From the NCBI GenBank assembly GCA_016931415.1, contig JAFGEW010000099.1, forward strand, positions 18,522 to 82,521: DNA of 64,000 bases, given 5' to 3'. Source of the stretch: Verrucomicrobiota bacterium (lineage in GTDB: Bacteria; Auribacterota; JABMQX01; JAFGEW01). Both the position numbers and the translations under genes were made by a program. The notes below the pieces were generated by a model. That model was not told the origin of the DNA. It made no database searches and was given only the letters and a program-made list of their open reading frames with translations. Positions 1-64,000 of this stretch are shown here, one piece after another. Position 1 is the stretch's first letter. Every line of letters starts with the position of its first letter.

Positions 1-8
1 AGCATTGG

Positions 9-455
9 ATGCGTGAGGCGTTGCGGGAGGCGGCGAAGGCGGCTGAACGCGACGAGGTGCCGGTCGGATGTGTCATTGTGCACGAGGGGCGCGTGGTCGG
101 GCGGGGGCATAATCAGACGGAGATGCTCCGCGACGCGACGGCGCACGCCGAGATGCTGGCGCTGACGCAGGCGGCCGAGGCGCTGGGCGGCTGGCGGCTC
201 ACGGGTTGCACGCTCTACTGCACGATCGAGCCGTGCACGATGTGCTGCGGGGCGATGGTGCTCAGTCGCGTGACGCGACTCGTGTACGGCGCGGCGGACC
301 CGAAGTTCGGCGCGGTGGTGAGCATCGCCGACGTATTGAACAACCCGCGCCACAACCACAAGGTGCAGGTCATCGGCGGTGTGTGCGCCGATGAGGCGGC
401 TCAGATCATGAAAACCTTCTTCCAGGCGCGTCGCAACAAGAAGGAACCGGACTGA
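9..455 (+). CDS. tadA: tRNA-specific adenosine deaminase (CMP/dCMP deaminase zinc-binding fold)
   Basis: 148 aa. Carries the HAEM..PCxMCxGA zinc-binding deaminase signature (HAEMLAL ... EPCTMCCGAM). Size and motifs are typical of TadA. Confidence 0.85.
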   Translation: MREALREAAKAAERDEVPVGCVIVHEGRVVGRGHNQTEMLRDATAHAEMLALTQAAEALGGWRLTGCTLYCTIEPCTMCCGAMVLSRVTRLVYGAADPKFGAVVSIADVLNNPRHNHKVQVIGGVCADEAAQIMKTFFQARRNKKEPD

Positions 456-619
456 TTCCTGCCCCGTGTCCCCCATGCTCCCCGTGGCGCGTCCTCCAGA
501 TTCCCCAAAACCACGGAGACCACGGGGGACACGGAGGGGGAGTAGGCACACTCTGTGCTTGGCTGTGGTGCCTGTGCAGATCTGTGGTTCTTTCCTTCCG
601 GAATCGGCGGAGGTCGGTT

Positions 620-1543
620 ATGGATTCGATCAAGGTTTTCGCGCCCGCGACGATCGGCAACATCGGCCCCGGCTTCGACGTGCTCGGACTGGCGGTCACG
701 GCGCTGGGCGACACCATCGAGGCGCGCAGGATCCCCGACGGTGTCCGCATCGCCGGGATCACCGGTCTTAACGGCGACATCCCGATCGAGGCCGACAAGA
801 ACACGGCAGGCATCGCGGCGCGCGAAGTGCTTCGACTGATTCACGCCGGTGGCGGGGTCGAGCTCAGGATCCACAAGAACGTCGCCTCGGCTGCCGGGCT
901 GGGCTCGAGCGCGGCGAGTGCGGCGGGCGCGGCGTTCGCCGTCAACGAGCTCTATCAGGGCCGGCTGACGCCCAACGACCTCATCCTGCCGGCAACGATG
1001 GCCGAGGCGGCCGTGAGCGGCGGCTTTTTCGCCGACAACACGGCACCCGCGCTCCTCGGCGGAGCGACACTGACGCGCTGTCACGAGCCGCTCGACGTGG
1101 TGCGGCTCGGTTCGATCCGCGACCTGCTCATCGTGGTGGCGACACCCGAGTTCAAGCTCACAACCAAGAAGGCGCGCGCTGTATTGCCCGAGTATATCCC
1201 GCTCCGGTCGTTCGTCGAGAACATGGCGAACTCGTGCCTCATGGTGGCGGCGTTCACGACGGGCGACATCAGCCTCCTTGGGCGGTGTGTCAGCGACAGC
1301 GTGATCGAGCCGGTGCGCGCGCACCTCATCCCCGGTTTCTACGATGTGAAGTATGCGGCGCTCGATGCCGGCGCGCACGGCTGCTCGATCAGCGGGGCGG
1401 GACCGTCGGTGTTCGCCGTGACGGACAACATCAGCAAGGCGCACACGATCGGCGAAGCGATGGTCAGGGCGTTCGCCGGCGCCAACGTTCAAAGCACGTC
1501 GCAGATCGTGAAGATGGAGAGCGATGGCTGCCGCATCATCTAG
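620..1543 (+). CDS. thrB: homoserine kinase (GHMP kinase family)
   Basis: Start chosen at ATG 620 (MDSIKVFAPATIGNIGPGFDVLGLAV), with a GGAGG RBS 12 nt upstream. The GHMP motif is GLGSSAASAAG. It sits directly upstream of thrC. Confidence 0.8.
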   Translation: MDSIKVFAPATIGNIGPGFDVLGLAVTALGDTIEARRIPDGVRIAGITGLNGDIPIEADKNTAGIAAREVLRLIHAGGGVELRIHKNVASAAGLGSSAASAAGAAFAVNELYQGRLTPNDLILPATMAEAAVSGGFFADNTAPALLGGATLTRCHEPLDVVRLGSIRDLLIVVATPEFKLTTKKARAVLPEYIPLRSFVENMANSCLMVAAFTTGDISLLGRCVSDSVIEPVRAHLIPGFYDVKYAALDAGAHGCSISGAGPSVFAVTDNISKAHTIGEAMVRAFAGANVQSTSQIVKMESDGCRII

Positions 1544-2819
1544 GTCGCGCGCGCGCGACGCGCGTTCGCAATTCCGGTGCATCGAGTGCGCGGCGGTATA
1601 TCCGCTCGACGAGGTGCGCTACCGGTGCGACTGCGGCGGTCTGCTCGAGGTCATCACCGATCTCGCCTCGTTTGGTCGCACCGCCTCCGCGTGGAAGGCG
1701 CACTGGGCGCAACACCGCCATGAGGTGGCCTTCGTCCGCTACAAGGACCTGCTGCTTCCCGACCTTCCCGACGACGAGATCGTGTCGCTTTGCGAGGGGG
1801 ATACGCCGCTCTACCCGGCGGGCGAGCGCGTGCGCGCCTACTGCGGCGTGCGCGAGCTGTGGCTCAAGCACGAGGGGATGAACCCGACGTTGAGCTTCAA
1901 GGACCGCGGGATGGTGGCCGGGGTGTCGTGGGCCAAGCATCTCGGTGCGACACGCGTGATCTGTGCCTCGACGGGCGACACATCTGCGGCGATGGCGGCC
2001 TACGCGGCGCGCGCGGGCATCCTGAGCGCCGTGCTGCTGCCGCACGGCAAGGTGTCGGCCGAGCAGCTCTCTCAGGCGATCACCTACGGCGCGCGCGTCG
2101 TTGAGCTCGAGACGGATTTCGACGGCTGCATGCGCTGCGTGCAGGAGCTCGCTGAAGACCCGCGCGTCTACCTGCTCAACTCGATGAACAGCATCCGCAT
2201 CGAGGGCCAAAAGGCGATCGGCATCGAGACGCTCGATCAACTCGGGTGGCGCGCGCCCGACTACTTCGTCGTGCCTGTCGGCAACGCGGGCAACATTTCG
2301 GCGCTGGGCAAGGGGCTGCGCGACCTGCGGGAGCTCAGCGTCATTGACCGGCTGCCGCGTCTTGTCGGCGCGCAGGCCGAACGGGCGAATCCGCTGTACA
2401 CAAGCTACATCCGCGGCTTCGTGCCGCTCGAGCCGGTCGCCGCAGGCGAGACGGTCGCCAGTGCGATGCGGATCGGCAACCCGGTGAGCTTCAAGAAGGC
2501 CGTGCGCGAACTCAAGGCGAGCAACGGGCTTGTCGAGCAGGCGAGCGAGGACGAGATCATGGATGCGCGCGCCGTCGTGGACCAGAGTGGCGTGGCCATC
2601 TGCCCCAACTCGGCGACAGCCGTGGCCGTCGTACGCAAGCTGCGGATCAGCGGCGCGATCGCCGAGGACTCGAGCGTCGTCGTGATGCTGACGGGCCATG
2701 GCGCGAAGTTCTCCGACAGCGCGCGCCGCTATCACGAGAGCGCCACGTCGCGGTTCGCCAATCACCCGGTGGTCGTCGGTGCCCACCTCGCCACTGTGCG
2801 CGAGACGCTCGGGCTGTAG
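1524..2819 (+). CDS. thrC: threonine synthase (PLP-dependent), with N-terminal Cys4 zinc-ribbon
   Basis: 431 aa. FKDRGM, the PLP lysine motif, is present along with fold-type II PLP enzyme features. It overlaps the thrB stop by 20 nt. The N-terminus reads FRCIECAAVY..YRCDCGG. Confidence 0.85.
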   Translation: MAAASSRSRARDARSQFRCIECAAVYPLDEVRYRCDCGGLLEVITDLASFGRTASAWKAHWAQHRHEVAFVRYKDLLLPDLPDDEIVSLCEGDTPLYPAGERVRAYCGVRELWLKHEGMNPTLSFKDRGMVAGVSWAKHLGATRVICASTGDTSAAMAAYAARAGILSAVLLPHGKVSAEQLSQAITYGARVVELETDFDGCMRCVQELAEDPRVYLLNSMNSIRIEGQKAIGIETLDQLGWRAPDYFVVPVGNAGNISALGKGLRDLRELSVIDRLPRLVGAQAERANPLYTSYIRGFVPLEPVAAGETVASAMRIGNPVSFKKAVRELKASNGLVEQASEDEIMDARAVVDQSGVAICPNSATAVAVVRKLRISGAIAEDSSVVVMLTGHGAKFSDSARRYHESATSRFANHPVVVGAHLATVRETLGL

Positions 2820-2867
2820 GACGGGAGAACCACGAGGCGCACGAAGAACACGGGGCAAGCTCTTCCC

Positions 2868-2896
2868 TTGACCTGCCTGAGGCTCCGCTTTATTGT
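2868..2896 (+). promoter_or_regulatory. sigma70-like promoter for tRNA-Ser (TTGACC-17nt-TATTGT)
   Basis: TTGACC at 2868-2873, a 17-nt spacer, and TATTGT at 2891-2896. The tRNA 5' end lies 14 nt downstream. Confidence 0.35.
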
Positions 2897-2910
2897 ACGG
2901 CACCACTCAC

Positions 2911-3000
2911 GGAGAGGTGCCAGAGTGGTCGAATGGGGCGGTCTCGAAAACCGTTGACCTGGTAACAGGTCCGTGGGTTCGAATCCCACCCTCTCCGCCA
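2911..3000 (+). tRNA. tRNA-Ser (anticodon CGA)
   Basis: Acceptor stem GGAGAGG pairs with CCTCTCC, followed by a G discriminator and an encoded CCA. Anticodon stem is gcggt/accgt with loop ctCGAaa. The long variable arm is typical of class II tRNAs. T-loop is GTTCGAATC. Confidence 0.85.
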
Positions 3001-3255
3001 TGCTGTTCATCAACGCGTTCTCTGGAGGCATGCTGCGACAACGCACATCCTGCAACACATGCCAACACCCTGCCGCAGTCGGCCGCTTGCGCCAGGGAAG
3101 GACAGAGCCTGTGCCGGGTGGGAAGGCGATGGCTCGCCACGAGGTCGCGGGATGCTCTGGAAGTCGAGCGGATCCCTGATGCATGAAGGCATTGCTGCAT
3201 GGAGAACCTGATCGGGTCGCGGCCCAGCCACTGAAGCAGCGGGGGCTGGAGAGAA

Positions 3256-3288
3256 GCCGCGTTCTGACGGAAGAACGCGTGCTTTTTC
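3256..3288 (+). terminator. rho-independent terminator after tRNA-Ser
   Basis: Hairpin gcgttct-gacgg-aagaacgc followed by GTGCTTTTT. Confidence 0.5.
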
Positions 3289-3327
3289 GCTGGACTTGTG
3301 GTGGGGCTGGTTGTATAAGACGAGGAT

Positions 3328-3343
3328 TGTGAAATAATTCACG
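3328..3343. promoter_or_regulatory. CRP/FNR-family palindromic operator upstream of the hox operon (TGTGA-N6-TCACG)
   Basis: TGTGAaataatTCACg is an imperfect 16-bp palindrome matching the CRP consensus TGTGA-N6-TCACA. Its centre is about 60 bp upstream of the hoxF ATG. Confidence 0.4.
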
Positions 3344-3397
3344 AATTGACGACTTGGCGCGTCGTCCAGGTTCGAACCGAGCGAACAGAGGTAGTGC

Positions 3398-5212
3398 ATG
3401 AGCGGTCTTGAAGCGGAAATCAAGGCGATCTGCAAGGCGGTCGGCAATGATCGAACACGTACAATGGACATCGTGCGCGCCGTGCAGGACAAGCACGGCT
3501 GCGTCTCGAGCGAAGCAATCGACGTGATCGCCAAGCAGGTGGGCACGCCGCGGGTCGAGGTCGAGGGCGTGGTTTCGTTCTACTCGTTCCTCTCCGAGCA
3601 GCCCAAGGGCAAGGTGGTCATCCGGCTCTGTCACGACATTATTGATCAGATGCAGGGGTGCGACCGGGTGGCGCAGGCGTTCGCGGAGGAGCTGGGGATC
3701 GCGTTTGGCGAGACTACGCCGGACGGGATGATCTCGCTCGAGTACGCGGCTTGCATCGGGATGAGCGATCAGGCGCCGGCGGCGTTGGTCAATGACGTGG
3801 TGGTGACGCACCTGTCGAGCGACGCGGCGCGCGAGATCGTGCGCAAGCTCAAAGCGGACCCGGATCCGAAGCGCCTCGTGGCGAGCTTGGGCGACGGCAA
3901 CAACGCCCACCCCAAAGTGCAGTCCATGGTGATGAACAACATCCGCGTGCGCGGACCCGTCGTGTTGGCCGACTTCGATTCCGGCGAGGGGCTGCGCAAG
4001 GCAGTGGCGATGACACCGGCTGAGGTGATCCGCGACATCAAGACGGCGCGGCTGCGCGGCCGGGGCGGCGCGGGTTTCCCGACGGGGCTCAAGTGGGAGT
4101 TCACACGCAAGGCATCCGGCGATCAGCGCTACGTGCTGTGCAACGCCGACGAGGGCGAGCCGGGCACGTTCAAGGACCGTGTGATTCTGACCGAGCACCC
4201 GGACCTTATGTTCGAGGGCATGACGATCGCCGGCTACGCCATCGGCGCAGAGACGGGCATTGTGTATCTGCGCGGCGAGTACGCATATCTGCGCGCGTTT
4301 CTCGAGGAGGTGCTCGAGACGAGGCGCAAACAGGGGTTGCTCGGCAGGAACGTGTGCCGCAAGGAGGGCTTCAACTTCGACATCCGCATCCAGATGGGTG
4401 CGGGCGCCTATGTGTGCGGCGAGGAGACCGCGCTGATCAGCTCTTGCGAGGGCAAGCGCGGCGACCCGAAGAACCGCCCCCCCTTCCCGGCGCAGAAGGG
4501 CTACCTCGATGGGCCGACGGTGGTGAACAACGTCGAGACGTTCTGTTGCGTCTCGCGTATCCTCGAGAAGGGGCCAGGTTGGTTCGCCGAGTCGGGCTCG
4601 AAGGGCAGTGCGGGCACAAAGCTCCTGAGTATCGCGGGCGATTGCCGCCGGCCGGGCGTCTACGAACTGCCCTTCGGCGTGACGCTGCGCGAGGTGCTCG
4701 ATCTGGCCGGTGCGAGCGACGCGGCCGCCGTGCAGGTCGGCGGGCCGAGCGGCCAGCTTGTCGGGCCGAAAGACTTCGATCGCATGATCTGCTACGACGA
4801 CCTGGCCACAGGCGGCTCGATTATGGTGTTTGGCCCGGAACGCAACGTGCTCGAGGTCGTGCGCGAGTTCCTTGAGTTCTTCGTCGACGAGAGCTGCGGC
4901 TACTGCACGCCGTGCCGCGTGGGCAACGTGCTCATGAAGGAGCGCGTCGAGCAGATCATCGCCGGGCGCGGCGAGCCGGCCGATCTCGACTACCTCCAGG
5001 AACTGGCCGAGACGGTCAAGGCGTGCAGCCGGTGCGGGTTGGGGCAGACGTCGCCCAACCCGGTGCTGACGACGCTCAAGAACTTCCGGCCGGCCTACGA
5101 GGCGCTCGTGAAACAGGACAAGGACGGCTTCCGGCCCACGTTCGTGCTGAGCGAGGCGGTGGGCGATGCGGAAGCGATTAGCGGACGAAAATCAGTCCAC
5201 ACTCACCAATAG
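3398..5212 (+). CDS. hoxF: NAD(P)-reducing [NiFe] hydrogenase diaphorase subunit HoxF (NuoE-like N-domain fused to NuoF-like FMN/NAD domain)
   Basis: 604 aa. The N-terminal part is a thioredoxin-like [2Fe-2S] NuoE-type domain. The FMN site is GRGGAGFPTGLKWEF, followed by the ESCGYCTPCR [4Fe-4S] motif. It is the first gene of the hoxFUYH cluster. Confidence 0.85.
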   Translation: MSGLEAEIKAICKAVGNDRTRTMDIVRAVQDKHGCVSSEAIDVIAKQVGTPRVEVEGVVSFYSFLSEQPKGKVVIRLCHDIIDQMQGCDRVAQAFAEELGIAFGETTPDGMISLEYAACIGMSDQAPAALVNDVVVTHLSSDAAREIVRKLKADPDPKRLVASLGDGNNAHPKVQSMVMNNIRVRGPVVLADFDSGEGLRKAVAMTPAEVIRDIKTARLRGRGGAGFPTGLKWEFTRKASGDQRYVLCNADEGEPGTFKDRVILTEHPDLMFEGMTIAGYAIGAETGIVYLRGEYAYLRAFLEEVLETRRKQGLLGRNVCRKEGFNFDIRIQMGAGAYVCGEETALISSCEGKRGDPKNRPPFPAQKGYLDGPTVVNNVETFCCVSRILEKGPGWFAESGSKGSAGTKLLSIAGDCRRPGVYELPFGVTLREVLDLAGASDAAAVQVGGPSGQLVGPKDFDRMICYDDLATGGSIMVFGPERNVLEVVREFLEFFVDESCGYCTPCRVGNVLMKERVEQIIAGRGEPADLDYLQELAETVKACSRCGLGQTSPNPVLTTLKNFRPAYEALVKQDKDGFRPTFVLSEAVGDAEAISGRKSVHTHQ

Positions 5213-5221
5213 GTTTTCAGG

Positions 5222-5932
5222 ATGAGCGAGACGATCCCAATCACCATCGACGGGGTGGAGGTCCAGGCGAAGCCGGGCCAGACCATCCTCGAGGCGGCCG
5301 ACGCGGCGGGCATCTACATCCCGCGGCTCTGTTACCAGAAAGACCTCGTGCCGTTCGGCGCGTGCCGCGTGTGTACGGTGCTCGTCAACGGGCGGCCGCA
5401 GCCGGCGTGTACGCAGCCGGTGGCGCCGGAGATGGTTATCGACAACAGCAGCGAGAAGGTACAGACGTACCGGCGCAACATCATCGAGATGCTGTTCGTC
5501 GAGGGCAACCACTTCTGCATGTTCTGCGAGAAGAGCGGCAACTGCGAGCTCCAGGCGCTCGCGTACCGGTTCGGGATTACGGCGCCAAAGTACCCGTTCC
5601 TGTTTCCGAAGCGCGAGGTTGACGCGTCGCACCCGGACATCTTCGTCGACCATAACCGCTGCATCCTGTGCGCACGCTGCGTGCGGGCCTCGCGCGATGT
5701 GGACGGCAAGAACGTGTTCGGTTTTGTCGGGCGCGGGCCGCACAAGAAGGTGGCGGTCAATGCCGACGCCAACCTGGGCGGGACCGACGCGGCGGCAACC
5801 GACAAGGCGCTGGACATCTGCCCAGTGGGCGCGCTGATGCGCAAGCGCGTCGGCTACGCCGTGCCCGTCGGCCAGCGCGACTACGACACAAAGCCGATCG
5901 GCTCGGACATCGAGACGTCGAAAGCCAAGTGA
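5222..5932 (+). CDS. hoxU: hydrogenase diaphorase iron-sulfur subunit HoxU (NuoG N-terminal-like, 2Fe-2S + 4Fe-4S)
   Basis: 236 aa. Cysteine motif for the 2Fe-2S cluster is CYQKDLVPFGACRVC..C. A His-ligated cluster motif (HFCMFCEKSGNC) is present, followed by CILCARCVRAS. Confidence 0.8.
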   Translation: MSETIPITIDGVEVQAKPGQTILEAADAAGIYIPRLCYQKDLVPFGACRVCTVLVNGRPQPACTQPVAPEMVIDNSSEKVQTYRRNIIEMLFVEGNHFCMFCEKSGNCELQALAYRFGITAPKYPFLFPKREVDASHPDIFVDHNRCILCARCVRASRDVDGKNVFGFVGRGPHKKVAVNADANLGGTDAAATDKALDICPVGALMRKRVGYAVPVGQRDYDTKPIGSDIETSKAK

Positions 5933-5943
5933 GGACGAGGACG

Positions 5944-6489
5944 ATGGCGAAACCGAAGGTTGCAACGACATCGCTGGCCGGCTGTTTCGGCTGTCACATG
6001 TCGATTCTGGACATTGACGAGCGGATCCTCAAGCTCGTCGAACTGGTGGACTTCGATAAGTCGCCCATCAACGACATCAAGAAGTTCACGGGGCGGTGCG
6101 CGGTGGGCCTTATCGAGGGCGGCTGCGCGAACGAGGAGAACGTTGAGGTGCTACGCGAGTTCCGCAAGCACTGCGACGTCCTCATCGCCGTGGGCGAGTG
6201 CGCCATCATGGGCGACATCCCGGCGATGCGAAACATGGTGCCGCTCAAAGAGTGTCTCGATGAGGCGTACCTGAACGGACCGAGCGTGTACAACCCGAGC
6301 GGGCAGGTGCCGAACGACCCGGAGATCCCGCTGCTCCTGAACAAGGTGTATCCGATCAATGAGGTCGTGAAGATTGACTACTTCCTGCCGGGGTGCCCGC
6401 CGTCAGCGGACACGATCTGGCAGGCGCTCACGGCGCTGCTCGGCGGCAAGCCCGTCGAGCTGCCCTACGAGCTTATCAAGTACGACTGA
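5944..6489 (+). CDS. hoxY: [NiFe] hydrogenase small subunit, group 3d (HoxY)
   Basis: MAKPKVATTSLAGCFGCHMS is the typical N-terminus of a short small subunit. It lies between hoxU and hoxH. About 181 aa. Confidence 0.8.
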   Translation: MAKPKVATTSLAGCFGCHMSILDIDERILKLVELVDFDKSPINDIKKFTGRCAVGLIEGGCANEENVEVLREFRKHCDVLIAVGECAIMGDIPAMRNMVPLKECLDEAYLNGPSVYNPSGQVPNDPEIPLLLNKVYPINEVVKIDYFLPGCPPSADTIWQALTALLGGKPVELPYELIKYD

Positions 6490-6508
6490 GCCGATTCGGA
6501 GGACAACG

Positions 6509-7954
6509 GTGGCTTCGACCAATGGCTTGAAACGGATAGCGATTGAGCCGGTGACCCGCGTCGAGGGGCACGGCAAGGTAACCATCCTGCTTGACGCGCA
6601 GAACCGCGTCAAGCAGGCGCGGCTGCACATCGTGGAGTTCCGCGGCTTCGAGCGGTTTATTCAGGGTCGCCTGTTCTGGGAGGTCCCGGTCATCGTGCAG
6701 CGTCTGTGCGGCATCTGCCCGGTGAGCCATCACCTCGCGGGCGCCAAGGCGATGGACCAGATTGTCGGCGGCGAGAACCTCACGCCGACAGCGGAGAAGG
6801 TCCGGCGCCTGATGCACTATGGGCAGACGCTCCAGTCGCATGCGCTCCACTTCTTCCACTTGTGCTCGCCCGACCTGCTGTTCGGGTTCGACGCCGACCC
6901 GGCGATCCGCAACGTGATCGGCGTGGCGGCCAAGTATCCCGAGCTGGCGGTGCAGGGCGTCATGCTGCGCAAGTACGGCCAGGAGATCATCAAGGTCACA
7001 GCGGGCAAGAAGATCCACGGCACGGGCGCGATCCCGGGCGGCGTGAACAAAAACGTCTCCATTGCCGAGCGCGATGCGCTGCTCAAGGACCTCGACCAGA
7101 ACGTCACGTGGGCGCGCAGCGCGCTCAAGCTCGCCAAGGACTATACCGTCGAGCACCTCGAGACGCTGGCGCCGTTCGGGTCGTTTGACTCGAACCACCT
7201 GTCGCTCGTGCGCGCCGATGGGGCAATGGACCTCTATCACGGCAACCTCAAGGCGATCGACGCGGCGGGCAAGGCGATCTTCGACCAGGTTGACTACCAG
7301 AACTACCTCGACTACATCGCCGAGGAAGTGCGGCCCTGGTCGTACATGAAGTTCCCGTTCATCAAGTCGCTCGGGCCGGAGAACGGCTGGTACCGCGTCG
7401 GGCCGCTCGCGCGGCTCAACACGGCCAAGTTCATCGACACGCCCGAGGCCGAGGCGGCGCGCAAGGAGTTCGTAGCCGTCACCGACGGCAAGCCGAACAA
7501 CATCACGATGGCCTACCACTGGGCGCGCCTGATCGAGCTGCTCCACTCGGTCGAGAAGATCAAGGAATTGCTCCACGACCCGGACCTGCAGGGGACGGAT
7601 CTCGTGGTCAAGGGCGAGCGGCGGAATGAAGGGATCGGCCTGATCGAGGCGCCGCGCGGGACGCTGTTCCACCACTACAAGGTGAACGAGAACGATCAGA
7701 TCACGATGGCGAACCTGATCGTTTCGACGACGAACAATAACGAGCCGATGAACCGCGCCGTGCAGCGGGTGGCCGCCGACCACATCTCGGGCAAGCCCGA
7801 AGTGACCGAGGGGCTGCTCAACCACGTCGAGGTGGCGATCCGGGCCTACGATCCGTGCCTGTCGTGCGCGACGCATGCGCTTGGCAAAATGCCGCTCGTT
7901 GTCGAACTGGTTGACTGCGAGGGCAAGCTGGTCGACCGGCGCGCGAAAGGGTAA
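6509..7954 (+). CDS. hoxH: [NiFe] hydrogenase large subunit, group 3d (HoxH)
   Basis: GTG start with a GGAGG RBS. N-terminal RVEGHGK is present along with RxCGxC (RLCGICPVSHH). The C-terminal Ni-binding motif is DPCLSCATH followed by a cleavable tail. Confidence 0.85.
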   Translation: MASTNGLKRIAIEPVTRVEGHGKVTILLDAQNRVKQARLHIVEFRGFERFIQGRLFWEVPVIVQRLCGICPVSHHLAGAKAMDQIVGGENLTPTAEKVRRLMHYGQTLQSHALHFFHLCSPDLLFGFDADPAIRNVIGVAAKYPELAVQGVMLRKYGQEIIKVTAGKKIHGTGAIPGGVNKNVSIAERDALLKDLDQNVTWARSALKLAKDYTVEHLETLAPFGSFDSNHLSLVRADGAMDLYHGNLKAIDAAGKAIFDQVDYQNYLDYIAEEVRPWSYMKFPFIKSLGPENGWYRVGPLARLNTAKFIDTPEAEAARKEFVAVTDGKPNNITMAYHWARLIELLHSVEKIKELLHDPDLQGTDLVVKGERRNEGIGLIEAPRGTLFHHYKVNENDQITMANLIVSTTNNNEPMNRAVQRVAADHISGKPEVTEGLLNHVEVAIRAYDPCLSCATHALGKMPLVVELVDCEGKLVDRRAKG

Positions 7955-7958
7955 TGTG

Positions 7959-8435
7959 ATGGGTAAGGGCGGTCGGCGCGTACTCGTGATCGGGTACGGC
8001 AATCCGGGCCGCCTCGACGATGGGCTCGGCCCGGCCTTTGCGCGCGAGCTCGAGCGGGCCGGCTTGCCGGGCGTCACGGTCGACGCCGACTACCAGTTGG
8101 CCGTCGAGGACGCGCAGGCGGTGGCCGAGCACGAGGTGGTTGTCTTCGTCGATGCGAGCCTCACGGCGCCTGAGCCGTTCACGTTCCGGCGCATCGAGGC
8201 GAACGCGGGCGGGCAGTTCAGCAGCCACATCGTCGAGCCTGAGGGCGTGCTCGCATTGGCGCAGCAGCTCTTCGGCGCGACGACCGAGGCATACGTGCTC
8301 GGCATTCGGGGCTACGTGTTCGACGAGTTCGGCGAGACGATCTCGGAGCAGGCCCAGGCCAATCTCGCGGCGGCGCTCGCCTTTCTCGAGCGTGTGATCG
8401 GCGAGGGCTCGTTCAGCGAGGCGGCGAAGTCGTGA
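7959..8435 (+). CDS. hoxW: hydrogenase maturation endopeptidase (HoxW/HybD/HycI family)
   Basis: 158 aa. VLVIGYGNPGRLDDGLG is the conserved protease N-terminal motif. It starts 4 nt after the hoxH stop. Confidence 0.75.
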   Translation: MGKGGRRVLVIGYGNPGRLDDGLGPAFARELERAGLPGVTVDADYQLAVEDAQAVAEHEVVVFVDASLTAPEPFTFRRIEANAGGQFSSHIVEPEGVLALAQQLFGATTEAYVLGIRGYVFDEFGETISEQAQANLAAALAFLERVIGEGSFSEAAKS

Positions 8436-8482
8436 AAAGGGTAATCGGTGTTGGATGCCACACCTTCCGATGAGGACGGACC

Positions 8483-8857
8483 ATGCAAGACGGCAAGTAC
8501 GTAATCCTCTGTATTGACGACGACCAGGACATCCTTGAGTCGCTGCGGCTTGTGCTCGAGGCCAACGGCTACATCATGCTCGGCGCGGCGACGGGCGAGG
8601 AGGGTCTGCGCATCTACAAGCAGACGAAGCCGGACCTGCTCATCGTTGACCTGATGATGGAAGAGGTGGACGCCGGCACGAGCTTTGTCAGGGAGCTCAA
8701 GGCCTCCGGCAACACGGCGCCGATCTACATGCTCAGCTCGGTGGGTGACAGCCTCAACCTGAGCGCGGATTACTCCGAGCTCGGGCTCACGGGCGTGTTC
8801 CAGAAGCCGATCGACCCGGAGACGCTGCTCACTATCCTTCGCAAGAAGCTCAAGTAG
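8483..8857 (+). CDS. stand-alone response-regulator receiver domain (CheY-like)
   Basis: 124 aa. Contains the DD acidic pair (CIDDDQD), the phospho-acceptor Asp in LLIVDLMM, and the conserved Lys (FQKP). No output domain is present. Confidence 0.75.
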   Translation: MQDGKYVILCIDDDQDILESLRLVLEANGYIMLGAATGEEGLRIYKQTKPDLLIVDLMMEEVDAGTSFVRELKASGNTAPIYMLSSVGDSLNLSADYSELGLTGVFQKPIDPETLLTILRKKLK

Positions 8858-8927
8858 GCACGCGGACCGGTCGGAACCGCCTCACGAGGCCGCCACTCTC
8901 TGATAGAGGGTCTGTCCGCCGTGGACG

Positions 8928-9383
8928 ATGCAGTCCCGGATGGCCCTGGATGAGACGCGCGCGAGAACGATGGCCGAGCAGAAGACGATCCTCATCATCG
9001 ACGACGATCCCGACGTGCTCGAGGGGATGCGCCTGCCGCTCGAAGTGGGCGGCTACAATGTCGTTGTGGCCACGAGCGGCGAGGAGGGGTTGGCCAAGGT
9101 GCTCGAGTGCGCGCCGAACCTTGTCATCCTCGACGTCATGATGTTCACGCCGACTGAGGGGTTTCACGTCGCCCATACGCTGCGCAGCGATCATCCGGAC
9201 TCGCCCTATGCCAAGTACCGCACCGTGCCGATCCTCATCGTGGCCGCCACCCATCAAGTGACGTCTCTCAGGCCTCATCTCGAAGGCGACGAGGGCGTTT
9301 TGCCGGCCGATGACTTCGTCGAGACACCCGTGGACCCCAAGGCGCTGCTCACGAAGATCGGCAGGTTGCTTGGCGCCCGATAA
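8928..9383 (+). CDS. stand-alone response-regulator receiver domain (second copy; start may be at ATG 8970)
   Basis: ILIIDDDPDVLEGM ... LVILDVMM receiver signature with no output domain. It is adjacent to the first receiver gene. Confidence 0.7.
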   Translation: MQSRMALDETRARTMAEQKTILIIDDDPDVLEGMRLPLEVGGYNVVVATSGEEGLAKVLECAPNLVILDVMMFTPTEGFHVAHTLRSDHPDSPYAKYRTVPILIVAATHQVTSLRPHLEGDEGVLPADDFVETPVDPKALLTKIGRLLGAR

Positions 9384-9621
9384 CCCAGCCGTGCGTGGGC
9401 CAGGATGTCCCTGCACTTGCCCTGCCGTACGGGGATTTCGCTTGACGGCCCGGACGAGGCCGGCGCATAGTGCCGACGAACGAACGTACCGCAGGGACCT
9501 TGCGATGGGGCGCAACGAATACGCGATGACGACGGCGGCGACGTTTCTCGCTTCTATGTATTCGTTCGGCTTTACGGGCCGGAGGCGTCCGGGTCCTTAG
9601 GCGACGAGAGAGCGCGATCTC

Positions 9622-9652
9622 AAGCCCCAGGACCCGGGTTCTGGGGCTTTTT
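9622..9652 (+). terminator. rho-independent terminator
   Basis: Hairpin AGCCCCAG-gacccgggtt-CTGGGGCT followed by TTTTT. Confidence 0.5.
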
Positions 9653-9682
9653 GCTGGCCGGACTCGATGAAGGGACACGATC

Positions 9683-10267
9683 ATGATTGCGGGCGAGAAA
9701 GTGCGCTTGCGAGCGCTGCAGGAAGAGGACGCCGAGGACTGCTGGCGCTGGTTCAACACCTGGGAGATGGTGCGCAACCTCGAGATCCGCTATCCGGTCT
9801 CGCGGCTGGCCGAGCGGGAGTTCATCGCGAACGCAATGAAGCCGCAGGCGGACGACAAGGTGTTCGCGATCGAGGCGCTCGATGGCGGCGCGTATCTCGG
9901 CAACGTCGGGTTGCACCGGATCTCATGGGAGGACCGGCGGGCGACGTTCGGCATCTTCATCGGCGAGAAGGCCTACTGGGGCAAGGGGTACGGCACGGAC
10001 GCGACGCGTGCGATCGTGCGATTCGCGTTCGAGCAGATGAATCTGAACCGGGTCGATCTGCAGGTGCTGGCCGACAACGAGCGCGGGATTCGCTGCTACG
10101 AGAAGGTCGGCTTTGTGCGCGAAGGCGTGCAGCGCCAGCACCGCTACCGCGAGGGGCGCTACGTGGACATGGTCGTCATGTCGATCTTGCGCGAGGAATA
10201 CGAAACACGACGCGATGAGTTCCTGCCGAAGCAGGTCGACACGCCGCGCCACGCCCGGGAGGACTGA
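9683..10267 (+). CDS. GNAT family N-acetyltransferase (RimJ/RimL-like)
   Basis: 194 aa. The acetyl-CoA binding segment reads VGLHRI..FGIFIGEKAYWGKGYGTDA (Q/RxxGxG/A). Confidence 0.75.
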   Translation: MIAGEKVRLRALQEEDAEDCWRWFNTWEMVRNLEIRYPVSRLAEREFIANAMKPQADDKVFAIEALDGGAYLGNVGLHRISWEDRRATFGIFIGEKAYWGKGYGTDATRAIVRFAFEQMNLNRVDLQVLADNERGIRCYEKVGFVREGVQRQHRYREGRYVDMVVMSILREEYETRRDEFLPKQVDTPRHARED

Positions 10268-10270
10268 GCC

Positions 10271-11284
10271 ATGATTATTGTGATGAAGCATGGGGCGACG
10301 CAGGAGCAGCTCGACCACGTCTTCGAGCGCATCACGACGCTAGGCCTGCGCTACCAGGCCATCTACGGCGAGGAGCGCGTCGTCATCGGCGTGATCGGCG
10401 AAGAGGACGTTGTGCGCACGCTGCCGCTCGACGCAATGCCGGGCGTCGAGCGCAGCTTCCCGATCCTCCACGAGTTCCGGCTGGCGGACCGCGAATGGCA
10501 CGAGGCGCCGTCGAAGATCACGATCAACGGCGTGGTCGTGGGCGGGAAGAAGCTCGTCGTCATGGCCGGTCCGTGCACGATCGAGAATGAGGCGATGCTC
10601 GTCAAGACCGCCGAGGCGGTGCGACAGGCGGGGGCGTTGGTGCTGCGTGGCGGGGCGTTCAAGCCCCGGACCTCTCCGTACACGTTCCAGGGTCACGGCG
10701 AGGCGGCACTCGAGTACCTTATCGAGGCCCGCAGTATCACCGGGTTGCCCGTGGTGACCGAGGTGATGGACACCGCCGAGATCGAGCTGGTGGCGCGCTA
10801 CGCCGACGTGCTGCAGATCGGGGCGCGCAACATGGCCAATTTCAGCCTGCTCAAGAAGGTGGGCAAGCTCGACAAGCCGATACTGCTCAAGCGCGGCATG
10901 GCCTCGACGGTGCGCGAGTTGCTCATGTCGGCCGAGTACATCCTGTCCAACGGCAACATGAACGTGATCCTGTGCGAACGCGGCATCCGCACGTTCGAGG
11001 ACGGTACTCGCAACACGCTTGACCTGAGCGCCGTGCCGGCGATCAAACAGATGAGCCACCTGCCCGTGATCGTCGACCCGAGCCACGGCACGGGCCGCAG
11101 CGCGCTCGTCGGACCGATGGCGAAAGCGGCCATCGCCGCCGGTGCCGATGGGTTGATGATCGAGGTCCATCCGAATCCCGAGGAGGCGATCAGCGACGGC
11201 GCGCAGACGCTCAGCTTCGAGCAGTTCGAGCAGTTGATGCGCGAGCTCCGCCCAATCGCCGAAGCTGTCGGCCGGGAGATCTAA
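10271..11284 (+). CDS. aroF: 3-deoxy-7-phosphoheptulonate (DAHP) synthase, class I-beta with N-terminal ferredoxin-like regulatory domain
   Basis: 337 aa. The KDO8P/DAHP synthase I-beta core motifs [21 protein letters not shown] and [11 protein letters not shown] are present. There is an N-terminal extension of about 70 aa, as in Thermotoga-type DAHPS. Confidence 0.8.
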
Positions 11285-11419
11285 CCCCCAGATACGTGCG
11301 TGACACAGGGGTCTCTCCCGCGTCGCATCACAGAGCCATCGGCATCGTCCAGATCACGGACAGGATGTCTGTGGTGCGATGCAGGCGCAACGCCTGGCCT
11401 GCACGGGGCCCAGATTCTC

Positions 11420-11640
11420 GGATAAAGGGCTTTTCTCCTCGGGAAGCCCTTCACCCGATGGGTGTGACACACGGAGGAGGGCAAGCCCCGCTGTGGCGGG
11501 GCGGCTGGGAGTAGCCACGAGTGCGAACCCGTGGGGCGGAACGCAACGAGCAACGCCCCGAGCCCCTTGAGGGGCGATTGAGATTCCTCGTCGAGGGTTT
11601 GGACCTCAATCGCCCCATAAGGGGCTCGGAACGTCGCGTG
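11420..11640 (+). promoter_or_regulatory. structured 5' leader upstream of cobO (possible cobalamin-riboswitch-like element plus long hairpin); tentative
   Basis: 545-bp non-coding gap before cobO. It contains GGGAAGCCC...GGTG, GCCCCGCTGTGGCGGGGC and AGCCACGAGTG, which are weak matches to B12-element core strings. At 11570-11640 there is a 24-bp-arm inverted repeat (CGAGCCCCTTGAGGGGCGATTGAG / CTCAATCGCCCCATAAGGGGCTCG). Confidence 0.2.
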
Positions 11641-11828
11641 ATATGCCGGTCCGCGGGCTATCGCCCGTGGCTACTGCCAGACGCTCCTGACGGAGCTTCC
11701 AGCCTCCACCGGACGACTGCTACCCGCCGATCTGGGCGGGGCCGGGGGATTGCGTTCTGGATAGAGAGTGGGTACACTCACCGCGGCAAGGGACCTTGGC
11801 ACGACGCACGGTGGCATAAGGAACGGCG

Positions 11829-12368
11829 GTGATCCAGTTCTACGTTGGGGACGGCAAGGGCAAGACGACAGCGGCGATCGGGCTGGCAGTCCGGGCGCTG
11901 GGCGCTGCGCTGCGCGTGGCCATCGTGCAGTTCGACAAAGGTGAGGCGCCTGACGGGCCGGGTTACTCGGAACGGCGCGTGCTCGACGGGCTTGACGGGC
12001 TGACGCTGATCGCCACGGGCCGCGACCGCCGCAACCCGGACGGCTCGTTCCGTACCGGGAATACCGACGACGACTACCGCGAGGCGCGGCACGGGCTCGA
12101 GGTGGTCGCCCGCCTGCTCGACAACGGGCGCCACGATCTCATTGTGTGCGACGAACTGCTTTCCTGTCTGACCACCGGGCTGTTGGAGCGGCGCGACGTC
12201 GAGGCGATTCTCGACCAACACGGCGGGCGTGAGCATGTCGAGCTGGTGCTCACGGGCCGGTGCAACGACGAGGCGCTCCTGGCCCGCGCCGATCTGATCA
12301 CCGAGATGCGGAACATCAAGCACTACTACGACGCCGGCGTCGAGGCGCGGCGCGGATATGACTACTGA
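11829..12368 (+). CDS. cobO: cob(I)yrinic acid a,c-diamide (corrinoid) adenosyltransferase, CobO/BtuR type
   Basis: 179 aa. The N-terminal P-loop reads IQFYVGDGKGKTTAAIGLAVRALG. GTG start. Confidence 0.8.
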   Translation: MIQFYVGDGKGKTTAAIGLAVRALGAALRVAIVQFDKGEAPDGPGYSERRVLDGLDGLTLIATGRDRRNPDGSFRTGNTDDDYREARHGLEVVARLLDNGRHDLIVCDELLSCLTTGLLERRDVEAILDQHGGREHVELVLTGRCNDEALLARADLITEMRNIKHYYDAGVEARRGYDY

Positions 12369-12371
12369 CCC

Positions 12372-14543
12372 ATGAGGCGTCTGCAACTCCCAGATCCGGT
12401 CTGCCTGAACGATGGGCGCGGCAGCGACAAGTACCCGTGCGCCATCGTCGATCGGCACAACCGGCTGTGGCTTGCCTGGCAGCGCTTTGCCGACGGGCGC
12501 GACACGACGGTGGTGACCTGTCTGCGCGACAACTTCGTCGTCTACCGGGAGGAACTGGGTGCCACGGGCTACGCGTACAAACCGGTGCTGTGCGAGGACG
12601 CCGCCGGCCGGATCGCGGTGGCATGGTCGGAAGTGGGCGAGGGCGGCTCAGCCGTGTGCCTGAGCTGGATCGCCCATGGCCAGCATTCGCCGCCGGGGTA
12701 CGTCTCGATGGGCGGGCGCGATCTCGAGCCGTCCCTGGCCGCCGACGCGCAGGGCCGGCTCTGGGTAGCCTATCATTCCTTCCGTTCGGGCAGGGCGAGT
12801 GTGTTCCTTCGAGTATTCCAGGACGGGTGGAGCGACGAGATCGAGGTCACGCCCGGCATGGAGGCGTATCGGCCTTCGGTCGTGACGCTCGGGGGCGGGC
12901 GCGTGCGGGTTTTCTTCGATGCGTTTGCCGGCGGGCGGTACGATGTGTATTCGGTCGATTGCGACGGGCGGGGCGTCGGCGCACCGCAGCGTTGGTCCAC
13001 GGGCGGAACCTGGTGCAACTCGGCGTCGGCCGTGCGCGATGGACGCGGCGGCGCCGCGGTGGCCTGGACCGGGATCGGCTCAGGCGCCTACGTCTGCCAC
13101 GACGTCGCCGTGGACGGGCGCGTCGAGCGTGTGGCGTCGCTCGAGACGCGGTACGCCTCGCACGCCATTGCGGCCGACCGCGATTCGGTGTGGCTCGCGT
13201 GGCGTGGGCCCAAGTCGGTTATGCTCGCGCGGCGTCTCGACCGGACGACGGGCACATGGTCGGCGGCGGTCGCCGTGGACCGCAGCGGGCTGTACACGCG
13301 GCGGCCCGCGGTGGCGCTCAATCGCTCGGGCGTCCTCTGGGTGGCGTGGCAGGGCTCTCCGGCCAACGGCAAGCACCCGGTGCGCGACGCGCGGGTCTTT
13401 CTCCAGGCGTTGCCGCCGGATGTGGCTCATGCGCCCGCCGATCCGATGCTGCCGCCGCACGCCTGGCCAAGCGAGGCGGGCCACGAAATACCGCTGCCGT
13501 TCGACGAGTCCACGCCGTACAAGACGAGCGACGGCAGACGGGTCTTCTTCGGCGATATCCACGGCCAGATCTCATTCTCCGACGGCCTGGGCACGCACGA
13601 CCAGTTCTACAACTTCGAGCGGCATGTCAGCCGGCTCGATCTGGGCGCCGTGACCGACCACTGCGACTACCCGGACGGCGTTGCGCCGTCGGAGTGGAAC
13701 GTGACGCGGCTGCTCGCGTCCGCGTTCAACGAACCCGGACAGTTCGTGACGCTGCTTGGCTACGAGTGGACCTCGAACGAGGTGCGCGACGACTTCGGCC
13801 ACAAGAACGTCTACTTCCCGGGAGACCGGGGGGAGGTGTTCTCGCCGCTGCGCGAGTCGGGCCGGACGCCTGAGGCGCTCCATGCCGGGGCGAAACGCTA
13901 CGGGGCGCTGGTGGTGCCGCATCATGTCTCGGCGAACTGGGGCTCGGTCTCCGCCGCGACCGACTGGTCACGGCACGATCCCGAGACCGAGCGGCTGTGC
14001 GAGATCGCATCCATCCATGGCGCGATGGAGTATGACGGGAATCCGCGTGCGCACTCCCAGCCGCCCGTGCCGAACTGCTCAGTCCAGGCCGCGCTGGCGA
14101 GAGGCTGCAGGCTGGGCCTGATCGCCAGCAGTGACACCCACCAACTTGCACCGGGCAGGGACGGCGGGATTGTGGCGGTCGTGTGCGACGAGCTGTCGCG
14201 CGAGGCCGTGTTCGAGGCGCTCCGGTCGAGACGATGCTATGCGTCAACCGGACCACGGCTGCTCATCGAGTTCAGCGTCAACGGCCACGGAATGGGGAAT
14301 GAGGCGCCCGCAGCCGGGGATGTCCCGGTGGTTGTCGCGTACAGGGTCGAGGCCGACCGTCCTATCGTCGCCGTGCAGATCGTCAGGGACAACGCCAACG
14401 TCCACCGCGAGGATCCGGTCGGCTCGAGCTGCTCGGGCGAGTGGCGCGACCCAGCCTCCCGGTCTCCGGGCGTCTTCTACTACCTCCGCGTCGAGCTCGA
14501 AGACAACGCGTTCGCATGGTCCAGCCCTGTCTGGATTGTGTGA
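12372..14543 (+). CDS. hypothetical protein: N-terminal multi-blade beta-propeller-like repeats + C-terminal PHP/DUF3604-like putative metal-dependent hydrolase domain
   Basis: 723 aa with no signal peptide. Repeated G..W(L/V)AW strands recur every ~50 aa. The C-terminal half has FFGDIHGQISFSDG ... HHVSANWG ... SSDTH, which resembles DUF3604/PHP metal-binding motifs. Confidence 0.5.
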   Translation: MRRLQLPDPVCLNDGRGSDKYPCAIVDRHNRLWLAWQRFADGRDTTVVTCLRDNFVVYREELGATGYAYKPVLCEDAAGRIAVAWSEVGEGGSAVCLSWIAHGQHSPPGYVSMGGRDLEPSLAADAQGRLWVAYHSFRSGRASVFLRVFQDGWSDEIEVTPGMEAYRPSVVTLGGGRVRVFFDAFAGGRYDVYSVDCDGRGVGAPQRWSTGGTWCNSASAVRDGRGGAAVAWTGIGSGAYVCHDVAVDGRVERVASLETRYASHAIAADRDSVWLAWRGPKSVMLARRLDRTTGTWSAAVAVDRSGLYTRRPAVALNRSGVLWVAWQGSPANGKHPVRDARVFLQALPPDVAHAPADPMLPPHAWPSEAGHEIPLPFDESTPYKTSDGRRVFFGDIHGQISFSDGLGTHDQFYNFERHVSRLDLGAVTDHCDYPDGVAPSEWNVTRLLASAFNEPGQFVTLLGYEWTSNEVRDDFGHKNVYFPGDRGEVFSPLRESGRTPEALHAGAKRYGALVVPHHVSANWGSVSAATDWSRHDPETERLCEIASIHGAMEYDGNPRAHSQPPVPNCSVQAALARGCRLGLIASSDTHQLAPGRDGGIVAVVCDELSREAVFEALRSRRCYASTGPRLLIEFSVNGHGMGNEAPAAGDVPVVVAYRVEADRPIVAVQIVRDNANVHREDPVGSSCSGEWRDPASRSPGVFYYLRVELEDNAFAWSSPVWIV

Positions 14544-14828
14544 ACGGAGCGCTCTCCTCGAGGCTGGCCTTCGCGCACGATCCTCGGCGGCTTATCCACA
14601 TGGTTATCAACGGGATTCCAACAGCTTTCTCCCGCATTGGGGCGTAGCTTCGGCAGGGCTGTCAGTGCTCGAACAGAGACGTGTTCTCGACGAGCTGGAG
14701 AGGCTGTGGGCACTGAATCTTCACTGGCGGACGCAACATACTCTCAATAGGCTAGTAGCGTTCGCAGGGAGCGATGTGCACAGAGGAATGATGCGGGCGG
14801 AACAGTTCTTGCTCTGGGTGTGGACAAC

Positions 14829-15866
14829 TCAGTCGAAAACGACCGTTCCCCGTCCGCTGCAGATTTCACCGATGGTTTTGTGGGGCATGTGTGCCGCTCG
14901 CAGGCCCTCGCGTACGGCGGCCAGCTTGCGGCTCGGTACTACAAGGATAAGGCCGATGCCCATGTTAAACGTTCGGTACATCTCCTTATCCGCCACGCGG
15001 CCAAGCTCTTGGATCACGCGGAAAACCTGAAGTGTTTTCCAGGTCTTTGGTCGTATCACGGCGTCGGCGTTCTCCGGAAGGATCCTGGGAATGTTTCCGT
15101 CGAATCCGCCCCCTGTGATATGGACAACGCCGCTGAGCAGTCCGTGCGTCGATAGGTTGTGGATAACGTGCGAGTAGTCCCGGTGGACCTTGAGCAGTTC
15201 GCGACCGACCGTTGTGCGCGTGCCTGGAAGCCGGTCGGTGAGCTTGAGCCCGGCCTGATCGAGCAAGACCTTGCGCGCCAGGGAGTAGCCGTTGGTGTGC
15301 AGGCCGGACGACGGTAGCCCGATCAACACGTCTCCCGGCCGGATGCGGGAGCCGTCGATGATCTTCGACCGGTCAACGACGCCGACAATGGTGCCGACGA
15401 GGTCATAGTCGCCGGGCTGGTAGACGCCGGGGAGTTGCGCGGTCTCCCCGCCCAGGAGCGCGCAGCCGGCTTTGCGGCACCCGGTGGCGAGGCCGGTGAC
15501 AATCTCGCCGACGGTGTTGGGAGCGACTTGCGAGAAGCCGATGTAATCGAGAAAGAAAAGCGGCCGAGCGCCTTGCGCCGCGATGTCGTTGGCGCAGTGG
15601 GCCACCAGGTCCCGGCCCACCGTCGAGTGAACACCCATCAGGCTTGCGACCTTCAGTTTGGTGCCCACACCATCGACGCTCGCGACCAGCACCGGCCGCT
15701 TCATGCCGAGGGAATGTGCGTCGAAGAGCCCGCCGAACAGGCCAATGTCCGCGAGCACGCGGTTCGAGAACGTCGACCGGACCTTTCGGGCGATGGTCCG
15801 TTTGACCGAATCCATCGCATCGATGTCAACGCCGGCGTCCCGGTAAGTGATCCCGCGCTTGCCCAT
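14829..15866 (-). CDS. purM: phosphoribosylformylglycinamidine cyclo-ligase (AIR synthetase)
   Basis: 345 aa. YRDAGVDIDAMDS..GLFGGLFD..VDGVGTKL is the canonical PurM N-terminus. The AIR-synthase related C-domain is also present. Confidence 0.9.
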   Translation of the reverse strand: MGKRGITYRDAGVDIDAMDSVKRTIARKVRSTFSNRVLADIGLFGGLFDAHSLGMKRPVLVASVDGVGTKLKVASLMGVHSTVGRDLVAHCANDIAAQGARPLFFLDYIGFSQVAPNTVGEIVTGLATGCRKAGCALLGGETAQLPGVYQPGDYDLVGTIVGVVDRSKIIDGSRIRPGDVLIGLPSSGLHTNGYSLARKVLLDQAGLKLTDRLPGTRTTVGRELLKVHRDYSHVIHNLSTHGLLSGVVHITGGGFDGNIPRILPENADAVIRPKTWKTLQVFRVIQELGRVADKEMYRTFNMGIGLILVVPSRKLAAVREGLRAAHMPHKTIGEICSGRGTVVFD

Positions 15867-16125
15867 CTACCTCCTGTTCGCTTCCGTACCCTCCGCGGAA
15901 GCTCTAATATAGGTATCACGAAAAGGCAGTGCAAGAGAAATCGAGGTGGAGGCGCGTTTTGCATGCGAATCACGCAGCATGCATTGCGCCAAGAAAGGTC
16001 AAGGGCGAGAGATGGCACGCTAACCTCTTCGTAGTCTGAGACTTGACTGGAAGGACGTGTTTGTGGCATGGTGTCTGGGGCGCTGTGGATAACTCGTGCT
16101 TGAACTGGCGAAGGAGGGCCGAGGC

Positions 16126-16806
16126 ATGTTGCGGATATGGCTGGCGGCGCTGGCTGTCGGGGCGGTCATCGTCTCGTGTGGCTGCGGCTGCCGAACGGAG
16201 AAGGTCACGGACGGTGCCGGGAAGGCCGGAAGGAATGGGAAGGCGGCCGAGGATATGAACGCGGCCGTCAAGCAGTCGTTCTGGGGTGAGGAGCGCGTCA
16301 CGTACACGGCTTCGTCGGGCTGGATGGCCGGCTGGCCGGTGCCCGATGGTGAGCAGTGGTCAGCAGCGCCGACAGACTCCACCCATGTGAAGTTCACTTA
16401 CGCGGGCGATCGGCTCGTGCGGCAGGAGGGCTTCGACGTCGCGGGGCGGCCGATGCGCCTTGATATGAACGGCGTGAGGCGCGAGTGGACGTACGCGGCG
16501 CATGGCGGCGTGCTCGAGGAGGCGCTCTACGACGCGGAAGGCAAGGTGGCCCGGCGGGAAGCATTCCGCTACGATGATGGCGGGCGGTGCGTGTTGCGGA
16601 CGCTGTACGAGTACGACAGGAAGCAGAACGAGAGCACGTACACGTACAACGCCGACGGGATCAGGCGCACGAACCGGATGGAACTGTACGGACCCGACGG
16701 GTCGCGCATCAACGTGCTCTCCGAGACGGAGCTGTGGAATCCCGAGACGAAGACTTGGGAGATCGAAACCGACGGCGCGTTTCCCTTTGGTGCCGGCAAC
16801 TCGTGA
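16126..16806 (+). CDS. YD/RHS-repeat lipoprotein (paralog 1)
   Basis: GGAGG RBS. The signal peptide plus lipobox reads LAALAVGAVIVSCG. YD-like repeats are FRYDDGGRCVLRTLYEYD and YTYNADGIRR. Confidence 0.6.
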   Translation: MLRIWLAALAVGAVIVSCGCGCRTEKVTDGAGKAGRNGKAAEDMNAAVKQSFWGEERVTYTASSGWMAGWPVPDGEQWSAAPTDSTHVKFTYAGDRLVRQEGFDVAGRPMRLDMNGVRREWTYAAHGGVLEEALYDAEGKVARREAFRYDDGGRCVLRTLYEYDRKQNESTYTYNADGIRRTNRMELYGPDGSRINVLSETELWNPETKTWEIETDGAFPFGAGNS

Positions 16807-16860
16807 TCCGGTCCGTGGATGACCGTCGGAGCCAAACCGAACACTCGAAGAGGTGCGAGC

Positions 16861-17577
16861 ATGAAGCGGGTGATGATGTGGATCGTGGTTGGTGCGGCGC
16901 TGGTGTCGCTGTTCTCATGTTGTGCGAGGCAGGGCGCCCCCGTTGGCAGGCAGACGGAGGCTCAGGACCCGAATACGGCCCTTGCCGATGCGCATTGGGG
17001 TGCCGAGCGCATCGTGTACGCGGGCAGCGTGGAGGTGTGGGATTCCGAGAGGACCGTGCCGGGCGAGGAGCAGTGGGACGGTCCACAGCCGGGGCGGGTG
17101 TGTTACAGGTTCACCTACCGCGGCGACAAGCTGGTGCGGATCGACACGCTCGGCCCGGATGGGACGCCGTTCCAGGCGCTCAAGGAGGGGCAGCGGGTCG
17201 AATGGAGGTACGGGCCGCACGGCAAGCTCCTCGACGAGATAGGCTATACCGAGACCGGCGAGATGGAGGCGCACAACACGCGGCGCTACGACGCGGCTGG
17301 CCGGCTCGTCGAGCAGGTGTATGGGTACGGTTCGGACACGGTTGTCTCCAAGGTGACGTGGGAGTACGAGGGCGATGCGAAGCACCCATCGAGCCGCGAG
17401 ATGCGCGACGAGGACGGCCGGGTCCGGAACAAGAGCACGTTCGCTTACGGCGCCGACGGCACGACGCGCACGGAGCGGCATGAGCCCTACGACGACCGTG
17501 GCGCTCCGGAACAGGTGGTCGAGTTCACACAGAAGTGGAACCCACAGACCGACCGCTGGGAAGACACCGGGGAGTAG
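16861..17577 (+). CDS. YD/RHS-repeat lipoprotein (paralog 2)
   Basis: Signal peptide and lipobox LVSLFSCC. YD-like repeats RRYDAAGRLVEQVYGY are present. It aligns with the upstream paralog (e.g. KFTYAGDRLVRQEGFDVAGRP vs RFTYRGDKLVRIDTLGPDGTP). Confidence 0.6.
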   Translation: MKRVMMWIVVGAALVSLFSCCARQGAPVGRQTEAQDPNTALADAHWGAERIVYAGSVEVWDSERTVPGEEQWDGPQPGRVCYRFTYRGDKLVRIDTLGPDGTPFQALKEGQRVEWRYGPHGKLLDEIGYTETGEMEAHNTRRYDAAGRLVEQVYGYGSDTVVSKVTWEYEGDAKHPSSREMRDEDGRVRNKSTFAYGADGTTRTERHEPYDDRGAPEQVVEFTQKWNPQTDRWEDTGE

Positions 17578-17625
17578 GGGATGCGGCGACTTGCCCCTCG
17601 GTGAAAGCGTCTCACAGGCGCCGGT

Positions 17626-18153
17626 TCAGTCGCTGAAGAGCTTTTTGACGGCGTCGGACTCGCCCGGCTTGCGGCGCTGGCGCGGCAACGACTCGGGCTC
17701 TTCCTCGTCGGGTATTGAGATGTCGGCGCCGCCGCCTCCGCCGAGGACGAAGTCGGGATTGACGACCTGGTGCATCTTGAACGTCTGCGCGTTCATGTCG
17801 AGGAGCACGCCAAGCTTGAGCTTGGCCGCCTTGATGGCGCTGGCGACCTGCATCTTGAGCAGCCCGGGATGACCGCCCTCGGCCGCGAGGCGCACAAACA
17901 GCCGGTCGCGCAGAACGAAGTCGAGCGTGTACCCGCCCACGGTGGCGCCCTTGTAGAGCACGGGAATGAGCTTGTCGCGCTCGTACGGGATGTCGCGGCG
18001 GGTGAGCTCCTGCGCGAACGCTTTCTTGTACGGTTCCACGTCGAAGCCGGGCCCAAGCGTGGAGTACACCTCCTCGAGCGCCTTGCGGGCCTCGAACGCG
18101 ACGTCCTCGATGCTGACCCCGCTCATCTGCGTAGCCTCCTGTTCAGAAACCAT
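17626..18153 (-). CDS. GxxExxY family protein (PD-(D/E)XK-like)
   Basis: 175 aa. LGPGFDVEPYKKAFAQELTRRDIPYERD matches the GxxExxY family signature region. The C-terminal tail is acidic. Confidence 0.55.
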   Translation of the reverse strand: MVSEQEATQMSGVSIEDVAFEARKALEEVYSTLGPGFDVEPYKKAFAQELTRRDIPYERDKLIPVLYKGATVGGYTLDFVLRDRLFVRLAAEGGHPGLLKMQVASAIKAAKLKLGVLLDMNAQTFKMHQVVNPDFVLGGGGGADISIPDEEEPESLPRQRRKPGESDAVKKLFSD

Positions 18154-18236
18154 CCCCGAAAAACCCTACCACAGGCGGGGCTGTGCTCAAAGCGAGATAT
18201 TGGCGCGGCCTTGGCGCGGGCCGTACAATAGAGGCA

Positions 18237-19450
18237 TGGAGCGGGCGCGACAGATCCTGCACGTGGACATGGACGCGTTCTTCGTGTCGGTCGAGGAGCT
18301 GGCCAACCCGTCGCTCGTCGGCAAGCCGGTCGTCGTAGGCGGCGATCCCGACGGGCGGGGCGTGGTGGCGGCGGCCTCGTACGCGGCGCGCAAGTACGGC
18401 ATCCACTCGGCCATGCCGCTGCGGACGGCCAAGCGGCTGTGTCCGCACGCGATCTTTCTGCACTCGGACCTGCAGAACTACTCCGCGTGGTCGCAGCGCA
18501 TCTATAGGGTATTTGAGCAGTTCACGCCCGATGTGCAGGCCGTCTCGATCGACGAGGCGTACCTCGACATCACCGGCACCGAGCGGCTCTTCGGGCCGGG
18601 TGTGGCGGCCGCCGAGCGGGTCAAGCTCGCCGTCAAGCAGCAGGTGGGGCTCAACGCATCGGTCGGATTGGCGACGAACAAGCTCGTCGCAAAGGTGTCC
18701 TCGGAGCTGGCGAAACCGAACGGGCTGTGTGCGGTGTTTCCGGGGGGCGAGGCGGCGTTTCTCGCGCCGCTCAAGATCGAGCGGCTGCCCGGTGTCGGCG
18801 CGGCGACGACCGAGCGGCTCCGCGTGCTCGGCGTGCGTCGCATCGGCCAGCTCGCCCGTCTCGACCCCGGGCTGCTCGAGCGCGCATTCGGCTCGACGGG
18901 CCTCTGGCTCCATGAGCGCGCGAACGGCCTCGAGCCGAGCCCGATCGAGACGCGCGGCCTGCCCAAGTCGGTCAGTCGCGAGACGACCTTCGACGAGGAC
19001 ACCGCCGATGTCGAGCTGATGCACCGGACGCTGTTCCGGCTCGTCGAGCGCGTTGGCCGCGCGCTGCGCAAGGAGAAGCTCCAGGCCAAGACGATCACGC
19101 TCAAGCTGCGCTACAGCGATTTCTCGACCATCACCCGCTCGATCACGGTCCGCGAAGGCACCGACCTCGACGCGGTCATCTACGAGCACGTCAAGGCCCT
19201 GTTCGACAAGGCCTACACCCGCCGCGGCCGCGTCCGCCTCCTCGGCGCCGGCACGTCCAACTTCGTCTCCGCCGCCTGGCAGCAGCCGCTCCTCGCCAAC
19301 GACCTCGACGTGACCAAACTCAAGAGCCTGTACAAAGCCATCGACAAGGTGCGCAACCGCTTCGGCACGGATGCGCTACACGTTGGGAAGGAGGAAAGGG
19401 ACGATGGGGAACAAGAGCAGGGGAATGAACCTGAGATGCTCACAGACTGA
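18237..19450 (+). CDS. dinB: DNA polymerase IV (Y-family translesion polymerase)
   Basis: ILHVDMDAFFVSVEE, the catalytic motif I. SIDEAYLD is also present. The little-finger region is followed by an acidic C-terminal tail. Confidence 0.85.
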
Positions 19451-19490
19451 TACGGATGGAGACTCCTCGGCCCACATGTGCTTGTCAAGG

Positions 19491-19519
19491 TTGTCCGTCA
19501 GGCGGGGGTGTGGTAAGTT
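19491..19519 (+). promoter_or_regulatory. sigma70-like promoter (TTGTCC-17nt-TAAGTT) upstream of small ORF
   Basis: Hexamers at 19491-19496 and 19514-19519 with a 17-nt spacer. It lies about 40 bp upstream of the 19557 ATG. Confidence 0.3.
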
Positions 19520-19556
19520 CTGTGGGCGAAGCGACGATGAATGACTGAGCGGAGGA

Positions 19557-19772
19557 GTGACGATGGCTGTCCGGGTGAAGTCTTTCAAGCGCACGGAGTT
19601 CATTGAGATCGGGAGGGACCGCTTCGACGACGCGGTGTCGCAGGCCCTGACGGCGATCGGTGCGGAGAATATCATCTCCGTGCTACCGCTCAACTACGAG
19701 CACATCGACATCGCCACCGAGAAGATCGTGACCGACTTCGGGGTGATCGTGGTCTACAAGACGGCCGATTAG
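19557..19772 (+). CDS. small hypothetical protein (71 aa), possibly dodecin-like fold
   Basis: RBS GGAGGAGTG. A beta-alpha-beta-beta pattern is suggested by EFIEIGRDRFDDAVSQAL..IATEKIVTDFGVIVVYK. Similarity to dodecin is weak. Confidence 0.4.
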   Translation: MTMAVRVKSFKRTEFIEIGRDRFDDAVSQALTAIGAENIISVLPLNYEHIDIATEKIVTDFGVIVVYKTAD

Positions 19773-19951
19773 GGGCGAGCGCTTGCCCCCTGCCCCATTG
19801 TGTCACGATTGTGCGTAGGGGCTGTCGCCTCTGCGGGGCCCCCGGCTTTTTCCCTGTCGAGGACCCCGGGCTATCGTCTTGGGCGAGTGTCTGCCGGGCG
19901 CAGGTGCCCTTGGCAGGCCGTCGGTTGTTATCTCCCTCCAGAGCTTCCATG

Positions 19952-20179
19952 CTATGCCAGTCTGTCTTTGATCCGGTTCCACCGGGCGAGGACTTCCCAC
20001 TCCCCCTTCTCGCGCCAGCGGGCATAGGCGGGGTGTTCCGGCACAAGGCGCCCTAGTTGGGCGAGGGCGAAGAGCATCCGGAGCCGCCCCGACATGTTGA
20101 GCTTGGCCTTCTCCGCGAGGCTGTTCCTGAGCATGGCGTTCCAGGCCTTGATGCTGCGAGGCGGCAATCCCTTGTCCAT
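19952..20179 (-). pseudogene. possible IS5-family transposase C-terminal remnant
   Basis: The 75-aa ORF reads IKAWNAMLRNSLAEKAKLNMSGRLRMLFALAQLGRL. This resembles the conserved C-terminus of IS5/DDE_Tnp_1 transposases (..FAWLNRFRRLSKDYE..AMIYLAMIRLML). No upstream DDE region is present. Confidence 0.25.
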
Positions 20180-20192
20180 TGCGTGCTCCGGG

Positions 20193-21266
20193 CTATTCGT
20201 TCGTCAGCTTGACGAGGACGTCGAGTTTGGCGCGGGCGGCGCCGGACGTGATGGCGTCGGTCGCGGCCATGATGCCGTCGGCGATGTCGCCGGTGAGGCC
20301 CGCGGCGGCGATGGCGGCGCCGGCGTTGAGGACGACCGCGTCGAAGTGCGGACCGCGCTTGCCATCGAGAACCTCGCGCGCGATGCGGGCGTTCTCATCG
20401 GGCTCGCCGCCGGCAAGGTCCTGGGTGCGGACGCGCTTGAGGCCGAAGAGCTCGGGCTCGATAATGTAGGACTCGATATGGCCGTTGCGCAGCTCGGCGA
20501 CGTGGGTCGGGCCGGTCAGCGAGATCTCGTCCTGGCCGTCCTTGCCGTGGGCGACGAAAGCGCGCTCGCTGCCGAGGCTGCGGAGTACGGCGGCGAGGGT
20601 CTCGCAGAGGCGGCCGTCGTAGACGCCGAGAAGCTGGGCGGTGGCGCCGGCGGGATTGGTCAGTGGCCCGAGGATGTTGAACACCGTGCGGATGCCGATC
20701 TCGCGGCGCGGGCCGATGGCATGCTTCATTGCCGTGTGGAGCATGGGCGCGAAGAGGAACGCGATGCCGATCTCGCTCAAGCAGCGCTCGACGGTCTCGA
20801 CGGGCGCTTCGATGTTGACGCCGAGCGCCTTGAGCACGTCGGCGCTGCCGCACTTGCTCGAGACCGAGCGGTTGCCGTGCTTGGCGACCGTGGCGCCGGC
20901 GCCGGCGGCGACGAGCGCGGCAACGGTCGAGATATTGAACGTGTGCAGGCCGTCGCCGCCGGTGCCGCAGGTGTCGATGACGGCGTGGGCTCTATGCCCG
21001 TTCGACACGGCTTGTGGCAGCCTTATCGGCGTGACCTTGTCGCGCATAGTAGCGGCGAAACCGGTGATCTCGTCGGTGGTCTCGCCCTTGAGCCGGAGCG
21101 CGGTGAGCAAGCAGCCGATCTGCGCGCCGGTGGCCTCGCCGGACATGATGGCGTCCATGGCGGCCGCGGCCTGCTCGCGCGAGAGGTGCGTGCCCTCGAC
21201 GACGATCCTGATTGCCTCGCGAATGATGGTGTTGGCATCGGCTGACATCGTTGTCTGGTCTCCCAT
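20193..21266 (-). CDS. trpD: anthranilate phosphoribosyltransferase
   Basis: AAMDAIMSGEATGAQIGCLLTALRLKGET motif is present with a C-terminal glycosyltransferase fold. The start is set at an internal ATG (21266 or 21248). The 466-aa track ORF over-extends upstream. Confidence 0.85.
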   Translation of the reverse strand: MGDQTTMSADANTIIREAIRIVVEGTHLSREQAAAAMDAIMSGEATGAQIGCLLTALRLKGETTDEITGFAATMRDKVTPIRLPQAVSNGHRAHAVIDTCGTGGDGLHTFNISTVAALVAAGAGATVAKHGNRSVSSKCGSADVLKALGVNIEAPVETVERCLSEIGIAFLFAPMLHTAMKHAIGPRREIGIRTVFNILGPLTNPAGATAQLLGVYDGRLCETLAAVLRSLGSERAFVAHGKDGQDEISLTGPTHVAELRNGHIESYIIEPELFGLKRVRTQDLAGGEPDENARIAREVLDGKRGPHFDAVVLNAGAAIAAAGLTGDIADGIMAATDAITSGAARAKLDVLVKLTNE

Positions 21267-21373
21267 TGCTGACGGAGGATGCTGTCCATAGATCTCACAG
21301 ATGGTACGCTTTCGATCGCCATCGGTGGGAACCCGTGCAGTCTGTGGCTGAGGCTTCCGTGTCCGGGTTTCTC

Positions 21374-21787
21374 CTATTCGCCCATGGCTTTGATGACGAG
21401 ACGCTTGGGGCGCTGGCCGTCGAACTCGGCGTAGTAGATCTGCTGCCACGGGCCGAGATCGAGCCGGCCGGCGGTGATCGGGACGATCACCTCGTGGTGG
21501 ATAAGGAGGCTCTTGAGGTGCGAATCGCCATTGGTCTCGCCGGTGCGGTGGTGGCGGTAGTCGTCGCGGTACGGGGCGAGACCCTCGAGCCAATCGTCGA
21601 TATCGTCGATCAGGCCGCTTTCGGCGTCGTTGACGTAGACGGCGGCCGTGATGTGCATGGCCGAAACGAGAACCATGCCCTCGCGGATGCCACTCCGCTC
21701 GACGACGCCGGCGACCTCACCGGTGATGTTGATATACTCGCGGTGTTTGCGCGTGTTGAAGGTCAGATACTCAGTGGCGGACTTCAT
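21374..21787 (-). CDS. yjbQ: secondary thiamine-phosphate synthase enzyme / UPF0047 (YjbQ family)
   Basis: 137 aa. [31 protein letters not shown] are the conserved YjbQ family blocks. Confidence 0.8.
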
Positions 21788-22136
21788 GAGCGCGTTTCAT
21801 CCTTGTCTCCGTATTGCGGGCCGAGTCTACAGAAGCAGGGCGACGGGAGCCACAGGTTTTGCGGGGGCACTCATCCACGCTCCTCGGGGAAGTGGCTGCG
21901 CGAGATGGCTTGCTGCGGTGCAAGTCGTCTCACCGCAGAGACGGGGGCCATACAACGCAGGTGGCCTCATGCAGGCACACGGCGGCACAAACGGCGCAGT
22001 TCCAATCCCTCGGTGCACGACACACGCTGGCCCGTTCTGGCGGCGGGGCGATCAGCTCGAACGGCGACCCGCTGCTGTTGGGCGAGTGTGAGATCGCCAC
22101 GCGCATCATCGACCAGTTCGCGCGCTGCTCTGTCGA

Positions 22137-23504
22137 TTACCACGACCCGGGGCCTAGCGGCAACACCACCGTGAACGTGCTGCCTTCGCCGGCGACGCTC
22201 TCGACTTCGATGCGACCACCGAGGTCCTGAGCCACTTTCCGGGCGATGCACAGGCCGAGGCCGGTGCCGACAGCTTCGTAGAGGCGCGCATTGGCAGCGC
22301 GGTAGAACTCATCGAAAATCTTCGGCTGGTCCTCGGGTGCGATACCGATGCCGGTGTCTTTGACGGCGATGCGGGCTTCATCGCGTCCGTATTCGGCCGT
22401 GACGGTGACGGTCCCCCCCTCGGGCGTGTACTTGACCGCGTTCTGCACAAGCGAGGCAAAGAGCTGCAGGACTTGGTTGCGTGCGCCCGTGATGCTCGGC
22501 AGGTCGGGGTCGATGTCGGCGGTCAAGGTGACCTCCTTGTGCTGCGCGGCCGTCTGGGCTTCCTCGACGACATCGGCGATGAGCGGCCCGAGGGAGATCG
22601 CTTCGGTTTTCTCGGTATCCGCCATTTCCTTGAGCCGGGTCAGGCTGAGCATGTCGTTGATGAGAGCGAGCATGTGTTGCGACTGAACCTCGGCGCGGCT
22701 CACGAGCTCAGCGGTTTTCTCCGTGTCCTCGACGTAGCCGCCGGTCACCAGCTTGAGAACGGTCTGGATCGACGCGAGCGGCGAACGCAGTTGGTGGCTC
22801 ACGAGGCGGAAGAAGGCGTTACGCTCGCGGTCGAGCTCCTCGAGTCTGCAGTGGGCGAGCTCGACTTCGTGGGCGTGCCCTTCGAGCTGACGGCGCGTCT
22901 CGTCGAGTTCGATCTCACGGCGGCGCAAGCGCCGGGCGATACCGCCGACGAGGACTGAGATCGTTACGAAGGTGATCACGATGACGGCTGCGACCGAGAG
23001 CAGGTAGGTGCGGCTCTCCATCGGATCGGCGGCCCCGGGGTCGAGAGCGGACCAGTGCTGAAGCCAGTGATTGGCCTCGGCGACGCCCATGGCGATCAAG
23101 GCGAGGAAGACCCAGGCGGCGTGCACGAGCATCATGCGCAGGCTCACCAGCAGGCCGCAGATCACCAGGTGGAAGACGAAAAACGGCAGAAACGGGCTCG
23201 TCGGCCCGCCGGTGTAGTGCACCCACACGAGCAAAGCGATGAAATCGGTCGCGATCTGGATGTTGATGAAGCGGTAGACGCGCTGCAGGTCGGGGCGACG
23301 GTCAACGGCCCACCGGGTGCCCACCGACAGAACAACGTTGTAGACGGCGACGAAACCGGCCACCAGGAAAAGCGGCACAGCGGGGTAGGCGAGCCTCAGA
23401 AGCCAGGACAGTGCCGCCCCAACTCCCATGAGCAGAACAACAAACCACCGGACCCGTACCAGCCAGCGGGTCCTGTAGATGAGCTCTTCTTCCCGTGGAA
23501 TCAT
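22137..23504 (-). CDS. membrane-bound sensor histidine kinase (6 TM N-domain, HisKA + HATPase_c)
   Basis: Start at ATG 23504 (MIPREEEL). The H-box is FFRLVSHQLRSPL. N, G1 and G2 boxes read QNAVKYT.., DTGIGI and GTGLGL. It is divergent from the hdr operon. Confidence 0.75.
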   Translation of the reverse strand: MIPREEELIYRTRWLVRVRWFVVLLMGVGAALSWLLRLAYPAVPLFLVAGFVAVYNVVLSVGTRWAVDRRPDLQRVYRFINIQIATDFIALLVWVHYTGGPTSPFLPFFVFHLVICGLLVSLRMMLVHAAWVFLALIAMGVAEANHWLQHWSALDPGAADPMESRTYLLSVAAVIVITFVTISVLVGGIARRLRRREIELDETRRQLEGHAHEVELAHCRLEELDRERNAFFRLVSHQLRSPLASIQTVLKLVTGGYVEDTEKTAELVSRAEVQSQHMLALINDMLSLTRLKEMADTEKTEAISLGPLIADVVEEAQTAAQHKEVTLTADIDPDLPSITGARNQVLQLFASLVQNAVKYTPEGGTVTVTAEYGRDEARIAVKDTGIGIAPEDQPKIFDEFYRAANARLYEAVGTGLGLCIARKVAQDLGGRIEVESVAGEGSTFTVVLPLGPGSW

Positions 23505-23920
23505 CGAACGCCCACACCTGATGCTGGAACACAATAGGCGCTGCCCCAACCCATCGACAAGCGGAATATGCCGTCCATCTCCTGCAGTCAGAGCACAGAG
23601 CCTCCTTCTGATGTTGATCTCTGAGGGCAGAGTATTGCGCCCCCCAATGGGCCATTTCCCGACAATAACCACCTGACATGTAGAGAAATGCGCTTGGGGG
23701 CCGGGCAGCCTAGATGAGACTGCGTCGCGTCTAGCGCTCGTTTTGGGGCTATCTGTGGAGATTTCGTGTTGACGCCTGACGCGGATGTGCCATGATAGCT
23801 GTGAAAGAAATCACACAGCCGCCGTTAGAGTTTTCACGCACCTCTAGACGCACAGCAAGATGGCCGCGCACCTGCCGGACGCGGTCGAAGGTGGCTCGGC
23901 AACCTGTTGGGGGGTCTGCC

Positions 23921-24493
23921 ATGTACGCGCCTGCGGTCAACGAAGCTTTCCTTGCCGAAGTGTCCTCACTCCCTGGCGGCGAACGGATTACGCAATGCAT
24001 CCAATGTGGTTCCTGTTCGGGCAGTTGTCCGACGGCGGCCTGGATGGACCATTCGCCACGCCAGATCTTCGCGTTGATCCGGTGCGGGATGCGCGACGAG
24101 GTGCTCAGTTCGAACACGCCGTGGACCTGTGCCTCCTGCTACACGTGCTACGTGCGGTGCCCCAAGGAGATCAAGATCACCGACATCATGTACGCGCTCA
24201 AACGCTTGTCGATCCGGGAGCACAAAGCGAAGCCGGAGACGAAACCCGCCCGCGTGATGGCCGAGGTTTTTGAGGGCTTGGTCAACAAGCACGGGCGCAA
24301 TTCGGAGTTTCATCTGATGCGGCGGCTGTACGGGCGCCCCTCCGCGATCACCAAGGCGCTACGCAATGCCCCGAGCGGCATGAAGCTCAAGCGCCTCGGC
24401 CGGCTGCCGTTCCGGCAGGAGAAGCTGAGCGCCAATGGCCTTATGCAGATGAAGCAGATCACTGACGCCGTCGAGAAGATGGGCGGTCTCTAG
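23921..24493 (+). CDS. hdrC: heterodisulfide reductase subunit C-like (2x[4Fe-4S] ferredoxin)
   Basis: CIQCGSCSGSCP and CASCYTCYVRCP are the HdrC/SdhC-type cluster motifs. About 190 aa. Confidence 0.75.
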   Translation: MYAPAVNEAFLAEVSSLPGGERITQCIQCGSCSGSCPTAAWMDHSPRQIFALIRCGMRDEVLSSNTPWTCASCYTCYVRCPKEIKITDIMYALKRLSIREHKAKPETKPARVMAEVFEGLVNKHGRNSEFHLMRRLYGRPSAITKALRNAPSGMKLKRLGRLPFRQEKLSANGLMQMKQITDAVEKMGGL

Positions 24494-24602
24494 CATCAAG
24501 AGGAATGACAGCACAGGATCAGCGACCCATCTCGGAGGACGGCGGACACCCAGCACGCAGAGCTTGAGACAGAACCCGGTCTTCAGACCGCGGGAGGACG
24601 CC

Positions 24603-25490
24603 ATGGGACTTGCGTACACCTACTACCCCGGATGCTCGGTCGGCGCCACAAGCCGCTGGTACGACATCTCGCTTCGGGCCGTCGCCAAGGCGCTTGACGT
24701 CGAGCTGGCCGAGCTCGAGGACTGGAACTGCTGCGGCGCCACCGCGTACATGAGCGTGCGCGAGCTCATGAGCTTCTGCATCTCGGCGCGCAACCTCGCG
24801 CTGGCCGAGCCGCTCGGCCGCGACATCGTCACCCCCTGCAACGCCTGCTTCACCGTCCTGCACAAGACCAACCGCTACTGGCACGAGGATGAGACCCTTC
24901 GCGGCAAGGTCAACGAGGCGCTCGCTGCTGCGGGCCTCCACTACAAGGGCACGGTCAAGGTGCGTCACGCGCTCGATCCATTCGTCAACGATGTCGGTCT
25001 CGATGCGATCAGTGAGAAGGTCACGAAGCCACTCGCGGGGCTGAAGGTTGCGGCGTACTACGGGTGCCAGCTCGTGCGGCCCGAGACAGGGCTCGACAGC
25101 CCCGACTACCCTGTGATCCTTGACCAGTTGCTCGCCTCGCTTGGGGCCGAGCCAGTGGACTGGGCCATGAAGGCGCGCTGCTGCGGCGCCTCGCTGATCG
25201 TGAGCCGCGAGGACGTCGCACGCGACCTGATCGCCGACATCCTCAAGTGCGCGGCCGACGCCGGGGCCGAGGCGATCACCACGCTCTGTCCGATGTGCCA
25301 CATCAACCTCGAAACGCAGATGGCCCGTATCAACAAGGACTACGGGTTTGATCTCAACTTCCCCGTGCTGTTCTTCACGCAGTTGATGGGAGTCGCGCTT
25401 GGTGTCGACGAGACCGAACTGGGTCTTGACAAGGGCTTCATCGACGCCCGCCCGCTCCTGACGCGCCACGGCATCGGGGCCAGGGCATAA
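24603..25490 (+). CDS. hdrB: heterodisulfide reductase subunit B-like (two CCG cysteine-rich domains)
   Basis: GGGAGG RBS. YYPGCS..NCCG and YYGCQ..RCCG are two CCG domains typical of the HdrB/GlpC/HdrD catalytic subunit. Confidence 0.8.
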   Translation: MGLAYTYYPGCSVGATSRWYDISLRAVAKALDVELAELEDWNCCGATAYMSVRELMSFCISARNLALAEPLGRDIVTPCNACFTVLHKTNRYWHEDETLRGKVNEALAAAGLHYKGTVKVRHALDPFVNDVGLDAISEKVTKPLAGLKVAAYYGCQLVRPETGLDSPDYPVILDQLLASLGAEPVDWAMKARCCGASLIVSREDVARDLIADILKCAADAGAEAITTLCPMCHINLETQMARINKDYGFDLNFPVLFFTQLMGVALGVDETELGLDKGFIDARPLLTRHGIGARA

Positions 25491-25508
25491 CACGGAGGGA
25501 CCCGTGCG

Positions 25509-26396
25509 ATGACTGACAAACCGGCCTGCCGCATCGGATGCTACATCTGCCATTGCGGCACCAACATCGCGCAGATGGTTGACGTCGCGGCCGTCGCGAA
25601 GTTCGCCGAGGGGGAGGCCAACGTCGTCGTGGCCCGGCACTACAAGTACATGTGCTCGGACCCGGGCCAGGAGATGATCGTCAACGACATCAAGGAGCAG
25701 AAGCTCGACCGGATCGTGGTGGCCTCCTGCTCGCCGCGCATGCACGAGCCGACGTTCCAGGGCGCGTGCCAGCGGGCGGGGCTGAACAAGTACCTGTTCG
25801 AGATGGCCAACATCCGCGAGCACTGCGCGTGGGTGCACGAGGAGCGCGCGGTGGCCACGGAGAAGGCCAAGGCGCTCGTGCGCGCGGCGTTGCGGCGGGT
25901 GGCGTTCCACGAGCCGCTCGAGGACCGCGTTGTGCCGATCCATCCGGACGCCGTGGTCATCGGTGGCGGGATCGCGGGGATCACGGCGGCGCTCAACATC
26001 GCCGACGGCGGTTCGAAGGTCTACCTCGTCGAGCGCGACCCGTCGATTGGCGGTCACATGGGCCAGTTCGACAAGACGTTCCCGACGCTCGATTGCTCGG
26101 CGTGCATCCTGACGCCCAAGATGACGTCGGTGGGCCAGCACCCGAACATCGAGTTGCTCACGTGCGCCGAGGTGACGAACGTCGACGGCTACATTGGCGC
26201 CTTCAAGGTCAAGATCAACAAGAAGGCGCGCTACGTTGACGTCGAGAAGTGTACGGGGTGTGGGGTGTGTTGGACCCTGTGCCCGTCGCGGGCCACACCG
26301 CGGCGCAAGACGATCCGGATCAAGACCAAGTTCGGCGACCAGCTCGTAAGGAGTGCGACGAATGGCAACGGAAGCCGCTCTGAAGACGGACATTGA
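25509..26396 (+). CDS. hdrA: HdrA N-terminal fragment: MvhD-like N-domain + FAD (TrxR-like) domain part 1 + first Cys motif of the inserted ferredoxin domain
   Basis: The CYICHCGTNI, YMCSDPGQ and EMANIREH HdrA N-domain blocks are present. The FAD-binding motif is VVIGGGIAGITAA and LDCSACILTPKM follows. CTGCGVCWTLCP is the first cluster motif. The reading frame then ends, 35 nt inside the next gene. Confidence 0.7.
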   Translation: MTDKPACRIGCYICHCGTNIAQMVDVAAVAKFAEGEANVVVARHYKYMCSDPGQEMIVNDIKEQKLDRIVVASCSPRMHEPTFQGACQRAGLNKYLFEMANIREHCAWVHEERAVATEKAKALVRAALRRVAFHEPLEDRVVPIHPDAVVIGGGIAGITAALNIADGGSKVYLVERDPSIGGHMGQFDKTFPTLDCSACILTPKMTSVGQHPNIELLTCAEVTNVDGYIGAFKVKINKKARYVDVEKCTGCGVCWTLCPSRATPRRKTIRIKTKFGDQLVRSATNGNGSRSEDGH

Positions 26397-26844
26397 TCTG
26401 GCGCCGGCCGAGGCGCTCATTGCCGCGTACATGGACAACCGTGAGGCGACCATTGCCTTGCTCCAGGACGTCCAGAAGCACTACGGCTACCTGCCTCGCC
26501 CGGTGCTCGAGCTGATCTCCGAGCGCCTGAACCTGCCGCACACGCAACTCTTCGCGCTCGCGACGTTCTACCGGGCGTTCAGCCTCAAGCCGCGCGGCCG
26601 CCACCTGATCAACGTCTGCACAGGCACGACGTGCCACGTACGCGGCGCCCCGATGTTGCTCGAGGCCATTGAGCGCGAGTGCAAATGCAAGGCCGGCGGG
26701 ACGACGGCCGACGGCCGGTTTACGATCGAGACGGTGAACTGCGTTGGCGCCTGCGCTTTGGCCCCTGTCATCGTCATTGACGAGGAGGCGCACGGCCGCC
26801 TGACCCAGGCCAAGCTCAAGAAGGTGCTCGACCAGTACAAGTAG
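26362..26844 (+). CDS. NuoE/HoxE/HydC-like thioredoxin-fold [2Fe-2S] subunit
   Basis: AAGGAG RBS 8 nt upstream. Cysteine pattern is C-x4-C...C-x3-C (NVCTGTTCHVRG ... VNCVGACALAP), typical of the 24-kDa NuoE family. Confidence 0.8.
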   Translation: MATEAALKTDIDLAPAEALIAAYMDNREATIALLQDVQKHYGYLPRPVLELISERLNLPHTQLFALATFYRAFSLKPRGRHLINVCTGTTCHVRGAPMLLEAIERECKCKAGGTTADGRFTIETVNCVGACALAPVIVIDEEAHGRLTQAKLKKVLDQYK

Positions 26845-26890
26845 CCGACCCGACGTTGGCGAGCGCAGTCGAAGCGAGGGAGAGACCACG

Positions 26891-28909
26891 ATGAAACTCA
26901 AGGGCCTAGCGGACCTCGACGAAGTCAAGCGAGAGGGCCTCCGCCTGCTCTATCCGGACCGGGTCAAGATTATCGTCGGCACGGCCACGTGCGGCATGGC
27001 CGCCGGCGCGGGCAAGGTTGTCGAGACGTTCCGGCGCGTGATCGACGAGCTGAAGCTCGAGGCGATCGTCGAGGAGACCGGGTGCATCGGCATGTGTCAG
27101 AAGGAGCCGATCGTCACCGTCTACCGGCCGGGCCAGACCAAACTTGTCTACCACTCGATGACGCCTAAGAAGGCCGAGGAACTCGCCCGCCAACTCGCCG
27201 AGGGCAACCCGGGCACGCAGAACGCCCTGGGCCAGATCTTCCGCGAGAAGGCGTTGCTCAGCGGCGAGGAGAGAGTGCTGGGCAAGAACGGCGGCAGCGC
27301 ACCCCTGAGCGAGGCGCCCGACCTTGACGAGATCCCCTTCTATCGCAAGCAGCTCAAGATCGCGCTGCGCAACTGCGGCTATATCGATCCGAACGACATC
27401 CGCCACTCCATCGCGCGCGGCGGCTACTACACGCTCTACAAGGTGCTCACCGAGTGGAAGCCCGACGCCGTCGTCGAGGAAATCACCAAGAGCGGCCTGC
27501 GCGGCCGGGGCGGCGGCGGGTTCCCGACGGGGCGCAAGTGGCGCTCGTGCCGCGACGCGAAAGGCCAGCATCACTACATCATCTGCAACGCCGACGAGGG
27601 TGATCCCGGGGCCTTCATGGATCGCAGCCTGCTCGAGGGCGATCCGCACAGCATGCTCGAGGGGATGATCATCGGCGCCTTCGGCATCGGCGGCGACGAA
27701 GGCTACATCTACGTCCGCAACGAGTATCCCCAGGCGATACGCAAACTCACGCGCGCCCTCGAACAGTGCCACGAATACGGCTTGCTCGGCGACAACATCT
27801 TCGGCACCGAGTTCTCGTTTGACATCACGATCAACCGCGGCGGCGGCGCGTTCGTGTGCGGCGAGTCCACCGCGCTCATGGCGTCGCTCGAAGGGCAGGT
27901 CGGCGAGCCGCGCGCCAAGTACATCCACACCGTCGAGCACGGGTTGCGCGACCAGCCGAGCTGCCTCAACAATGTTGAGACGTGGGCCAACGTGCCTGCC
28001 GTCATGGGCAAGGGCGCCGACTGGTTCACCTCGATCGGCACAGGCGGCAGCAAGGGCACGAAAGTGTTCAGCCTCGTCGGCACGATCCGGACCACGGGCC
28101 TGATCGAGGTGCCGATGGGCATCTCAATCCGCGAGGTGCTCGAGGATATCGGCGGCGGTGTGCGCGAGGGCCACCGGTTCAAAGCCGTGCAGACCGGCGG
28201 CCCTTCGGGCGGCACGATCCTCGTCGACGAACGCGGCGCCACCGTCCGCACCGAGCCCGCGACCGGCGCCTACACGGTCGGCATCATGCCGGAGAGCCTG
28301 CTCGACTTGCCGATCGACTTCGACAGCCTCACCGAGGCCGGCTCGATGATGGGCTCTGGCGGCTTGATCGTGATGGACGAGACGAGCTGCATGGTCGACG
28401 TCGCCCGCTACTTCCTCAGGTTTCTTGCCGAGGAGAGTTGCGGCAAGTGCCTCCCGTGCCGCGAAGGTCTGCGCCAGATGGTCAACATCCTCGACCGCAT
28501 CTGTGAGGGCAAGGGCGAGCACGGCGACATCGAGCTGCTTGAGGAACTCGGCAACGTGGTGATGGACACATCGCTCTGCGCGCTCGGCGGCACGGCGGCC
28601 AACCCGCCGCTGTCGACGATCCGGTATTTCCGCGACGAGTACGAGGCGCACATCTACGACAAGAACTGCCCCGCCGGTGTGTGCAAGGCGCTGATCGCCT
28701 ACGGGGTCAACGCCGAGGCGTGCACGGGTTGCGGCCTGTGCCTGAAGGCGTGTCCGACGGACGCCGTGTTCACACGCAAGCCCAAGGCGGGCGAGAGCAC
28801 GCCGAAGCTGCGCGAGGGCCGCGACCTTCACGACATTTCGCAGGACAAGTGCATCAAGTGCGGGGCCTGTTTCGAAGCCTGCACGTTCGACGCCGTGGTC
28901 AAGGAGTAG
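26891..28909 (+). CDS. NuoF/HydB/HndC-like NAD(P)H-binding FMN flavoprotein with N-terminal thioredoxin-like domain and C-terminal 2x[4Fe-4S] ferredoxin
   Basis: 672 aa. The FMN/NADH site is GRGGGGFPTGRKW. ESCGKCLPCREG is the N3-type cluster motif. The C-terminal ferredoxin motifs are CTGCGLCLKACP and CIKCGACFEAC. Confidence 0.8.
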   Translation: MKLKGLADLDEVKREGLRLLYPDRVKIIVGTATCGMAAGAGKVVETFRRVIDELKLEAIVEETGCIGMCQKEPIVTVYRPGQTKLVYHSMTPKKAEELARQLAEGNPGTQNALGQIFREKALLSGEERVLGKNGGSAPLSEAPDLDEIPFYRKQLKIALRNCGYIDPNDIRHSIARGGYYTLYKVLTEWKPDAVVEEITKSGLRGRGGGGFPTGRKWRSCRDAKGQHHYIICNADEGDPGAFMDRSLLEGDPHSMLEGMIIGAFGIGGDEGYIYVRNEYPQAIRKLTRALEQCHEYGLLGDNIFGTEFSFDITINRGGGAFVCGESTALMASLEGQVGEPRAKYIHTVEHGLRDQPSCLNNVETWANVPAVMGKGADWFTSIGTGGSKGTKVFSLVGTIRTTGLIEVPMGISIREVLEDIGGGVREGHRFKAVQTGGPSGGTILVDERGATVRTEPATGAYTVGIMPESLLDLPIDFDSLTEAGSMMGSGGLIVMDETSCMVDVARYFLRFLAEESCGKCLPCREGLRQMVNILDRICEGKGEHGDIELLEELGNVVMDTSLCALGGTAANPPLSTIRYFRDEYEAHIYDKNCPAGVCKALIAYGVNAEACTGCGLCLKACPTDAVFTRKPKAGESTPKLREGRDLHDISQDKCIKCGACFEACTFDAVVKE

Positions 28910-28913
28910 CTCC

Positions 28914-30671
28914 ATGCCTGACGAGACGGTCACATTGACGATCGACGGCAACAAGATCGAGGTCGAGCCGGGCATCTACGTGCTCGAAGCCGCCCAACGG
29001 CTCGGCATCTGGATTCCGACGCTATGCAACTACAAGGGCCTGACACCGTACGGCGCCTGCCGGCTCTGCACGGTCGAGGCGACGAAGGGATCGCGCACTC
29101 GCCTTGTCACCTCGTGCAACTACCCGGTGAGCGACGGCCTTGTCGTGCGCACCGACACCGAGCGTGTGCGCACGGCGCGGCGCATCCTCGTCGAGCTGCT
29201 CTGTGCGCGCCACGGCAAGGTGGGGATCGTCAAAGAGCTTGCCGCCAACGTCGGTGTGACCAAGCCGCGCTTCGGCGAGGGCGACGAGGCGTGTATCCTG
29301 TGCGGCCTGTGCGTCCGCGCGTGTGCCGAAATGGCGCGCGCCTACGCGATCGGGTTCTCGCAGCGCGGTACGGAGAAGATCGTTACCACGCCGTTTGACG
29401 AGCCGAGCGAGGTGTGCATCAACTGCGGTGCCTGCGCCAAGGTCTGCCCGACGGGCGCGATCTATATCGAGGGCGCCGAGGAGATCCGTCACGACGAGCT
29501 CATGCTCGGCCCCGACGCGGCGATCTCGGTGCCGACGATGCAGGCGGTGCCCAACGTGCCCGCGCTCGACGCGACACGCTGCCTTCACTTCCAGCGCGAC
29601 GGGTGCGGCATCTGCGCGCCCAACTGCCCGGCGAACGCGATCGACTACTCGATGCAGGACGAGGAGATCGAGGTTGAGTGCGGCACGATGGTCGTCGCCA
29701 CCGGCTTCCAGACCTTCGACCCCAGTCCGATGGAGCAGTACGGCTACGGCCGCTTCCCGAACGTGATCACGTCGCTCGAGTTCGAGCGGCTCTCGAACGC
29801 GGCGGGCCCGACGGGCGGCGAGATTGTGCTGCGCAACGGCGAGCGGCCGAAGTCGGTTGCCATCCTGCACTGCATCGGCAGCCGCGACGAGCACTACCAC
29901 AAGTACTGCTCGCGGGTGTGCTGCATGTACTCGCTCAAGTTCGCCCACCTCGTGCGCGAGAAGGTCGGCGCTCGGGTCTACGAGCTCTACATCGACATGC
30001 GCAGCTTCGGCAAAGGCTACGAGGAGTTCTACGACCGGCTGCTCCAGGAGGGGGCGCTGTTCATCCGGGGCAAAGGCGCCGAGGTGACCGACTTCGCCAT
30101 GCGGCCCGAGGAGGAAGGCAAGCTCATCGTCAAGTGCGAGGATACGCTCGCCGGCGTGCAGCGCCGCCTCCCGGTCGACATGGTGATCCTGTCGGTGGCG
30201 CTCGAGGCGCGTAGCGACTCGAAGCAGGTCGAGCGCCTCTTCAAGTTGTGCGCGAGCGAGGACGGCTTCTTCCTTGAGCGGCATCCGAAGCTCGCGCCCG
30301 TCGAGACGACGAGCGACGGCGTGTTCCTTGCGGGCTGTTGCCAAAGCCCGAAGGACATCCCGGACACCGTGGCCCAGGGCAGCGCGGCGGCGGCGCAGGC
30401 CTTGAGCCTCATCCTGCGCGGCGAAACCACGTTGAGCGGCGCGCATGCCGAGATCAACCCCGAGCTGTGCAGCGGCTGCCGCATCTGCAACGAGCTGTGC
30501 CCGTACAACGCCATCACGTATGACGCCGAGAAGAAGGTGAGCGAGGTCAATGCGAGCCTGTGCAAGGCGTGCGGGACGTGCGTGGCGGCGTGTCCGAGCG
30601 GGGCGATCAAGGGCAAGCACTTCACGAAGCAGCAGATCCTTGCCGAGCTGGAAGGAGTGTTGGCGAAATGA
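28914..30671 (+). CDS. hdrA: fusion protein: NuoG/HoxU/HydA-N-like Fe-S domain (2Fe-2S + 2x4Fe-4S) fused to HdrA C-terminal part (inserted-ferredoxin second motif, TrxR-like FAD domain part 2, C-terminal 2x[4Fe-4S] ferredoxin)
   Basis: The N-terminal 2Fe-2S pattern is LCNYKGLTPYGACRLC..C, followed by CILCGLCVRAC and CINCGACAKVCP. HdrA-specific blocks follow: CLHFQRDGCGICAPNCP, MVVATGFQTFDP, CSRVCCMYSLK, VFLAGCCQSPKDIPDTVAQGSAAA. The C-terminal motifs are CSGCRICNELCP and CKACGTCVAACP. Confidence 0.75.
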   Translation: MPDETVTLTIDGNKIEVEPGIYVLEAAQRLGIWIPTLCNYKGLTPYGACRLCTVEATKGSRTRLVTSCNYPVSDGLVVRTDTERVRTARRILVELLCARHGKVGIVKELAANVGVTKPRFGEGDEACILCGLCVRACAEMARAYAIGFSQRGTEKIVTTPFDEPSEVCINCGACAKVCPTGAIYIEGAEEIRHDELMLGPDAAISVPTMQAVPNVPALDATRCLHFQRDGCGICAPNCPANAIDYSMQDEEIEVECGTMVVATGFQTFDPSPMEQYGYGRFPNVITSLEFERLSNAAGPTGGEIVLRNGERPKSVAILHCIGSRDEHYHKYCSRVCCMYSLKFAHLVREKVGARVYELYIDMRSFGKGYEEFYDRLLQEGALFIRGKGAEVTDFAMRPEEEGKLIVKCEDTLAGVQRRLPVDMVILSVALEARSDSKQVERLFKLCASEDGFFLERHPKLAPVETTSDGVFLAGCCQSPKDIPDTVAQGSAAAAQALSLILRGETTLSGAHAEINPELCSGCRICNELCPYNAITYDAEKKVSEVNASLCKACGTCVAACPSGAIKGKHFTKQQILAELEGVLAK

Positions 30672-31132
30672 GCAAGTTCGAACCGGTCATCGTCGGCTTT
30701 CTGTGCAACTGGTGCAGCTACACGGGCGCGGACCTTGCCGGCACGGCCCGCCGGCACTACCTGCCCAACCTGCGCATCATCCGCGTCATGTGCAGCGGGC
30801 GCGTCGAGCCGGGTTTTGTCGTCCAGGCGCTGCAGGACGGGGCCGACGGCGTGCTCGTGGCGGGATGCCATCCCGGCGACTGCCACTATATCGAGGGCAA
30901 CTACAAGACGCTGCGCCGCATGACGCTGCTCAAGAAGATGCTCGAGCAGTTCGGCATCGAGCCTGAGCGGGTGCGGCTCGAATGGATCAGCGCGAGCGAG
31001 GCGAACGACTTCGTCCGGGTCGTCAACGAGATGACCGAGGAGATTCGGGCGCTCGGGCCGCTCAAGCTCGGCCACTTCGAGGACGCTGCCGACGCCGAGC
31101 ACGCCGGGAAAGAAGCGGCCACGCCCGCATAG
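30668..31132 (+). CDS. mvhD: methyl-viologen-reducing hydrogenase delta subunit (MvhD/FlpD family)
   Basis: VGFLCNWCSY..MCSGRVEP..AGCHPGDCHY are the MvhD signature motifs. The ATG overlaps the upstream stop (ATGA). Confidence 0.8.
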   Translation: MSKFEPVIVGFLCNWCSYTGADLAGTARRHYLPNLRIIRVMCSGRVEPGFVVQALQDGADGVLVAGCHPGDCHYIEGNYKTLRRMTLLKKMLEQFGIEPERVRLEWISASEANDFVRVVNEMTEEIRALGPLKLGHFEDAADAEHAGKEAATPA

Positions 31133-31156
31133 ACACCGCGATTCGAGGAGAAAGCC

Positions 31157-32152
31157 GTGGGCAAGCCCAAAGTCGCCTTCTACTGGTGCGCCAGTTGCGG
31201 CGGGTGCGAGGAAGCGGTCGTCGATCTGGCCGAGGATATCCTCAAGGTCGTCGATGCCGTTGACATCGTGCTCTGGCCCGTGGCGCTCGACTTCAAGCTC
31301 AAGGACGTCAAGGCGATGAAGGACGGCGAGATTGCCGTAAGCTTCATCAACGGGGCGGTGCGCACCGAGGAGCAGGAGGAGTGGGTCAAGCTGCTGCGCA
31401 GGAAGTCGGGGTTGGTCGTGGCCTTCGGCGCGTGCGCGCACCTAGGCGGCGTGCCCGGGCTGGCGAACTTCTTTGACCGCAAGGCGATCTTCGATCGCGC
31501 CTACGACAAGGTTCCGAGCGCCGACAACCCGAACAAGACCCGGCCGCAGACGAGGACCGAGGTGCCCGAGGGCGTGCTCACGCTGCCCGCCTTCTTCAAC
31601 ACGGTGCGGACGCTCGACCAGGTCATTGACGTGGATTATTACCTGCCCGGCTGCGCGCCGCCGCCGGACCTGATCATGGGAGCCGTCACGGCGATCCTCA
31701 AAGGCGAGCTGCCGCCCAAGGGCACGGTACTCGCTCCGACGAAGGCGCTGTGCGACACCTGTCCGCTCAAGGAATCGAAACCCGAGAAGATGCTCATCCA
31801 CGAGTTCAAACGCGTGGCGACGAGTACGCCGGACCCGACGGTGTGCTATCTCGCGCAAGGCTACGTCTGTCTCGGCCCGGCGACCCGCTCGGGCTGCGGC
31901 GAACGCTGCATCAACGCCAACATGACGTGCCGCGGCTGCTTCGGGCCGACGCCCGAAGCCATTGACCTGGGCGTGAAGGCCCTGTCGGCCATGGCGTCCA
32001 TCCTCGACACGAATGATGCCGACGAGATCACGCGGATCATGGATACCATGCCCGACCCGGCCGGCGTCTTCTACATGTACTGCTTGCCCTCGTCCGTGCT
32101 GCGGCGTCGCAAGGTGGAAGCCATTCCGAGAACGGAGAGCGCTCATGTCTAA
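31157..32152 (+). CDS. mvhG: [NiFe] hydrogenase small subunit, group 3c (MvhG-like)
   Basis: GTG start with a GAGGAG RBS. The N-terminal proximal-cluster cysteines are KVAFYWCASCGGCEE. Multiple distal-cluster cysteines follow (CDTCP, CLGPATRSGCGERCINANMTCRGCFGP). Confidence 0.8.
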   Translation: MGKPKVAFYWCASCGGCEEAVVDLAEDILKVVDAVDIVLWPVALDFKLKDVKAMKDGEIAVSFINGAVRTEEQEEWVKLLRRKSGLVVAFGACAHLGGVPGLANFFDRKAIFDRAYDKVPSADNPNKTRPQTRTEVPEGVLTLPAFFNTVRTLDQVIDVDYYLPGCAPPPDLIMGAVTAILKGELPPKGTVLAPTKALCDTCPLKESKPEKMLIHEFKRVATSTPDPTVCYLAQGYVCLGPATRSGCGERCINANMTCRGCFGPTPEAIDLGVKALSAMASILDTNDADEITRIMDTMPDPAGVFYMYCLPSSVLRRRKVEAIPRTESAHV

Positions 32153-33605
32153 GCAGATCACCATTGACCCGATCACGCGGCTCGAGGGCCACGGCAAGAT
32201 CGAGATATTCCTCGACGATGCAGGCAACGTGGCCAACGCCTACCTGCAGATTCCCGAGCTGCGCGGGTTCGAGCAGTTCGCCGTCGGCCGGCTCGTCGAG
32301 GAGATGCCGCGCATTACCCCGAAGATCTGCGGCGTGTGCCCGACGACGCACCACATGTGTTCGGGCAAGACCGTTGACGCCGTGTATCACGTCGACCCGC
32401 CGGTGCCGGCCAAGAAGATCCGCGAGCTGATCAACTCAGCGTTCATGTTCGAGGACCACACGCTGCACTTCTACTTCCTCGGCGGGCCGGACTTCGTCAT
32501 GGGGCCCGATGCGCCGGCGGCGACGCGCAACATCCTCGGCGTCATCGGTAAGGTGGGGCTCGAGATCGCGGGCCAGGTCATCGCCATCCGTCGCCGCACG
32601 CGCAAGGTGATCAGCGACCTCGGCGGACGCGTCATCCACCCGGTGTGCAACGTGCCGGGCGGTGTCTCGAAGGGGGTCACCAAGGAGCTGCAGGAAGAGT
32701 ACATCCAGACCGCGAAGGACGCCGTCGAGTTCGCCAGGTTCTCGCTCAAGCTCTTCGACGACGTCGTGCTGGCGAACAAGGGTTACGTCGACGTCATCGT
32801 CGGCGACGTCTACAAGCACCAGACCTACTACATGGGCCTGGTGGACAAAAACAACAAGGTCAGCTTCTACGACGGCGACGTGCGGGTCGTGACGCCGACG
32901 GGCGAGCAGTTCGCCAAGTTCAAGCCGAACGAGTATCTCGACCATATCGCCGAGCACGTCGAGCCGTGGAGCTACATCAAGTTCCCGTTCCTCAAGAAGG
33001 TCGGCTGGAAGGGCTTCGTCGACGGCAAGGACAGCGGTGTCTACCGCGTTGCGCCGCTCGCGCGGCTCAACGCGTCCGACGGTATGGCCACGCCCCAGGC
33101 GCAGGAGGCGTACGAGAAGATGTTCTCGGTCCTCGGCGGCAAGCCGGCGCACAACACGCTTGCCTACCACTGGGCGCGCCTCGTCGAGCTGCTCTACGCG
33201 GCCGAGCGTCTCCTCGAGCTGGCGCAAGATCCTGACATTCTCGATCCGAACATCCGCACGGTGCCGACCGAGACACCGTCCGAGGGCGTAGCTGTCGTCG
33301 AGGCGCCGCGTGGCACGCTCTATCACCACTACAAGACCGACGAGCGCGGCGTCGTGCAGGAAGCCAACCTCATCGTCGCGACGGTGAACAACTCGGCGGC
33401 GATCGCCATGTCGGTCGCGCGCGCCGCAAAGGGGCTCATCAAGAACGGCAAGGTCAACGACGGTCTGCTCAACATGGTCGAGATGGCCTTCCGCGCCTAT
33501 GACCCCTGCATGGCGTGCGCCACACACGCTTTGGGCAAGACGCCGCTCATTGTCACGCTGCGCGATCCGAGCGGCGACGCGATCCAAGTGCTGCGCCGCG
33601 ACTGA
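32145..33605 (+). CDS. mvhA: [NiFe] hydrogenase large subunit, group 3c (MvhA-like)
   Basis: RLEGHGKI and RICGVCPTTHH (L1 Ni ligands) are present. The C-terminal motif DPCMACATH is followed by a ~25-aa cleavable tail. The ATG overlaps the mvhG stop by 8 nt. Confidence 0.85.
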   Translation: MSKQITIDPITRLEGHGKIEIFLDDAGNVANAYLQIPELRGFEQFAVGRLVEEMPRITPKICGVCPTTHHMCSGKTVDAVYHVDPPVPAKKIRELINSAFMFEDHTLHFYFLGGPDFVMGPDAPAATRNILGVIGKVGLEIAGQVIAIRRRTRKVISDLGGRVIHPVCNVPGGVSKGVTKELQEEYIQTAKDAVEFARFSLKLFDDVVLANKGYVDVIVGDVYKHQTYYMGLVDKNNKVSFYDGDVRVVTPTGEQFAKFKPNEYLDHIAEHVEPWSYIKFPFLKKVGWKGFVDGKDSGVYRVAPLARLNASDGMATPQAQEAYEKMFSVLGGKPAHNTLAYHWARLVELLYAAERLLELAQDPDILDPNIRTVPTETPSEGVAVVEAPRGTLYHHYKTDERGVVQEANLIVATVNNSAAIAMSVARAAKGLIKNGKVNDGLLNMVEMAFRAYDPCMACATHALGKTPLIVTLRDPSGDAIQVLRRD

Positions 33606-33629
33606 TCGAAACATGACACGCCAGATCAA

Positions 33630-33669
33630 CCGCCCTGTGCCCGTCCGAGGGGTGCAGGGCGGCTTTTCC
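33630..33669 (+). terminator. putative intrinsic terminator after the hdr-mvh operon
   Basis: Stem CCGCCCTG ... CAGGGCGG with a structured 17-nt loop, followed by CTTTTCC, a weak T-tract. Confidence 0.45.
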
Positions 33670-33769
33670 TCAAGGGACACCCGTCCGGACGCATTCGCGG
33701 AACTCGCTAAGCATCTTAACTGTTACTGTAAGGAATGCCGGAAGTCCGACTGAGCAGAGGAGCACTCTG

Positions 33770-34354
33770 ATGTGGTCTCGGCTGGTTCGTGTGGGTCTGC
33801 TTGCAGTGGTTGTTCTGGTCACACCTGCCTGCGCCGCCTTGGTTCGGCGGGCGGCGGCATTCTCCCCCTTGCTCGCCCATGGCGAAGGCGGCGAAGACGG
33901 CTTGGTGGAGATGCTCGGCGAGCAGCACGTTGCCGTCATTCATTTCCCGATTGCGCTCACCATTGCAGCCGCGCTGGCGGAGCTGCTCGCCCTCATCACG
34001 CGGCGGCCTGCGTTCACGCACGCGGCTCGCTTCTGCATCGTGATCGCGGCGCTCGGCGCCATCGCCGCCGTCATCACCGGCTGGATCGCGTTCGGGGAGG
34101 AAACCGAAGGCATGACGGCAGCAGCTATGAAGTCGAATCCCCTGACCCGGAATCTTCTGATCCATCGTTCGCTCGGTATTGCGGCGGCCATCGTGATCGT
34201 GGCAGGGGCCGTTCTGTCCGAGGTTGGCCACATCGGCCGGAACAAGTGGGTGATGCTGGCATCCCGGATCGCCTTGCTCGCGGCCGTTGTCCTCGTAGTT
34301 CTTACAGGCTACTACGGTGGGAAATATGTGTTCCCCGAAATGCCACCGGCTTAG
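33770..34354 (+). CDS. hypothetical polytopic membrane protein (4-5 TM) at the head of the copper-efflux cluster
   Basis: 194 aa with a hydrophobic profile and conserved His residues. No recognisable motif. Confidence 0.5.
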   Translation: MWSRLVRVGLLAVVVLVTPACAALVRRAAAFSPLLAHGEGGEDGLVEMLGEQHVAVIHFPIALTIAAALAELLALITRRPAFTHAARFCIVIAALGAIAAVITGWIAFGEETEGMTAAAMKSNPLTRNLLIHRSLGIAAAIVIVAGAVLSEVGHIGRNKWVMLASRIALLAAVVLVVLTGYYGGKYVFPEMPPA

Positions 34355-35762
34355 CAGACGTGCCACGACCGTGCTTCGTGCTGTTGTGCTCGCCTTGATC
34401 GCGGTTGGCGGATCGTCGTGCGCAGGCCGGCGGGAGACGCTGTCTGACGGAAGGCCGGTGCCCGCGAACGGCCCGATGCCGGCGTCGCCGATATCGGCGC
34501 CGGCCATGTTGCCCGACGAGCCGACGATTGATGACTACATCGCCTACGCGGAGCAGAACAACCCAGCGATACGTGCCGCGCGGGAGCGGTGGCATGCGGC
34601 GCTGGAACGCGTCCGGCAGGCGCGCTCGCTGCCTGACCCGAGGCTGAGTTTCGGCGAGTTCGTCGAGTCGGTCGAGACGCGCGTCGGGCCGCAGGAGTGG
34701 AACGCGACGTTGTCGCAAACCTTCCCCTGGTTTGGCACGCTCGGGCTGCGCGGCGACGCTGCCCGCTCTGGCGCCGCGATGGCCGCACAACAGGTCGAGG
34801 CGCTGCGCCTCAAGATCATCTACCAACTCAAACACGACTACTACGAGTACTACTACCTCGCCCGTGCCGTCGGCGTGAGCGAGGAGAACGTGCAGCTTGT
34901 CGCCGATCTCGAGGAGGTCGCCCGCACCGCCTACGCTGCGGGCCGGGTGCCGCAAGCGGCGGTGATCAAGGCCCAGGTCGAGCTCGAGAAGCTCCGCGAC
35001 CGCCTCCGCACACTTAGCGAGCAACGCATTCCCGTCGCAGCCAAGATCAACGCTCTCCTCGGGCGGGAAGCCGATGCGCCGCTGCCGTGGCCGCAGGTAT
35101 TGCCCGACGATGACGAAATCCTGCCGGCCGCTGAACTCCTCAACCAGCTCCGTACAGCGAACCCCGAACTCCGTGCCCTGGCCCATGCGGCGAACAGGGC
35201 GAGCCGCGCCGAGGCACTCGCGCGCAAGGCGCGCTACCCCGACCTGACGCTCGGCGTCACCTACGTCTCGACCGGTGACGCCGTCATGCCCAACGTCGCC
35301 GGCAGCGGCAAGGACCCCGTCATGGTCATGTTGTCGGTCAACCTGCCCGTCTGGGGCGGCAGGAACCGCGCCGTCATCCGCGAGGCCCGGGCGCAGCTCG
35401 AGTCGGCCATCGCCGAACGCGGCGACCGCGAGAACATGCTGGTCGCCGAGCTCGAGATGGCGCTGTTCAAGTACAACGACGCGGTGCGCAAGATCACCCT
35501 GTACCGCGACACGCTGGTTCCCCAGGCCAAGCAGAGCCTCAACGTGACCCAGCAGGCTTTCACGGCCGGCACGGTGGCCTTCCTTGACCTGATCGACGCC
35601 CAACGCACGCTGCTCGAGATCCAGCTCATGGCCGAACGGGCGCTCGTGGACCGCGCTCAGCAGCGCGCCGCACTCGATATGCTGACCGGGCGCGGGCTGT
35701 CGAATGGCGCGGGAAACACTGCGGTCGGGAATCAACTTGGTGCTGATGGTGTTGAGAAATGA
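34317..35762 (+). CDS. cusC: outer-membrane efflux factor (TolC/CusC/CzcC family), lipoprotein
   Basis: The signal peptide plus lipobox reads LIAVGGSSC. Two repeats of the OEP domain with coiled-coil alpha-helical content are present. It sits upstream of the cusBA-like genes. Confidence 0.75.
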   Translation: MGNMCSPKCHRLSRRATTVLRAVVLALIAVGGSSCAGRRETLSDGRPVPANGPMPASPISAPAMLPDEPTIDDYIAYAEQNNPAIRAARERWHAALERVRQARSLPDPRLSFGEFVESVETRVGPQEWNATLSQTFPWFGTLGLRGDAARSGAAMAAQQVEALRLKIIYQLKHDYYEYYYLARAVGVSEENVQLVADLEEVARTAYAAGRVPQAAVIKAQVELEKLRDRLRTLSEQRIPVAAKINALLGREADAPLPWPQVLPDDDEILPAAELLNQLRTANPELRALAHAANRASRAEALARKARYPDLTLGVTYVSTGDAVMPNVAGSGKDPVMVMLSVNLPVWGGRNRAVIREARAQLESAIAERGDRENMLVAELEMALFKYNDAVRKITLYRDTLVPQAKQSLNVTQQAFTAGTVAFLDLIDAQRTLLEIQLMAERALVDRAQQRAALDMLTGRGLSNGAGNTAVGNQLGADGVEK

Positions 35763-35818
35763 ATGGACTCATCGTGAATGTACACACGCGATCAGCACCC
35801 AGGCCGAGGAGAGTGCTC

Positions 35819-36625
35819 ATGAAGACCATGTTCGCCGCGCTTGTCGCCGCGGCCCTTATAGGCATTGTCGTGACGCCTGCGTTCCCCGAAGGCGAGGCCG
35901 AGGTCAGAGGGCAGACAATCTGCCCAGTCATGGGCGGCGTCGTCGACAAGCAGTACTTCGCCGACCACAACGGGAAGCGTGTCTACTTCTGCTGCCCGGC
36001 GTGCGCGCCCGAGTTCGCCAAAGATCCGGAGAAGTACATCAAGAAGCTCGAAGACGAAGGCATCACGCTCGATCAGACGCCGGACGATGGCCAGGGCGCC
36101 GATGAGGCGGCAGGCCACACCGGGCAAGTCTGGATATGTTCCATGCACGCGCAGGTCGAGCAGCCAGAGGCGGGCAATTGCCCCATGTGTGGCATGGACT
36201 TGGTCTTGCGCGAGGCCGAGGGAACGACCGAGACTGTCACGACGCAGACAGCCTGCCCCAATTCGGGCAAGCCGATTAACAAGAACCACTTCGCCGACTA
36301 CAACGGGAAGCGCGTCTACTTCTGCGGTCCCGGCTGCGTCAAGGCCTTCAAGGCCGATCCCGAGCCGTACATGAAGAGGCTCGCCGACGCCGGCGTCGTA
36401 CTCGAAGATGCGCCCAGGGAAGTGAAAACGCAGACGATGTGCCCCGTGCTGACGAACCAGAAGATCAACAAGAGCATCTTCGCTGACCACGAGGGCAAGC
36501 GCGTCTACTTCTGCTGCCGCAGTTGCCAGCGCGCGTTCGGGAAGAACCCAGCCAAGTACGTGAAGCAGCTCGAGGACCAGGGCATCACGCTCGAGCGTGT
36601 GTCCCAGACCTCCCACTCGCACTGA
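35819..36625 (+). CDS. periplasmic metal-binding protein with three YHS/TRASH-like domains and one CusB-type heavy-metal-binding (HMBD, C-x-M-H...C-P-x-C-G-M) domain
   Basis: Signal peptide present. The unit (I/M)CPV..G..(V/I)(D/N)K..FADHNGKRVYFC(C/G)..C...F..(D/N)P..Y(I/M)K(K/R)L occurs three times. VWICSMHAQVEQPEAGNCPMCGMDLV, the HMBD, sits in the middle. Confidence 0.65.
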   Translation: MKTMFAALVAAALIGIVVTPAFPEGEAEVRGQTICPVMGGVVDKQYFADHNGKRVYFCCPACAPEFAKDPEKYIKKLEDEGITLDQTPDDGQGADEAAGHTGQVWICSMHAQVEQPEAGNCPMCGMDLVLREAEGTTETVTTQTACPNSGKPINKNHFADYNGKRVYFCGPGCVKAFKADPEPYMKRLADAGVVLEDAPREVKTQTMCPVLTNQKINKSIFADHEGKRVYFCCRSCQRAFGKNPAKYVKQLEDQGITLERVSQTSHSH

Positions 36626-36806
36626 CAGCACCCGGGCTGCGGGTGACCTCGCGCCTGCGGCGCGGATGTGGGAGGAGGAGGGCCTGAGTGACGATTGTGA
36701 GGCGACGCGACGGGCCCGGACAGACAGCGCGGGTGATGGCGCCGGCGGAGACGCCCCGCTACGGTGTGCTAGCCTCCTGTCCGAGTGGCGCCGAGGTGGT
36801 GACGAG

Positions 36807-38837
36807 ATGAACAGCCCCCGGGGAACGATTCGATTTCTTGTCCTGGCCGCGGTGCTTCTGACAGCGGCCTTCTTGCTGGGCTTCTGGATGCGAGGCGGGC
36901 ATGTGGAGCCCGCCGCGCGCCACGATCGCGCCGACGGCGATGAGGCTGAGGCGGCGGCGTGGTATTGCAGCATGCACCCGGAACTGGGGCATTTCCCGGA
37001 CCCTGGCCGTTGCCCGATCTGCGGCATGGCCCTGGTGCCGGTGCCGACCGAGCATGAGAGCAAGGAGCTTGGGCCGCGCCAGGTCCGGCTCTCGCCCTAC
37101 GCGCGGAAGTTGTCCGAGCTCGAGACGACCAAAGTTGTGCGCAAGCCCGTCGAGGCGCAGCTCCGCCTCGTGGGCAAGGTCGAGTACGACGAGACGCGCC
37201 TCGGCACCATCACCGCCTGGGTGCCGGGCCGCCTCGACCGGCTCTACGTGGACTACACGGGCATCCCGGTCCAGAAAGGCGACCACCTTGTCTATCTCTA
37301 CAGCCCGGAGCTGCTCACGGCGCAGGAGGAGCTGATCCAGGCGCTCAAGACGCTCCGCGCGCTCGAGGCGGGCTCGGCGACACCCGGCGCCGTCGAGTCG
37401 GCACGCCTGACGCTGGACGCTGTGCGCGAGAAGCTCCGGCTCTGGGGCCTGACGCCCGAGCAAGTCGCCGAGACTGAAAAGCGCGGCACGCCTTCGGACC
37501 ACATGACCATCTACGCGCCGATGAGCGGGATCGTCATCCACAAGAATGCCGTCGAGGGGATGTACGTGCAGACCGGCACGGTCATCTACACCATCGCCGA
37601 TCTGTCGCGCATCTGGGTCAAGCTGGATGCCTACGAATCGGATCTGCCGTGGATCAAGTACGCGCAGCGGGTCACGTTCGAGGCCGAGGCGTACCCGGGC
37701 GAGCGCTTCGAGGGCACGGTGGCCTTCATTGATCCCATCCTGGACGCGAAGACCCGGACGGTGAAAGTCCGTGTCAACGTCGAGAACCCCGAAGGCAGGC
37801 TCAAGCCGGGGATGTTCGTTCGCGCGATCGTTCGCGCGCAAGTGGCCGCAGGCGGCCGTGTGGTGAGCGCGGCGCTCGCGGGGAAATGGATCAGCCCAAT
37901 GCACCCGGAGATTGTCAAGGATGAGTCGGGAACGTGCGACGTCTGCGGCATGCCGCTCGTGCGCGCCGAGAGCCTCGGCTACGTCTCACCCGAGGACGTG
38001 CAGGCTGAGGCGCCGCTCGTCATCCCGGCCTCGGCCCCGATTCTCACCGGCAGGCGCGCTGTGGTCTACGTCGAGGTGCCGGGCGAGCCGGGCGTGTACG
38101 AGGGCCGCGAGATCGCGCTCGGCCCGCGCGCGGGCGACTACTACATCGTCAACGCGGGGCTGGCCGAGGGCGAATCGGTCGTCTCGAGCGGCGGCTTCAA
38201 GATCGATAGCGCCCTGCAGATCCTGGCCAAACCAAGCATGATGAGCCCTGAGGGCGGCACAGCGCCGCCGGACCACGATCACGGTGCGGCAACGCCCATT
38301 ACGCCCAACGGGGATACGGAAGCGGCCACCGGGCAGGAGATCGGCGTCCCCGCCGTGTTCACGACGCAGCTCGACGCCGTGCTCGGCGCGTATTTCGAGG
38401 TTCAGCACGCACTGAGCCGCGATGAGCTCGATGGCGCCACGGCGGGAGCGACCGCGCTGCTCAGCGCGCTCGACGAGGTAGACATGGCGTTGCTTCAAGG
38501 ACCGGCGCACGAGGCGTGGATGAAGGAGCTGCAGGGCTTGACGAAGAGCGCGAAGGCGCTCGCCACGGCGCGGGAGATCGCGAAGGCCCGCGAGGCGTTC
38601 GAAGCGCTTTCGGCCGGCGCGTACGTGGTCGCCAAGCATTTCGGCACGGGCGGCGCGCAGCCGATCCTGCGATTCCACTGCCCGATGGCCTTCGACGGCC
38701 GGGGCGCGGACTGGCTCCAGAGAACGACGGACACCGAGAACCCATACTTCGGCTCGCAGATGTTCAGGTGCGGCGAGCAGGTCGAGACCGTCGCCGCGGG
38801 AGCCGCCACCCAGCGCGACGAGCACGGCCATGAATAA
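36807..38837 (+). CDS. cusB: RND efflux membrane-fusion protein (CusB/HlyD family), enlarged: two HMBD metal-binding motifs + C-terminal helical DUF3347-like domain
   Basis: 676 aa. HMBDs are WYCSMHPELGHFPDPGRCPICGMAL and WISPMHPEIVKDESGTCDVCGMPL. The MFP beta-barrel/lipoyl core is present. The C-terminal ~150 aa are helical and end in RFHCPMAF. Confidence 0.75.
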   Translation: MNSPRGTIRFLVLAAVLLTAAFLLGFWMRGGHVEPAARHDRADGDEAEAAAWYCSMHPELGHFPDPGRCPICGMALVPVPTEHESKELGPRQVRLSPYARKLSELETTKVVRKPVEAQLRLVGKVEYDETRLGTITAWVPGRLDRLYVDYTGIPVQKGDHLVYLYSPELLTAQEELIQALKTLRALEAGSATPGAVESARLTLDAVREKLRLWGLTPEQVAETEKRGTPSDHMTIYAPMSGIVIHKNAVEGMYVQTGTVIYTIADLSRIWVKLDAYESDLPWIKYAQRVTFEAEAYPGERFEGTVAFIDPILDAKTRTVKVRVNVENPEGRLKPGMFVRAIVRAQVAAGGRVVSAALAGKWISPMHPEIVKDESGTCDVCGMPLVRAESLGYVSPEDVQAEAPLVIPASAPILTGRRAVVYVEVPGEPGVYEGREIALGPRAGDYYIVNAGLAEGESVVSSGGFKIDSALQILAKPSMMSPEGGTAPPDHDHGAATPITPNGDTEAATGQEIGVPAVFTTQLDAVLGAYFEVQHALSRDELDGATAGATALLSALDEVDMALLQGPAHEAWMKELQGLTKSAKALATAREIAKAREAFEALSAGAYVVAKHFGTGGAQPILRFHCPMAFDGRGADWLQRTTDTENPYFGSQMFRCGEQVETVAAGAATQRDEHGHE

Positions 38838-41800
38838 GCCGCCGAATGGACAGCGGGCCTCTGGACCGTCGCCCACAGACAAGGTCATCCGCTTCTTCCT
38901 CGAGAAGAAGGTGATAGTCCTCCTGCTCATCATCCTCGTCATCGGCTGGGGCCTGATGGTCGCGCCGTTCGATTGGAAGCTCGGCGGCCTGCCGCGCAGT
39001 CCGGTACCCGTGGACGCGATCCCTGACATCGGCGAGAACCAGCAGATCGTCTTCACCGACTGGATGGGCCGCTCGCCCCAGGACGTCGAGGACCAGATCA
39101 CCTATCCGCTCACGGTGTCGCTGCTCGGCGTGCCGAAGGTCAGGACGATTCGCAGCTACTCGGCGTTCGGGTTCTCGACGATTTACGTCATTTTCGAGGA
39201 TAAGGTGGACTTCTACTGGGCGCGCTCGCGCGTGCTCGAAAAGCTCAACAGCCTCGCGTCGGGCACGCTGCCCGACGGCGTCCAGCCGCGGCTCGGCCCG
39301 GACGCCACCGCGCTCGGCCAGGTATTCTGGTACACGCTCGAGGGCCGCGATGCGCAGGGCAACCCGGCCGGCGGGTGGAGCCTCGACGAACTCCGCACGA
39401 TCCAGGACTGGCACGTGCGCTATTCGCTGCTGTCGGCCGAGGGCATCAGCGAGGTGGCGTCCATCGGCGGCTTCGTCAAGGAGTACCAGATCGACGTCGA
39501 CCCCGACGCGATGCGGGCCTACAACGTCTCGCTCGGCGAGGTGGTGGCGGCCGTGCGCATGTCCAACGTAGACGTCGGCGCGCGCACGATCGAGATCAAC
39601 CGCGTCGAGTACGTCATCCGCGGGCTCGGTTTTGTCAAGAGCCTCGACGATATCGAGAACACCGTCGTCAAGGTCAACGACAACGTTCCCATCTACGTCA
39701 AGAACGTCGGCACGGTGGCGCTGGGTCCGGCGCTGCGCCGGGGCGCGCTCGACAAGGAAGGCGCCGAGGCCGTCGGCGGCGTGGTCGTCGTGCGCTACGA
39801 CGAGAACCCGCTTGCCGCCATCAACAACGTCAAGGAGAGGATCAAGGAGATCGCCCCGGGCCTGCCGAAGAAGACGCTGCCCGACGGCACGGTGAGCCAA
39901 GTGACGATCGTGCCGTTCTACGACCGAACGGGCCTGATCCACGAGACGCTCGGCACGTTGAACACGGCGTTGAGCCAGGAAATCCTGGTCACCATCATCG
40001 TCATCATCATCATGGTGGTGCACCTGCGCAGTTCTATGCTTATCTCGGCCGTGCTGCCGATGGCCGTGCTCATGTGCTTCATCGCGATGAAGCTCTTCGG
40101 TGTGGACGCCAACATCGTGGCGCTCTCGGGCATCGCGATCGCTATCGGCACGATCGTGGATATGGGCATCATCATCTGCGAGAACATCCTCAAGCATTTG
40201 GAGCAGGCCGGCCCGGACGAAAACCGTCTCGAGGTCGTCTATCGCGCCGCCAGCGAGGTGGGCAGCGCGGTGCTGACGGCTGTGGCGACCACCGTCGTGA
40301 GCTTCTTGCCTGTGTTCACGATGATCGCCGCGGAGGGCAAGCTGTTCCGGCCGCTGGCGTTCACGAAGACGTTCGCGCTTGTGGCATCGGTGATCTTCGC
40401 GCTGACCGTGATCCCGTCGCTCGCGCTGGTCTTCTTCCCGATCAAGGTGCCCAGCCGCGCACTGCGTCGCGTTCTGCTCGGCGCGCTCGTGGCCGCCGGC
40501 GTGCTCATCGGGGTGTTCGTCGTCTGGTGGGCGGGCGCACTCGTTGCGCTTGTGGGCGCCTACCGGCTCGTCGAGCCGCTGCTGCCGCCGAGGCTGAGGC
40601 GATCGGCGCCGTGGGTCACGGTGGGTCTCGTTGCCGGGGCGGTGGCCGTGGTGCTGGCCCAAGCCTGGCTGCCGCTCGGGCCCGAGAAGGGTCTTCTGCG
40701 CAACCTCGTTTTCGTCGCCGGCATCATCGGTCTGCTGCTCGCCTTTTTCCTGCTTTTCCAGCGCGTGTACCCGCGCATCCTGCGGTGGTGTCTTGACCAC
40801 AAGGCGGCCTTCCTGGCGATCCCGATCGTGCTCGTCTTTCTTGGCGGCATGGCGTGGCTCGGTTTCGATGCCTTCTTCGGCTGGCTGCCGCGCCCGCTCC
40901 GCACGTCGCGCCCGGTATCGGCCGTCGCACATGCCTTCCCCGGCTTGGGCAAGGAGTTCATGCCCCCGCTCGACGAGGGCTCCTTCCTGTGGATGCCGAC
41001 GACGATGCCGCATGCCTCGATCGGGGAGTCCCTCGACACGCTGCAGAAGCAGGATATGGCCATCCGCGCCGTGCCGGAGGTGGACACGGTCGTTGGCAAG
41101 ATTGGGCGCGCAGAGAGCCCGCTCGATCCCGCACCGATCTCGATGATCGAGACGGTCATCAACTACAGGCCCGAGTACATCGTGGACCGCAACGGACGGC
41201 GCATTCGGTTCCGGTTCGATCCGGGGCGGAACGACACCTTCCGGGCCGAGGACGGCACGCCGCTGCCTGCACCGGACGGCGAGCCCTACGTTGTCGCCGG
41301 GCGCTTCGTGCGCGACGAGGAGGGCCGGCTTATTCCCGACCGGAACGGGCGGCCCTTCCGCCTGTGGCGCCCGGCGCTCGATCCGGCGCTCCAGCCCGAC
41401 GGTGACCGCGCGGCGTGGTCCGGGATCCGCAACCCCAACGACATCTGGGAGGAGATCGTCGCTGCGGCCCAAGTGCCCGGTTCGACGACGGCCCCGAAGC
41501 TGCAGCCGATCGAGACGCGCCTCGTCATGCTCCAGACGGGCATGCGCGCGCCGATGGGCCTCAAGGTCAAGGGGCCGGACCTCGAGGCGATCGAGCAGTT
41601 CGGCATTCAGGTAGAGCGCCTGCTCAGGGAGGTGCCGTCAATCGAGGAGAGGACGGTCAGCGCCGACCGCATCGTCGCCAAGCCCTACCTCGAGATCGAC
41701 ATTGACCGCGAGGCGATCGCCCGCCACGGCGTGATGCTGCGCCAGGTGCAGGATGTCATCGAGACCGCCATCGGTGGCCAGACCATCACGACCACGGTCG

Positions 41801-43020
41801 AAGGCCGCGAACGCTTCCCGGTCCGCGTGCGCTACGCGCGCGAGTTGCGCGACACGATCGAGGCGCTCGAGGGGGTGCTCGTTCCCGCGCACGACGGGGC
41901 GCAAATCCCGCTGCGGCAACTGACCGAGGCTCACACGGAGATCAGCCTCAACGCCGAGAACGCGATGGACCGCAACCTCGATGAGGCAGCCGTGGCGAAC
42001 GCACTCCATGCCTTTATCGCCCAGAACGGCATCCGCCTCACCTACGGTAGCGCCTCGAGTTTCCCCGTCCATGTCCGGCGCAAGCGCGACTGGCTCACGC
42101 ACGAACAGGCCTTCGAGACTGTTACCGTGCGCAATGGGGCCGGGGAGGAGATTGCGTTGAGCGACGTGCTTCGCGTCGAGCACCTCCAGGGCGTGCGCTA
42201 CACGCCCGGGCCGCAGATGATCAAGAGCGAGGACACGTTCCTCGTCGGCTACGTGACGTTCGGCATGAAGCCCGGCTACGCGGAGGTCGACGTCGTCCGC
42301 CACGCGCAGGCGTACCTCGAGCATAAGGAGATGACGGGCGAGCTGCAGCGGCCGCCCGGGGTCAGCTACACGTTCTCCGGGAGCTACGAGAACCAGGTGC
42401 GCGCCGCGCGCACGCTCGCCGTCGTTCTGCCGCTGGCGCTCCTCATCATCTTCCTGATCCTGTACCTGCAGTTCAACTCCGTCCCGAGGACGCTGCTCGT
42501 CTTCTCGGGCATCGTCGTGGCGTGGTCGGGCGGCTTTATTCTGATCTGGCTCTATGCACAGCCGTGGTTCCTGGATTTCGCCGTCTTCGGCACCAGCATG
42601 CGCGAGCTGTTCTCCGTGCACCCGATCAACCTGAGCGTCGCGGTCTGGGTCGGCTTCCTGGCGCTCTTCGGCATCGCGTCGGACAACGGAGTGCTTATTA
42701 CGACCTACCTCAACCAGTCATTCGTGCGCCACAAGCCGATGACGGCTGCCGAGGTGCGTGCAGCGACGATCGAGGCAAGCCTGCGCCGCATCCGGCCCGC
42801 ACTCATGACGTCGGCGACGACCATCCTCGCGTTGGTCCCCGTGCTCACCTCCACGGGACGTGGTGCCGACGTCATGGTGCCGATGGCGATTCCGTCATTC
42901 GGCGGCATGTTGCTCGCGCTCATCACGGTGTTCGTTGTACCCGTGCTCTACTGCGCCATCGAGGAGCACAAGCTCAAAGGCGCGAAGCGGCGGGCTGCGG
43001 TGGCTGCGCCGCAGATGTGA
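38830..43020 (+). CDS. cusA: heavy-metal-efflux RND transporter (CusA/CzcA family), unusually long (1396 aa) with inserted extra TM helices and periplasmic insertions
   Basis: RND blocks include GIAIAIGTIVDMGIIICENI, DNGVLITTYLNQ and PMAIPSFGGMLLALITVFVVPVLY. A ~100-aa hydrophobic insertion lies between canonical TM6 and the second periplasmic domain. Two further insertions of ~70-95 aa lie in the periplasmic domains. Confidence 0.85.
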   Translation: MNKPPNGQRASGPSPTDKVIRFFLEKKVIVLLLIILVIGWGLMVAPFDWKLGGLPRSPVPVDAIPDIGENQQIVFTDWMGRSPQDVEDQITYPLTVSLLGVPKVRTIRSYSAFGFSTIYVIFEDKVDFYWARSRVLEKLNSLASGTLPDGVQPRLGPDATALGQVFWYTLEGRDAQGNPAGGWSLDELRTIQDWHVRYSLLSAEGISEVASIGGFVKEYQIDVDPDAMRAYNVSLGEVVAAVRMSNVDVGARTIEINRVEYVIRGLGFVKSLDDIENTVVKVNDNVPIYVKNVGTVALGPALRRGALDKEGAEAVGGVVVVRYDENPLAAINNVKERIKEIAPGLPKKTLPDGTVSQVTIVPFYDRTGLIHETLGTLNTALSQEILVTIIVIIIMVVHLRSSMLISAVLPMAVLMCFIAMKLFGVDANIVALSGIAIAIGTIVDMGIIICENILKHLEQAGPDENRLEVVYRAASEVGSAVLTAVATTVVSFLPVFTMIAAEGKLFRPLAFTKTFALVASVIFALTVIPSLALVFFPIKVPSRALRRVLLGALVAAGVLIGVFVVWWAGALVALVGAYRLVEPLLPPRLRRSAPWVTVGLVAGAVAVVLAQAWLPLGPEKGLLRNLVFVAGIIGLLLAFFLLFQRVYPRILRWCLDHKAAFLAIPIVLVFLGGMAWLGFDAFFGWLPRPLRTSRPVSAVAHAFPGLGKEFMPPLDEGSFLWMPTTMPHASIGESLDTLQKQDMAIRAVPEVDTVVGKIGRAESPLDPAPISMIETVINYRPEYIVDRNGRRIRFRFDPGRNDTFRAEDGTPLPAPDGEPYVVAGRFVRDEEGRLIPDRNGRPFRLWRPALDPALQPDGDRAAWSGIRNPNDIWEEIVAAAQVPGSTTAPKLQPIETRLVMLQTGMRAPMGLKVKGPDLEAIEQFGIQVERLLREVPSIEERTVSADRIVAKPYLEIDIDREAIARHGVMLRQVQDVIETAIGGQTITTTVEGRERFPVRVRYARELRDTIEALEGVLVPAHDGAQIPLRQLTEAHTEISLNAENAMDRNLDEAAVANALHAFIAQNGIRLTYGSASSFPVHVRRKRDWLTHEQAFETVTVRNGAGEEIALSDVLRVEHLQGVRYTPGPQMIKSEDTFLVGYVTFGMKPGYAEVDVVRHAQAYLEHKEMTGELQRPPGVSYTFSGSYENQVRAARTLAVVLPLALLIIFLILYLQFNSVPRTLLVFSGIVVAWSGGFILIWLYAQPWFLDFAVFGTSMRELFSVHPINLSVAVWVGFLALFGIASDNGVLITTYLNQSFVRHKPMTAAEVRAATIEASLRRIRPALMTSATTILALVPVLTSTGRGADVMVPMAIPSFGGMLLALITVFVVPVLYCAIEEHKLKGAKRRAAVAAPQM

Positions 43021-43051
43021 TGCGCGCCTGCCGAAGGGCGTCGTAGCGCAG

Positions 43052-43723
43052 CTACGAGCTCTGCTGCCCGCCATGGACGTGGCGGACTACATCGCCCTCG
43101 ATCATGAAGATCACATCCTCGGCGATGTTTGTGGCGTGGTCGGCGATCCGCTCGAGGTTGCGTGACGACGAGAGGGCATGGACGGCCCGCTCGATCGTCA
43201 ACGGGTCGTCGTGCATGAGCTGCTGGAGTGCGTCAAACATCTCACGGTTGGCCGCGTCCACCTCGTCGTCGCGCCGAAGCACGCTCCGGGCCAGCATCTC
43301 GTCCATGTTCACGAGCGCATCGAGGCTCTGTCGCACCATGGTGCGTACCGTCTCGGCCATCCTTGAGAACCCTGCAGGGAGACGGATCGCATCATGTGTC
43401 GCGAGGTAGACGGCGCGCTCGGCGATGTTGGCCGCGAGGTCAGCCATACGTTCGAGGTCGTTGTTGACCTTCATCACGGCAACGATGAAGCGCAGATCGA
43501 TGGCGACGGGCTGATGCAAGGCGAGGATCTTGAGGCATTGCTCTTCCACTTCGACCTCACGGGCATCGATCACGCTGTCGCCGTCGATGACCTCGCGGGC
43601 GGTCTCGGGGCGGCGATCCATAAGCGCCTTGATCGCCTTGCCGATCGCTTCCTCAACCAGCGAGCCGACTTTCAGGATTTCCTTCTTGAGATGCTCGAGG
43701 TCACGTTCGAGATGCTTGGGCAT
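43052..43723 (-). CDS. phoU: phosphate-specific transport system accessory protein PhoU
   Basis: 223 aa with two PhoU repeats (..ERMADLAANIAE.. / ..ERIADHATNIAEDV..). Confidence 0.85.
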   Translation of the reverse strand: MPKHLERDLEHLKKEILKVGSLVEEAIGKAIKALMDRRPETAREVIDGDSVIDAREVEVEEQCLKILALHQPVAIDLRFIVAVMKVNNDLERMADLAANIAERAVYLATHDAIRLPAGFSRMAETVRTMVRQSLDALVNMDEMLARSVLRRDDEVDAANREMFDALQQLMHDDPLTIERAVHALSSSRNLERIADHATNIAEDVIFMIEGDVVRHVHGGQQSS

Positions 43724-43778
43724 TGTTTGCTCCGTTTGTGAGACGTATCGGCCGGGTTCTGCCTGGCCGCTGGCATAC

Positions 43779-44606
43779 TCAACCGAAGCGGCCGGTGATG
43801 TAGTCCTCTGTTCGTTGCTCTTTCGGCTTCGTGAAGACCCGCCGCGTTACGTCGAACTCGACAAGCTCGCCCTCGTAGAGAAATCCAGTGTAATCGGAGA
43901 CGCGCGCTGCCTGCTGCATGTTATGCGTGACGATCATGATCGTATAGCGGCCTCGCAGCTCACGGATCAGGTCCTCGATCCGTGTCGTGGCTCGAGGGTC
44001 AAGGGCCGAGGTCGGTTCGTCCATGAGCAGCACATCGGGGTCGACGGCGAGCGCCCGGGCAATGCAGAGCCGTTGTTGCTGGCCGCCCGAGAGGCGCAGG
44101 GCATTCTCCGACAGCCGGTCCTTCACCTCGTCCCAAAGCGCCGCGCGGCTCAGGCTGCGCTCGACGATCTCCAGCAAGCGGCGGCGACCGCGGTTCCCGT
44201 GCAGGCGTGGCCCGTAGGCGACGTTGTCGAAGATCGATTTGGGGAACGGATTCGGCTTCTGAAACACCATGCCGACGCGGCGCCGCAGCTCAGCCACATC
44301 GACACGGGGGCCGTAGACATCCTCGCCGTCGAGCAGCAGCCGGCCGCGCGTCGAGCAGCCGGGGATGAGATCATTCATCCGGTTGACGGCACGCAGCAGC
44401 GTGCTTTTCCCGCAGCCGCTTGGTCCGATGATCGCCGTAACCTGCCCGGCCGGGATACTGCACGTGACGTGCTCGACGGCCCTATTCGTGCCGTACAATA
44501 CCGAGAACGCTTCGGCTTGGACATGCGCTTCGGATGGGGCGATCCCGTTGAGCGTGGCGTCCGCTGGTTCGCTCGTGACCTCGTTTTGCGCCGAAAGGCG
44601 GATCAT
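43779..44606 (-). CDS. pstB: phosphate ABC transporter ATP-binding protein
   Basis: Walker A is GPSGCGKST. The ABC signature is [15 protein letters not shown]. Walker B is [11 protein letters not shown]. The PstB-specific N-terminal region is present. Confidence 0.9.
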
Positions 44607-44612
44607 GCCTGG

Positions 44613-46034
44613 CTACCCCCTGAGTTTCTTCGATAATCTCGCGCGTAGCGCGACGGCCACAACGTTGAGCAACAGCACGATGAGAACAAGGGTCAGCACC
44701 ATCCCGTATTGCACGTGCACGATCTCGTCCTGCGCGGCGTGCTCGGTGGTCAAGTTGTAGATGCTCCACGGCAGCGCGGGCGTGGGTTGTGTGAGCGTCT
44801 GCCACACCTTGAGCGGCCTGCCGACGCTGACTGCCGCGGTGAAGATGATCGGCGCCGTCTCGCCGGCTGCGCGCCCCATGCTGATCACGATCCCGGTGAG
44901 CACGCCCGGCAGCGCCGCCGGCAGCACAACGGTTAGTGTTGTGCGCAGGCGGCTTGCCCCGAGGCTCAACGCCGCCTCGCGGTAGGTGTTCGGCACGGCG
45001 CGGATCGCCTCTTCGGACGCGCGGATAATCGTCGGCAGTATCAGGACGGCTAACGTGAGCGAGCCGGCCAGCACGCTCTTCGAGCTCGAGACGTGGACGG
45101 TATTGACAAAGAAGGCCAGCCCGAACAAACCGAACACGATGCTCGGCACGCCCGCGAGCGTACTGATGAACGTGCGCAGCAGGCTCACGGCCCGGCCCTC
45201 GCCCGCGTACTCGGCCAAGTATATGGCTGAGATCACGCCGAGCGGGACGGCAAACAGCATCGCGCCGATGGCGAGGTAGATGGTCCCGAGCATCTCGGGC
45301 CAGATGCCACCGAACATATGCGCATCGAGCGACTCGTCGAATAGAAACCGCCAGTAGACGGTCAAGCGCGGGCGCAGCATGTCGTCCGCATGCTCCTCGA
45401 TGTAGGCAAACAACGGTTCGAGCGACGTGCCTTCGAACTGCTCGACACGAGGCGAGTAGACAAGCGTGCCCATCTTCGTCGGGTCGCTGTGGTCGTAGCT
45501 CTCGGCGTTCAGGATGAGATGCAGCACCTGCTGTGCGCGATCCCACCGGGTCGCCCCGTACTGGGCGCGGATGACAATCGGCCGTCTCTCGCCAGGGAAC
45601 GGGCCAAGCAACTCACGGAGAAGCTCCTTGATCTCGTCAAGCGAATCACGGTACTGGCGCCGTTCGGCGAGCCTCATTCCCACAAGGTCCTGCTCGAACG
45701 CGGCGATGACCTCGTAGACCGGACGGCGCGCCTCCGCCGTGCGGCCCATCTCCTCCGCGAGCGCCGAACGGCTGCCGCGCTGGAACTTCTCGAGCATGAG
45801 CCGCCGGTGCTCGACGGTCGCTCGGAAGACAAACGCCCGGCTTCCGCGTACGAAGATCGGTCCGAGGATCACAACGAGGGCCGCTCCCAGTAGCACGATT
45901 GAGGCGATCCCCAGCCCGGAGAACGCTTTGTCGAGTGCTTTGCGAGTCCCAGGCTGCACGACGCTATCTCCCTCTGAGCTTGGCTTGTGCACGACGCACA
46001 ATCCATTCGCTCGCCAGATTGGCGAGTAAGGCAA
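44613..46034 (-). CDS. pstA: phosphate ABC transporter permease PstA (with ~190-aa N-terminal extension)
   Basis: The C-terminal 280 aa form the PstA TM core with the EAA-like loop (ASEEAIRAVPNTYREAALSLGASRLRT). The N-terminal extension carries one TM helix plus a soluble region. Confidence 0.8.
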   Translation of the reverse strand: MPYSPIWRANGLCVVHKPSSEGDSVVQPGTRKALDKAFSGLGIASIVLLGAALVVILGPIFVRGSRAFVFRATVEHRRLMLEKFQRGSRSALAEEMGRTAEARRPVYEVIAAFEQDLVGMRLAERRQYRDSLDEIKELLRELLGPFPGERRPIVIRAQYGATRWDRAQQVLHLILNAESYDHSDPTKMGTLVYSPRVEQFEGTSLEPLFAYIEEHADDMLRPRLTVYWRFLFDESLDAHMFGGIWPEMLGTIYLAIGAMLFAVPLGVISAIYLAEYAGEGRAVSLLRTFISTLAGVPSIVFGLFGLAFFVNTVHVSSSKSVLAGSLTLAVLILPTIIRASEEAIRAVPNTYREAALSLGASRLRTTLTVVLPAALPGVLTGIVISMGRAAGETAPIIFTAAVSVGRPLKVWQTLTQPTPALPWSIYNLTTEHAAQDEIVHVQYGMVLTLVLIVLLLNVVAVALRARLSKKLRG

Positions 46035-47136
46035 CGATGAGCAGGCAGAGCGCCAGAGCGAAGAGCACGTGGAACCGGGCCGCGCCCGTGACCTGCTCGG
46101 CCTCGCCCATGTCGCCGGCGATCGTCGCCGTCATCGTGCGCACCGGCTGCGTTAGGTCATACCACGGACTGGGGATCCTGGCGGCGTTGCCCGACGCCAT
46201 CCAGACCACCATCGTCTCGCCAAGCGCACGCATCACGCCGAGAATGACGGCGGCGAGAATCCCACTGCGTGCCGCTGGGATAACGACCTTGGTGAGCGTC
46301 TCGGCACGAGTCGCACCCAGGGCATAGCTGCCTTCGCGAAGCTCGCGACCGACCGCCTGCAGGGCGTCTTCGGACACGCTTACAATCGTGGGCAGTGCCA
46401 TGATGCCGAGGATGATCGATACGTTGAGGGCGTTTGTGCCGCTCGGGATCTCCAGCCGGCCACATGCTCCGGCGACTTCCAGCAATCCATACACACCGGC
46501 GGCACCCAAAGCAACGGCTGCCACGAGGCGCACCGGCAGACGTACACGTTCCGGCCAGCGCACGGCGAACAGGTCGCTCACCACCAGCACGACGAGCGCG
46601 AGCATCGGCAGACCGATGGCCCACGCAGCCACCGTCAGCAGATGCCCGCCCTTTTCCTGAAGCAGGGGAGCAAAGACGACGAGGGCGAAGAAACCGTAGG
46701 CGACCGATGGAATGGCCGCCAGCACCTCGATGATCGGCTTGACGATCTGGCGGAGTGCGAACGGCAGCACGTCGCTCAGACAGAGCGAGGCCGCCAACCC
46801 AAGCGGCACGGCCACAACGATGGCGCCGAGCGTCACGATCCCGCTGCCGACGAACAGCGCGAGCGCGCCGAACTCCGGGGGGGGAGCCGACGGATACCAC
46901 CGTGTGCTGCCGAAGAACTCGGCGATACCCCGCAGCCGGAAGAACGGGAGCGCGTCCTTGAGGATGAACGCGACGATGAACAGCACGGCGATGGCAGAGC
47001 TTGCCGTCACGGCAAACAGCACGCCCCTCGTGGCAAGAGCGGCGAGCCGTTTGGCTCGGCTCGCCCGCTCACTCAACGAAAGGCTGCGTCGGCCGGGACG
47101 TGCTTCCTCGTCGTGCGTGGTGCCGATTCGAGCCAA
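45964..47136 (-). CDS. pstC: phosphate ABC transporter permease PstC
   Basis: Six TM helices. The EAA loop reads LREGSYALGATRAETLTKVVIPAARSGIL. It lies between pstS and pstA. Confidence 0.8.
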   Translation of the reverse strand: MARIGTTHDEEARPGRRSLSLSERASRAKRLAALATRGVLFAVTASSAIAVLFIVAFILKDALPFFRLRGIAEFFGSTRWYPSAPPPEFGALALFVGSGIVTLGAIVVAVPLGLAASLCLSDVLPFALRQIVKPIIEVLAAIPSVAYGFFALVVFAPLLQEKGGHLLTVAAWAIGLPMLALVVLVVSDLFAVRWPERVRLPVRLVAAVALGAAGVYGLLEVAGACGRLEIPSGTNALNVSIILGIMALPTIVSVSEDALQAVGRELREGSYALGATRAETLTKVVIPAARSGILAAVILGVMRALGETMVVWMASGNAARIPSPWYDLTQPVRTMTATIAGDMGEAEQVTGAARFHVLFALALCLLIVALLANLASEWIVRRAQAKLRGR

Positions 47137-47138
47137 GA

Positions 47139-47996
47139 CTACTCCTTCGTTGGCCCTGTGGTGTAGTCGGTCACCGGCACAAATCCGAGCGTCTCGACAA
47201 TCTCTTGCCCATGGCGAGACAGGTAGAGCGTAACGAACGCGTGGAGATGCGTGCCCATGCTCGGATAGCCGTTGGTGAACATGAACAGGGGCCGTGCGAT
47301 CGGGTAGATGCCCGACTTGACCGTCTCCGGGCTCGGGGCGATGCCGTTGATCGTGAGCCCTTTGACCTTGCGATCGAGGAAGCCGAGCCCCACGTAACCG
47401 ATGGCCGTGGCTGTCGTCGAAACCTTCTTGTGTACGGCGCCGTTGCTGCCGTAGTACTCGGTCGCGGACGCCATTTTCCCCTTGTTCATCACGAGCGACT
47501 CGAACGTCTCGTATGTCCCACTATTGGTGTCACGGCTGCACACCACGATGGCCTTGTCTGGCCCACCAAGCTCCTTCCAGTTCGTGATGGTCCCTGTGTA
47601 GATGCCGCGCACCTGCTCGACCGTGAGGCCATTGACCGGATTGCTCGGGTGCACGATGACGGCGATCCCGTCGAGCGCCACAACGTGAGCAACCGGGGTG
47701 ATCCCCTTCTCGATGGCCGCTTTGACCTCCTCATCCTTCATGAACCGCGACATGTCGGCCACGTCGCATGTGCCATTGACGAGGCTCTTGGCCCCGTTGC
47801 CGCTGCCCGATTCGCTCACCGTGATGTTCACGCCCGGGTTGCGCTCCATGTAGTACTCGGCAAACGCCTTGGCGATCGGTCCCACCGTCGTCGAGCCGTC
47901 CACGACGATGCTCGTGTCGCTGCCTGCCGCGCCCGCGGCGAGACCGAGTCCCGCAAGGAGGGCCAGCACGCTGATGCAGAGAGCAAACGCTTTCAT
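47139..47996 (-). CDS. pstS: phosphate ABC transporter substrate-binding protein PstS
   Basis: Signal peptide present. The PBP fold with Pi-binding residues is indicated by VDGSTTVGP..SGSGNGAK...TCDVADMSR. Confidence 0.85.
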   Translation of the reverse strand: MKAFALCISVLALLAGLGLAAGAAGSDTSIVVDGSTTVGPIAKAFAEYYMERNPGVNITVSESGSGNGAKSLVNGTCDVADMSRFMKDEEVKAAIEKGITPVAHVVALDGIAVIVHPSNPVNGLTVEQVRGIYTGTITNWKELGGPDKAIVVCSRDTNSGTYETFESLVMNKGKMASATEYYGSNGAVHKKVSTTATAIGYVGLGFLDRKVKGLTINGIAPSPETVKSGIYPIARPLFMFTNGYPSMGTHLHAFVTLYLSRHGQEIVETLGFVPVTDYTTGPTKE

Positions 47997-48048
47997 GTCG
48001 TCATCTCCTTGGCTTCAATGATACGTCCGCGTGTCAACCATGTTCCAG

Positions 48049-49254
48049 CTAGAAATCGATCTGGAAGCGCATCTGCACGATGTCGGCTTCCCCGACACCG
48101 CTCACGTCCGAGTTGACGTAGTTCAGCATGATGCGCGTGTTGGGGTTGAGGTACCAGTTCGCGCCGAGGGTGATATCGTCCATCTCACCGCCCTCGATCG
48201 TCCCGTCGGTCAGGTCGATGCTCGAGTAGCGGGCGGTGAGCTGCACTGCACCCATGCCGCCGTCCACCATGAGATTCCGATTTGGCCTGACGCGGTCGAA
48301 GGCGCCTTCCGAGAGCTTGTAGCGGCGGTGCTCGCCGGTCAGGAAATAGCTTGCCTCCACATAGTAGCCGGCGAAGTCCGGATCGCCCGATGCAGCCGAC
48401 TGCACCGCGGCCATGATGTACTCCCCTTGTACCGACAACGGGCCGAACACGGCCGCTGCCTCAACACCAATCAAGTCCACTTCCTCGGCCTCGAAGTCAC
48501 CGGTGTCGACGAACCGCGTCGACAAGTGCGCCTCAGGCCGGGCACGGTAGCGCACCTCATCGCCCGGCAGTTTCCTGTGGCTGTAGGCCGCGCCGAGATG
48601 GAGCAGTCTCTCGCCCTTGTCTTCGTAGAGGGGCACGCCTGTCACTCGTGCTGTCAGGTTGTAGTCACTGCCGCCCGCGAACTCGCCGAAGTCGTCGGTT
48701 TCACGGAAGATGCCGGCACCGTACGTGATGCGCTCGTTCATTGCATTGCCCAAGTAGCCGATGCCTACGTTCCGGCTGGGCGAGAAGGTATTGGCCAGCG
48801 AACCCTCCATCAGCGTGACGTACTTGCTGCTCGTGATCTCCTCAAGGCTGAACGGCTCCTTGAAGTGCCCAACGCGCACTGTTCCTGGCCCGACGTTCAG
48901 GATGCCGATGTACATGTCCTTCAACGCCGCCTCACCGCCGGCGAAGTCATACTGTGCCTTGAACTCGACCGAGTCGTAGATGGTCCCCGAGAAGTACAGG
49001 CGCGCCCGGCGGAACTCGATCGCCTCGTCAAGCGGGTCTTCCTCGTCGTCCAGCGCCGCATCCAAATCGAACCAAGCCATGTCGACCATGATCCGGCCCC
49101 CGACCTTGAGCTTGAACGCGCCGTCCTCCGAGTCGGCCCGCAGGCCTTCCTTCCAGTAGACGTTCAAGTCCTCGGCCAGCGCCTGACCTGCCACGACAGA
49201 AGCCGCCAGCAGGCCCAACAAAAACACTCGCATCCGGCTCCCGATTCCCTTCAT
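48049..49254 (-). CDS. oprP: phosphate-selective porin (OprO/OprP family)
   Basis: Start at ATG 49254 with a GGAGGAG RBS. Signal peptide present. Alternating amphipathic beta-strands are seen. The C-terminal residue is F (..RFQIDF). Confidence 0.7.
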   Translation of the reverse strand: MKGIGSRMRVFLLGLLAASVVAGQALAEDLNVYWKEGLRADSEDGAFKLKVGGRIMVDMAWFDLDAALDDEEDPLDEAIEFRRARLYFSGTIYDSVEFKAQYDFAGGEAALKDMYIGILNVGPGTVRVGHFKEPFSLEEITSSKYVTLMEGSLANTFSPSRNVGIGYLGNAMNERITYGAGIFRETDDFGEFAGGSDYNLTARVTGVPLYEDKGERLLHLGAAYSHRKLPGDEVRYRARPEAHLSTRFVDTGDFEAEEVDLIGVEAAAVFGPLSVQGEYIMAAVQSAASGDPDFAGYYVEASYFLTGEHRRYKLSEGAFDRVRPNRNLMVDGGMGAVQLTARYSSIDLTDGTIEGGEMDDITLGANWYLNPNTRIMLNYVNSDVSGVGEADIVQMRFQIDF

Positions 49255-49361
49255 TTTCTCCTCCTCAACAGGCGTTTGTGCGTTTTGCAGGAGCGGCTGG
49301 TGTCCACCCTGGGCACGGCATACTCCGCCCTCCATCTTGGCGGGGAACTTACAGCGGGCGT

Positions 49362-49389
49362 GTGAAGAGAAGATGAAGGCGGAATGAAG
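49362..49389 (-). promoter_or_regulatory. Pho-box-like PhoB binding site upstream of oprP (three CTTCAY direct repeats, 11-bp period)
   Basis: On the minus strand: CTTCATtccgcCTTCATcttctCTTCAC. The repeat starts are exactly 11 bp apart. It lies ~110-135 bp upstream of the oprP ATG. Confidence 0.45.
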
Positions 49390-49418
49390 GTTCTTCCGCG
49401 AGGGATCGTCTGCGCAGT

Positions 49419-51185
49419 CTACTGCGCCAGAGTGAAGCGGACACGGAACGTGCTGCCAAGCCCCGGCGCGCTCTCGACGGTGACACGGCCGCCGTGTGCC
49501 TCGGCGATGTGCTTGACGATGGAGAGCCCGAGCCCCGTGCCGCCTAGCTCGCGCGAACGGGCCTTGTCGACGCGGTAGAAGCGCTCGAAGATCCGCGCCT
49601 GATCGCGCGGCTCGATGCCGATGCCGGTGTCCGCCACCTCAAGCACCGCCTCATCGCCTTCGGCTGTCAGTCGCACCTCGACACGCCCGCCCTCGGGTGT
49701 GAACTTGATAGCGTTGTCCAGAAGGTTCTCGATCAGTTGCCGCACGGCGTTGGGTTCACAGAGCACGACGACGGGCCGATCCGGCAACGTCACCGCGAGC
49801 TTCACCTTCTTGTGCTCGGACAGCGCCCCGAACTGGTGGACCGCCTCATCGATCGGCTGCCGAACATCGCTTGGTTTCAGTTCGAGCGCGGTGTCCCGCG
49901 ACTCGACGCGCGACAGCACCAACAGATCGGCCGTGAGCGCTGCTAAGCGATGGGCCTGATCCTGCAGCTTCGTCAGGAAGCGGCGGCGCGTTGCGTCATC
50001 CATTGACTCATCGTCGAGCAGGGTCTCGACTAGGCCCTGGATTGCAGTCAGTGGCGTCTTGAGCTCATGCGAAACGTTCGCCACGAAGTCACGCCGAACC
50101 GTCTCGAGCTGCCGTAGACGTGTGACGTCATGGAGGACAACTACCGCGCCGCTCAATGCCCCCTCGGCGTCGCGCAGCGGCGCCGCCTGCATCTCGACGA
50201 CGCGGTCCGCAGTCAGCGTTGCCTCCGTCGTCACTCCAGCCGCCGTCTTGAGCGCCGCGGCGATGGTCTCGTTCACTCCAGGCAGACGCGTCACTTCCCA
50301 GACATGTCTGCCGGTACTCGCGTCCGGCGTCGTGCCGAGGATCTCACCCGCCGCGGCGTTCATATGGACGACGCGTTCGTGGCGGTCCACGGCCACAACG
50401 CCCTCGACCATGCTCGCCAGAATGGCCAACACTTCGTTGCGATCAGCCGTGATCCGCTCCATGCGCTCGCGCAACTGGCTCGACATGCGGTCGAGCGCCG
50501 CGGCGAGCTGGCCGATCTCGTCAGGCGTCTGAACATGCGCCCGTTGCGTGTAGTCACCGGCGGCGATCGCCTTGGCGACGCGCGTCATTGCGCGGAGGGG
50601 CTCGGTGACGCGCCTCGCGACGAACACACCAATCACGGCGGCGGCCCCGGCCCCGATGAGCCCGCCAAGCAACACGACGAGTCGCACGCGCCGCAGGCGC
50701 TCCTGGACGGCGGTCAACGGAAGCGAGGTGCGAACGAAGCCGTAGAGCACGTTGCCTTCTTCGACAGCCAGTGCCAGATACATCATGCGCGTGTGAAGCG
50801 TATCGCTGTAGCGCACGTGCAGGCCGACACCTTGCTGGCGCGCCGCCAGCACTTCCGCACGGCGGCCGTGGTTGTCCATCGTCCCTGGGTCCGACTCCGA
50901 GTCGGCTACCACTGCGCCGTTCTTGTCCATCACGGTGAGCCGCGTGTTGATCTGGCGCCCGAGTGTTGCCACACGGGCTTGCAGCGTCGGATCGCCACCT
51001 TTGGCGAACGCCTGCAAAGCCATGTCAGCAAGGAGCTCGGCCCGGCTGCGGAGCGCTTGCCCGGTCTCATGCAGCGCATCTGCCTCGATTCGCCGCGATA
51101 CAAGCACGCCCACGACGACGGCTGTCACGACGACAAGGGCGACAAGGCTGAAATAGACTCTGCAAAAGAAGCGCTTGCACAGCAC
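49419..51185 (-). CDS. phoR: phosphate regulon sensor histidine kinase PhoR (TM, HAMP, PAS, HisKA, HATPase_c)
   Basis: The H-box is FVANVSHELKTPL. N box reads DNAIKFT and G boxes read DTGIGI and GTGLGLSIVKHI. Located immediately downstream of phoB. Confidence 0.8.
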   Translation of the reverse strand: MLCKRFFCRVYFSLVALVVVTAVVVGVLVSRRIEADALHETGQALRSRAELLADMALQAFAKGGDPTLQARVATLGRQINTRLTVMDKNGAVVADSESDPGTMDNHGRRAEVLAARQQGVGLHVRYSDTLHTRMMYLALAVEEGNVLYGFVRTSLPLTAVQERLRRVRLVVLLGGLIGAGAAAVIGVFVARRVTEPLRAMTRVAKAIAAGDYTQRAHVQTPDEIGQLAAALDRMSSQLRERMERITADRNEVLAILASMVEGVVAVDRHERVVHMNAAAGEILGTTPDASTGRHVWEVTRLPGVNETIAAALKTAAGVTTEATLTADRVVEMQAAPLRDAEGALSGAVVVLHDVTRLRQLETVRRDFVANVSHELKTPLTAIQGLVETLLDDESMDDATRRRFLTKLQDQAHRLAALTADLLVLSRVESRDTALELKPSDVRQPIDEAVHQFGALSEHKKVKLAVTLPDRPVVVLCEPNAVRQLIENLLDNAIKFTPEGGRVEVRLTAEGDEAVLEVADTGIGIEPRDQARIFERFYRVDKARSRELGGTGLGLSIVKHIAEAHGGRVTVESAPGLGSTFRVRFTLAQ

Positions 51186-51188
51186 GGC

Positions 51189-51905
51189 TCAGCTCTCCAC
51201 ATCGCGGAACCGATACCCGACGCCGCGGATGGTCTCGATCACCTCGTGGTAATCGCCCAGTTTCTTGCGCACGGCGCGCACATGCACGTCGATGTTGCGG
51301 TCCACGACGACGGCATGCTCCCCGATCACCCGGTTCAGAAGCTGGTCACGCGTGAACACGCGCCCTGGGTGCGAGGCCAGAAAATGGAGCAGCCGAAACT
51401 CGGTGGCAGTGAGCGTCACAGGCGTGTCGTCAACACGAACCTCGAAGCGTACGGCGTCAATCATCACGCCGTCGCGCACGATGCGTTCGCCGCCGCCTGC
51501 CTCTTCCTTCAGCGGTCCGCGCCGCAGCACGGCTCGGACGCGCGCGACAAGCTCTTTGGGGCTGAACGGCTTGGTGACATAGTCATCGGCCCCCACGCCG
51601 AGACCGAGGACGATGTCGCTCTCTTCGCCCTTGGCCGTCACCATGATGATCGGGATCGCACGGGTTACCTGGTCGGCCTTGAGCTGTCGGCACAGCTCGA
51701 TGCCGTCGAGGCCCGGCAGCATCAGGTCGAGCAGCACGAGGTCGGGTGCCTCGTCCCGGACCAGGTTGAGGCCCTTGCGGCCGTCGCGCGCCGCGCTGAC
51801 GCGGTAGCCCTCCCGCGCGAGATTGTACTGCATGACCTCGAGGATGTCCTCTTCGTCCTCGATGATAGCGATCTTCGCCTGCGCCATACGCCGCCCCGTC
51901 TTCAT
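51189..51905 (-). CDS. phoB: phosphate regulon response regulator PhoB (OmpR/winged-helix family)
   Basis: Receiver motifs are IAIIEDEEDIL and LVLLDLMLPGLDG. The C-terminal trans_reg_C winged helix reads ..RLLHFLASHPGRVFTRDQLL..VDVHVRAVRKKL. The true start is probably ATG 51887. Confidence 0.85.
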   Translation of the reverse strand: MKTGRRMAQAKIAIIEDEEDILEVMQYNLAREGYRVSAARDGRKGLNLVRDEAPDLVLLDLMLPGLDGIELCRQLKADQVTRAIPIIMVTAKGEESDIVLGLGVGADDYVTKPFSPKELVARVRAVLRRGPLKEEAGGGERIVRDGVMIDAVRFEVRVDDTPVTLTATEFRLLHFLASHPGRVFTRDQLLNRVIGEHAVVVDRNIDVHVRAVRKKLGDYHEVIETIRGVGYRFRDVES

Positions 51906-51963
51906 CGCGTTTTCGGTCGCGTGCCCCTTGGGCCGTTCAGCGCGCTCTTGTACGCGACGCAGT

Positions 51964-51991
51964 ATGAAGGAAAAGCAAAGACGATGTGAAG
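51964..51991 (-). promoter_or_regulatory. Pho-box-like direct repeats upstream of phoB
   Basis: Minus strand reads CTTCACatcgtCTTTGCttttcCTTCAT. These are three 6-mers at 11-bp spacing, ~60-85 bp upstream of the phoB start. Confidence 0.4.
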
Positions 51992-52254
51992 CCTTTCTGG
52001 AGCAAGTGCAACAGACGCAGCTCTCATTCCCTCAAGCTTGGCCGGGAAGCGGCAGGCGCGTCGCGGGCAAACAGCGCAACTGCCCCGTTTTCGCGCTTGA
52101 TCTTGGCCGCGCCGCTCCATAGCATCTGGTCCGGGAGCGTTCCCATCGGGGGCGTTTCCGTTCACAGCGAGGGGCGCGCCGCTCGACGCCGACCCCGGGT
52201 TGTGTGGAGGAAAGGGAGTCAACGCATCCGTGCGGCGGAGGAGGGTCCGAGCGC

Positions 52255-53037
52255 ATGCAGCATCCTGACGCCTTGATGGCGATCCTCATGTTTGCCTTTG
52301 CCGCCGTCATCTTTCTCTTCATCTGGCGTGCCCGCCGCGGTCATCTCTCACGTGTGCGCAAGATCGGCGGCATCGCCGCGCTCGAGGAGGCCGTCGGACG
52401 CGCGACCGAGACCGGCCGGCCCGTCGTCTTCGCCATGGGCGGCTCGGACATCATGGACATCATGACGCACGCCTCGCTCGCCGTCATGTCGCACATTGCC
52501 CGGCTCGCCGCGCGAGTGCACACGCGCTTCGTCGCGCTGGTACGCATCCCCAACGTGTTTCCCGTCGCCGAGGAGTTCGTTCGCGAGGCCTACAAGGCCG
52601 AGGGCGTCCTTGAGGAGTTCGATGCTGAGGAGCAGGTCCGCTTCGTCACGGACAACGCGATGGTCTACGCCATGAGTGTCGCGCGCTACATCGAGGAACA
52701 CAAGGCCGGGTGCGCCGTCTTCCTGGGCGCCTTCGACTTCACCAGCCTCCTGATGACCGAGCCCGGTGCCCAGATGGGCGTGATCCAGATCGCCGGGGAC
52801 CCGTACCTGTGGCAGGTTCCGTTCTTCGTCTGCACGTGCGACTACACGATTATGGGCGAGGAGTACTTCGCCGCCGGCGCCTACGTCAGCCCCGACCCGA
52901 CGATGCGCGGCACGCTCGTGAGCCAGGACATCATCAAGGCCATCTTCGTTGGCCTCATCCTTCTTGGACTGCTCTGCTATCACCTCGATGTCAGCCCCGC
53001 GCGCTGGTTCGTCGAGCTGTTGCAGCACTACAAGTAG
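52255..53037 (+). CDS. hypothetical bitopic membrane protein (module A): N-term TM, ~200-aa soluble domain, C-term TM
   Basis: Start at ATG 52255. The soluble domain has a beta-alpha pattern (..GRPVVFAMGGSDIM..). It is paralogous to the gene at 53713. Confidence 0.5.
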   Translation: MQHPDALMAILMFAFAAVIFLFIWRARRGHLSRVRKIGGIAALEEAVGRATETGRPVVFAMGGSDIMDIMTHASLAVMSHIARLAARVHTRFVALVRIPNVFPVAEEFVREAYKAEGVLEEFDAEEQVRFVTDNAMVYAMSVARYIEEHKAGCAVFLGAFDFTSLLMTEPGAQMGVIQIAGDPYLWQVPFFVCTCDYTIMGEEYFAAGAYVSPDPTMRGTLVSQDIIKAIFVGLILLGLLCYHLDVSPARWFVELLQHYK

Positions 53038-53052
53038 ACAAGGAAGCAGCTT

Positions 53053-53709
53053 GTGGCAACACGCCGCCTCATCGTCAGGCTCCTCACGCTCGTGGGCGGG
53101 TTGTTCTTCATCGTCGAGTTCCTCATCCCGGGGTACCGACCCAACGGCGAGAATTTCCTTTCACCGCTGCGTGTCGGCGCGACGACGCTCCTCATGGTCG
53201 TCTCGGCCATGGCGTTCCTGCTCGGCCCGATCAGCCTCGTGCGCAGCCACCTCATGCGCCTCGTTCGGCGTCAGCCCGGCGTCTTCTACAGCCTCACGTT
53301 TCTCGTCTTCCTCGTCTTCGGCATCGTGGCCACTGCTGTCGAGAATGTTGCGAACCTCAAGTTCCTCTACAACGTCGCGTTCTACGGGTTCGGCCTCGCG
53401 CTCGGCGCCACGAGCATGGCGATCCTGGCCTTCTACCTTATGTCGGCCGCGTACCGTTCCTTCCGGCTCAACAACCTTGACTCCGGCGTCATGATGGGCG
53501 CCGCCGTCATCGTGCTCTTAGGTCTCGTGCCGCTCGGCGACTATCTGACCTACGCCCTGCCCGAATGGCTCCATCTCGGTTCCTGGGCGAGCTGGATCCT
53601 CGAAGTGCCCAACGTGGCCATCCAGCGCGCCGTGCTCATAGGCGCTGTCGCCGGCGCATTCGCCGCGGGCCTGCGGCAGTGGCTTGGACTCGGCAGGGTG
53701 GTGGGGTAG
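53053..53709 (+). CDS. hypothetical polytopic membrane protein (module B, ~6 TM)
   Basis: GTG start with an AGGAAG RBS. Highly hydrophobic 218 aa. Confidence 0.5.
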   Translation: MATRRLIVRLLTLVGGLFFIVEFLIPGYRPNGENFLSPLRVGATTLLMVVSAMAFLLGPISLVRSHLMRLVRRQPGVFYSLTFLVFLVFGIVATAVENVANLKFLYNVAFYGFGLALGATSMAILAFYLMSAAYRSFRLNNLDSGVMMGAAVIVLLGLVPLGDYLTYALPEWLHLGSWASWILEVPNVAIQRAVLIGAVAGAFAAGLRQWLGLGRVVG

Positions 53710-53712
53710 GCC

Positions 53713-54576
53713 ATGACCAGGTTCTTCGCCAGATTCCACAACCTCGACAGGCGCTGGCTCTACCTCGCCATGGTCGTTATTCTCTCGGTCCCGGTCATCA
53801 TTCAGATCCCACTGCCGCCCGGTGCAACGTCGCCGACGACCAAGGGCCTTTACGATCTCATTGAGTCGTGCCCCGAGGACAAGGTGATCCTGATCGATTC
53901 GAGCTGGGACGCCGGCTCGGCGGCCGAGAACCGCGCCCAGCTCGAATGCGTCATCCGCCACATCTGCCGCGAGAAGATCAAGTTCGTCGTCACCTCGGCC
54001 GGCATCACGGTCTTCGGGCCCGAGTTCGCCAACCAGATCATCGAGCCCATCGCGGCGGAAACCGGCTACGTCTACGGCGCCGACTGGGTCAGCCTCGGCT
54101 ACAAGGTCGCGCCGCAGGGCTCGATCAGCCTGCTCATCGACGGCATCTGCAAGGACCTGCACAGCGTCTACCCGGCCGACCACCGGGGCACGCCCGTGAG
54201 CGAGTTACCCCTTATGGACCGGGTGAGGACACACGAGGACTTCCACCTCGTCTACTGCGTTACCTATCAGCCCGACAATGCGTGGATCAGCTTCGTCAAG
54301 GGCCAGTTCGATGTCCCGGTCGCTTACGGTTGCATGACGATCTCGGCGCCCGGCTACTACCCGTTCATCGACAGCAGGCAACTCGCGGGCATGCTGATCG
54401 GCAACCGCGGCGCGGCCGAATACGAGGAACTCAACCACAAGCCCGGCCTCGGGCGGATCCTTATCATGGCCACCTCCTTCGGCAACCTCATGATCATCCT
54501 CGCCGCCGTCGTCGGCAACATGGGCTTCTACGCCGCGCGCGCGCTCGAGCGCAATGCACGCCGGAGGGCCGGCTAG
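53713..54576 (+). CDS. hypothetical bitopic membrane protein (module A', paralog of 52255..53037)
   Basis: N-terminal TM, Cys-containing soluble domain (..KVILIDSSWDAGSA..REKIKFVVTSAGI..), then a C-terminal TM. It aligns with module A. Confidence 0.5.
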   Translation: MTRFFARFHNLDRRWLYLAMVVILSVPVIIQIPLPPGATSPTTKGLYDLIESCPEDKVILIDSSWDAGSAAENRAQLECVIRHICREKIKFVVTSAGITVFGPEFANQIIEPIAAETGYVYGADWVSLGYKVAPQGSISLLIDGICKDLHSVYPADHRGTPVSELPLMDRVRTHEDFHLVYCVTYQPDNAWISFVKGQFDVPVAYGCMTISAPGYYPFIDSRQLAGMLIGNRGAAEYEELNHKPGLGRILIMATSFGNLMIILAAVVGNMGFYAARALERNARRRAG

Positions 54577-55257
54577 ATGAACGAACCTCTGACCATCTGG
54601 GTGGGCGCGATCGTCACGCTGGCTGTCTTCAGCTACCTGGTCAAGGAGAACGCGTTCTATCGCTTCTTTCTGCACGCGGCGCTCGGCACCACGGTCGGCA
54701 TGGGCATCGTCATGACGATCAAGCAGGTGCTGATCCCCAACTGGTATCAGCCGATCGCGAACGCAGTCACCGGTGATGGGCCGATGACCGGCCTGCTCTG
54801 GGTGCTGGCGCTTGTGCCCGGCTCGCTCTGGTACTTCCAGATGTCGAAGAAGCACTTCTGGGTCAGCACGCTCGTGAGCGGCCTGTTCATCGGCGTTGCC
54901 GCGGGCCTGGCCTTCAAGACGTGGATGCTGCTCATCATGCCGCAGATCGGCGCCTCGCTCAAACCGCTCAATCCGTTCGACGGCGGCTTCACGGGCGAGA
55001 AGCTCGCGGAGGTCGTGAGCAATTTCGTCTTCATCGCCTCGCTGCTGACCGCGTTGCTCTACTTTTTCTTCTCCTTCAGCACCGAGAGCAAGCTCATGGG
55101 CAAGCCGATGCGTTTCGGCCGCCTTATGATCATGGTCTGCCTCGGCGGCATGTTCGGAAGCACCGTCATGACCCGCCTCTCCTATCTCCTCGAGCGCCTC
55201 CGCTTCCTTTACCAGGACTGGATCGGCCGCCAGATCCTATCGCTCTTCGGCGGCTGA
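54577..55257 (+). CDS. hypothetical polytopic membrane protein (module B', ~6 TM)
   Basis: Its ATG overlaps the upstream stop (TAGATG). 226 aa, hydrophobic. Confidence 0.5.
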   Translation: MNEPLTIWVGAIVTLAVFSYLVKENAFYRFFLHAALGTTVGMGIVMTIKQVLIPNWYQPIANAVTGDGPMTGLLWVLALVPGSLWYFQMSKKHFWVSTLVSGLFIGVAAGLAFKTWMLLIMPQIGASLKPLNPFDGGFTGEKLAEVVSNFVFIASLLTALLYFFFSFSTESKLMGKPMRFGRLMIMVCLGGMFGSTVMTRLSYLLERLRFLYQDWIGRQILSLFGG

Positions 55258-55369
55258 CGCCGCACCCGTTCCAGCCCTGCCGGGCGCCGCGAGTCGCACG
55301 CCACACGCGATATGCGTTATACTGCATACAGAACGCGGAGACGTGCCGCACGCACAAGGGAGTCGCACG

Positions 55370-56443
55370 ATGAAGACGAAGATGAAGGTCAAGTCAGCCC
55401 ACATGCTCAGGCTGCCGCCCGGATCGTTGACCGCGCCGCCGGGCGCCTACATGCCAAAGACGATCGAGGTGTTCCGCTATACGGCCGATTCCGTCGAAGA
55501 GAAAAGCCTCGCGCGAGTGGCCGACCTTGCTGCCTGCAAGGACAAGCCAGGCGTGCTCTGGGTCAACGTCGACGGTGTCGGCGACGTCGAGATCGTGCGC
55601 GAGATCGGCAACCTGTTCGGTCTCCATCCGCTCGCGCTCGAAGACGTGCTTCACGTGCGCCAACGCCCGAAGGTGGACGACTACGGCGACCACCTCTATG
55701 TCGTCGTGCGCATGCTGCACTTCACCGATGAGGTCGAATCGGAACAGGTCAGCATGTTCCTGACCCGCAGCGCCGTCATCACCTTCCAGGAGCATCCGGG
55801 CGACTCCTTCGACACCGTGCGCCAGCGGCTGCGCAAAGGCACCGGCCTGGTCCAGCGCCACGGCGCCGACTACCTCATGTACGCGCTCATGGACGCAATC
55901 ATCGACGACTACTACCCGTTCCTCGAAGGCATCGGCGAGCAGGTCGAGGCGCTCGAAGACCAGGTCGTCGCGCGCCCCTCGCGCACCACGCTCGGCCGCG
56001 TGCACGCAGTCAAACGCAATCTGCTCGACGTGCGGCGCGCGGTCTGGCCGCTGCGCGATGCCGTGAACAGCCTGCTCCGCGAGGACAACGCGCTCATCGC
56101 CAAGGCGACGCGCCTCTACCTGCGCGACTGCTACGACCACACCGTGCAAGTGCTCGATATCGTTGAGACCTACCGCGAATCCGCCGGCAACCTCATGGAC
56201 ATCTACCTCTCGAGCGCGAGTAACCGGATGAACGAGGTGATGAAAGTGCTCACCATCATCGCCACGATCTTTATCCCGCTGACGTTCCTCGCGGGCGTCT
56301 ACGGCATGAACTTCAGGTACATGCCGGAACTCGGGCTCTCCTGGACCTATCCAGCCCTCTGGGCGGTCATGGTGGCCATCGCCGTCACCATGCTCGTCCT
56401 GTTCTGGCGCAAAGGCTGGATCGGCCGGGGACGAGGCGAGTAA
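55370..56443 (+). CDS. corA: magnesium/cobalt transporter CorA
   Basis: The GMN motif is AGVYGMNFRYMPEL. Two C-terminal TM helices follow, and a KGWIG tail is present. Start assigned to the MKTKM ATG. Confidence 0.85.
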   Translation: MKTKMKVKSAHMLRLPPGSLTAPPGAYMPKTIEVFRYTADSVEEKSLARVADLAACKDKPGVLWVNVDGVGDVEIVREIGNLFGLHPLALEDVLHVRQRPKVDDYGDHLYVVVRMLHFTDEVESEQVSMFLTRSAVITFQEHPGDSFDTVRQRLRKGTGLVQRHGADYLMYALMDAIIDDYYPFLEGIGEQVEALEDQVVARPSRTTLGRVHAVKRNLLDVRRAVWPLRDAVNSLLREDNALIAKATRLYLRDCYDHTVQVLDIVETYRESAGNLMDIYLSSASNRMNEVMKVLTIIATIFIPLTFLAGVYGMNFRYMPELGLSWTYPALWAVMVAIAVTMLVLFWRKGWIGRGRGE

Positions 56444-56466
56444 GACGGAGCGCAGGACGAACTGCA

Positions 56467-58353
56467 GTGCGGTTCGGCCGGGCGCTCCAGGAGGTCCCGT
56501 TGGCCTGTGTGCAGACAACTGGCCGCCGATTCGTCGGGCTATGGTATGCCGTCCGGCTCGTGGCCGGGGTGGGATGGCGTTCCCGTCTCACGCGGGCCGT
56601 CATTTTGCTGGGCATCCCCCTCGTGCTGCTGGTGTATGCCGCCGCCTGGGGCGCGGAGTCTGACCGTTACCGCGTATCCTTCGAGGGGATCCCCGACAAG
56701 TCGTTGCGTCGGGCGTTGGAGGCCGCCTCCGATTGTGTTCAACTCCGCAAACGCGCGCCCGTCGCGCCCCGCGCACTGCGCCTGCGCGCCGAGCGCGATC
56801 GTGTCGGGCTGCTGCAGGTCATGCAGGCGAACGGCTACTACGACGCGACGATCACCTTCGATCTTGATGTGGACGCGACGCCCGTCCGCCTCGTCTTCCA
56901 CGTCGAGGCGCGATTGCCCTGCCTCCTGGCGGCCGTTGCTATCCACGGCCCGGACGGACAGCCGGTCGGGCCGGGCAGTCTCTCCGATATCGGCCTCGCT
57001 CTGGGCGAGCGCGCCACGGCTGGCGGCGTCATCGCCTCGCAACGCAGACTGCTCGAGTGGTTCGGTCGGCGCGGCTATCCGTTCCCTGAAGTGACCGATC
57101 GGCGCGTCGTCGTTGATCGCGCCGCGCACACGATGGCCGTAACGTTCGTCGTCGACCCCGGCCCGACGGCCACTTTCGGCACGTTGACGATCACGGGCCT
57201 TGTCCACGTCGACGAGCGCGTCGTGCGCATGGAACTCCCCTGGCGCACGGGCGACGCGTTCAACGGGGACCTGCTTGGCCAGTTCCGGGCGCGGCTGGTC
57301 GCTACCGGCCAGTTCTCCCTCATCCAGGTTTCCACGAGCGAAGCGGTGGACGAGCGCGGCCAGGTGGGCGTCCAGGTTCGTCTCGCTGAGCGCAAGCCGC
57401 GGACGGCCGCCGTCGGGCTAAGCTACAGGACCGACGAGGGGTTCGGCACTACGCTCTCGTGGCAGCATCGCAACCTGCTGGGTCACGCCGAGCGGTTCAG
57501 CTTCTCGGCTGCATTCTCCGGGATCGTCAGCGCCCTTGATGCCGAGTTCCGCAAGCCGCACTTCCGCGGGCGCAGGAAGACGCTGATTCTCGACGTGCGC
57601 GTGGCCGAAGAGAAACCCGATGCCTACACGAGCCGCAGCGTCGGTGCCTCGGCTCTCGTTAAGCGTCATCTCACGCCCAGCCTCGACGTGGGTGCGGGCC
57701 TCGCCTACAAGTACAGCGAAGTCACACAAGGCGGAGAGAAGAACGTATTCAGCCTGATCTCCGTGCCGGGGACGCTCGACTGGGACACGAGCGATGACTG
57801 GCTCTCGCCGAGCCGGGGTGGGCGGCTTGGCGCGCAGATCACCCCGTTCTACGATGTGCGCTCCCCCGGCTTCGGCTTCGTGAAGGGCCGCCTTCAGTAC
57901 TCGCGCTACGTCCCGCTCTCTCGCGGACCGAACCTCGTGCTCGCCGGACGTGTCGCGCTGGGCTCGATCGTGGGCGCGGAACACGACAGCATCCCGGCCG
58001 ACGAGCGGTTCTATGCCGGGGGCGGGGGCTCGATCCGCGGCTATGCCTACCAGACCGTGTCGCCCCTCGATGGGACAGACCCCATCGGTGGCAAGTCGCT
58101 GTTCGAGCTGTCGCTCGAGTTGCGCATTCAGCTTTCAGACGCGGTTGGCCTCGTGCCCTTCATCGACGGAGGGAACGCGTTCGTCGACTCGGCGCCCGAT
58201 CCCGGCGGCGATTTGCTCTGGGGCGCCGGGATCGGCCTGCGCTACGCGACGCCGATCGGTCCGATCCGTTTCGATGTCGGGTTCCCGCTCGACAGGCGCG
58301 ACGGGATGGACGACAGCTTCCAGATCTACGTGAGCCTTGGGCAATCGTTCTGA
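56467..58353 (+). CDS. tamA: Omp85-family outer-membrane protein (TamA/BamA-like; POTRA domains + beta-barrel)
   Basis: Signal peptide present. A C-terminal 16-strand barrel is indicated by GxxxRGY and aromatic-rich strands. It ends ..YVSLGQSF, with a terminal F. It sits adjacent to tamB. Confidence 0.7.
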   Translation: MRFGRALQEVPLACVQTTGRRFVGLWYAVRLVAGVGWRSRLTRAVILLGIPLVLLVYAAAWGAESDRYRVSFEGIPDKSLRRALEAASDCVQLRKRAPVAPRALRLRAERDRVGLLQVMQANGYYDATITFDLDVDATPVRLVFHVEARLPCLLAAVAIHGPDGQPVGPGSLSDIGLALGERATAGGVIASQRRLLEWFGRRGYPFPEVTDRRVVVDRAAHTMAVTFVVDPGPTATFGTLTITGLVHVDERVVRMELPWRTGDAFNGDLLGQFRARLVATGQFSLIQVSTSEAVDERGQVGVQVRLAERKPRTAAVGLSYRTDEGFGTTLSWQHRNLLGHAERFSFSAAFSGIVSALDAEFRKPHFRGRRKTLILDVRVAEEKPDAYTSRSVGASALVKRHLTPSLDVGAGLAYKYSEVTQGGEKNVFSLISVPGTLDWDTSDDWLSPSRGGRLGAQITPFYDVRSPGFGFVKGRLQYSRYVPLSRGPNLVLAGRVALGSIVGAEHDSIPADERFYAGGGGSIRGYAYQTVSPLDGTDPIGGKSLFELSLELRIQLSDAVGLVPFIDGGNAFVDSAPDPGGDLLWGAGIGLRYATPIGPIRFDVGFPLDRRDGMDDSFQIYVSLGQSF

Positions 58354-58357
58354 AGCC

Positions 58358-61300
58358 ATGATCAAGACGCAACACAGGATTCGGCGGTGGATCAAGAGGG
58401 TGGCGGTCGCCCTCGGCATCGTCGTGTTGCTCGTTGCCGTGCTGTTCCTTGTCGTCCAGACACCCTGGGCCAAGCGGCGCATTGCCTCGGCCGTGGAGCG
58501 CGCCCTGGGTGACCTGACCGGCTCGCAAGTCCGGATCAAGTCGCTCCGTGGGACCGTGCCGTACTCGATCAGGTTGAACGACGTGAGCTTCACGGATGAG
58601 AAGGGAACCTGGCTTCACGTCGCGGACCTCGGTGTTCGGTGGGCGCCGCTCGCGCTTGTTCGCGGGCGCATCCACATCTACGAGGTCACGAGTTCGGCCG
58701 TCACCCTCGAGCGCGTCCCGCCGATGCCCCCGAGACCGCCGCAACCGCCGCAGCCTTGGCGTGAGCAGATCCCCTCGCTTGTCGTTGAGCGTCTCGCGAT
58801 CGACGACCTCACGCTTGGTCCCGCGCTCGTCGGGAAGCGCGAGCACTTCCGAGTCGCGGGTGTCGTGTCGGCCGGGCGTCCGTTCGAATCCGCCTCAACG
58901 ACCTGGCGTGTTGAGCGCACGGACGACCCGAGCGCCCGCGCGGATGTCTCCGCCGCGCTAAGCGGCGAGTCGCCCTCGCTCTCGCTCGACCTTGTCGTCA
59001 ACGAGCCTGACGGTGCCGTGCTCCGCCGTCTTGCCGGGCTGCGCGACGCCGGCGCCGTAACCGTCTCGCTCCACGGTGAGGGACTGCTCACGGCGTGGAA
59101 CGCGACGCTGGACGCAACGGCGGCAGGTCTCGGAGAGGCAATCGCCCAGCTCGAAGTTGAGCTTGGGCCCGGCTCGATCGATCTGAAGCAGTCGAACCCG
59201 CGGGTGCGCGGCAGCGTACGTGCCAACACGCGCTTCAAGGACCAGGCAGTGCACGCGACGTCCACCTTCGCACTCGACGGCGGCCGTGTCGCTCTTTCCT
59301 CCATCGCCGTCGAGGGCGCCGGTAACCGGATCACCGGCGATCTCGCCCTCGACCTGGCGAGCGGCCTTCTCGATGGCGAGTTGGACGGCGCCGCCGTGAG
59401 TCTGGACTGCCTGACATCGATCTGGACCGAGCCGTTGAGCGGCAGCGCCACGTTGCACGCAACCCTGAGCCGCGCAGACAACGTTCAGACGGTCGATCTC
59501 GATGCCCATGTGCGCAGCTTCGACGGCCGGTTCGGACAGTGCAAGGACGCCACGATCCAGGCGCAGTTGACCGGTCCCTTCAACGCACCCCACGGCACGG
59601 CCCGGCTGCGCGCGAGCGGCTATGTACTCGACGACCTCGAGATCGCCACGCTCGAGATCGAGACAGAAGGCGATCGCCATTCGTTGACTGTTACGGCGCG
59701 CTCGACGGGCAACTACCGCGACCCGTTCAGCGTCGACACGACCGCCCTCGTGCGCGTCGGCGGCGTGATCGAGCTGCGCGCGCTGGAAGGCGTCTACGCG
59801 GCAGTCCCCGTACGCCTCGAGCGCCCCGCAACGATCGTGATCGCACCGAACAAGGTCGCCGTAAGCGAGTTGGAGCTTGGTGTCGGCGACGGCCGCGTCG
59901 GCGTTTCGGGCACCCTCATCGGCGAGGAACTCTCCGGGCTGATCGAAGTCTCGCGGCTTCCGCTTCAGCTCCTGCGGCCCGTGGGCATGCCGGACGTCGA
60001 TGGGCTCGCCTCTGGCCGCGTCCAACTCGCCGGCTCAGCGGCCGCAGCGCGCATCGAGGCCGCCGTCGCGGTCGAGGACCTGAGATGGCTCGACCCGGTA
60101 TATGCCGGGCTTCCGCACGCGGTGTTGTCGGCCAACGCGCAGTTCGACGCCGGGCAACTGAACGGCACGCTGTCGCTCGATCAGAGCGGGGGAGACGGCA
60201 CCTTGACGACGACCTTCCGTGTCCCGATGGCGCTCTCGCTCTCGCCCGCTGCGCTCTCGCTGTCGCGCGACGAGCCGCTCGAGGTCACGCTGACCGGTGG
60301 TGTGCCGATCGCCCCGTTCAGCGCGCTTGTCCTGCCCGAAGGGCGTGAAGCGGAAGGCCGTCTCACCGCCACATTCGACCTCGGCGGCACCATCGACTCG
60401 CCCGAACTGAGCGGGCGAGTCGCCCTCGACGCCGGTGTGCATACGGACGCCGCCCCCGCGACGAGCGTTTCCGCTCTTGCTGCGGCCGTTGAGGTCGAGC
60501 TCAAGCAAGGCGTGCTCTCAGTGACGCAGCTTTCCGCCAAGTCGGGCAGCACCGAGATCGCCGGCCATGCCACGGTACACCTTGCCCCTCGACCGTGGAG
60601 TGTGACGCCGAGCGGCCCGTTCGATGGCGCGCTCACCGTGCAGGCCGATCTCGCCGCCCTCGGCGCGCTCATGCTCCCCGAGGGTGAACAGGTCGAAGGC
60701 CGCGTGCTGCTCAGCGTCAGCGGGTCCGGCACGACCGACGCGCCCGTGTTCGATGGCTCCTGCCGCCTCGAAGCCGTCTCGTACAACATGAAGGGCACGG
60801 GCAGCCTTGTGAAGGATCTCGACGCGGGCGCTGTGTTCGCGCTGCGCGACGGCACGCTCACCATCGCCGACTTCTCGGCCACGAGCGCATCGGGCTCGGC
60901 GTCCGGCAACGTCAGGATCGGCGCCAGGCCGTGGCCGTGGCAGCTCGCGCCCCAACGTCTGCTCGAGGGCAAGCTCCTCGCCGACGTGCGCCTCCACGAG
61001 GCGCTGAGCACGCTGCTCTCCGACGACCAGCGGCTGGCCGGCCGCTTCGAGGCCGATCTCGTCGTCACCGGCACGAGCGATCAGCCGGCTGTCAGCGGCT
61101 GGCTGCGTGTGAGGGACGGCGCGTTCGACAACCTGCGTACGGGCACCACGCTGCGCGACATCACCGCCGACGTCAAGGCGAGTGGGTCCGAACTCACGCT
61201 CACGCACCTCGAGGCGAGCGACGGACACGAGGGCACGATCACCGGCAGCGGTCGGCTCGACGTCGACGCCGGCAAGCAGTTCCCGTTTGAGCTCGCTGTG

Positions 61301-62248
61301 GTGCTCACCGACGCCGCGGTTGTCAACGCCGATTACATCACCGGCTCCGTCGGCGGCAACGTGACGCTCTCCGGGTCCGTGGAACGGATGAGGCTTGCAG
61401 GCGAGGTCACGACCGGTTCGGTCGACGTGCAGTTGCCCGAGCGCGTCGTGCCGGCGCTCGCGGAACTGAACGTCATCGAGATCAACGCGCCTGGCGGTGC
61501 CGCACCGCCGCAGCCGTTGCGCCCGCCGACGCAGCCCATCGGTCTGGATCTCGACGTGCGGCTGCCGAAGCGCGTATTCGTCCGCGGCCACGGCCTGGAT
61601 TCGGAATGGGAAGGCAGAATCAGCATCACCGGTGACTCTGAGAATCCCATCATCACAGGGAGGCTGATGCTCACGCGTGGTCGCTTCGATCTCATTGACC
61701 GGAGTTTTGTACTGACCGAAGGCTCGATCTTCTTCAGCGGCGAGTCGCCGCCCGTGCCCGTGCTTACCATCAGGGCCGAGACTGCTGCGGGCGGCATGAC
61801 GGCCGTTATCATGCTCTCCGGCCCGGTGACAGCTCCGACGCTCACGCTCAGCTCGGTTCCTGCGCTGCCCTCCGACGAGGTGCTGGCTCGCGTATTCTTC
61901 GGCAACAGCGTGACCAGCCTCACGCCGTACCAGGCGCTGCGCCTCGCCCAGATTGCCGATGCACTCGCCCGCGGCGGCGACGGCTTCTCCCTTCTCGGTC
62001 GCGCCCGCGCGATCATGAAGGTGGACCGCCTCGAACTGACCGAGGGCGACGCATCGGGCAACGGCGCGTCCATCAGCGCGGGCAAGTACCTCAGCGACGA
62101 TCTCTACATCGAAGTGAAGAAGGGCGTCTCGGACAGCGCAACGTCTGTTTCCATCGAAAAACAGGTCAACCGGCATCTCTCCGTCGAAAGCGACATCGGC
62201 ACCAACCGCGCACCCGGCATCGGCCTCAAACTGCGTTGGGACTACTGA
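58358..62248 (+). CDS. tamB: translocation and assembly module protein TamB (N-terminal anchor, long beta-rich repeat region, C-terminal DUF490)
   Basis: 1297 aa. An N-terminal TM anchor is present. The DUF490-like C-terminus reads ..GRFDLIDRSFVLTEGSIFFSG..LTLSSVPALPSDEVLARVFFG..LKLRWDY. Confidence 0.7.
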   Translation: MIKTQHRIRRWIKRVAVALGIVVLLVAVLFLVVQTPWAKRRIASAVERALGDLTGSQVRIKSLRGTVPYSIRLNDVSFTDEKGTWLHVADLGVRWAPLALVRGRIHIYEVTSSAVTLERVPPMPPRPPQPPQPWREQIPSLVVERLAIDDLTLGPALVGKREHFRVAGVVSAGRPFESASTTWRVERTDDPSARADVSAALSGESPSLSLDLVVNEPDGAVLRRLAGLRDAGAVTVSLHGEGLLTAWNATLDATAAGLGEAIAQLEVELGPGSIDLKQSNPRVRGSVRANTRFKDQAVHATSTFALDGGRVALSSIAVEGAGNRITGDLALDLASGLLDGELDGAAVSLDCLTSIWTEPLSGSATLHATLSRADNVQTVDLDAHVRSFDGRFGQCKDATIQAQLTGPFNAPHGTARLRASGYVLDDLEIATLEIETEGDRHSLTVTARSTGNYRDPFSVDTTALVRVGGVIELRALEGVYAAVPVRLERPATIVIAPNKVAVSELELGVGDGRVGVSGTLIGEELSGLIEVSRLPLQLLRPVGMPDVDGLASGRVQLAGSAAAARIEAAVAVEDLRWLDPVYAGLPHAVLSANAQFDAGQLNGTLSLDQSGGDGTLTTTFRVPMALSLSPAALSLSRDEPLEVTLTGGVPIAPFSALVLPEGREAEGRLTATFDLGGTIDSPELSGRVALDAGVHTDAAPATSVSALAAAVEVELKQGVLSVTQLSAKSGSTEIAGHATVHLAPRPWSVTPSGPFDGALTVQADLAALGALMLPEGEQVEGRVLLSVSGSGTTDAPVFDGSCRLEAVSYNMKGTGSLVKDLDAGAVFALRDGTLTIADFSATSASGSASGNVRIGARPWPWQLAPQRLLEGKLLADVRLHEALSTLLSDDQRLAGRFEADLVVTGTSDQPAVSGWLRVRDGAFDNLRTGTTLRDITADVKASGSELTLTHLEASDGHEGTITGSGRLDVDAGKQFPFELAVVLTDAAVVNADYITGSVGGNVTLSGSVERMRLAGEVTTGSVDVQLPERVVPALAELNVIEINAPGGAAPPQPLRPPTQPIGLDLDVRLPKRVFVRGHGLDSEWEGRISITGDSENPIITGRLMLTRGRFDLIDRSFVLTEGSIFFSGESPPVPVLTIRAETAAGGMTAVIMLSGPVTAPTLTLSSVPALPSDEVLARVFFGNSVTSLTPYQALRLAQIADALARGGDGFSLLGRARAIMKVDRLELTEGDASGNGASISAGKYLSDDLYIEVKKGVSDSATSVSIEKQVNRHLSVESDIGTNRAPGIGLKLRWDY

Positions 62249-62343
62249 GGCCGGACCCGAGCCGTGACGGTTTTCCGCCTGTGAGACCAAGTGCCTGCCG
62301 AGAGGACGAGGACGACGATCGGAGCATGTCAGGAGGGGAAGAA

Positions 62344-62421
62344 ATGGCGGGAGCGACGGGACTCGAACCCGCAACACCCAGATCGACAGTCTGGTACTCT
62401 AACCAAGTTGAGCTACGCCCC
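62344..62421 (-). tRNA. tRNA-Asp (anticodon GTC)
   Basis: The reverse complement gives GGGGGCGTAGCTCAACTTGGTTAGAGTACCAGACTGTCGATCTGGGTGTTGCGGGTTCGAGTCCCGTCGCTCCCGCCA. It folds as a cloverleaf with anticodon loop CTGTCGA and T-loop GGTTCGAGTCC. CCA is encoded. Confidence 0.85.
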
Positions 62422-62605
62422 CGCTGTGGGCGCAACGGCCAGCCGGGCAAGCCCAACTGACCATTGGAGCGCGTTATATACCACCGGAGCACCCGCCGTG
62501 CAAGCACTTTCTGGGCCCCGGCTACCCCAAAGACAGCCTCCGGCCCGGACACCCCAGGCCCCGGCAGGCACCCCCGGTCCGGTCGGGACCGTCCAGGACC
62601 CCGGC

Positions 62606-63985
62606 CTAGAACTCCTCCTCGTTCGGGATGTCGTCCGGACCCTCGTCCTCGTCGGAATCGTCGTCGGGGATTCTGAAGTCGGCCGCCAGGTCGTACTGGT
62701 TTGAGGCGTTCTGTGCCCGCTCGGCCAGCTTCGGGTCCAGATCGACAGCCTTGCGAAGGTCTCGGATCGCTTCCGTGTCTTCGCCCATCTCGGCTCGCAA
62801 CGTGCCGCGCTTGAAGTAGGCCCAGGCATAGTTAGCGTTGCATTCGATCGCCTTGTCCAGATCGGCAATGGCTCCCTCGCACTCGCCCTCCTGCTCGAGG
62901 AAGAGGGCTCGGTACGCATAGGCCAAGGCACTTCGGGGACTCAGCTCGATGGCCCTATTGAGGTCCTCCAGCGCCTTCTCCGGCTTGCCATGCGTGGCGT
63001 AGTAGTTCCCACGAACGACGCACGAATCGGAAGATGCCGGATTGAGCTCGATCGCCTTGTTCAGGTCGCGGATGGCCCTGGCCCGTCTGAGCACCGAATC
63101 GCTTCCCTGCAGAAGAGCGCACCCGCGCCAGTGGTGGGCTCTGAAGCATTCGGGATCTATCTCGATGGCTCTCGAGAAGTACTCTACGGCTTCCTTGTCT
63201 TCGCCCAGTTGCCCAAACGTGCAACCGACGATCACCAGCATCGTGGCGTTGTCAGGCGACAGCTCCAACCCTTTTGCGCAATCGGACAGCGCCTTCTCGC
63301 GTTGGCCGAGCGAGGCCAACGCATAGGCGCGGTCCGCGTACGCCGCGCCGTTGTCCGGGTCAAGCTGGATCACGGCTGTGTGTTCCTCGACTGCCTTCTC
63401 GTACTCGCGCGCTCGCACAAGGTACTCCGCCCGACGCGCGCGGATGTACAGGTCTTCAGGCCCGATCTCGAGCGCCCTCTTCAAATCGCGTTCCGCCTCG
63501 GACGTCTTGCCGAGTGAGTGGAGGAGTTGAGCGCGGTTGATGTGCGCGGACGCATACTCTGGATTCATCTCGATCGCGCGTCCGTAGTCGTCAACTGCCT
63601 GCTCGACGTCGCCGGCAAGCCACCGGGCGCCGGCGATGAGGTTCCATGCCTCGGCGCACTCAGGGTTCAGCTCGAGTGCCTTCTCGCCGTCCGCCACGGC
63701 AGCATCGAACTGTCTTAGGTCCATCTCGGCGGCGCCTCGCACGCGGTATGTCTCCGCACTCGCCGCATCCAGCTCGACCGCCTTGGCCGCGTACTGCAGT
63801 GTCCTCGCGTGATGCCACAGCTCAAACTCCGCCTCGGCGCGGCCGAGGTACGCGGCGGCGCGCAACCCGTCGACGTCGAGCACGCGGATGCGCCGATGCA
63901 GCTTGAGCGCGTTCGCCTCGTCCGCCACGACGAAGAACCCGTCGGCCTTCTTGTAGGCCGCCTCGAAATCGAACGGCTCCGACAC
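62606..63985 (-). CDS. tetratricopeptide-repeat (TPR) protein with acidic C-terminal tail
   Basis: 459 aa. At least 10 TPR units, each about 34 aa, with the A..Y..G.A....G..E.A...KA.EL.P pattern. The C-terminus reads DDDSDEDEGPDDIPNEEEF. Confidence 0.7.
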   Translation of the reverse strand: MSEPFDFEAAYKKADGFFVVADEANALKLHRRIRVLDVDGLRAAAYLGRAEAEFELWHHARTLQYAAKAVELDAASAETYRVRGAAEMDLRQFDAAVADGEKALELNPECAEAWNLIAGARWLAGDVEQAVDDYGRAIEMNPEYASAHINRAQLLHSLGKTSEAERDLKRALEIGPEDLYIRARRAEYLVRAREYEKAVEEHTAVIQLDPDNGAAYADRAYALASLGQREKALSDCAKGLELSPDNATMLVIVGCTFGQLGEDKEAVEYFSRAIEIDPECFRAHHWRGCALLQGSDSVLRRARAIRDLNKAIELNPASSDSCVVRGNYYATHGKPEKALEDLNRAIELSPRSALAYAYRALFLEQEGECEGAIADLDKAIECNANYAWAYFKRGTLRAEMGEDTEAIRDLRKAVDLDPKLAERAQNASNQYDLAADFRIPDDDSDEDEGPDDIPNEEEF

Positions 63986-64000
63986 CGCGGGGTCGTACGC

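Follow-up and report, generated by a model that had tools for sequence, protein, structure and literature searches.

What kind of enzyme is encoded by a bacterial operon in which genes of an NADH-type flavoprotein module lie inside a split hdrA gene, with hdrC and hdrB before them and an Mvh-type [NiFe] hydrogenase behind? We addressed this question in a 64,000-nucleotide stretch of DNA (the window) from contig JAFGEW010000099.1, assigned to a Verrucomicrobiota bacterium. An earlier sequence-only reading had described the locus as a ten-gene operon; its coordinates, gene order and gene assignments are retained here, but the count is nine, as in that reading's own list. All nine products match their own families strongly, and domain content, split point, cluster-ligand conservation, gene order and module-linking fusions are reported below as observed.

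Operon layout

The operon spans positions 23,921 to 33,605 of the plus strand, on which all features described here lie. Its nine genes follow the order hdrC, hdrB, hdrA N-part, nuoE-like, nuoF-like, a NuoG/BfuA-like domain fused to the HdrA C-part, mvhD, mvhG and mvhA. As claimed earlier, they are co-directional and tightly linked, with intergenic distances from -44 to about +110 nt, and a GGAG-type ribosome-binding site precedes all nine starts. Upstream of hdrC, at 23,769-23,796, a consensus scan gave a promoter-like site (TTGACG, a 16-nt spacer and CATGAT, with a TG extension), which is weak evidence, two sites having been found against 1.2 expected in shuffles. Just 3' of mvhA, at 33,630-33,672, lies a strong, GC-rich terminator-like hairpin: 10 of its 13 base pairs are G-C, and the T-tract CTTTTCCT comes next.

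HdrC, HdrB and the split HdrA

Domain scans and alignments to solved structures both bear out the earlier claim that HdrCB are present and that HdrA is truly split. The hdrC gene (23,921-24,493; 190 aa) carries two CxxCxxCxxxCP motifs for 2x[4Fe-4S]; its product matches Pfam Fer4_8, Fer4_17 and Fer4_9, and NCBIfam CoB_CoM_SS_C at 2e-24, under that family's cut-off. The 295-aa HdrB (24,603-25,490; alternative TTG start at 24,564) has two complete CCG motifs, C11...C43C44...C79xxC82 and C155...C193C194...C229xxC232, matched by Pfam CCG in two stretches (6e-28) and by TIGR03288 HdrB (3e-67), and is where the disulfide is predicted to be reduced. Conserved neighbouring genes were examined for a hint of the HdrBC substrate and none was found.

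The HdrA N-part (25,509-26,396; 295 aa) contains the N-terminal Fe-S domain, the first half of an FAD domain of the thioredoxin-reductase-like type (motifs GGGIAG and TFPTLDCSACILTPK) and motif 1 of the inserted ferredoxin domain, CxxCxxCxxxCP at C248-C258, after which only a short conserved tail follows. Pfam assigns it FAD/Pyr_redox_2 and one Fer4. It covers positions 1-257 of the NCBIfam HdrA2 profile (1e-114), and its residues 8-260 align to residues 13-266 of solved HdrA 8rvu (4e-102). The remainder is found in the fusion protein, whose residues 166-583 cover HdrA2 profile positions 240-641 and whose residues 156-583 align to 8rvu residues 242-653. Judged by these alignments, the two pieces jointly span solved HdrA collinearly with nothing missing.

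The break falls inside the inserted ferredoxin domain, between motif 1 and the linker. As the cassette is inserted inside hdrA, HdrA would be made as two polypeptides that need reassembly. All four motifs flanking the junction are invariant, namely the last motif of the N-part (across 23 split HdrA-N proteins) and the C127, C168 and C223 motifs of the fusion protein, which argues that the clusters are retained. Modelling of the rejoined HdrA gave a pLDDT of 32, which we count against the single complex proposed below.

The flavoprotein module and the fusion protein

The nuoE/hydC/bfuC-like gene (26,362-26,844; alternative GTG start at 26,353) overlaps the 3' end of the hdrA N-part by ~35 nt and encodes a thioredoxin-like [2Fe-2S] subunit (Pfam 2Fe-2S_thioredx 1e-49; NCBIfam NuoE and HoxE ~1e-42). 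The nuoF/hydB/bfuB-like gene (26,891-28,909) encodes a flavoprotein of 672 aa, assigned by Pfam (Complex1_51K 3e-42, NADH_4Fe-4S 1e-33 and a C-terminal Fer4 pair) and by conservation of its motifs across loci. Besides sites for FMN/NADH and for an N3-type [4Fe-4S] cluster, it has a CPAGVC linker motif, a ferredoxin domain with 2x[4Fe-4S] at the C-terminus and a Trx-like domain at the N-terminus. The last three are among the features by which Schut et al. 2022 define bifurcating BfuB (PMC9304861), most of which the present protein carries; its Trx-like domain has only three of the four usual cysteines in this lineage, a point counted against the proposed role. The best solved relatives are B subunits of bifurcating enzymes (7t2r_B at 4e-194, 7q4v_B, 8a6t_B and 9n5u_B), whereas Nqo1 of complex I reaches only 2e-107. 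These comparisons place the NuoE/NuoF pair with the HydC/HydB type, nearest to bifurcating HydB/BfuB and not to complex I, in agreement with the earlier assignment of the 672-aa protein, with its Trx-like N-domain and C-terminal ferredoxin, to the HydB type.

The fusion protein (28,914-30,671; 585 aa) consists of a BfuA/NuoG-like domain (residues 1 to ~185) and the HdrA C-part (~190 to 585). The former has a [2Fe-2S] site at C38/C49/C52/C68 and two 4Fe-4S motifs at C127-C137 and C168-C178, and the latter comprises the linker, motif 2 of the inserted ferredoxin domain (C223/C231/C234/C238), the remaining FAD domain and the C-terminal ferredoxin domain; every cysteine listed is invariant among 80 homologues. 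The Pfam scan matched Fer2_4 and Fer4 and did not find the His-ligated cluster family NADH-G_4Fe-4S_3, the only absentee among the families that had been expected across the operon. With Foldseek the C-part retrieved HdrA 8rvu_A and 5odc_A (4e-33) and the N-part retrieved BfuA of WOR-Bfu (9mqx_A, rmsd 1.8 Å over 183 columns). The previously proposed NuoG-like fusion to the HdrA C-part thus stands, with the refinement that its closer likeness is this short BfuA, a minimal Fe-S domain with one 2Fe-2S and two 4Fe-4S clusters and without the His-ligated one.

An AF2 model of the fusion protein alone had a mean pLDDT of 77.6, with 80-95 in the BfuA-like N-domain and poor values (35-70) in the linker 188-215 and in the orphan half-domain 220-260. 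Poor modelling of the half-domain is consistent with the need for a partner from HdrA-N; a flexible linker would look alike.

The hydrogenase genes

The mvhD gene (30,668-31,132) starts with an ATG that overlaps the fusion gene's stop codon. Its product, a 154-aa [2Fe-2S] adaptor, matches Pfam FlpD (6e-57) and solved MvhD 5odc_D and 8rvu_F (~5e-51). MvhG (31,157-32,152; Pfam Oxidored_q6 4e-23, NCBIfam VhuG 1e-59) aligns over its full length to solved MvhG 5odc_E at 3e-61, but to the small subunit of NiFe-HydABCSL at only 3e-18. The large subunit MvhA (32,145-33,605; 486 aa) has an N-terminal CGVCxxxH and a C-terminal DPCMACATH, the tail after which would be removed on maturation; it matches Pfam NiFeSe_Hases (3e-33), NCBIfam VhuA (1e-127) and the solved subunits 7t2r_D (2e-119) and MvhA 5odc_F (6e-113). 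MvhDGA are canonical, as the sequence-only reading had supposed, and since MvhG and MvhD are full-length Mvh types, the usual route of H2 input is retained.

Distribution and known relatives

The design is common in metagenomes and kept across many uncultivated bacterial phyla. The full nine-gene order was found in MAGs labelled Verrucomicrobiota, Zixibacteria, Ignavibacteria, Armatimonadetes, Bryobacterales and Alphaproteobacteria, and the order interrupted by additional genes recurs in MAGs of Calditrichaeota, Aminicenantes and others. A NuoG-like::HdrA-C gene beside NuoEF-like genes is thereby present in many independent assemblies. The BfuA-like::HdrA-C fusion forms more than 120 clusters at 90% identity, and within the same operon order other lineages have HdrA-N fused in frame to NuoE. 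Longer variants of the operon keep DRTGG, HATPase, HydS-like and PHP accessory genes adjoining nuoE, which lends support to the earlier idea that HdrA stands in place of the H-cluster domain of HydABC.

The closest known systems are MvhAGD-HdrABC, the Bfu enzymes, class II benzoyl-CoA reductase and 'type III' HdrA. No description of an Mvh-Hdr design with an NADH module in a split hdrA was found in the literature searched, in line with the earlier reading, which did not recognise this gene order as a described system; the last two are partial precedents. Class II benzoyl-CoA reductase is the only structurally characterised enzyme combining both modules (bioRxiv 10.64898/2026.04.10.717634). Archaeal 'type III' HdrA, encoded beside mvhADG, has an NAD(H)-binding GltD domain inserted so that it adjoins the inserted ferredoxin domain (PMC12054007).

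Proposed electron flow

The gene order kept across lineages and the HdrA-N::NuoE fusions make a single complex very likely. We infer one soluble multi-subunit assembly of the nine products, a bacterial MvhAGD-HdrABC-like enzyme with a built-in HydBC/Bfu-type core, together with its stoichiometry, substrates, direction and wiring; the wiring that follows is the likeliest one, and we give it an even chance. H2 would be oxidised at MvhA and electrons would pass through MvhG and MvhD to the FAD of HdrA, where they would bifurcate. The high-potential electron would travel by way of HdrC to HdrB, whose two non-cubane clusters would pass it on to a disulfide, which in a bacterium is probably not CoM-S-S-CoB.

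In HdrA and BamE alike, low-potential electrons leave through the inserted ferredoxin domain (PMC12054007; bioRxiv 10.64898/2026.04.10.717634). In the canonical enzyme this domain passes them to ferredoxin, whereas here it holds the cassette, and the BfuA-like chain, with its one 2Fe-2S and two 4Fe-4S motifs, is covalently attached next to this arm. Sequence adjacency suggests that the clusters of the chain lie near those of the domain. The low-potential electron would accordingly enter the re-formed domain, run along the BfuA-like chain and reach the FMN/Fe-S core of BfuBC, which would reduce NAD+ and, by way of the ferredoxin domain at the C-terminus of the NuoF-like subunit, probably also ferredoxin. 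The single flavin-based bifurcating FAD proposed earlier would be joined by the FMN/Fe-S core of BfuBC as a second site capable of bifurcation. With exergonic disulfide reduction as its driving force, such an enzyme would use H2 to make NADH and reduced ferredoxin, and would be useful at low H2 pressure. Against this scheme, feeding electrons of ~-500 mV into an NAD+-reducing module that normally receives ~-400 mV appears wasteful of energy, unless ferredoxin is also reduced.

Alternative explanations

The same complex may run in reverse or be re-routed, a possibility we take seriously while holding it rather unlikely. The HydBC/Bfu-like module would then be the input, confurcating NADH and reduced ferredoxin to mid-potential electrons that reach the HdrA FAD. 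There they would bifurcate, the high-potential branch reducing the HdrBC disulfide and the low-potential branch reducing protons at MvhAG with evolution of H2; or H2 and NADH/ferredoxin could be interchangeable donors for the disulfide. The HydS-like genes in longer operon variants favour this, as such sensory/regulatory genes are known from operons for H2-evolving HydABC. The class II reductase also speaks against the proposed flow, since its HydBC-like BamGH has been shown to be a confurcating input to the HdrA-type FAD (bioRxiv 10.64898/2026.04.10.717634), the role that Schut et al. proposed for Bam-Bfu (PMC9304861), and for 'type III' HdrA the authors suggested that NADH donates electrons at mid potential and H2 is produced, or that the reaction runs the other way (PMC12054007). 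However, electrons in the reductase enter through the C-terminal ferredoxin domain and an MvhD-like adaptor and not through the low-potential arm (bioRxiv 10.64898/2026.04.10.717634), whereas the Bfu-like chain here is fused at the low-potential output and the canonical input arrangement is kept in MvhD, MvhG and MvhA. Moreover, Greening et al. state that every group 3c hydrogenase studied biochemically works under cellular conditions as an H2 oxidiser (PMC11216029).

Operons can group enzymes that are functionally linked and physically separate, and the locus might thus encode an Mvh-Hdr enzyme with a harmlessly split HdrA beside an independent NADH:ferredoxin oxidoreductase-like NuoEF, the HdrA-C fusion being meaningless. 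We consider this improbable, as the BfuA-like domain is covalently joined to the HdrA C-part in every member, HdrA-N::NuoE fusions exist elsewhere, the order is conserved across phyla, and the cassette sits inside a gene, in a cluster-binding domain with invariant ligands on both sides.

That a mis-assembly has joined separate hdr, nuo-like and mvh loci, or that an insertion has made hdrA a pseudogene, is suggested only by the odd look of the split gene and is effectively refuted: none of the nine ORFs is broken, they have high GC3 and ribosome-binding sites, and chance and mis-assembly are excluded by the uniform base composition of the region, by collinearity with the closest related contig (L001), whose similarity ends at the mvhA stop codon (33,603), and by dozens of independent assemblies that show the same order, with protein identities of 40-93%. 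The locus is a real nine-gene operon.

The window contains, in addition, genes for a plain Hox-type NAD-linked hydrogenase, which argues that the present enzyme is not merely a second NAD-reducing hydrogenase.

Organization of the operon

The operon (23921-33605, plus strand) consists of nine co-directional ORFs, and not ten as counted in the sequence-only reading; of the domain families expected there, Pfam found all but NADH-G_4Fe-4S_3, which is absent. It starts with hdrC (23921-24493, +), encoding a protein with two 4Fe-4S motifs (Fer4, Pfam), and hdrB (24603-25490, +; CCG 6e-28 in Pfam, TIGR03288 3e-67 in NCBIfam), whose product has two CCG stretches with complete cysteine spacing in both halves, according to Pfam and motif positions. 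These are followed by an N-terminal fragment of HdrA (25509-26396, +; HdrA2 profile positions 1-257, 1e-114), a NuoE-like [2Fe-2S] protein with the CxxxxC...CxxxC pattern (26362-26844, +; 2Fe-2S_thioredx 1e-49) and a NuoF-like flavoprotein of 672 aa (26891-28909, +; Complex1_51K 3e-42, NADH_4Fe-4S 1e-33). The match of Pfam to the N-terminal Trx-like domain of the latter is weak, and its C-terminal 2x4Fe-4S domain (Fer4 pair) is present. The next gene (28914-30671, +) encodes a 585-aa protein, called here the fusion, with Fer2_4 and two Fer4 motifs within residues 1-~185 and HdrA2 profile positions 240-641 at residues 166-583 (1e-130). The hydrogenase genes close the operon: mvhD (30668-31132, +; FlpD 6e-57, solved 5odc_D 6e-51), mvhG for a three-cluster small subunit (31157-32152, +; solved 5odc_E 3e-61, full length) and mvhA (32145-33605, +; VhuA profile 1e-127, solved MvhA 5odc_F 6e-113), the last carrying the motifs KICGVCPTTHH (N-terminal) and DPCMACATH (C-terminal).

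Spacing between the genes ranges from a 44-nt overlap up to a gap of ~110 nt. A GGAG-type ribosome-binding site precedes every start, a promoter-like site lies upstream of hdrC, and directly 3' of mvhA there is a GC-rich hairpin of 13 bp (33630-33662) followed by a T-tract. Base composition is even across the region, with GC3 of 0.78-0.91 in all operon ORFs retained by the GC3 scan. The neighbours are unrelated to the operon: a histidine kinase on the opposite strand upstream, a DUF2231 membrane protein and Cus-type metal efflux genes downstream.

The split HdrA and the fusion protein

Residues 8-260 of the HdrA N-part match residues 13-266 of the solved HdrA 8rvu (4e-102), and the matched stretch takes in the conserved 'KKxRYVDxxKCTGCGxC...CP', i.e. 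the first CxxCxxCxxxCP (motif 1) of the inserted ferredoxin domain, the arm which in the canonical enzyme hands low-potential electrons to ferredoxin. Residues 156-583 of the fusion match HdrA residues 242-653 (5e-108). Starting near residue 190, the matched part comprises the linker (LGPDAAISVPTMQAVP, compared with GMTKAVYIPFPQAVP of HdrA), the second motif (C223/C231/C234/C238) and the C-terminal ferredoxin domain, together with the remainder of the FAD domain. Taken together, these alignments place the cut in hdrA inside the inserted ferredoxin domain, after motif 1 and ahead of its linker. All four HdrA domains are there, collinear with the solved HdrA and spread over two genes 2.5 kb apart, and the gap is filled by the nuoE-like and nuoF-like genes and a domain resembling BfuA. 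BfuA, BfuB and BfuC are the NuoG-, NuoF- and NuoE-like subunits of HydABC-type bifurcating enzymes.

The BfuA-like domain of the fusion (residues 5-188) matches the 247-aa BfuA of WOR-Bfu (9mqx_A, 8e-37) and has one 2Fe-2S site (C38/C49/C52/C68) and two 4Fe-4S motifs (C127-C137 and C168-C178). The cysteines of these three clusters and of the second HdrA motif are invariant in 80 homologues of the fusion, and the 23 split HdrA-N proteins compared all keep motif 1 unchanged.

In the AF2 model of the fusion alone (mean pLDDT 77.6) the BfuA-like domain scored 80-95, linker 188-215 was disordered (<50) and the orphan ferredoxin half-domain reached 60-70. The weakly modelled orphan half fits a half-domain in need of HdrA-N, though a flexible linker would look alike. 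Foldseek paired the C-part with HdrA (8rvu_A and 5odc_A, 4e-33, 43-44% identity) and the N-part with BfuA 9mqx_A (rmsd 1.8 A over 183 columns, 42% identity) and also with NiFe-HydA 7t30_A. HdrA rejoined in silico (HdrA-N 1-262 with fusion 187-585) gave an uninformative pLDDT of 32 in AF2 run without alignment.

The inserted NAD(H)/ferredoxin module

The best solved relative of the NuoF-like protein is 7t2r_B, the NiFe-HydB of Acetomicrobium mobile (4e-194). The other closest solved relatives are also B subunits of bifurcating enzymes (NfnB 9bov_B, HydB 7q4v_B and 8a6t_B, NfnB 9n5u_B, Thermotoga maritima HydB 7p5h_B), and Nqo1 of complex I reached 2e-107 only. Bifurcating BfuB is defined by extra clusters in its C-terminal, linker and N-terminal parts, and 'Type 2' BfuA by having three clusters only (Schut et al. 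2022, PMC9304861). The flavin-site motif of the window protein is CNADEGDPGAFMDR; a C-terminal 2x[4Fe-4S] domain and the linker motif CPAGVC are there too, both of them kept across related loci. Its Trx-like domain (residues 25-102, 26891-27200) holds three of the four usual [2Fe-2S] cysteines, with 'GTATCG' as against 'CxGTGC'; the same three are found in the related loci L017, L018, L019, L020, L023 and L047, and most other loci have four. The BfuA-like part of the fusion resembles Type 2, with three clusters and without the His-ligated one.

In L012, L015, L017 and L020 the NuoF-like ORFs are ~1000 aa long and a C-terminal GltD/NfnB-like NAD(P)H/FAD domain replaces the 2x[4Fe-4S] domain, a hint of still other variants that have two nucleotide sites.

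Distribution and variants of the operon

For the comparison of operons all nine window proteins were searched by tblastn against species-representative genomes. NuoEF-like genes next to a BfuA::HdrA-C fusion, a co-occurrence that the sequence-only reading had proposed to look for, turned up in many metagenome-assembled genomes (MAGs). The fusion has more than 120 full-length homologues (90%-identity clusters) with 57-93% identity, from Planctomycetes, Dehalococcoidia, KSB1, Eisenbacteria, Zixibacteria and other groups, annotated merely as 'heterodisulfide reductase subunit A' or '4Fe-4S protein'. When clustered at 50%, the top 150 representatives include about a dozen with the BfuA::HdrA-C architecture. 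A search for cultured hosts among members of the fusion clusters gave MAG names only (Zixibacteriota, Planctomycetota).

The nearest public relative is the Verrucomicrobiota MAG contig L001, which is collinear at ~80-83% nucleotide identity, the likeness ending at the mvhA stop codon. The complete nine-gene order occurs there and in MAGs labelled Zixibacteria (L002), Ignavibacteria (L003), Armatimonadetes (L008) and Alphaproteobacteria (L028). Other loci depart from it to a varying degree: L005 (Ignavibacteriaceae) gave no mvhD match by tblastn, and in L019 (Verrucomicrobiota) ~6 kb separate the fusion gene from mvhDGA. Related forms are also present in two archaeal MAGs (L038, L047), and the unsplit order hdrCBA-mvhDGA in many Chloroflexota and other MAGs (e.g. 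L042, L043, L046). Desulfobacterales-type and other deltaproteobacterial MAGs (L017, L018, L020, L023) have hdrA'-nuoE-nuoF-fusion-mvhD without hydrogenase, mvhD being followed by an FrhB/FdhB-like gene, more HdrA-like genes and hdrCB. From these hydrogenase-less relatives the split-HdrA/Bfu core appears to serve other electron partners.

In another group additional genes lie between hdrA' and nuoE, the order being otherwise equal: L009 (Calditrichaeota), L010 (Zixiibacteriota), L011 (Eubacteriales), L013 (Bryobacterales), L014 (Ignavibacteriaceae), and L027 and L066 (Aminicenantes). The contigs of L009 and L010 end inside the mvh genes, and L012 (Aminicenantes) has the extra genes and lacks adjoining mvhDGA. 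In L066 this stretch (3458-8140) encodes a DRTGG protein, two HATPase proteins (HATPase_c_2 and HATPase_c), a HydS-like [FeFe]-hydrogenase-like protein of 458 aa (Fe_hyd_lg_C and FeS), a PHP protein and a small Trx-like ferredoxin; the extra stretches of L009-L014 and L027 are similar. We regard them as a putative H2-sensing and regulatory set inside a [NiFe]-hydrogenase operon. Such a DRTGG/HATPase/HydS-like/PHP/Trx-ferredoxin set accompanies bifurcating HydABC operons, and its presence in L066 therefore supports an origin of the inserted cassette from a HydABC-type operon.

In the window, hdrA-N and nuoE overlap by ~35 nt in different reading frames. In other lineages the two are joined in frame as HdrA-N::NuoE proteins of 426-445 aa (P0171, P0183, P0184, P0190, P0215), and contig L082, with P0171 at 1926-3263, has the order hdrC, hdrB, HdrA-N::NuoE, NuoF-like, BfuA::HdrA-C. 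A rough neighbour-joining tree of HdrA C-parts, built without support values, spreads the split forms over at least five clades, with unsplit forms branching in between.

The flanks of 27 related loci were scanned for a conserved neighbour pointing to the HdrBC substrate and none was found, the recurring genes being only those for a HycI maturation protease and two-component regulators, plus a second group-3-like hydrogenase in Aminicenantes-type loci. The HycI-type protease gene comes straight after mvhA, as the tenth gene, in many related loci, among them L002 (14642-15151), L003, L008 and L028; in the window no such gene adjoins mvhA, and the terminator hairpin lies at that spot.

Proposed electron flow

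Covalent fusions, invariant ligands and conserved gene order together make it very likely that the products form a single complex, the function of which we only infer. MvhG and MvhD are full-length and of canonical Mvh types, so the usual path from H2 through MvhD to the HdrA FAD would be retained. Low-potential electrons leave HdrA (PMC12054007), and likewise the HdrA-like BamE (10.64898/2026.04.10.717634), by way of the inserted ferredoxin domain, and since the BfuA-like chain is fused exactly at this arm, they would here be expected to enter its clusters. Their most likely route would lead from the FAD through the BfuA-like clusters to the FMN/Fe-S core of BfuBC, which would reduce NAD+ and probably ferredoxin also, while the high-potential electrons would pass to a disulfide at HdrB, both CCG motifs of which are intact. 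With potentials of -414 mV for H2, ~-280 mV for NAD(H), ~-500 mV for ferredoxin and -140 mV for heterodisulfide (Schut et al., PMC9304861), such coupling would permit H2 to yield NADH and reduced ferredoxin even where its pressure is low.

The main rival explanation reverses the role of the Bfu module: NADH and reduced ferredoxin would be the input, and H2 would be evolved or would serve as an alternative donor. Such a direction has a precedent in class II benzoyl-CoA reductase (BCRII), which takes NADH and reduced ferredoxin as input (10.64898/2026.04.10.717634), and the same scheme was suggested by the authors for the GltD-inserted type III HdrA next to mvhADG (PMC12054007). The position of the BfuA-like chain bears on the first of these: BamI of BCRII is a separate subunit feeding the C-terminal ferredoxin domain, whereas in the window operon it is the inserted ferredoxin domain to which the BfuA-like domain is joined, and with so different an attachment site the wiring is probably different from that of BCRII.

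Output from HdrA into the Bfu core, the opposite order to BCRII, would make the operon the representative of a widespread 'tandem bifurcation' hydrogenase class, in which H2 oxidation pulled by a disulfide yields NADH and very low-potential ferredoxin, and the second enzyme type after BCRII to combine an HdrA FAD with a Bfu FMN/Fe-S site. We offer this reading, of the operon as a class of its own, as a tentative proposal that is less likely than not to hold.

Comparison with known systems

With MvhAGD-HdrABC of methanogens (group 3c, 5ODC, 9SW2) the operon has all six subunit types and their cofactor motifs in common, and the order hdrC-hdrB-hdrA...mvhD-mvhG-mvhA equals that of the unsplit operons in Chloroflexota and other bacterial MAGs. 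It differs in that HdrA is made of two polypeptides and NuoE-like, NuoF-like and BfuA-like units are added at the split. A canonical single-polypeptide HdrA is thereby excluded, as the domains are divided over two genes, the second of which also encodes the BfuA-like part. The Hdr proteins of the operon stay below the cut-offs of the NCBIfam equivalogs of methanogen HdrA, HdrB and HdrC. The low-potential arm probably no longer donates directly to free ferredoxin, and CoM-S-S-CoB is unlikely as the disulfide substrate in a bacterium.

Type III (HdrL-like) HdrA has a GltD (NfnB-like) NAD(P)H domain beside the inserted ferredoxin domain and is sometimes encoded next to mvhADG (PMC12054007). There an NAD(H)-reactive module occupies the equal HdrA site, and the published hypothesis is likewise that the ferredoxin site was re-purposed for NAD(H) (PMC12054007). 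That module, however, is one GltD domain in one polypeptide, whereas the window has a three-part HydBC/BfuA cassette with FMN and, by motif count, up to ~8 extra clusters, and the gene is split. Identity with type III is rejected, Pfam having found a GltD-type domain in neither HdrA piece nor in the other operon genes. NADH oxidation is reportedly tied to HdrABC in bacteria by FlxABCD-HdrABC, the NADH dehydrogenase/heterodisulfide reductase of Desulfovibrio (Ramos et al. 2015, cited in PMC6129605), which is said to have NAD(P)H subunits unrelated to those of the window, no hydrogenase and an unsplit HdrA.

BCRII (BamBCDEFGHI) is the only described complex which joins a HydBC-type part (BamGHI) to an HdrA-type FAD (BamE), MvhD-like BamF and HdrBC-like BamD (10.64898/2026.04.10.717634). 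The window operon is without the tungsten subunits BamBC and has a [NiFe] hydrogenase; its HdrA is split, while BamE is duplicated and fused. No AOR-family gene lies in or adjoins the operon and its HdrA is not duplicated, hence it is not a BCRII.

From the Bfu family (NiFe-HydABCSL of A. mobile, 7T2R; WOR-Bfu, 9MQX) the operon has the BfuC-like and short Type-2 BfuA-like parts and a NuoF-like subunit closest to bifurcating BfuB, with most of its features and three of the four Trx-domain cysteines, and the best solved match of MvhA is the large subunit of NiFe-Bfu. What differs is the partner of the BfuA-like part, here a whole second bifurcating enzyme, HdrABC, with a hydrogenase joined via MvhD. 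According to the main text of the Bfu survey, Bam-Bfu is the sole type that is Hdr- or Mvh-linked or contains HdrA (Schut et al. 2022, PMC9304861). NiFe-HydABCSL proper was rejected, because the third-substrate module of the operon is an entire Hdr-Mvh enzyme. An NAD-reducing Hox hydrogenase (group 3d, HoxEFUYH) was likewise dismissed, NADH-G_4Fe-4S_3 being absent from the fusion and MvhD and HdrABC being present, and the readings of the operon as a mis-assembly or a pseudogene were both rejected in view of the nine intact ORFs, the even composition and the recurrence of the gene order in dozens of independent assemblies.

Novelty and significance

All parts of the operon are known, and it is their combination and the site of insertion that set it apart. 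We found no account of the nine-gene operon in the openly accessible full-text literature, in agreement with the sequence-only reading, in which its gene order was not recognised as a described system; a mention may exist elsewhere. Units of nuoEFG-mvhD-hdrA were noted in the Desulfotignum genome paper. Castelle et al. 2013 gave a Zixibacteria Mvh/Hdr cluster, the HdrA of which may be split or not, as plain MvhADG/HdrABC with the NADH module unmentioned. The occurrence of two bifurcation modules within one complex was described as previously unreported in the 2026 BCRII preprint (10.64898/2026.04.10.717634). The split-HdrA operon is real, widespread and apparently unnamed.

Mvh-Hdr operons occur in many non-methanogenic bacteria and archaea, and their substrates and role are standing questions. 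With an NAD(H)/ferredoxin module hard-wired to HdrA at a defined site, a definite hypothesis on what accepts the low-potential electrons can be framed and tested. If true, the tandem-bifurcation reading could account for Mvh-Hdr function in many non-methanogenic bacterial phyla and would give a second natural case, commoner than BCRII, of two bifurcation-capable modules in one enzyme. The split within the ferredoxin domain, the HdrA-N::NuoE and NuoF::GltD proteins and the HydS-like long forms constitute a natural series for studying redox-module recombination. With vague gene labels and plain Mvh/Hdr reporting, H2/NADH coupling may be misread when the metabolism of Zixibacteria, Ignavibacteria, Aminicenantes, Verrucomicrobiota and others is reconstructed.

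Other genes in the window

Downstream of the operon there is a Cus-type heavy-metal efflux block (34317-43020, +), composed of an outer-membrane factor, a YHS/HMBD protein, a membrane fusion protein with HMBD and a 1396-aa RND pump, and then a phosphate block on the minus strand (43052-51905) with PhoU, PstB, permease, phosphate-binding protein, porin O/P and PhoR/PhoB-like genes. The two blocks are ordinary surroundings and have no relation to the operon.

Apart from the operon, the window has a second gene cluster for a soluble [NiFe] hydrogenase, of Hox (group 3d) type, at 3398-7954 (+). It encodes a NuoE::NuoF fusion of 604 aa (3398-5212, +), a HoxU-like protein (5222-5932, +; Fer2_4, NADH-G_4Fe-4S_3, Fer4_Nqo3), a small subunit (within 5668-6489, +; Oxidored_q6) and a large subunit (6374-7954, +), so the organism already has a plain NAD-linked hydrogenase.

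Follow-up and report, generated by a model that had tools for sequence, protein, structure and literature searches.

An open reading frame at 25509..26396 of the window (the whole 64,000-nucleotide stretch of Verrucomicrobiota contig JAFGEW010000099.1 analyzed here, in which every feature discussed lies on the + strand) starts with an ATG and encodes 295 residues that end inside the inserted ferredoxin domain of HdrA. The question raised by this locus is whether such an ending reflects a genuine evolutionary split of the gene, with other genes lodged in the break, or whether it is simply a frameshift, an assembly error, or a pseudogene. The original prediction left both readings standing.

The product of 25509..26396, the HdrA N-half, contains the N-terminal cluster domain and the opening part of the FAD (thioredoxin-reductase-like) domain. 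Its residues 8–260 match residues 13–266 of the methanogen HdrA in 8RVU (E 4e-102) and residues 5–258 of the 5ODC HdrA (E 4e-100). The translation contains CHCGTNI, YMCSDPGQ, and EMANIREH, together with GGGIAG at residues 152–157 (nt 25962–25979) and the first CxxCxxCxxxCP motif of the inserted ferredoxin domain, CTGCGVCWTLCP, running from C248 to P259 (nt 26250–26285). No Cys occurs between CTGCGVCWTLCP and the stop at 26396, and the motif content that had been claimed for the ORF is fully borne out. HdrA-like sequence covers about the first 262 residues of the canonical protein and is followed by a 36-aa tail with a semi-conserved P..R.I..G pattern.

The next gene begins before this one ends. 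Within 26348..26396, an AAGGAG Shine–Dalgarno (SD) sequence (26348–26353) stands 8 nt ahead of an ATG at 26362, where a NuoE-like gene (BfuC) starts in a different frame, giving an overlap of 35 nt (26362–26396). Both the start signal and the overlap, as first described, can be read directly from the sequence. The overlap is read as translational coupling, and comparable HdrA-N/BfuC overlaps of 23 and 20 nt occur in L001 and L004, respectively. A programmed +1 shift in the overlap, which would produce an HdrA-N::NuoE protein, was set aside, given the canonical SD–8 nt–ATG arrangement; the idea had been prompted by HdrA-N::NuoE fusions known in other loci.

The remainder of HdrA is found downstream, in a 585-aa ORF at 28914..30671. 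Residues ~196–585 of its product (29499..30671) constitute the HdrA C-half, fused in frame to another N-terminal part, and the ORF matches residues 242–653 of methanogen HdrA with an E-value of 5e-108. The fusion carries the second Cys motif of the inserted ferredoxin domain, CLHFQRDGCGICAPNCP (C223/231/234/238; nt 29580–29627), the rest of the FAD domain with E291, K342, and CSRVCCMY, the sequence MVVATGF, and a C-terminal 2x[4Fe-4S] ferredoxin domain with its Cys at C519–529 and C550–560. In other words, the parts of HdrA that had been reported as missing from the first ORF are indeed located here. E291 and K342 align with E356 and K409 of M. wolfeii HdrA (5ODC_A), which are reported to be key residues for flavin-based bifurcation (PMC12054007). 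The FAD site is spread over two chains, with GxGxxG in the N-half and E291 plus K342 in the fusion.

Alignment to full-length HdrA, the check originally proposed, showed that the two halves tile the 8RVU protein, with the N-half at 13–266 and the C-half at about 270–653. An unsplit bacterial HdrA of 656 aa (from L052) maps to the window as residues 1–269 on 25530–26336 and residues 239–653 on 29409–30662, and no HdrA-like sequence was found between these two pieces in any frame. The break lies 2–10 residues past the first Cys motif, without a gap or any real overlap. The window does not encode a single ~650-aa HdrA polypeptide with five domains in canonical order; its halves are 3.07 kb apart, and three consecutive window proteins share out the NCBIfam HdrA2 profile, the N-half taking positions 1–257, the C-half 240–641, and an MvhD-like protein 647–774. 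With NCBIfam HdrA models, the scores are 384 and 437 bits, whereas the cut-offs lie at 1100–1400. Judged by the E-values given above, chance is excluded as a source of the HdrA matches.

Three pieces of coding sequence occupy the break. A BfuC/HydC/NuoE-like thioredoxin-like [2Fe-2S] subunit (26362..26844; Pfam 2Fe-2S_thioredx, E 1e-49; NCBIfam NuoE/HoxE) is followed by a BfuB/HydB/NuoF-like subunit for FMN and NAD(H) (26891..28909; PDB 7T2R_B, which is NiFe-HydB, E 4e-194) and then by residues 1–190 of the fusion protein (28914..29483), which are BfuA/HoxU/NuoG-N-like (Pfam Fer2_4, E 1e-18; Fer4_7). The original prediction spoke of a nuoEF-like insertion. The NuoE- and NuoF-like genes are there, but the block has a third part, the BfuA/HoxU-like N-terminal 190 residues of the 28914 ORF having been overlooked; moreover, the label holds for homology but not for type, which is Bfu/HydABC rather than respiratory Nuo. 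This assignment to a bifurcating core draws on the sequence matches and on ligand retention. The top PDB matches of BfuB are bifurcating Bfu enzymes throughout, and all five of its B2 ligands are present (C500, C538, H587, C593, and C598, corresponding to C438, C476, H525, C531, and C536 of the Acetomicrobium mobile enzyme). The B2 His is treated as diagnostic in PMC9304861, being missing in non-bifurcating homologues. BfuB also has the FMN/NAD(H) domain and cluster B1 (Pfam Complex1_51K, E 3e-42; NADH_4Fe-4S, E 1e-33; C517/520/523/563), an N-terminal thioredoxin-like domain, and a C-terminal 2x[4Fe-4S] domain for B3/B4 (Fer4 twice at residues 606–668; C611–621 and C654–664), while BfuC has the C1 [2Fe-2S] site and the BfuA-like part has clusters A1 and A2.

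Cluster B5 was counted against the best explanation. The N-terminal domain of BfuB in the window and in L001 has just C34, C65, and C69 (an HndB-like GTATCG...GCIGMC), or three of the four canonical B5 Cys, and the full set (CxxxxC...CxxxC) is found in the BfuB of L007, L004, and others; the account of B5 in PMC9304861 describes this [2Fe-2S] cluster as conserved across all Bfu enzymes. In the BfuA-like part, the [2Fe-2S] ligands are C38/49/52/68 and the two [4Fe-4S] motifs lie at C127–137 and C168–178. Its PDB matches are 9MQX_A (residues 5–188, E 8e-37), 8A6T_A, and 7T2R_A, and a motif for a His-ligated cluster (HxxxCxxCxxxxxC) is absent from its sequence. The second of its [4Fe-4S] motifs, CINCGACAKVCP, is aligned by phmmer with the first motif of HdrA and was considered as a replacement for it. 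This was rejected because BfuA needs both of its own motifs for the 2x[4Fe-4S] domain of 9MQX_A and 8A6T_A, and because conservation of the N-half motif itself is 100%.

The split gene belongs to an operon of nine genes in the order HdrCB / HdrA-N / BfuCB / BfuA::HdrA-C / MvhDGA, of which the HdrCB pair upstream and the MvhD and [NiFe] hydrogenase genes downstream had previously been overlooked. The HdrC-like subunit, with 2x[4Fe-4S] (23792..24493; Pfam Fer4_8/Fer4_17; NCBIfam CoB_CoM_SS_C, E 2e-24), probably starts at an internal ATG at 23921, because homologues align just from residue ~44. The HdrB-like subunit (24564..25490) has two CCG domains for the disulfide-reducing site (Pfam CCG twice, E 7.5e-28) and matches methanogen 8RVV_B over its full length (E 2e-57), the CC and CxxC motifs falling in register. 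On the other side, an MvhD-like [2Fe-2S] subunit (30668..31132; Pfam FlpD, E 6e-57; NCBIfam VhuD) overlaps, at its start, the fusion-gene stop by 4 nt. It is followed by a 331-aa [NiFe] hydrogenase small subunit of the three-cluster Mvh/Vhu type (31157..32152; NCBIfam VhuG), which matches 5ODC_E at an E of 3e-61 and 7T2R_E of NiFe-HydABCSL at just 3e-18, and by a group 3c-like large subunit (32145..33605; 7T2R_D, E 2e-119; 5ODC_F, which is MvhA, E 6e-113; NCBIfam VhuA, E 1e-127), the translation of which contains CGVCPTTH and DPCMACATH as its L1 and L2 CxxC motifs. VhuA, VhuG, and VhuD are the top NCBIfam matches, yet they fall under the equivalog cut-offs; the group 3c features found are the L1/L2 motifs, the three-cluster small subunit, and the MvhD partner. 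A terminator-like hairpin of 13 bp, 10 of them G-C, with a T-rich tail (33630..33672) closes the operon, and no comparable site was found within the gene cluster.

Both products of the split recur widely and at constant lengths. Among the best 120 homologues of the N-half, 118 are shorter than 450 aa and most have 250–300 aa; the best 120 homologues of the fusion all have 568–603 aa and all contain Fer2_4. More than 100 protein clusters were found per HdrA half. C248/251/254/258 are 100% conserved in ~110 short N-half homologues, as are, in the best 120 fusion homologues, the 12 BfuA Cys, C223/231/234/238, C519–529, C550–560, E291, and K342. Loci with BfuA::HdrA-C number 39; they come from some 15 bacterial phyla and also from Thermoplasmata and other archaea, the closest related locus being that of a Verrucomicrobiota MAG, and HdrA-N is present in 27 of the 29 such loci that have at least 6 kb of upstream sequence. 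Of the related loci, 27 extend far enough downstream for the hydrogenase to be looked for, and 12 of these have neither hydrogenase gene, L004 and sulfate-reducer loci among them; L004 is also without MvhD. The conserved core thus does not have to rely on H2. Co-occurrence counts are cited just for HdrA-N, MvhD, and hydrogenase; those for NuoE/NuoF are too low, since the distance thresholds passed over some related loci, in which BfuB and a GltD-like domain form one fusion. Natural HdrA-N::NuoE fusions were found in four loci and in five proteins.

From this arrangement, the N- and C-halves of HdrA, split by the Bfu block, are likely to reassemble in trans within one Hdr–Bfu–hydrogenase complex. 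The fission of the gene is real and conserved: the three-part block of BfuC, BfuB, and the BfuA domain sits in the loop that separates the first from the second Cys motif of the HdrA inserted ferredoxin domain. The 295-aa and 585-aa polypeptides would then come together as one HdrA fold. Split HdrA, HdrBC, MvhD, the Mvh-type [NiFe] hydrogenase, and BfuBC would form a single cytoplasmic complex, as suggested by the HdrA-N::NuoE fusions, the overlapping stop and start codons, and the one terminator at the operon end. In methanogens, the exit formed by clusters HA5/HA6 delivers electrons to ferredoxin or polyferredoxin. Work on HdrA has placed these clusters in the inserted ferredoxin domain, as the low-potential output of the protein (PMC13580544). 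In the window, this exit would be tethered by a ~10-residue linker to BfuA and so to an FMN/FeS core handling NAD(H) and ferredoxin. Electrons from H2 could enter through MvhAG and MvhD to reach the HdrA FAD; the high-potential electron would pass to a putative disulfide at HdrB, and the low-potential electron would move through BfuA to BfuBC, reducing NAD+ and ferredoxin. Given the assembly, this flow appears the likeliest one, at roughly even chances, and it would place two bifurcation sites in series.

Other explanations for the locus start from different observations. The ORF does end at 295 aa, and HdrA normally has about 650, so that a sequencing or assembly error, or a pseudogene, had been a natural suspicion; its probability is now negligible. 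No indel can rejoin the halves, which lie 3.07 kb apart with intact, conserved coding sequence in between, and the single-base correction near 26340–26400 that was once envisaged is impossible, with intact NuoE-, NuoF-, and BfuA-like sequence coming next. Moreover, assemblies made independently and held in NCBI, ENA, JGI, and Logan share this break, and orthologous loci in many phyla have identical split boundaries; close N-half relatives, at 88–91% identity, are likewise short (291 aa), and every cofactor ligand is conserved. Real decay looks otherwise, as in L043, which has frame disruptions and no NuoEF. The artefact reading is thus refuted by the intact genes and the strict ligand conservation, and the genuine split is supported by the tiling and by the shared boundaries across phyla. 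It is also improbable, to a lesser degree, that two independent enzymes merely sit side by side: an NAD/Fd hydrogenase like NiFe-HydABCSL (NuoE, NuoF, the fusion, and MvhDGA) and a separate or vestigial HdrCB–HdrA-N, with the HdrA-derived part of the fusion as a mere FeS scaffold. BfuB and the large subunit do have their best PDB matches in A. mobile NiFe-HydABCSL subunits, and a few loci have the fusion gene without HdrA-N nearby (L025, and L034, which has masked sequence). Against this, GxGxxG in HdrA-N and E291/K342 with the rest of the flavin domain in the fusion are both 100% conserved, HdrA-N accompanies the fusion in nearly all loci (27/29), and HdrA-N is at times itself fused to NuoE. 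The small subunit is of the three-cluster Mvh type, and BfuA is without the His-ligated A3 through which NiFe-Bfu gets its electrons (PMC9304861).

A closer competitor keeps the complex and changes the flow. The Bfu core could oxidize NADH and reduced ferredoxin together (confurcation) and feed HdrA via the inserted ferredoxin domain, in which case the complex would be an NADH/Fd-dependent disulfide reductase with the hydrogenase as an optional donor or H2 vent. The last idea follows a proposal made for Bam-Bfu by Schut et al. (PMC9304861), where BfuABC is also proposed as the donor to an HdrA module. Bfu enzymes are reversible, FlxABCD-HdrABC offers a precedent of an NADH-linked Hdr (cited in PMC12054007), and the loci without hydrogenase genes, L004 with its absent MvhD among them, leave Hdr plus Bfu as the conserved core. 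However, Bfu is joined at the HdrA output domain and not at the input arm formed by MvhD and the C-terminal ferredoxin (PMC13580544), and the window has a complete Mvh-type hydrogenase and MvhD that are co-operonic and translationally coupled. Sequence alone does not separate the two directions, and confurcation is regarded as possible but rather unlikely.

Returning to the split HdrA with H2-driven flow, a wider interpretation is offered tentatively, namely that the locus is a tandem of two unrelated bifurcation chemistries, from the HdrA BF-FAD to the Bfu FMN/FeS core, and that the loop of the inserted domain is a recurrent modular socket. The tandem would allow bacteria at low H2 partial pressure to reduce NAD+ and ferredoxin at the cost of a disulfide. 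The socket could be empty, GltD-filled, or filled by a Bfu operon, with these states swapped among closely related HdrA backbones; the flavin-binding domain would have undergone recurrent fission at one site, kept by obligate reassembly in trans. For example, the two fragments of split L004 are ~80% identical to residues 1–268 and 236–649 of the unsplit HdrA in L045 and L040, and, in the C-half, GltD-inserted L083 shares 87% identity with split L043. A single origin of the split was sought in a crude NJ tree (unbootstrapped and midpoint-rooted) and a best-hit table of HdrA C-halves; split, unsplit, and GltD-inserted forms interleave instead, and by these comparisons, the split form is not simply monophyletic.

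[quoted passage not shown] The Bfu insertion probably brings these two kinds of machinery together within a single hydrogenase complex. Neither the full-text literature covered nor the NCBIfam models yielded an HdrA split by a Bfu block, although a prior description is possible. If the proposal is correct, an unnamed but widespread complex covalently couples the low-potential exit of HdrA to a Bfu core, and it would represent a new type within the bacterial group 3c hydrogenases as well as a second candidate, after Bam-Bfu, for serial bifurcations, and a genetically clearer one. A Rossmann-type FAD domain and a 2x[4Fe-4S] domain would each be assembled from two polypeptides. Phyla with the split form dominate sediments and aquifers, including Zixibacteria, Ignavibacteria, Aminicenantes, Anaerolineae, Planctomycetes/Verrucomicrobia, and sulfate reducers. 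Annotation pipelines label the halves as ‘HdrA family protein’, ‘4Fe-4S dicluster domain-containing protein’, or ‘hypothetical protein’, and as a result, reconstructions of metabolism based on MAGs overlook the NAD(H) link or drop the short gene as a fragment.

Among known systems, MvhAGD-HdrABC of methanogens (5ODC, 8RVU), the H2:CoM-S-S-CoB/ferredoxin oxidoreductase, has homologues of all six of its subunits in the window operon. The shared features are the HdrA cofactor ligands, the equivalents of E356/K409, the HdrB CCG motifs, MvhD, and a three-cluster MvhG-type small subunit. Unlike that enzyme, the window HdrA is made as two polypeptides, broken in the inserted ferredoxin domain with the BfuCBA block in the break; CoM-S-S-CoB is also an unlikely substrate because the organism is bacterial. 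NiFe-HydABCSL (NiFe-Bfu) of A. mobile (7T2R) resembles the window in its BfuB and BfuC, with the FMN site and clusters B1, B2, and B3/B4, and the N-part of the window BfuA, with one [2Fe-2S] and two [4Fe-4S] clusters, is like the Type 2 BfuA of the Bfu classification in PMC9304861. In contrast to NiFe-HydABCSL, the window BfuA is fused to the HdrA C-half and not to an H-cluster-less HydA body, the small subunit is of the Mvh type and not the one-cluster HydS type that docks on the His-ligated A3 of HydA, MvhD and HdrBC are present, and the B5 motif has 3 Cys. The Classification section of PMC9304861 and its passages with Hdr/Mvh terms list no Hdr-split type.

[quoted passage not shown] Unlike the window system, it has an HdrA-like and a BfuA-like protein as subunits of their own, neither of them split, and its catalytic partner is a tungsten enzyme where the window has a hydrogenase and HdrB. 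Flx is not of the NuoF/Bfu type, and HdrA is not known to be split in FlxABCD-HdrABC. The latter, an NADH dehydrogenase/heterodisulfide reductase of Desulfovibrio, is like the window in coupling a bacterial Hdr module to an NAD(H)-binding module (cited in PMC12054007). Finally, type III HdrA carries a GltD/NfnB-like domain in the inserted ferredoxin domain (PMC12054007), the same domain in which the window HdrA has received its NAD(P)H-handling module, and GltD-inserted HdrA was found in six related loci. Unlike the window HdrA, type III HdrA is one polypeptide of about 1110 aa, and its insert amounts to a single flavoprotein domain in place of three genes, sitting about 20 residues farther downstream in the loop than the break in the window.

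Nine consecutive ORFs run without interruption along the + strand of the window from 23792 to 33605. They encode an HdrC-like protein (23792, probably 23921, to 24493), an HdrB-like protein with two CCG units (24564–25490), a 295-aa protein resembling the N-terminal half of HdrA (HdrA-N, 25509–26396), a NuoE-like protein (26362–26844), a 672-aa NuoF-like protein (26891–28909), a 585-aa fusion of a BfuA-like domain to the C-terminal half of HdrA (BfuA::HdrA-C, 28914–30671), MvhD (30668–31132), and the small (31157–32152) and large (32145–33605) subunits of a [NiFe] hydrogenase. A G+C-rich 13-bp hairpin with a T-rich tail follows the large-subunit gene on its 3′ side (33630–33672), and no comparable hairpin was found inside the cluster. 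The neighbors are unrelated: upstream, a histidine kinase encoded on the other strand; downstream, DUF2231 and a Cus-like efflux operon. This heavy-metal efflux operon (34317–43020), with an outer-membrane factor, a YHS/HMBD metal-binding protein, an HlyD-type adaptor with HMBD domains and a 1396-aa RND pump, has no relation to the HdrA split. HdrC homologues align only from about residue 44 of the ORF starting at ATG 23792, and the internal ATG at 23921 (MYAPAVNEAF...) is probably the likelier start; a weak σ70-like match (23769–23796) overlaps the upstream ATG. Long ORFs on the − strand over the hdr genes, such as 24519–26453 (644 aa), lack coding support; such ORFs commonly arise where G+C content is high.

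The original prediction described the 295-aa ORF as an HdrA fragment ending inside the inserted ferredoxin domain, and its particulars held: the quoted motifs are all in place, no Cys occurs beyond C258, and AAGGAG (26348–26353) precedes the NuoE-like ATG at 26362 by 8 nt, giving a 35-nt gene overlap. Against solved structures, HdrA-N matches residues 13–266 of methanogen HdrA (8RVU_a, E 4e-102), the alignment stopping at the CP of the domain's first CxxCxxCxxxCP motif, while the 585-aa protein matches HdrA 242–653 (E 5e-108). The 25 residues that seem to overlap come from an alignment of the BfuA part's second 4Fe-4S motif to the first motif of HdrA; true homology restarts at HDELMLGPDAAISVPTMQAVP. 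Similarly, residues 1–269 of an unsplit bacterial HdrA (L052, 656 aa) map to 25530–26336 and residues 239–653 to 29409–30662, with no HdrA-like sequence between these stretches in any frame. The NCBIfam HdrA2 profile (777 positions) is covered at 1–257 by HdrA-N, 240–641 by the fusion and 647–774 by MvhD, each scoring far under the model cut-off. Together, these comparisons show that the fragments tile full-length HdrA with neither gap nor true overlap, and that no small indel could rejoin them.

The original prediction had left open whether this was a genuine split of HdrA around inserted nuoEF-like genes or a frameshift, assembly error or pseudogene. Tiling and recurrence in other genomes support the genuine split, and conservation, together with the lack of any indel to rejoin the halves, refutes the artefact. 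Among the best 120 database matches to HdrA-N, 118 are shorter than 450 aa, mostly 250–300 aa, at 61–91% identity; all of the best 120 matches to the fusion are 568–603 aa long, cover 98–100% of it and carry Fer2_4. The same gene order recurs on three long contigs, two of which also show the HdrA-N/NuoE overlap (23 nt in L001, 20 nt in L004). With one genome scanned per species, 80 loci were recovered, and tblastn mapping placed BfuA::HdrA-C in 39 of them. Its bacterial hosts span Verrucomicrobiota, Zixibacteria, Ignavibacteria, Armatimonadota, Calditrichota, Aminicenantes, Acidobacteriota, Planctomycetota, Anaerolineae, Chloroflexia, Dehalococcoidia, Desulfobacterales, Myxococcales and a Eubacteriales MAG; Thermoplasmata and other archaea also have it. 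The closest relative is L007 from Verrucomicrobiota (85–93% identity). A short HdrA-N lies upstream of the fusion in 27 of the 29 loci with at least 6 kb of upstream sequence, and, where at least 3.5 kb is available downstream, MvhD follows in 22 of 27 loci and both hydrogenase subunits in 15 of 27. The break is likewise shared: all N-halves end 16–62 residues past the Cys motif, in a tail with a semi-conserved P..R.I..G pattern. The cluster-binding Cys of the N-half, C-half and BfuA part are each 100% conserved, as are E291 and K342 of the fusion, whose aligned counterparts in M. wolfeii HdrA, E356 and K409, are named as key residues for bifurcation (PMC12054007). In contrast to the intact window genes, locus L043 (9126–11760) passes from HdrA-N directly to a BfuA::HdrA-C with a BfuA part that is interrupted by in-frame stops or changes of frame; NuoE and NuoF are not present there, and the locus is either a decaying copy or contains assembly errors. 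An apparently truncated BfuA::HdrA-C on a Fidelibacterota chromosome (L034, ~9900–10000) was rejected as a variant, as the gene includes a stretch of masked Ns that makes the truncation a data artefact.

The block occupying the break is of the Bfu kind. Residues 1–190 of the fusion comprise a [2Fe-2S] Fer2_4 domain and two 4Fe-4S motifs, and are closest to the short BfuA/NuoG-like chain 9MQX_A (residues 5–188, E 8e-37), HydA1 (8A6T_A) and HoxU; a His-ligated cluster motif was not found in this part. The best PDB matches of the NuoF-like protein (BfuB) are all of the bifurcating Bfu/HydB type, led by 7T2R_B (4e-194) and followed by 9BOV_B, 7Q4V_B, 8A6T_B, 9MQX_B and 9N5U_B. It has a C-terminal 2×[4Fe-4S] domain and keeps all five B2-cluster ligands (C500, C538, H587, C593 and C598), of which the His is described as nearly universal in BfuB and missing from non-bifurcating homologues (Schut et al.; PMC9304861). 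Its N-terminal thioredoxin-like domain (26891–27200, residues 1–105) has three Cys rather than four. This HndB-like type (C34, C65, C69) is shared with L001, whereas L007, otherwise the closest locus, has the canonical CxxxxC...CxxxC type (6058–6717); the window and L007 proteins are 39% identical in this domain and 77% elsewhere, a pattern suggestive of a domain swap. An insertion of about 22 residues (ILVDERGATVRTEPATGAYTVG, 28220–28285, residues ~444–465), which no solved HydB/BfuB chain has, breaks the PDB alignments in two. The small subunit of the hydrogenase belongs to the three-cluster Mvh type (5ODC_E, 3e-61, versus 7T2R_E, 3e-18), and MvhD is also encoded; the large subunit resembles A. 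mobile HydL and MvhA to about the same degree.

Assembly of the pieces into one split HdrA-Bfu complex is strongly implied by the sequences. The FAD domain is divided, with GxGxxG in HdrA-N and the aligned E/K residues and CCMY segment in the fusion; flavin binding by either half alone would be impossible, yet both are strictly conserved. In Dehalococcoidia, the L004 fragments must share the fold of unsplit HdrA, judging from their ~80% identity to residues 1–268 and 236–649 of the 649-aa unsplit proteins (L045, L040). Moreover, single ORFs of 416–445 aa join HdrA-N to NuoE in several lineages (L024, L026, L029, L053 and P0051/63/64/70/95), a Rosetta-stone link between the Hdr and Bfu parts, and the C-half is itself fused to BfuA, with about 10 residues between the end of the BfuA ferredoxin-like domain and the first HdrA-derived segment.

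In Mvh-Hdr complexes, MvhG and MvhD form the entry path for electrons from H2, which are bifurcated at FAD; the high-potential electron then passes via HA4 to HdrB, while the low-potential electron exits via HA5 and HA6, in the HdrA ferredoxin-like domain, to ferredoxin or polyferredoxin (PMC13580544; PMC12054007). The Bfu insertion falls exactly in this output domain. The composite HA5/HA6 domain would pass low-potential electrons to the BfuA clusters and onward to the BfuBC core, which is described as exchanging electrons with NAD(H) and ferredoxin (PMC9304861). We infer the reaction on this basis. In the favored direction, to which we give about an even chance, disulfide reduction at HdrB would drive H2 oxidation and the Bfu core would distribute low-potential electrons to NAD+ and Fd, with a formal stoichiometry of 4 H2 + 2 RSSR + NAD+ + 2 Fd(ox). 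The main rival keeps the same assembly and gives Bfu the role proposed for it in Bam-Bfu, a donor confurcating NADH and Fd; for the family as a whole, the relatives that lack hydrogenase make this plausible.

The Dehalococcoidia split locus L004 (= L003, 15133–20238) has neither MvhD nor hydrogenase; after it come another BfuA/NuoE/NuoF set, DUF5981 and a gene for methylene-THF reductase, an arrangement that suggests a tie to the Wood-Ljungdahl pathway rather than to H2. Downstream of MvhD, sulfate-reducer-type loci (L026, L027, L029, L032, L043) have no hydrogenase but two divergent HdrA-like genes plus another HdrCB pair. At L028 (6817–9987; similar HSP pattern in L020, L023, L026 and L029), BfuB is a 1056-aa protein, encoded directly upstream of BfuA::HdrA-C, in which a GltD-like NAD(P)H-binding domain replaces or follows the C-terminal ferredoxin domain and may add an NADP(H) site. 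A block of about 4 kb between HdrA-N and NuoE (L005 10861–14596; also L015–L018, L020–L022, L035 and L066) encodes HATPase_c proteins, a HydS-like sensory [FeFe]-hydrogenase domain (Fe_hyd_lg_C), and DRTGG and PHP domains. This regulatory set is typical of HydABC operons, and so hints that the Bfu block derived from a HydABC-type locus. In an NJ tree, as in best-hit tables, split, unsplit and GltD-inserted HdrA forms are intermixed: the nearest sequences to split L004 are unsplit Dehalococcoidales genes, split L043 shares 87% identity with GltD-type L083, and one archaeal contig (L053) holds two copies, one split and one unsplit, with 66% identity over the trimmed C-half and 62% over a longer alignment. 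Any of three processes could account for this: repeated insertion, transfer of a cassette through recombination in the HdrA flanks, or gene conversion between paralogues.

Compared with known systems, the window locus combines MvhAGD-HdrABC with a Type-2-like BfuABC module. Canonical HdrA is a single polypeptide, whereas here it is divided, and its pieces score under all NCBIfam HdrA cut-offs. NiFe-HydABCSL is defined by a one-cluster small subunit and an A3 cluster, a wiring that the window locus does not share. Bam-Bfu (PMC9304861) is the sole enzyme reported to unite HdrA and Bfu modules, and has them as separate subunits. In Type III HdrA (PMC12054007), a GltD domain is inserted in the same HdrA domain as the split; such genes occur among the relatives (L059, L069, L072, L076, L078 at 7772–11107, and L083), each a single gene of ~1110 aa in which a ~460-aa GltD/NfnB-like NAD(P)H flavoprotein domain separates the inserted ferredoxin domain's two Cys motifs. 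No description of the split form was found among NCBIfam models or in the literature searched, which did not include one relevant review. Split HdrA-Bfu is a variant of known bifurcating machinery that is widespread and apparently unnamed.

Follow-up and report, generated by a model that had tools for sequence, protein, structure and literature searches.

A split hdrA gene with nested bfuCBA genes in a [NiFe]-hydrogenase operon of a Verrucomicrobiota bacterium

Introduction

Flavin-based electron bifurcation is the way by which strict anaerobes gain low-potential electrons. HdrA-type and Bfu-type enzymes represent two of its four known mechanistic classes, and their combination has become visible only recently, in one enzyme, BCRII. 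BCRII, Bam(BC)2DEFGHI, is the only characterized enzyme that unites Bfu (BamGHI), an HdrA-type protein (BamE) and an MvhD-like adaptor (bioRxiv 10.64898/2026.04.10.717634). In solved Hdr complexes, the C-terminal ferredoxin domain of HdrA and MvhD form the inlet to the FAD (PMC13518236; bioRxiv 10.64898/2026.04.10.717634), and the inserted ferredoxin domain is its low-potential outlet (PMC13518236; PMC9012536; bioRxiv 10.64898/2026.04.10.717634). All characterized group 3c hydrogenases oxidize H2 (PMC11216029). For ANME-1 HdrA9-11, it was proposed that an NfnB-like insertion gives two bifurcation sites (PMC9012536). Zn, not an Fe-S cluster, occupies the B2 site of several solved Bfu enzymes (PMC12318220).

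Several genome papers label clusters like the one described below as 'MvhADG/HdrABC' or as 'NuoEFG homologs next to Hox/Mvh'. In the full-text literature, we saw no paper on an Mvh-Hdr operon in which NuoEFG/Bfu genes are nested within a split HdrA; a mention in the review on HdrA modules by Appel et al. (2021) is possible. The text of the published Bfu classification contains no BfuA-HdrA combination, and one of its supplements no Hdr or Mvh term. Here, we analyse such a locus in a 64,000-nt stretch of DNA from a Verrucomicrobiota bacterium (GCA_016931415.1 JAFGEW010000099.1:18522-82521; hereafter the window).

Results

The operon comprises nine genes on the plus strand in the order hdrC-hdrB-hdrA(N)-bfuC-bfuB-bfuA::hdrA(C)-mvhD-mvhG-mvhA, which are translationally coupled (ATGA overlap, 4-nt spacing). 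A sigma-70-like promoter candidate precedes hdrC (TTGACG-16-CATGAT, 23769..23796, 9/12 matches); it is weak, as the consensus scan yielded 2 sites where 1.2 are expected. The hdrC-like gene (23921..24493) encodes a 2x[4Fe-4S] protein of about 190 aa (Pfam Fer4_8/Fer4_17). Its likely start is the ATG at 23921 within the ORF 23792-24493, as judged by the RBS and a 190-aa orthologue in a related locus. HdrB (295 aa, 24603..25490) has two CCG domains (Pfam CCG x2, E 7.5e-28) with both complete CCG/CxxC Cys sets and aligns nearly full length to solved HdrB (8rvv_B residues 6-276, E 2e-57; 9sfi_C 4-290). The gene for the N-terminal half of HdrA follows, and its 3' end is overlapped by 35 nt by bfuC (26362..26844; start assigned by RBS), which encodes a NuoE-like thioredoxin-like [2Fe-2S] subunit of 160 aa (Pfam 2Fe-2S_thioredx, E 1e-49). 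Downstream of bfuB and the fusion gene, mvhD (30668..31132) encodes a [2Fe-2S] adaptor of 154 aa (Pfam FlpD, E 1e-56; 5odc_D, E 6e-51); its ATG overlaps the fusion stop codon (ATGA).

The last two genes code for the MvhG-like small subunit (31157..32152; Pfam Oxidored_q6; NCBIfam VhuG, E 1e-59) and the MvhA-like large subunit (32145..33605, 486 aa; NCBIfam VhuA, E 1e-127) of a [NiFe] hydrogenase. The large subunit matches 7t2r_D (2e-119), Vhu/Mvh (1e-117 to 6e-113) and Hox (4e-94) in the PDB. The RxEGH, CxxC and DPCxxCxxH motifs are present as RLEGHG, CGVCP and DPCMACATH. Assignment to group 3c (Mvh/Vhu type) is based on VhuA and VhuG as best NCBIfam matches, both below the equivalog cut-offs, on the motifs and on the gene content, since large and small subunits, MvhD and HdrABC are found in one cluster. 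An intrinsic-terminator-like hairpin (13-bp stem, 10 GC) with a T run closes the operon after mvhA (33630..33662). Pfam detected no AOR-type gene (tungsten BamB/BamC) in the operon.

The fusion gene (28914..30671, plus strand) encodes 585 aa without an internal stop codon and has a GC3 of 0.88, typical of real genes in the window. Pfam, phmmer against the PDB and NCBIfam agree with an earlier note on this DNA that had described the protein as a HoxU/NuoG-type Fe-S domain to which the C-terminal part of HdrA is joined in frame. The HdrA blocks quoted there are all found: MVVATGFQTFDP at 259-270, CSRVCCMYSLKFAHL at 332-346 and GVFLAGCCQSPKD... at 469-497. Pfam assigns Fer2_4 to residues 4-82 (E 1e-18) and a Fer4 dicluster domain to 127-182. 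Residues 5-188 align with the N-termini of BfuA/HoxU/HydA (phmmer, PDB: 9mqx_A, E 8e-37; 8a6t_A, 9e-38; 5xf9_B, 8e-18). Residues 156/167-583 align with solved HdrA (8rvu_a 242-653, E 5e-108; 5odc_A 245-650, E 3e-107), a similarity far above chance. The NCBIfam models HdrA2 and HdrA match residues 166-584 (E 1e-130 and 2e-106), with 437 bits against a curated cut-off of 1100 and 356 against 1400; the profile positions covered are 240-650 only. The switch to HdrA had been placed at about residue 230. It exists, but the boundary lies at about residue 188, just behind the second BfuA ferredoxin motif: homologues that consist of BfuA only have ...CxxCGACAxxCPTGAIxIE in common and differ from there on, whereas the fusion goes on with the HdrA loop.

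Residues 1-187 (28914..29474) form the BfuA-type N-terminal domain (Pfam, phmmer, Foldseek; pLDDT 81-96). They carry the ligands of the [2Fe-2S] cluster A1 (C38/C49/C52/C68) and two ferredoxin motifs, A (C127-137) and B (C168-178), that correspond to A2/A4. The His-Cys3 [4Fe-4S] motif (A3/N5; H-x3-C-x2-C-x5-C) is absent from the fusion, whose residues 95-120 are LLCARHGKVGIV...; of 121 sequences, 85 have Cys and 13 have His at position 100. This lack places the N-terminal part with Type-2 BfuA (PMC9304861, PMC12318220). It shows 40% identity to WorA (9mqx_A) and 34% to the window's own HoxU, and with the HoxU model of NCBIfam it reaches a score of 133, where the cut-off is 333. The HoxU/NuoG label is hence right for the class of Fe-S domain, but Type-2 BfuA (A1, A2, A4, no A3) is more exact. 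A narrow 'HoxU fusion' was ruled out, since the His-ligated cluster is missing and WorA-type BfuA is closer than the window's HoxU.

Residues 188-245 (29475..29648) align with the loop of HdrA's inserted ferredoxin domain (..LGP..AISVPxMQAVPNVP..) and its second Cys motif, 'C'. This motif reads C223-x7-C231-x2-C234-x3-C238-P, and the C-x7-C-x2-C-x3-C form is that of bacterial canonical HdrA. According to alignment and invariant columns, residues 246-505 (29649..30428) are the second part of the thioredoxin-reductase-like flavin domain of HdrA. Here, the [4Fe-4S] ligands C320, C332, C336 and C337 equal C386/C399/C403/C404 of 5odc_A, and K342 aligns with K409 of 5odc_A, the flavin N5 lysine whose role is described in bioRxiv 10.64898/2026.04.10.717634; E291 also lies in this domain. 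Residues 506-585 with the stop codon (30429..30671) align with HdrA 568-650. They form the C-terminal 2x[4Fe-4S] ferredoxin domain (C519-529, C550-560; Pfam Fer4 dicluster 513-566) that the earlier note had recognized. The 585 aa contain neither the GxGxxG dinucleotide-binding segment, with no Pyr_redox/FAD match in Pfam, nor the N-terminal four-Cys [4Fe-4S] domain of HdrA.

Both are encoded three genes upstream, in a gene on which the earlier note was silent and which is complementary to the fusion. HdrA-N (295 aa; 25509..26396, plus strand) matches HdrA with residues 8-260 (5-258 of 5odc_A, E 4e-100). It comprises the N-terminal [4Fe-4S] domain (C14, C16, C49, C74), the FAD Rossmann GxGxxG (G152-G-G154-I-A-G157; Pfam FAD_oxidored/Pyr_redox_2), the Cys197-type CxxC, a Cys motif 'N' and a short conserved tail. 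On 5odc_A, the two pieces cover 5-258 and 245-650 and overlap in a generic Cys motif only. Thus, the break in hdrA falls within the inserted ferredoxin domain, between its first Cys motif and its loop, with bfuC-bfuB-bfuA nested in the gap between the two pieces. As GxGxxG is found only on HdrA-N and the rest of the FAD domain on the fusion, FAD binding requires both proteins, and we infer that the pieces reassemble as one FAD-binding HdrA. The two Cys motifs of the inserted ferredoxin domain are on separate chains, too, C248/251/254/258 on HdrA-N and C223/231/234/238 on the fusion. Chain connectivity suggests that this domain would form across two polypeptides, motif N being supplied by HdrA-N and motif C by the fusion. 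The chimera had been called the defining novelty of the operon. It is a chimera indeed, but the novelty is the split hdrA with bfuCBA nested in it and not the fusion alone.

BfuB (672 aa; 26891..28909, plus strand), the NuoF-like FMN-NAD(H) subunit, is encoded next to the fusion in the same operon, as noted before. Its best PDB matches are all bifurcating HydB/NfnB (7t2r_B, E 4e-194; 9bov_B; 7q4v_B; 8a6t_B). The B1 ligands (C517/520/523/563), the B2-site ligands (C500, C538, H587, C593, C598) and the C-terminal 2x[4Fe-4S] (B3/B4; 611-621 and 654-664) are present, and the N-terminal Trx-like (B5) domain has 3 Cys only, like 9bov_B. By the criteria of PMC9304861, the subunit is a bifurcating-type BfuB and not a plain diaphorase. 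All sequence features of a Bfu core are found, the FMN/NADH site, B1, B2, B3/B4 and B5 in BfuB and the [2Fe-2S] cluster in BfuC. The predicted activity is to reduce NAD+ and ferredoxin in a coupled reaction, with electrons from a third substrate.

An AF2 model, which covers the fusion chain alone, is confident for the BfuA part and the TrxR core. The junction with motif C and the FAD-contacting segment 450-510 are poorly defined, as expected of a domain whose partner is missing; residues 188-245 are the region of lowest pLDDT (block means 53-82). Residues 1-190 superpose on 9mqx_A with a TM of 0.70 and an rmsd of 2.3 A over 190 columns at 40% identity (Foldseek). This superposition on WorA suggests that motifs A and B pair in cis as in BfuA.

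The architecture is not special to this operon but widespread in metagenome-assembled genomes. The homologues listed (120 clusters, 99-100% coverage, 57-93% identity) all have the fused form of about 585 aa, so that no frameshift separates the two halves. In 120-121 sequences with identities as low as 57%, all 28 cluster Cys of the fusion, K342 and E291 occur without exception. In HdrA-N, C14, C16, C49, C74, G152/G154/G157, C196/C199 and C248/251/254/258 are kept in 96-100% of 28 sequences (the window and 27 loci). An HdrA-N-only gene is located upstream on the same strand in 28 of the 32 loci with enough upstream DNA; in the other 4, no HdrA-N is found nearby. In 18 loci, the FAD part of HdrA with motif N is fused in frame to the N-terminus of NuoE/BfuC, whose N-terminal bundle touches BfuA in the BCRII structure (bioRxiv 10.64898/2026.04.10.717634). 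Among the matches listed, the split recurs in Verrucomicrobiota, Planctomycetota, Zixibacteria, Ignavibacteria, Acidobacteriota, Chloroflexota, Desulfobacterota and some archaea, and many of these hosts belong to fermentative lineages. The best 80 homologues of the genome scan are all from uncultured organisms (MAG, single-cell or uncultured-isolate assemblies). Eight related loci contain a HydS-like sensory [FeFe]-hydrogenase/PHP/kinase cassette between hdrA-N and nuoE. Such cassettes are typical of confurcating HydABC operons.

Among the best 150 50%-identity representatives, about 12 clearly span BfuA and HdrA, a lower bound, as this search mixes fusions with canonical and tandem HdrA. In a rough NJ tree (distance-based, 277 aa, midpoint-rooted, without support values), methanogen HdrA is the sister group of the fusion's HdrA-C part; the tree also suggests more than one fusion lineage, a result not to be relied on.

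Discussion

The fusion probably serves as the bridge within a hydrogenase complex encoded by nine genes (HdrC, HdrB, HdrA-N, BfuC, BfuB, BfuA::HdrA-C, MvhD, MvhG, MvhA), in which the low-potential arm of HdrA feeds a Bfu core. As the inserted ferredoxin domain is the low-potential exit in canonical HdrA, the locus would specify an Mvh-Hdr hydrogenase whose low-potential arm leads into Bfu. Electrons from H2 would pass via MvhAG and MvhD to the HdrA-FAD. From there, one electron would travel through HdrC/HdrB to a putative disulfide. The other would enter the split ferredoxin domain and reach, via BfuA, BfuBC, which would reduce NAD+ and ferredoxin. By chain connectivity, the BfuA clusters A4/A2/A1 might run directly from the split ferredoxin domain to BfuB B1 and FMN. 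A built-in second bifurcating module would then replace the soluble-ferredoxin/polyferredoxin acceptor of methanogen Mvh-Hdr. The earlier idea that electrons from the FMN enter the bifurcating FAD at the junction retains a plausible wire, but flow out of the FAD and into the FMN module is more likely, as the entry arm is used by Mvh. Both the direction of flow and the thiol substrate are putative. Zn in the B2 site of several solved Bfu enzymes (PMC12318220) and the Trx-like domain of this BfuB, with its 3 Cys, count against the scheme. It is possible, if not quite probable, that the enzyme is a double-bifurcation hydrogenase, in which the low-potential electron of the HdrA flavin passes through a two-polypeptide ferredoxin domain to the FMN/Fe-S bifurcation site of Bfu.

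Feeding low-potential electrons to a Bfu module that is normally fed at mid-potential looks energetically wasteful, which leaves room for the reverse, confurcating direction. With the same complex and wire, BfuBC would confurcate NADH and reduced ferredoxin, and electrons would flow via BfuA and the split ferredoxin domain to the HdrA FAD and on to the hydrogenase (H2 evolution) and/or HdrBC, making the enzyme an NADH/Fd-dependent, H2-evolving redox balancer of fermenters. BamGHI acts as a confurcating module (bioRxiv 10.64898/2026.04.10.717634), Bfu enzymes can run either way (PMC9304861), and the best solved relative of the large subunit belongs to the reversible NiFe-HydABCSL (7t2r_D). The fermentative lineages among the hosts listed and the HydS-like cassette in 8 related loci point in the same direction. 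However, every solved Hdr complex uses the inserted ferredoxin domain as its low-potential outlet, and characterized group 3c enzymes oxidize H2 (PMC11216029). Moreover, neither an HdrA flavin nor HdrBC is required to form H2 from electrons of about -400 mV, but the two are strictly conserved. We therefore regard reverse flow as rather unlikely.

A further rival reading concerns the pairing of the ferredoxin motifs. If motifs B and C formed HdrA's inserted ferredoxin domain in cis, motif A would pair in trans with motif N, and the inter-subunit domain would be the BfuA one. In the HMMER alignment, motif B matches HdrA motif 1 and the match extends through the loop, and the B-to-C spacing resembles that between HdrA motifs 1 and 2. 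This pairing is improbable in view of the BfuA-specific motif B and its flank (CGACAxxCPTGAIxIE), which are common to BfuA-only proteins, of the HdrA-type motif (CTGCGxC) that HdrA-N retains on the same short strand as canonical HdrA, and of residues 1-190 of the AF2 model, whose superposition on WorA at 2.3 A suggests that A and B pair in cis. The related idea that motif B is a duplicated HdrA motif 1, prompted by the HMMER alignment, was dropped once BfuA-only proteins and bacterial HdrA had been compared. It is very improbable that the HdrA part of the fusion is a flavin-free scaffold that links MvhD/Mvh to BfuABC like the non-bifurcating TrxR2 unit of BamE, which would yield a NiFe-HydABCSL-like product with HdrA-N and HdrBC as a separate entity. 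The fusion by itself lacks GxGxxG, BamE has a structural, non-bifurcating FAD unit (bioRxiv 10.64898/2026.04.10.717634), and HdrA-N is missing nearby in 4 of 32 loci. On the other hand, the two HdrA pieces are exactly complementary, K342 and the flavin-domain residues are invariant, HdrB/HdrC are intact, and HdrA-N occurs in 28 of 32 loci and, as its FAD part fused to NuoE, in 18. The chance that the fusion is an assembly artefact, a frameshift product or a decaying pseudogene is negligible: the same length and architecture with invariant ligands recur in at least 120 independent clusters and dozens of genomes, a conservation that refutes such an origin, GC3 is typical of real genes in the window, and nothing was found in its favour.

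Known kinds of modules, HdrA and Bfu bifurcating machinery and a [NiFe] hydrogenase, appear to be newly combined and wired into one enzyme. With double bifurcation, H2, a disulfide, NAD(H) and ferredoxin would all be linked by this enzyme, four redox partners in total. It would be a second, different coupling of HdrA and Bfu modules, via the low-potential arm, and a flavoprotein and a ferredoxin domain would each be made from two gene products. Many 'group 3c MvhADG/HdrABC' hydrogenases of metagenomic surveys may be NAD(H)-linked, which would alter models of H2, NADH and ferredoxin pools in anoxic ecosystems. Furthermore, natural fusion and fission variants define subunit contacts and are useful for structural work.

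NiFe-HydABCSL (PDB 7T2R) and HoxEFUYH (PDB 5XF9) also join a NuoE/F/G-like module to a group 3 [NiFe] hydrogenase, and 7T2R provides the best solved relatives of BfuB and MvhA. Unlike our locus, they have no HdrA/HdrBC/MvhD, and HydA and HoxU carry the His-ligated cluster contacting the small subunit that the fusion lacks. The window has its own Hox operon (3398-7954), whose HoxU contains the His-Cys3 motif (HFCMFCEKSGNC; Pfam NADH-G_4Fe-4S_3) and whose HoxF is devoid of the C-terminal ferredoxin domain.

With methanogen MvhADG-HdrABC and Vhu-Hdr(-Fwd) (PDB 5ODC, 9SW2-6; PMC13518236), the locus shares HdrB, HdrC, MvhD, MvhG and MvhA. The two HdrA pieces cover residues 5-650 with all ligands, the Cys197-type CxxC, the FAD site and K409. 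By contrast, HdrA consists here of two polypeptides, is broken in the inserted ferredoxin domain and continued covalently by BfuA. The gap holds the genes of a BfuBC NAD(H)/ferredoxin core, nothing implies an outlet to polyferredoxin, Fwd or soluble ferredoxin, and the hosts are bacteria without CoM/CoB.

Type-2 Bfu (WorABCSL, PDB 9MQX; PMC9304861, PMC12318220) has the same BfuA N-domain (A1, A2, A4, no A3), a BfuB with B1, B2-site ligands, C-terminal 2x[4Fe-4S] and N-terminal Trx-like domain, and BfuC; the same electron path A4-A2-A1 is expected. Here, however, no adaptor helix recruits the 'third substrate' module as a separate subunit; an HdrA flavoprotein, attached to the BfuA C-terminus by fusion, has this place. 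In ANME-1 HdrA9-11 (PMC9012536), the inserted ferredoxin domain is likewise interrupted by a second flavin module, which is linked to NAD(P)H. There, the module is one NfnB-like domain of 500 aa within a single polypeptide, whereas in our locus it is Bfu with three subunits, and two genes encode HdrA.

'Type II' relatives of about 1090 aa (BfuA::TrxR::HdrA), found in this analysis, resemble a fusion of BamI with BamE of BCRII. Our locus has no tungsten BamB/C genes and contains intact HdrBC instead of BamD with its degenerate distal cluster. In BCRII, the inserted ferredoxin domain leads to BamBC, and BamI feeds the C-terminal ferredoxin domain/BamF. That Bfu serves the HdrA input arm and not the inserted ferredoxin domain in this sole solved Bfu plus HdrA enzyme speaks against the wiring proposed here. 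In our operon, the hydrogenase occupies the input arm and Bfu is joined at the inserted ferredoxin domain; if true, HdrA and Bfu modules would be connected via the arm opposite to that used in BCRII.

Composition and conservation of the fusion protein

The ORF at 28914..30671 (+) comprises 585 codons without interruption. Its GC3 of 0.88 is usual for genuine genes of the window (65% GC), and its product, an exact sequence match to NCBI MBN1918747.1 from a Verrucomicrobiota MAG, is labelled there as '4Fe-4S binding protein'. Pfam detects a Fer2_4 [2Fe-2S] domain at residues 4-82 and two 2x[4Fe-4S] diclusters at 127-182 and 513-566. Among all solved structures, residues 5-188 match the N-termini of BfuA/HoxU/HydA (9mqx_A, E 8e-37; 8a6t_A, 9e-38; 5xf9_B, 8e-18), and residues 156/167-583 match HdrA from ~242 to 653 (8rvu_a, E 5e-108; 5odc_A, E 3e-107). 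NCBIfam assigns HoxU to the N-terminus (E 1e-38) and HdrA2 (E 1e-130) and HdrA (E 2e-106) to residues 166-584. This bears out the earlier note, which had proposed a NuoG/HoxU/HydA-like N-terminal cluster part joined to an HdrA-type part with a 2x[4Fe-4S] end, and all sequence blocks quoted in it are found in the protein. Two outcomes named there as speaking against the fusion, lack of HdrA similarity in the C-terminal part and a frameshift separating two genes, did not occur. A length of ~585 aa is common to 120 of 120 homologue clusters among those listed (identity 57-93%, coverage 99-100%), and the cluster-ligating Cys are all invariant in 121 aligned sequences, which excludes an artefact or assembly accident.

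The 585-aa protein corresponds in full to neither family definition. It lacks the N-terminal domain and the FAD Rossmann part of HdrA and scores below the NCBIfam cut-offs; compared with BfuA, it is devoid of the A3 cluster and the C-terminal domain. AlphaFold2 modelling of the fusion alone (mean pLDDT 82.5, pTM 0.58) is confident in the BfuA part (pLDDT 81-96) and the TrxR core. The pLDDT is low in the junction and motif C, the second motif of the HdrA inserted ferredoxin domain (53-82), and in the FAD-contacting segment 450-510 (54-68), as expected for a modelled half-domain deprived of its partner.

When genomes were scanned with an alignment covering residues 1-262 as query, at least 600 pattern matches were obtained, and 472 of those listed encode relatives. 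The window-type fusion is present in 33 of the best 80 species genomes, and a ~1090-aa 'Type II' protein composed of BfuA, the second half of a TrxR unit and a complete HdrA in 28. Hosts among the matches listed include Zixibacteria, Ignavibacteria, Armatimonadota, Acidobacteriota, Chloroflexota, Desulfobacterota, Spirochaetota, Planctomycetota, Verrucomicrobiota and some archaea. 'Type II' loci (L019, L023, L025, L027-L030, L032, L034-L036, L042, L043, L045 and others, with the match at ~10001 in each) belong mainly to Desulfobacterales. They usually lack a hydrogenase and encode a NuoE (~300 aa) that carries the corresponding FAD part 1 as a fusion. The 'Type II' protein looks like a BamI-BamE-type fusion that follows the same splitting principle.

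Split hdrA and operon organization

The fusion gene is part of an operon on the forward strand composed of hdrC (23921-24493), hdrB (24603-25490), a gene for a 295-aa N-terminal half of HdrA (HdrA-N, 25509-26396), nuoE-like bfuC (26362-26844), nuoF-like bfuB (26891-28909), the fusion gene (28914-30671), mvhD (30668-31132), mvhG (31157-32152) and mvhA (32145-33605). A strong hairpin terminator is located at 33630-33662. Neighbouring genes overlap or lie 4-70 nt apart and are translationally coupled. The fusion reported in the earlier note stands, and the splitting of hdrA, the nesting of the Bfu genes and HdrA-N upstream at 25509-26396, which that finding did not include, have to be added.

HdrA-N aligns to residues 5-258 of the solved HdrA 5odc_A (E 4e-100). 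It contains the N-terminal cluster domain with its four Cys, the FAD Rossmann segment with GxGxxG and the TLDCxxC pair including the 'Cys197' ligand discussed previously (PMC9012536), followed by motif 1 of the inserted ferredoxin domain (motif N) and a short conserved tail. The HdrA-derived portion of the fusion starts exactly where HdrA-N stops. BfuA-only homologues resemble the fusion as far as ...CxxCGACAxxCPTGAIxIE and are dissimilar beyond it; from there, the fusion runs on into the HdrA loop (..LGP..AISVPxMQAVPNVP..) and then the C-x7-C-x2-C-x3-CP motif, which is also the form of motif 2 in canonical bacterial HdrA. Therefore, the break lies between motif 1 and the loop. In the alignments, hdrA is split cleanly within the inserted ferredoxin domain, with no part duplicated or lost. 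The fusion carries the flavin-domain [4Fe-4S] ligands (C320/332/336/337, corresponding to C386/399/403/404 of 5odc_A) as well as HdrA's C-terminal ferredoxin domain. Its invariant K342 corresponds to K409 of 5odc_A, the lysine at the flavin N5 by which Hdr-type bifurcating flavins are recognized (bioRxiv 10.64898/2026.04.10.717634). Jointly, HdrA-N and the fusion contain every element of canonical HdrA.

The nested Bfu module

BfuB was assessed by the features of PMC9304861. Among solved structures, its top relatives are without exception HydB/NfnB subunits of electron-bifurcating enzymes (7t2r_B, E 4e-194). It has the B1 ligands, the full set of five B2-site ligands with the diagnostic His among them (C500, C538, H587, C593, C598) and the C-terminal 2x[4Fe-4S] ferredoxin-binding domain. 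The N-terminal Trx-like domain (residues 1-110), a candidate site for a [2Fe-2S] B5 cluster, has only three Cys (C34, C65, C69) in the pattern of 9bov_B, whereas that of the NiFe-HydB 7t2r_B has four. With these Bfu-type features and bifurcating relatives, a plain diaphorase was rejected. The N-terminal part of the fusion possesses A1, A2 and A4 but not the His-ligated A3 motif, and resembles WorA, a 'Type 2' BfuA (PMC12318220; 40% identity, TM 0.70, rmsd 2.3 A).

Among the 32 loci whose upstream DNA is long enough, 28 have an HdrA-N-only gene upstream on the same strand. In 20 of these 28 it directly precedes nuoE; in the other eight (L022 3472-7315, L038 3531-7225, L024, L026, L037, L040, L049, L058) a ~3.7-kb regulatory cassette lies in between. 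The L022 cassette, the one scanned with Pfam, encodes DRTGG proteins, kinases of the HATPase type, a protein with a PHP domain and a sensory [FeFe]-hydrogenase resembling HydS (Fe_hyd_lg_C plus FeS domain). Bifurcating HydABC operons typically contain such a set. This suggests that the nested Bfu genes derive from a HydABC-type operon along with its H2-sensing regulator.

At 18 loci, NuoE/BfuC carries the FAD part of HdrA plus motif N as an in-frame N-terminal fusion, with the Cys motif kept in every case. The entire HdrA N-half is fused in frame to NuoE/BfuC (432-464 aa) in L061 (6825-8120), L064 (6627-8018) and L068 (6763-8076), which come from genomes of Spirochaetales, Planctomycetota and Zixibacteria; such proteins provide natural 'Rosetta-stone' links between HdrA-N and the Bfu module. 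In the BCRII (class II benzoyl-CoA reductase) structure, the N-terminal bundle of BfuC contacts BfuA (bioRxiv 10.64898/2026.04.10.717634). Together with the 18 fusions, this means that both ends of the Bfu trimer come together at the inserted ferredoxin domain, so that in topological terms BfuC-B-A is inserted into it. A Dehalococcoidia variant (L006, 3504-17008) encodes HdrA-N, NuoE, a 1045-aa NuoF that includes a fused GltD/NfnB-like domain, and the fusion. Next come MvhD, an FdhA-like molybdopterin gene and a second, complete HdrABC, instead of a hydrogenase. NuoF proteins of ~1030-1050 aa also occur in L048 and L058.

Proposed electron flow

In Hdr, the high-potential electron exits through the flavin-domain cluster to HdrC/HdrB and the low-potential electron by way of the inserted ferredoxin domain, with ferredoxin or polyferredoxin as its acceptor (PMC13518236, PMC9012536). 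Type-2 Bfu enzymes use the path A4-A2-A1 to B1/FMN (PMC12318220). While the architecture described here is very probable, the wiring that we propose is somewhat less secure, though still favoured. The inserted ferredoxin domain would be rebuilt across two chains from motif N and motif C, and cluster A4 of BfuA would be next in line. A pairing of the BfuA Cys motif B with C in cis and of A with N in trans is disfavoured, since both the provenance of the motifs and a WorA-like AF2 model speak against it. Likewise, the HdrA part of the fusion is hardly a flavin-free scaffold, as K342 is invariant and both the synteny with HdrA-N and the HdrA-N fusions are contrary to this.

With the rebuilt domain, electrons from H2 would enter via MvhAG and MvhD at the FAD. 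One would pass through HdrCB to a putative disulfide, the other via BfuA to BfuBC and on to NAD+ and ferredoxin. With 1/2 of the electrons for the disulfide, 1/4 for NAD+ and 1/4 for ferredoxin, the mean acceptor potential would be above that of canonical Mvh-Hdr; as we estimate from standard potentials, the reaction would remain exergonic down to lower H2 pressure and yield NADH and reduced ferredoxin. We propose this direction tentatively. The complex might instead run in reverse and confurcate NADH and reduced ferredoxin to H2 like BamGHI, which would agree with the fermentative hosts and with eight related loci that carry the HydS-like sensory cassette, but the strict retention of the HdrA-FAD and HdrBC speaks against it.

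Genomic context

A second, canonical NAD-linked Hox-type operon, HoxFUYH, is located at 3398-7954 (+). HoxF (604 aa) unites NuoE and NuoF in a fusion and has no C-terminal ferredoxin domain, and HoxH is encoded at 6374-7954. HoxU (5213-5932) contains the His-Cys3 cluster motif that is missing in the N-terminal part of the fusion, with which it shares only 34% identity. Thus, a non-bifurcating NAD-hydrogenase exists alongside the Hdr-Bfu-Mvh complex in this organism. The gene for a PilS-like histidine kinase with six TM segments (22137-23672, -) is divergent from the operon. Since a histidine kinase occupies the equivalent position in an 83%-identical Planctomycetes-labelled MAG (L001/L002), it is a candidate regulator and may control the operon. 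Directly downstream, a CusC/CusF-like/CusB/CusA-type heavy-metal efflux system (34317-43020, +; OEP, YHS/HMBD protein, HlyD_D23 with HMBD, 1396-aa ACR_tran protein) has no relation to the hydrogenase operon. An ABC transporter of the phosphate type (PBP_like_2, BPD_transp_1), accompanied by a PAS/HAMP histidine kinase and an OmpR-type regulator, and then an Omp85/TamA-TamB pair (44613-52031, -, and 56467-62248, +), represent the ordinary housekeeping context of a Gram-negative (diderm) genome.

Comparison with known systems

Full-text literature searches of incomplete coverage yielded no description of the split and nested Mvh-Hdr-Bfu arrangement. On sequence grounds, it is apparently an undescribed, conserved variant that unites two known bifurcating modules; it is of specialist interest and testable. 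The system is similar to the Mvh-Hdr hydrogenase, but its ferredoxin outlet would be replaced by the Bfu core. BCRII combines Bfu and HdrA modules as well, but joins them via the input arm, and in the HdrA of ANME-1 an NfnB-like domain is inserted at the same site as the Bfu module here. BCRII and ANME-1 HdrA are the closest precedents.
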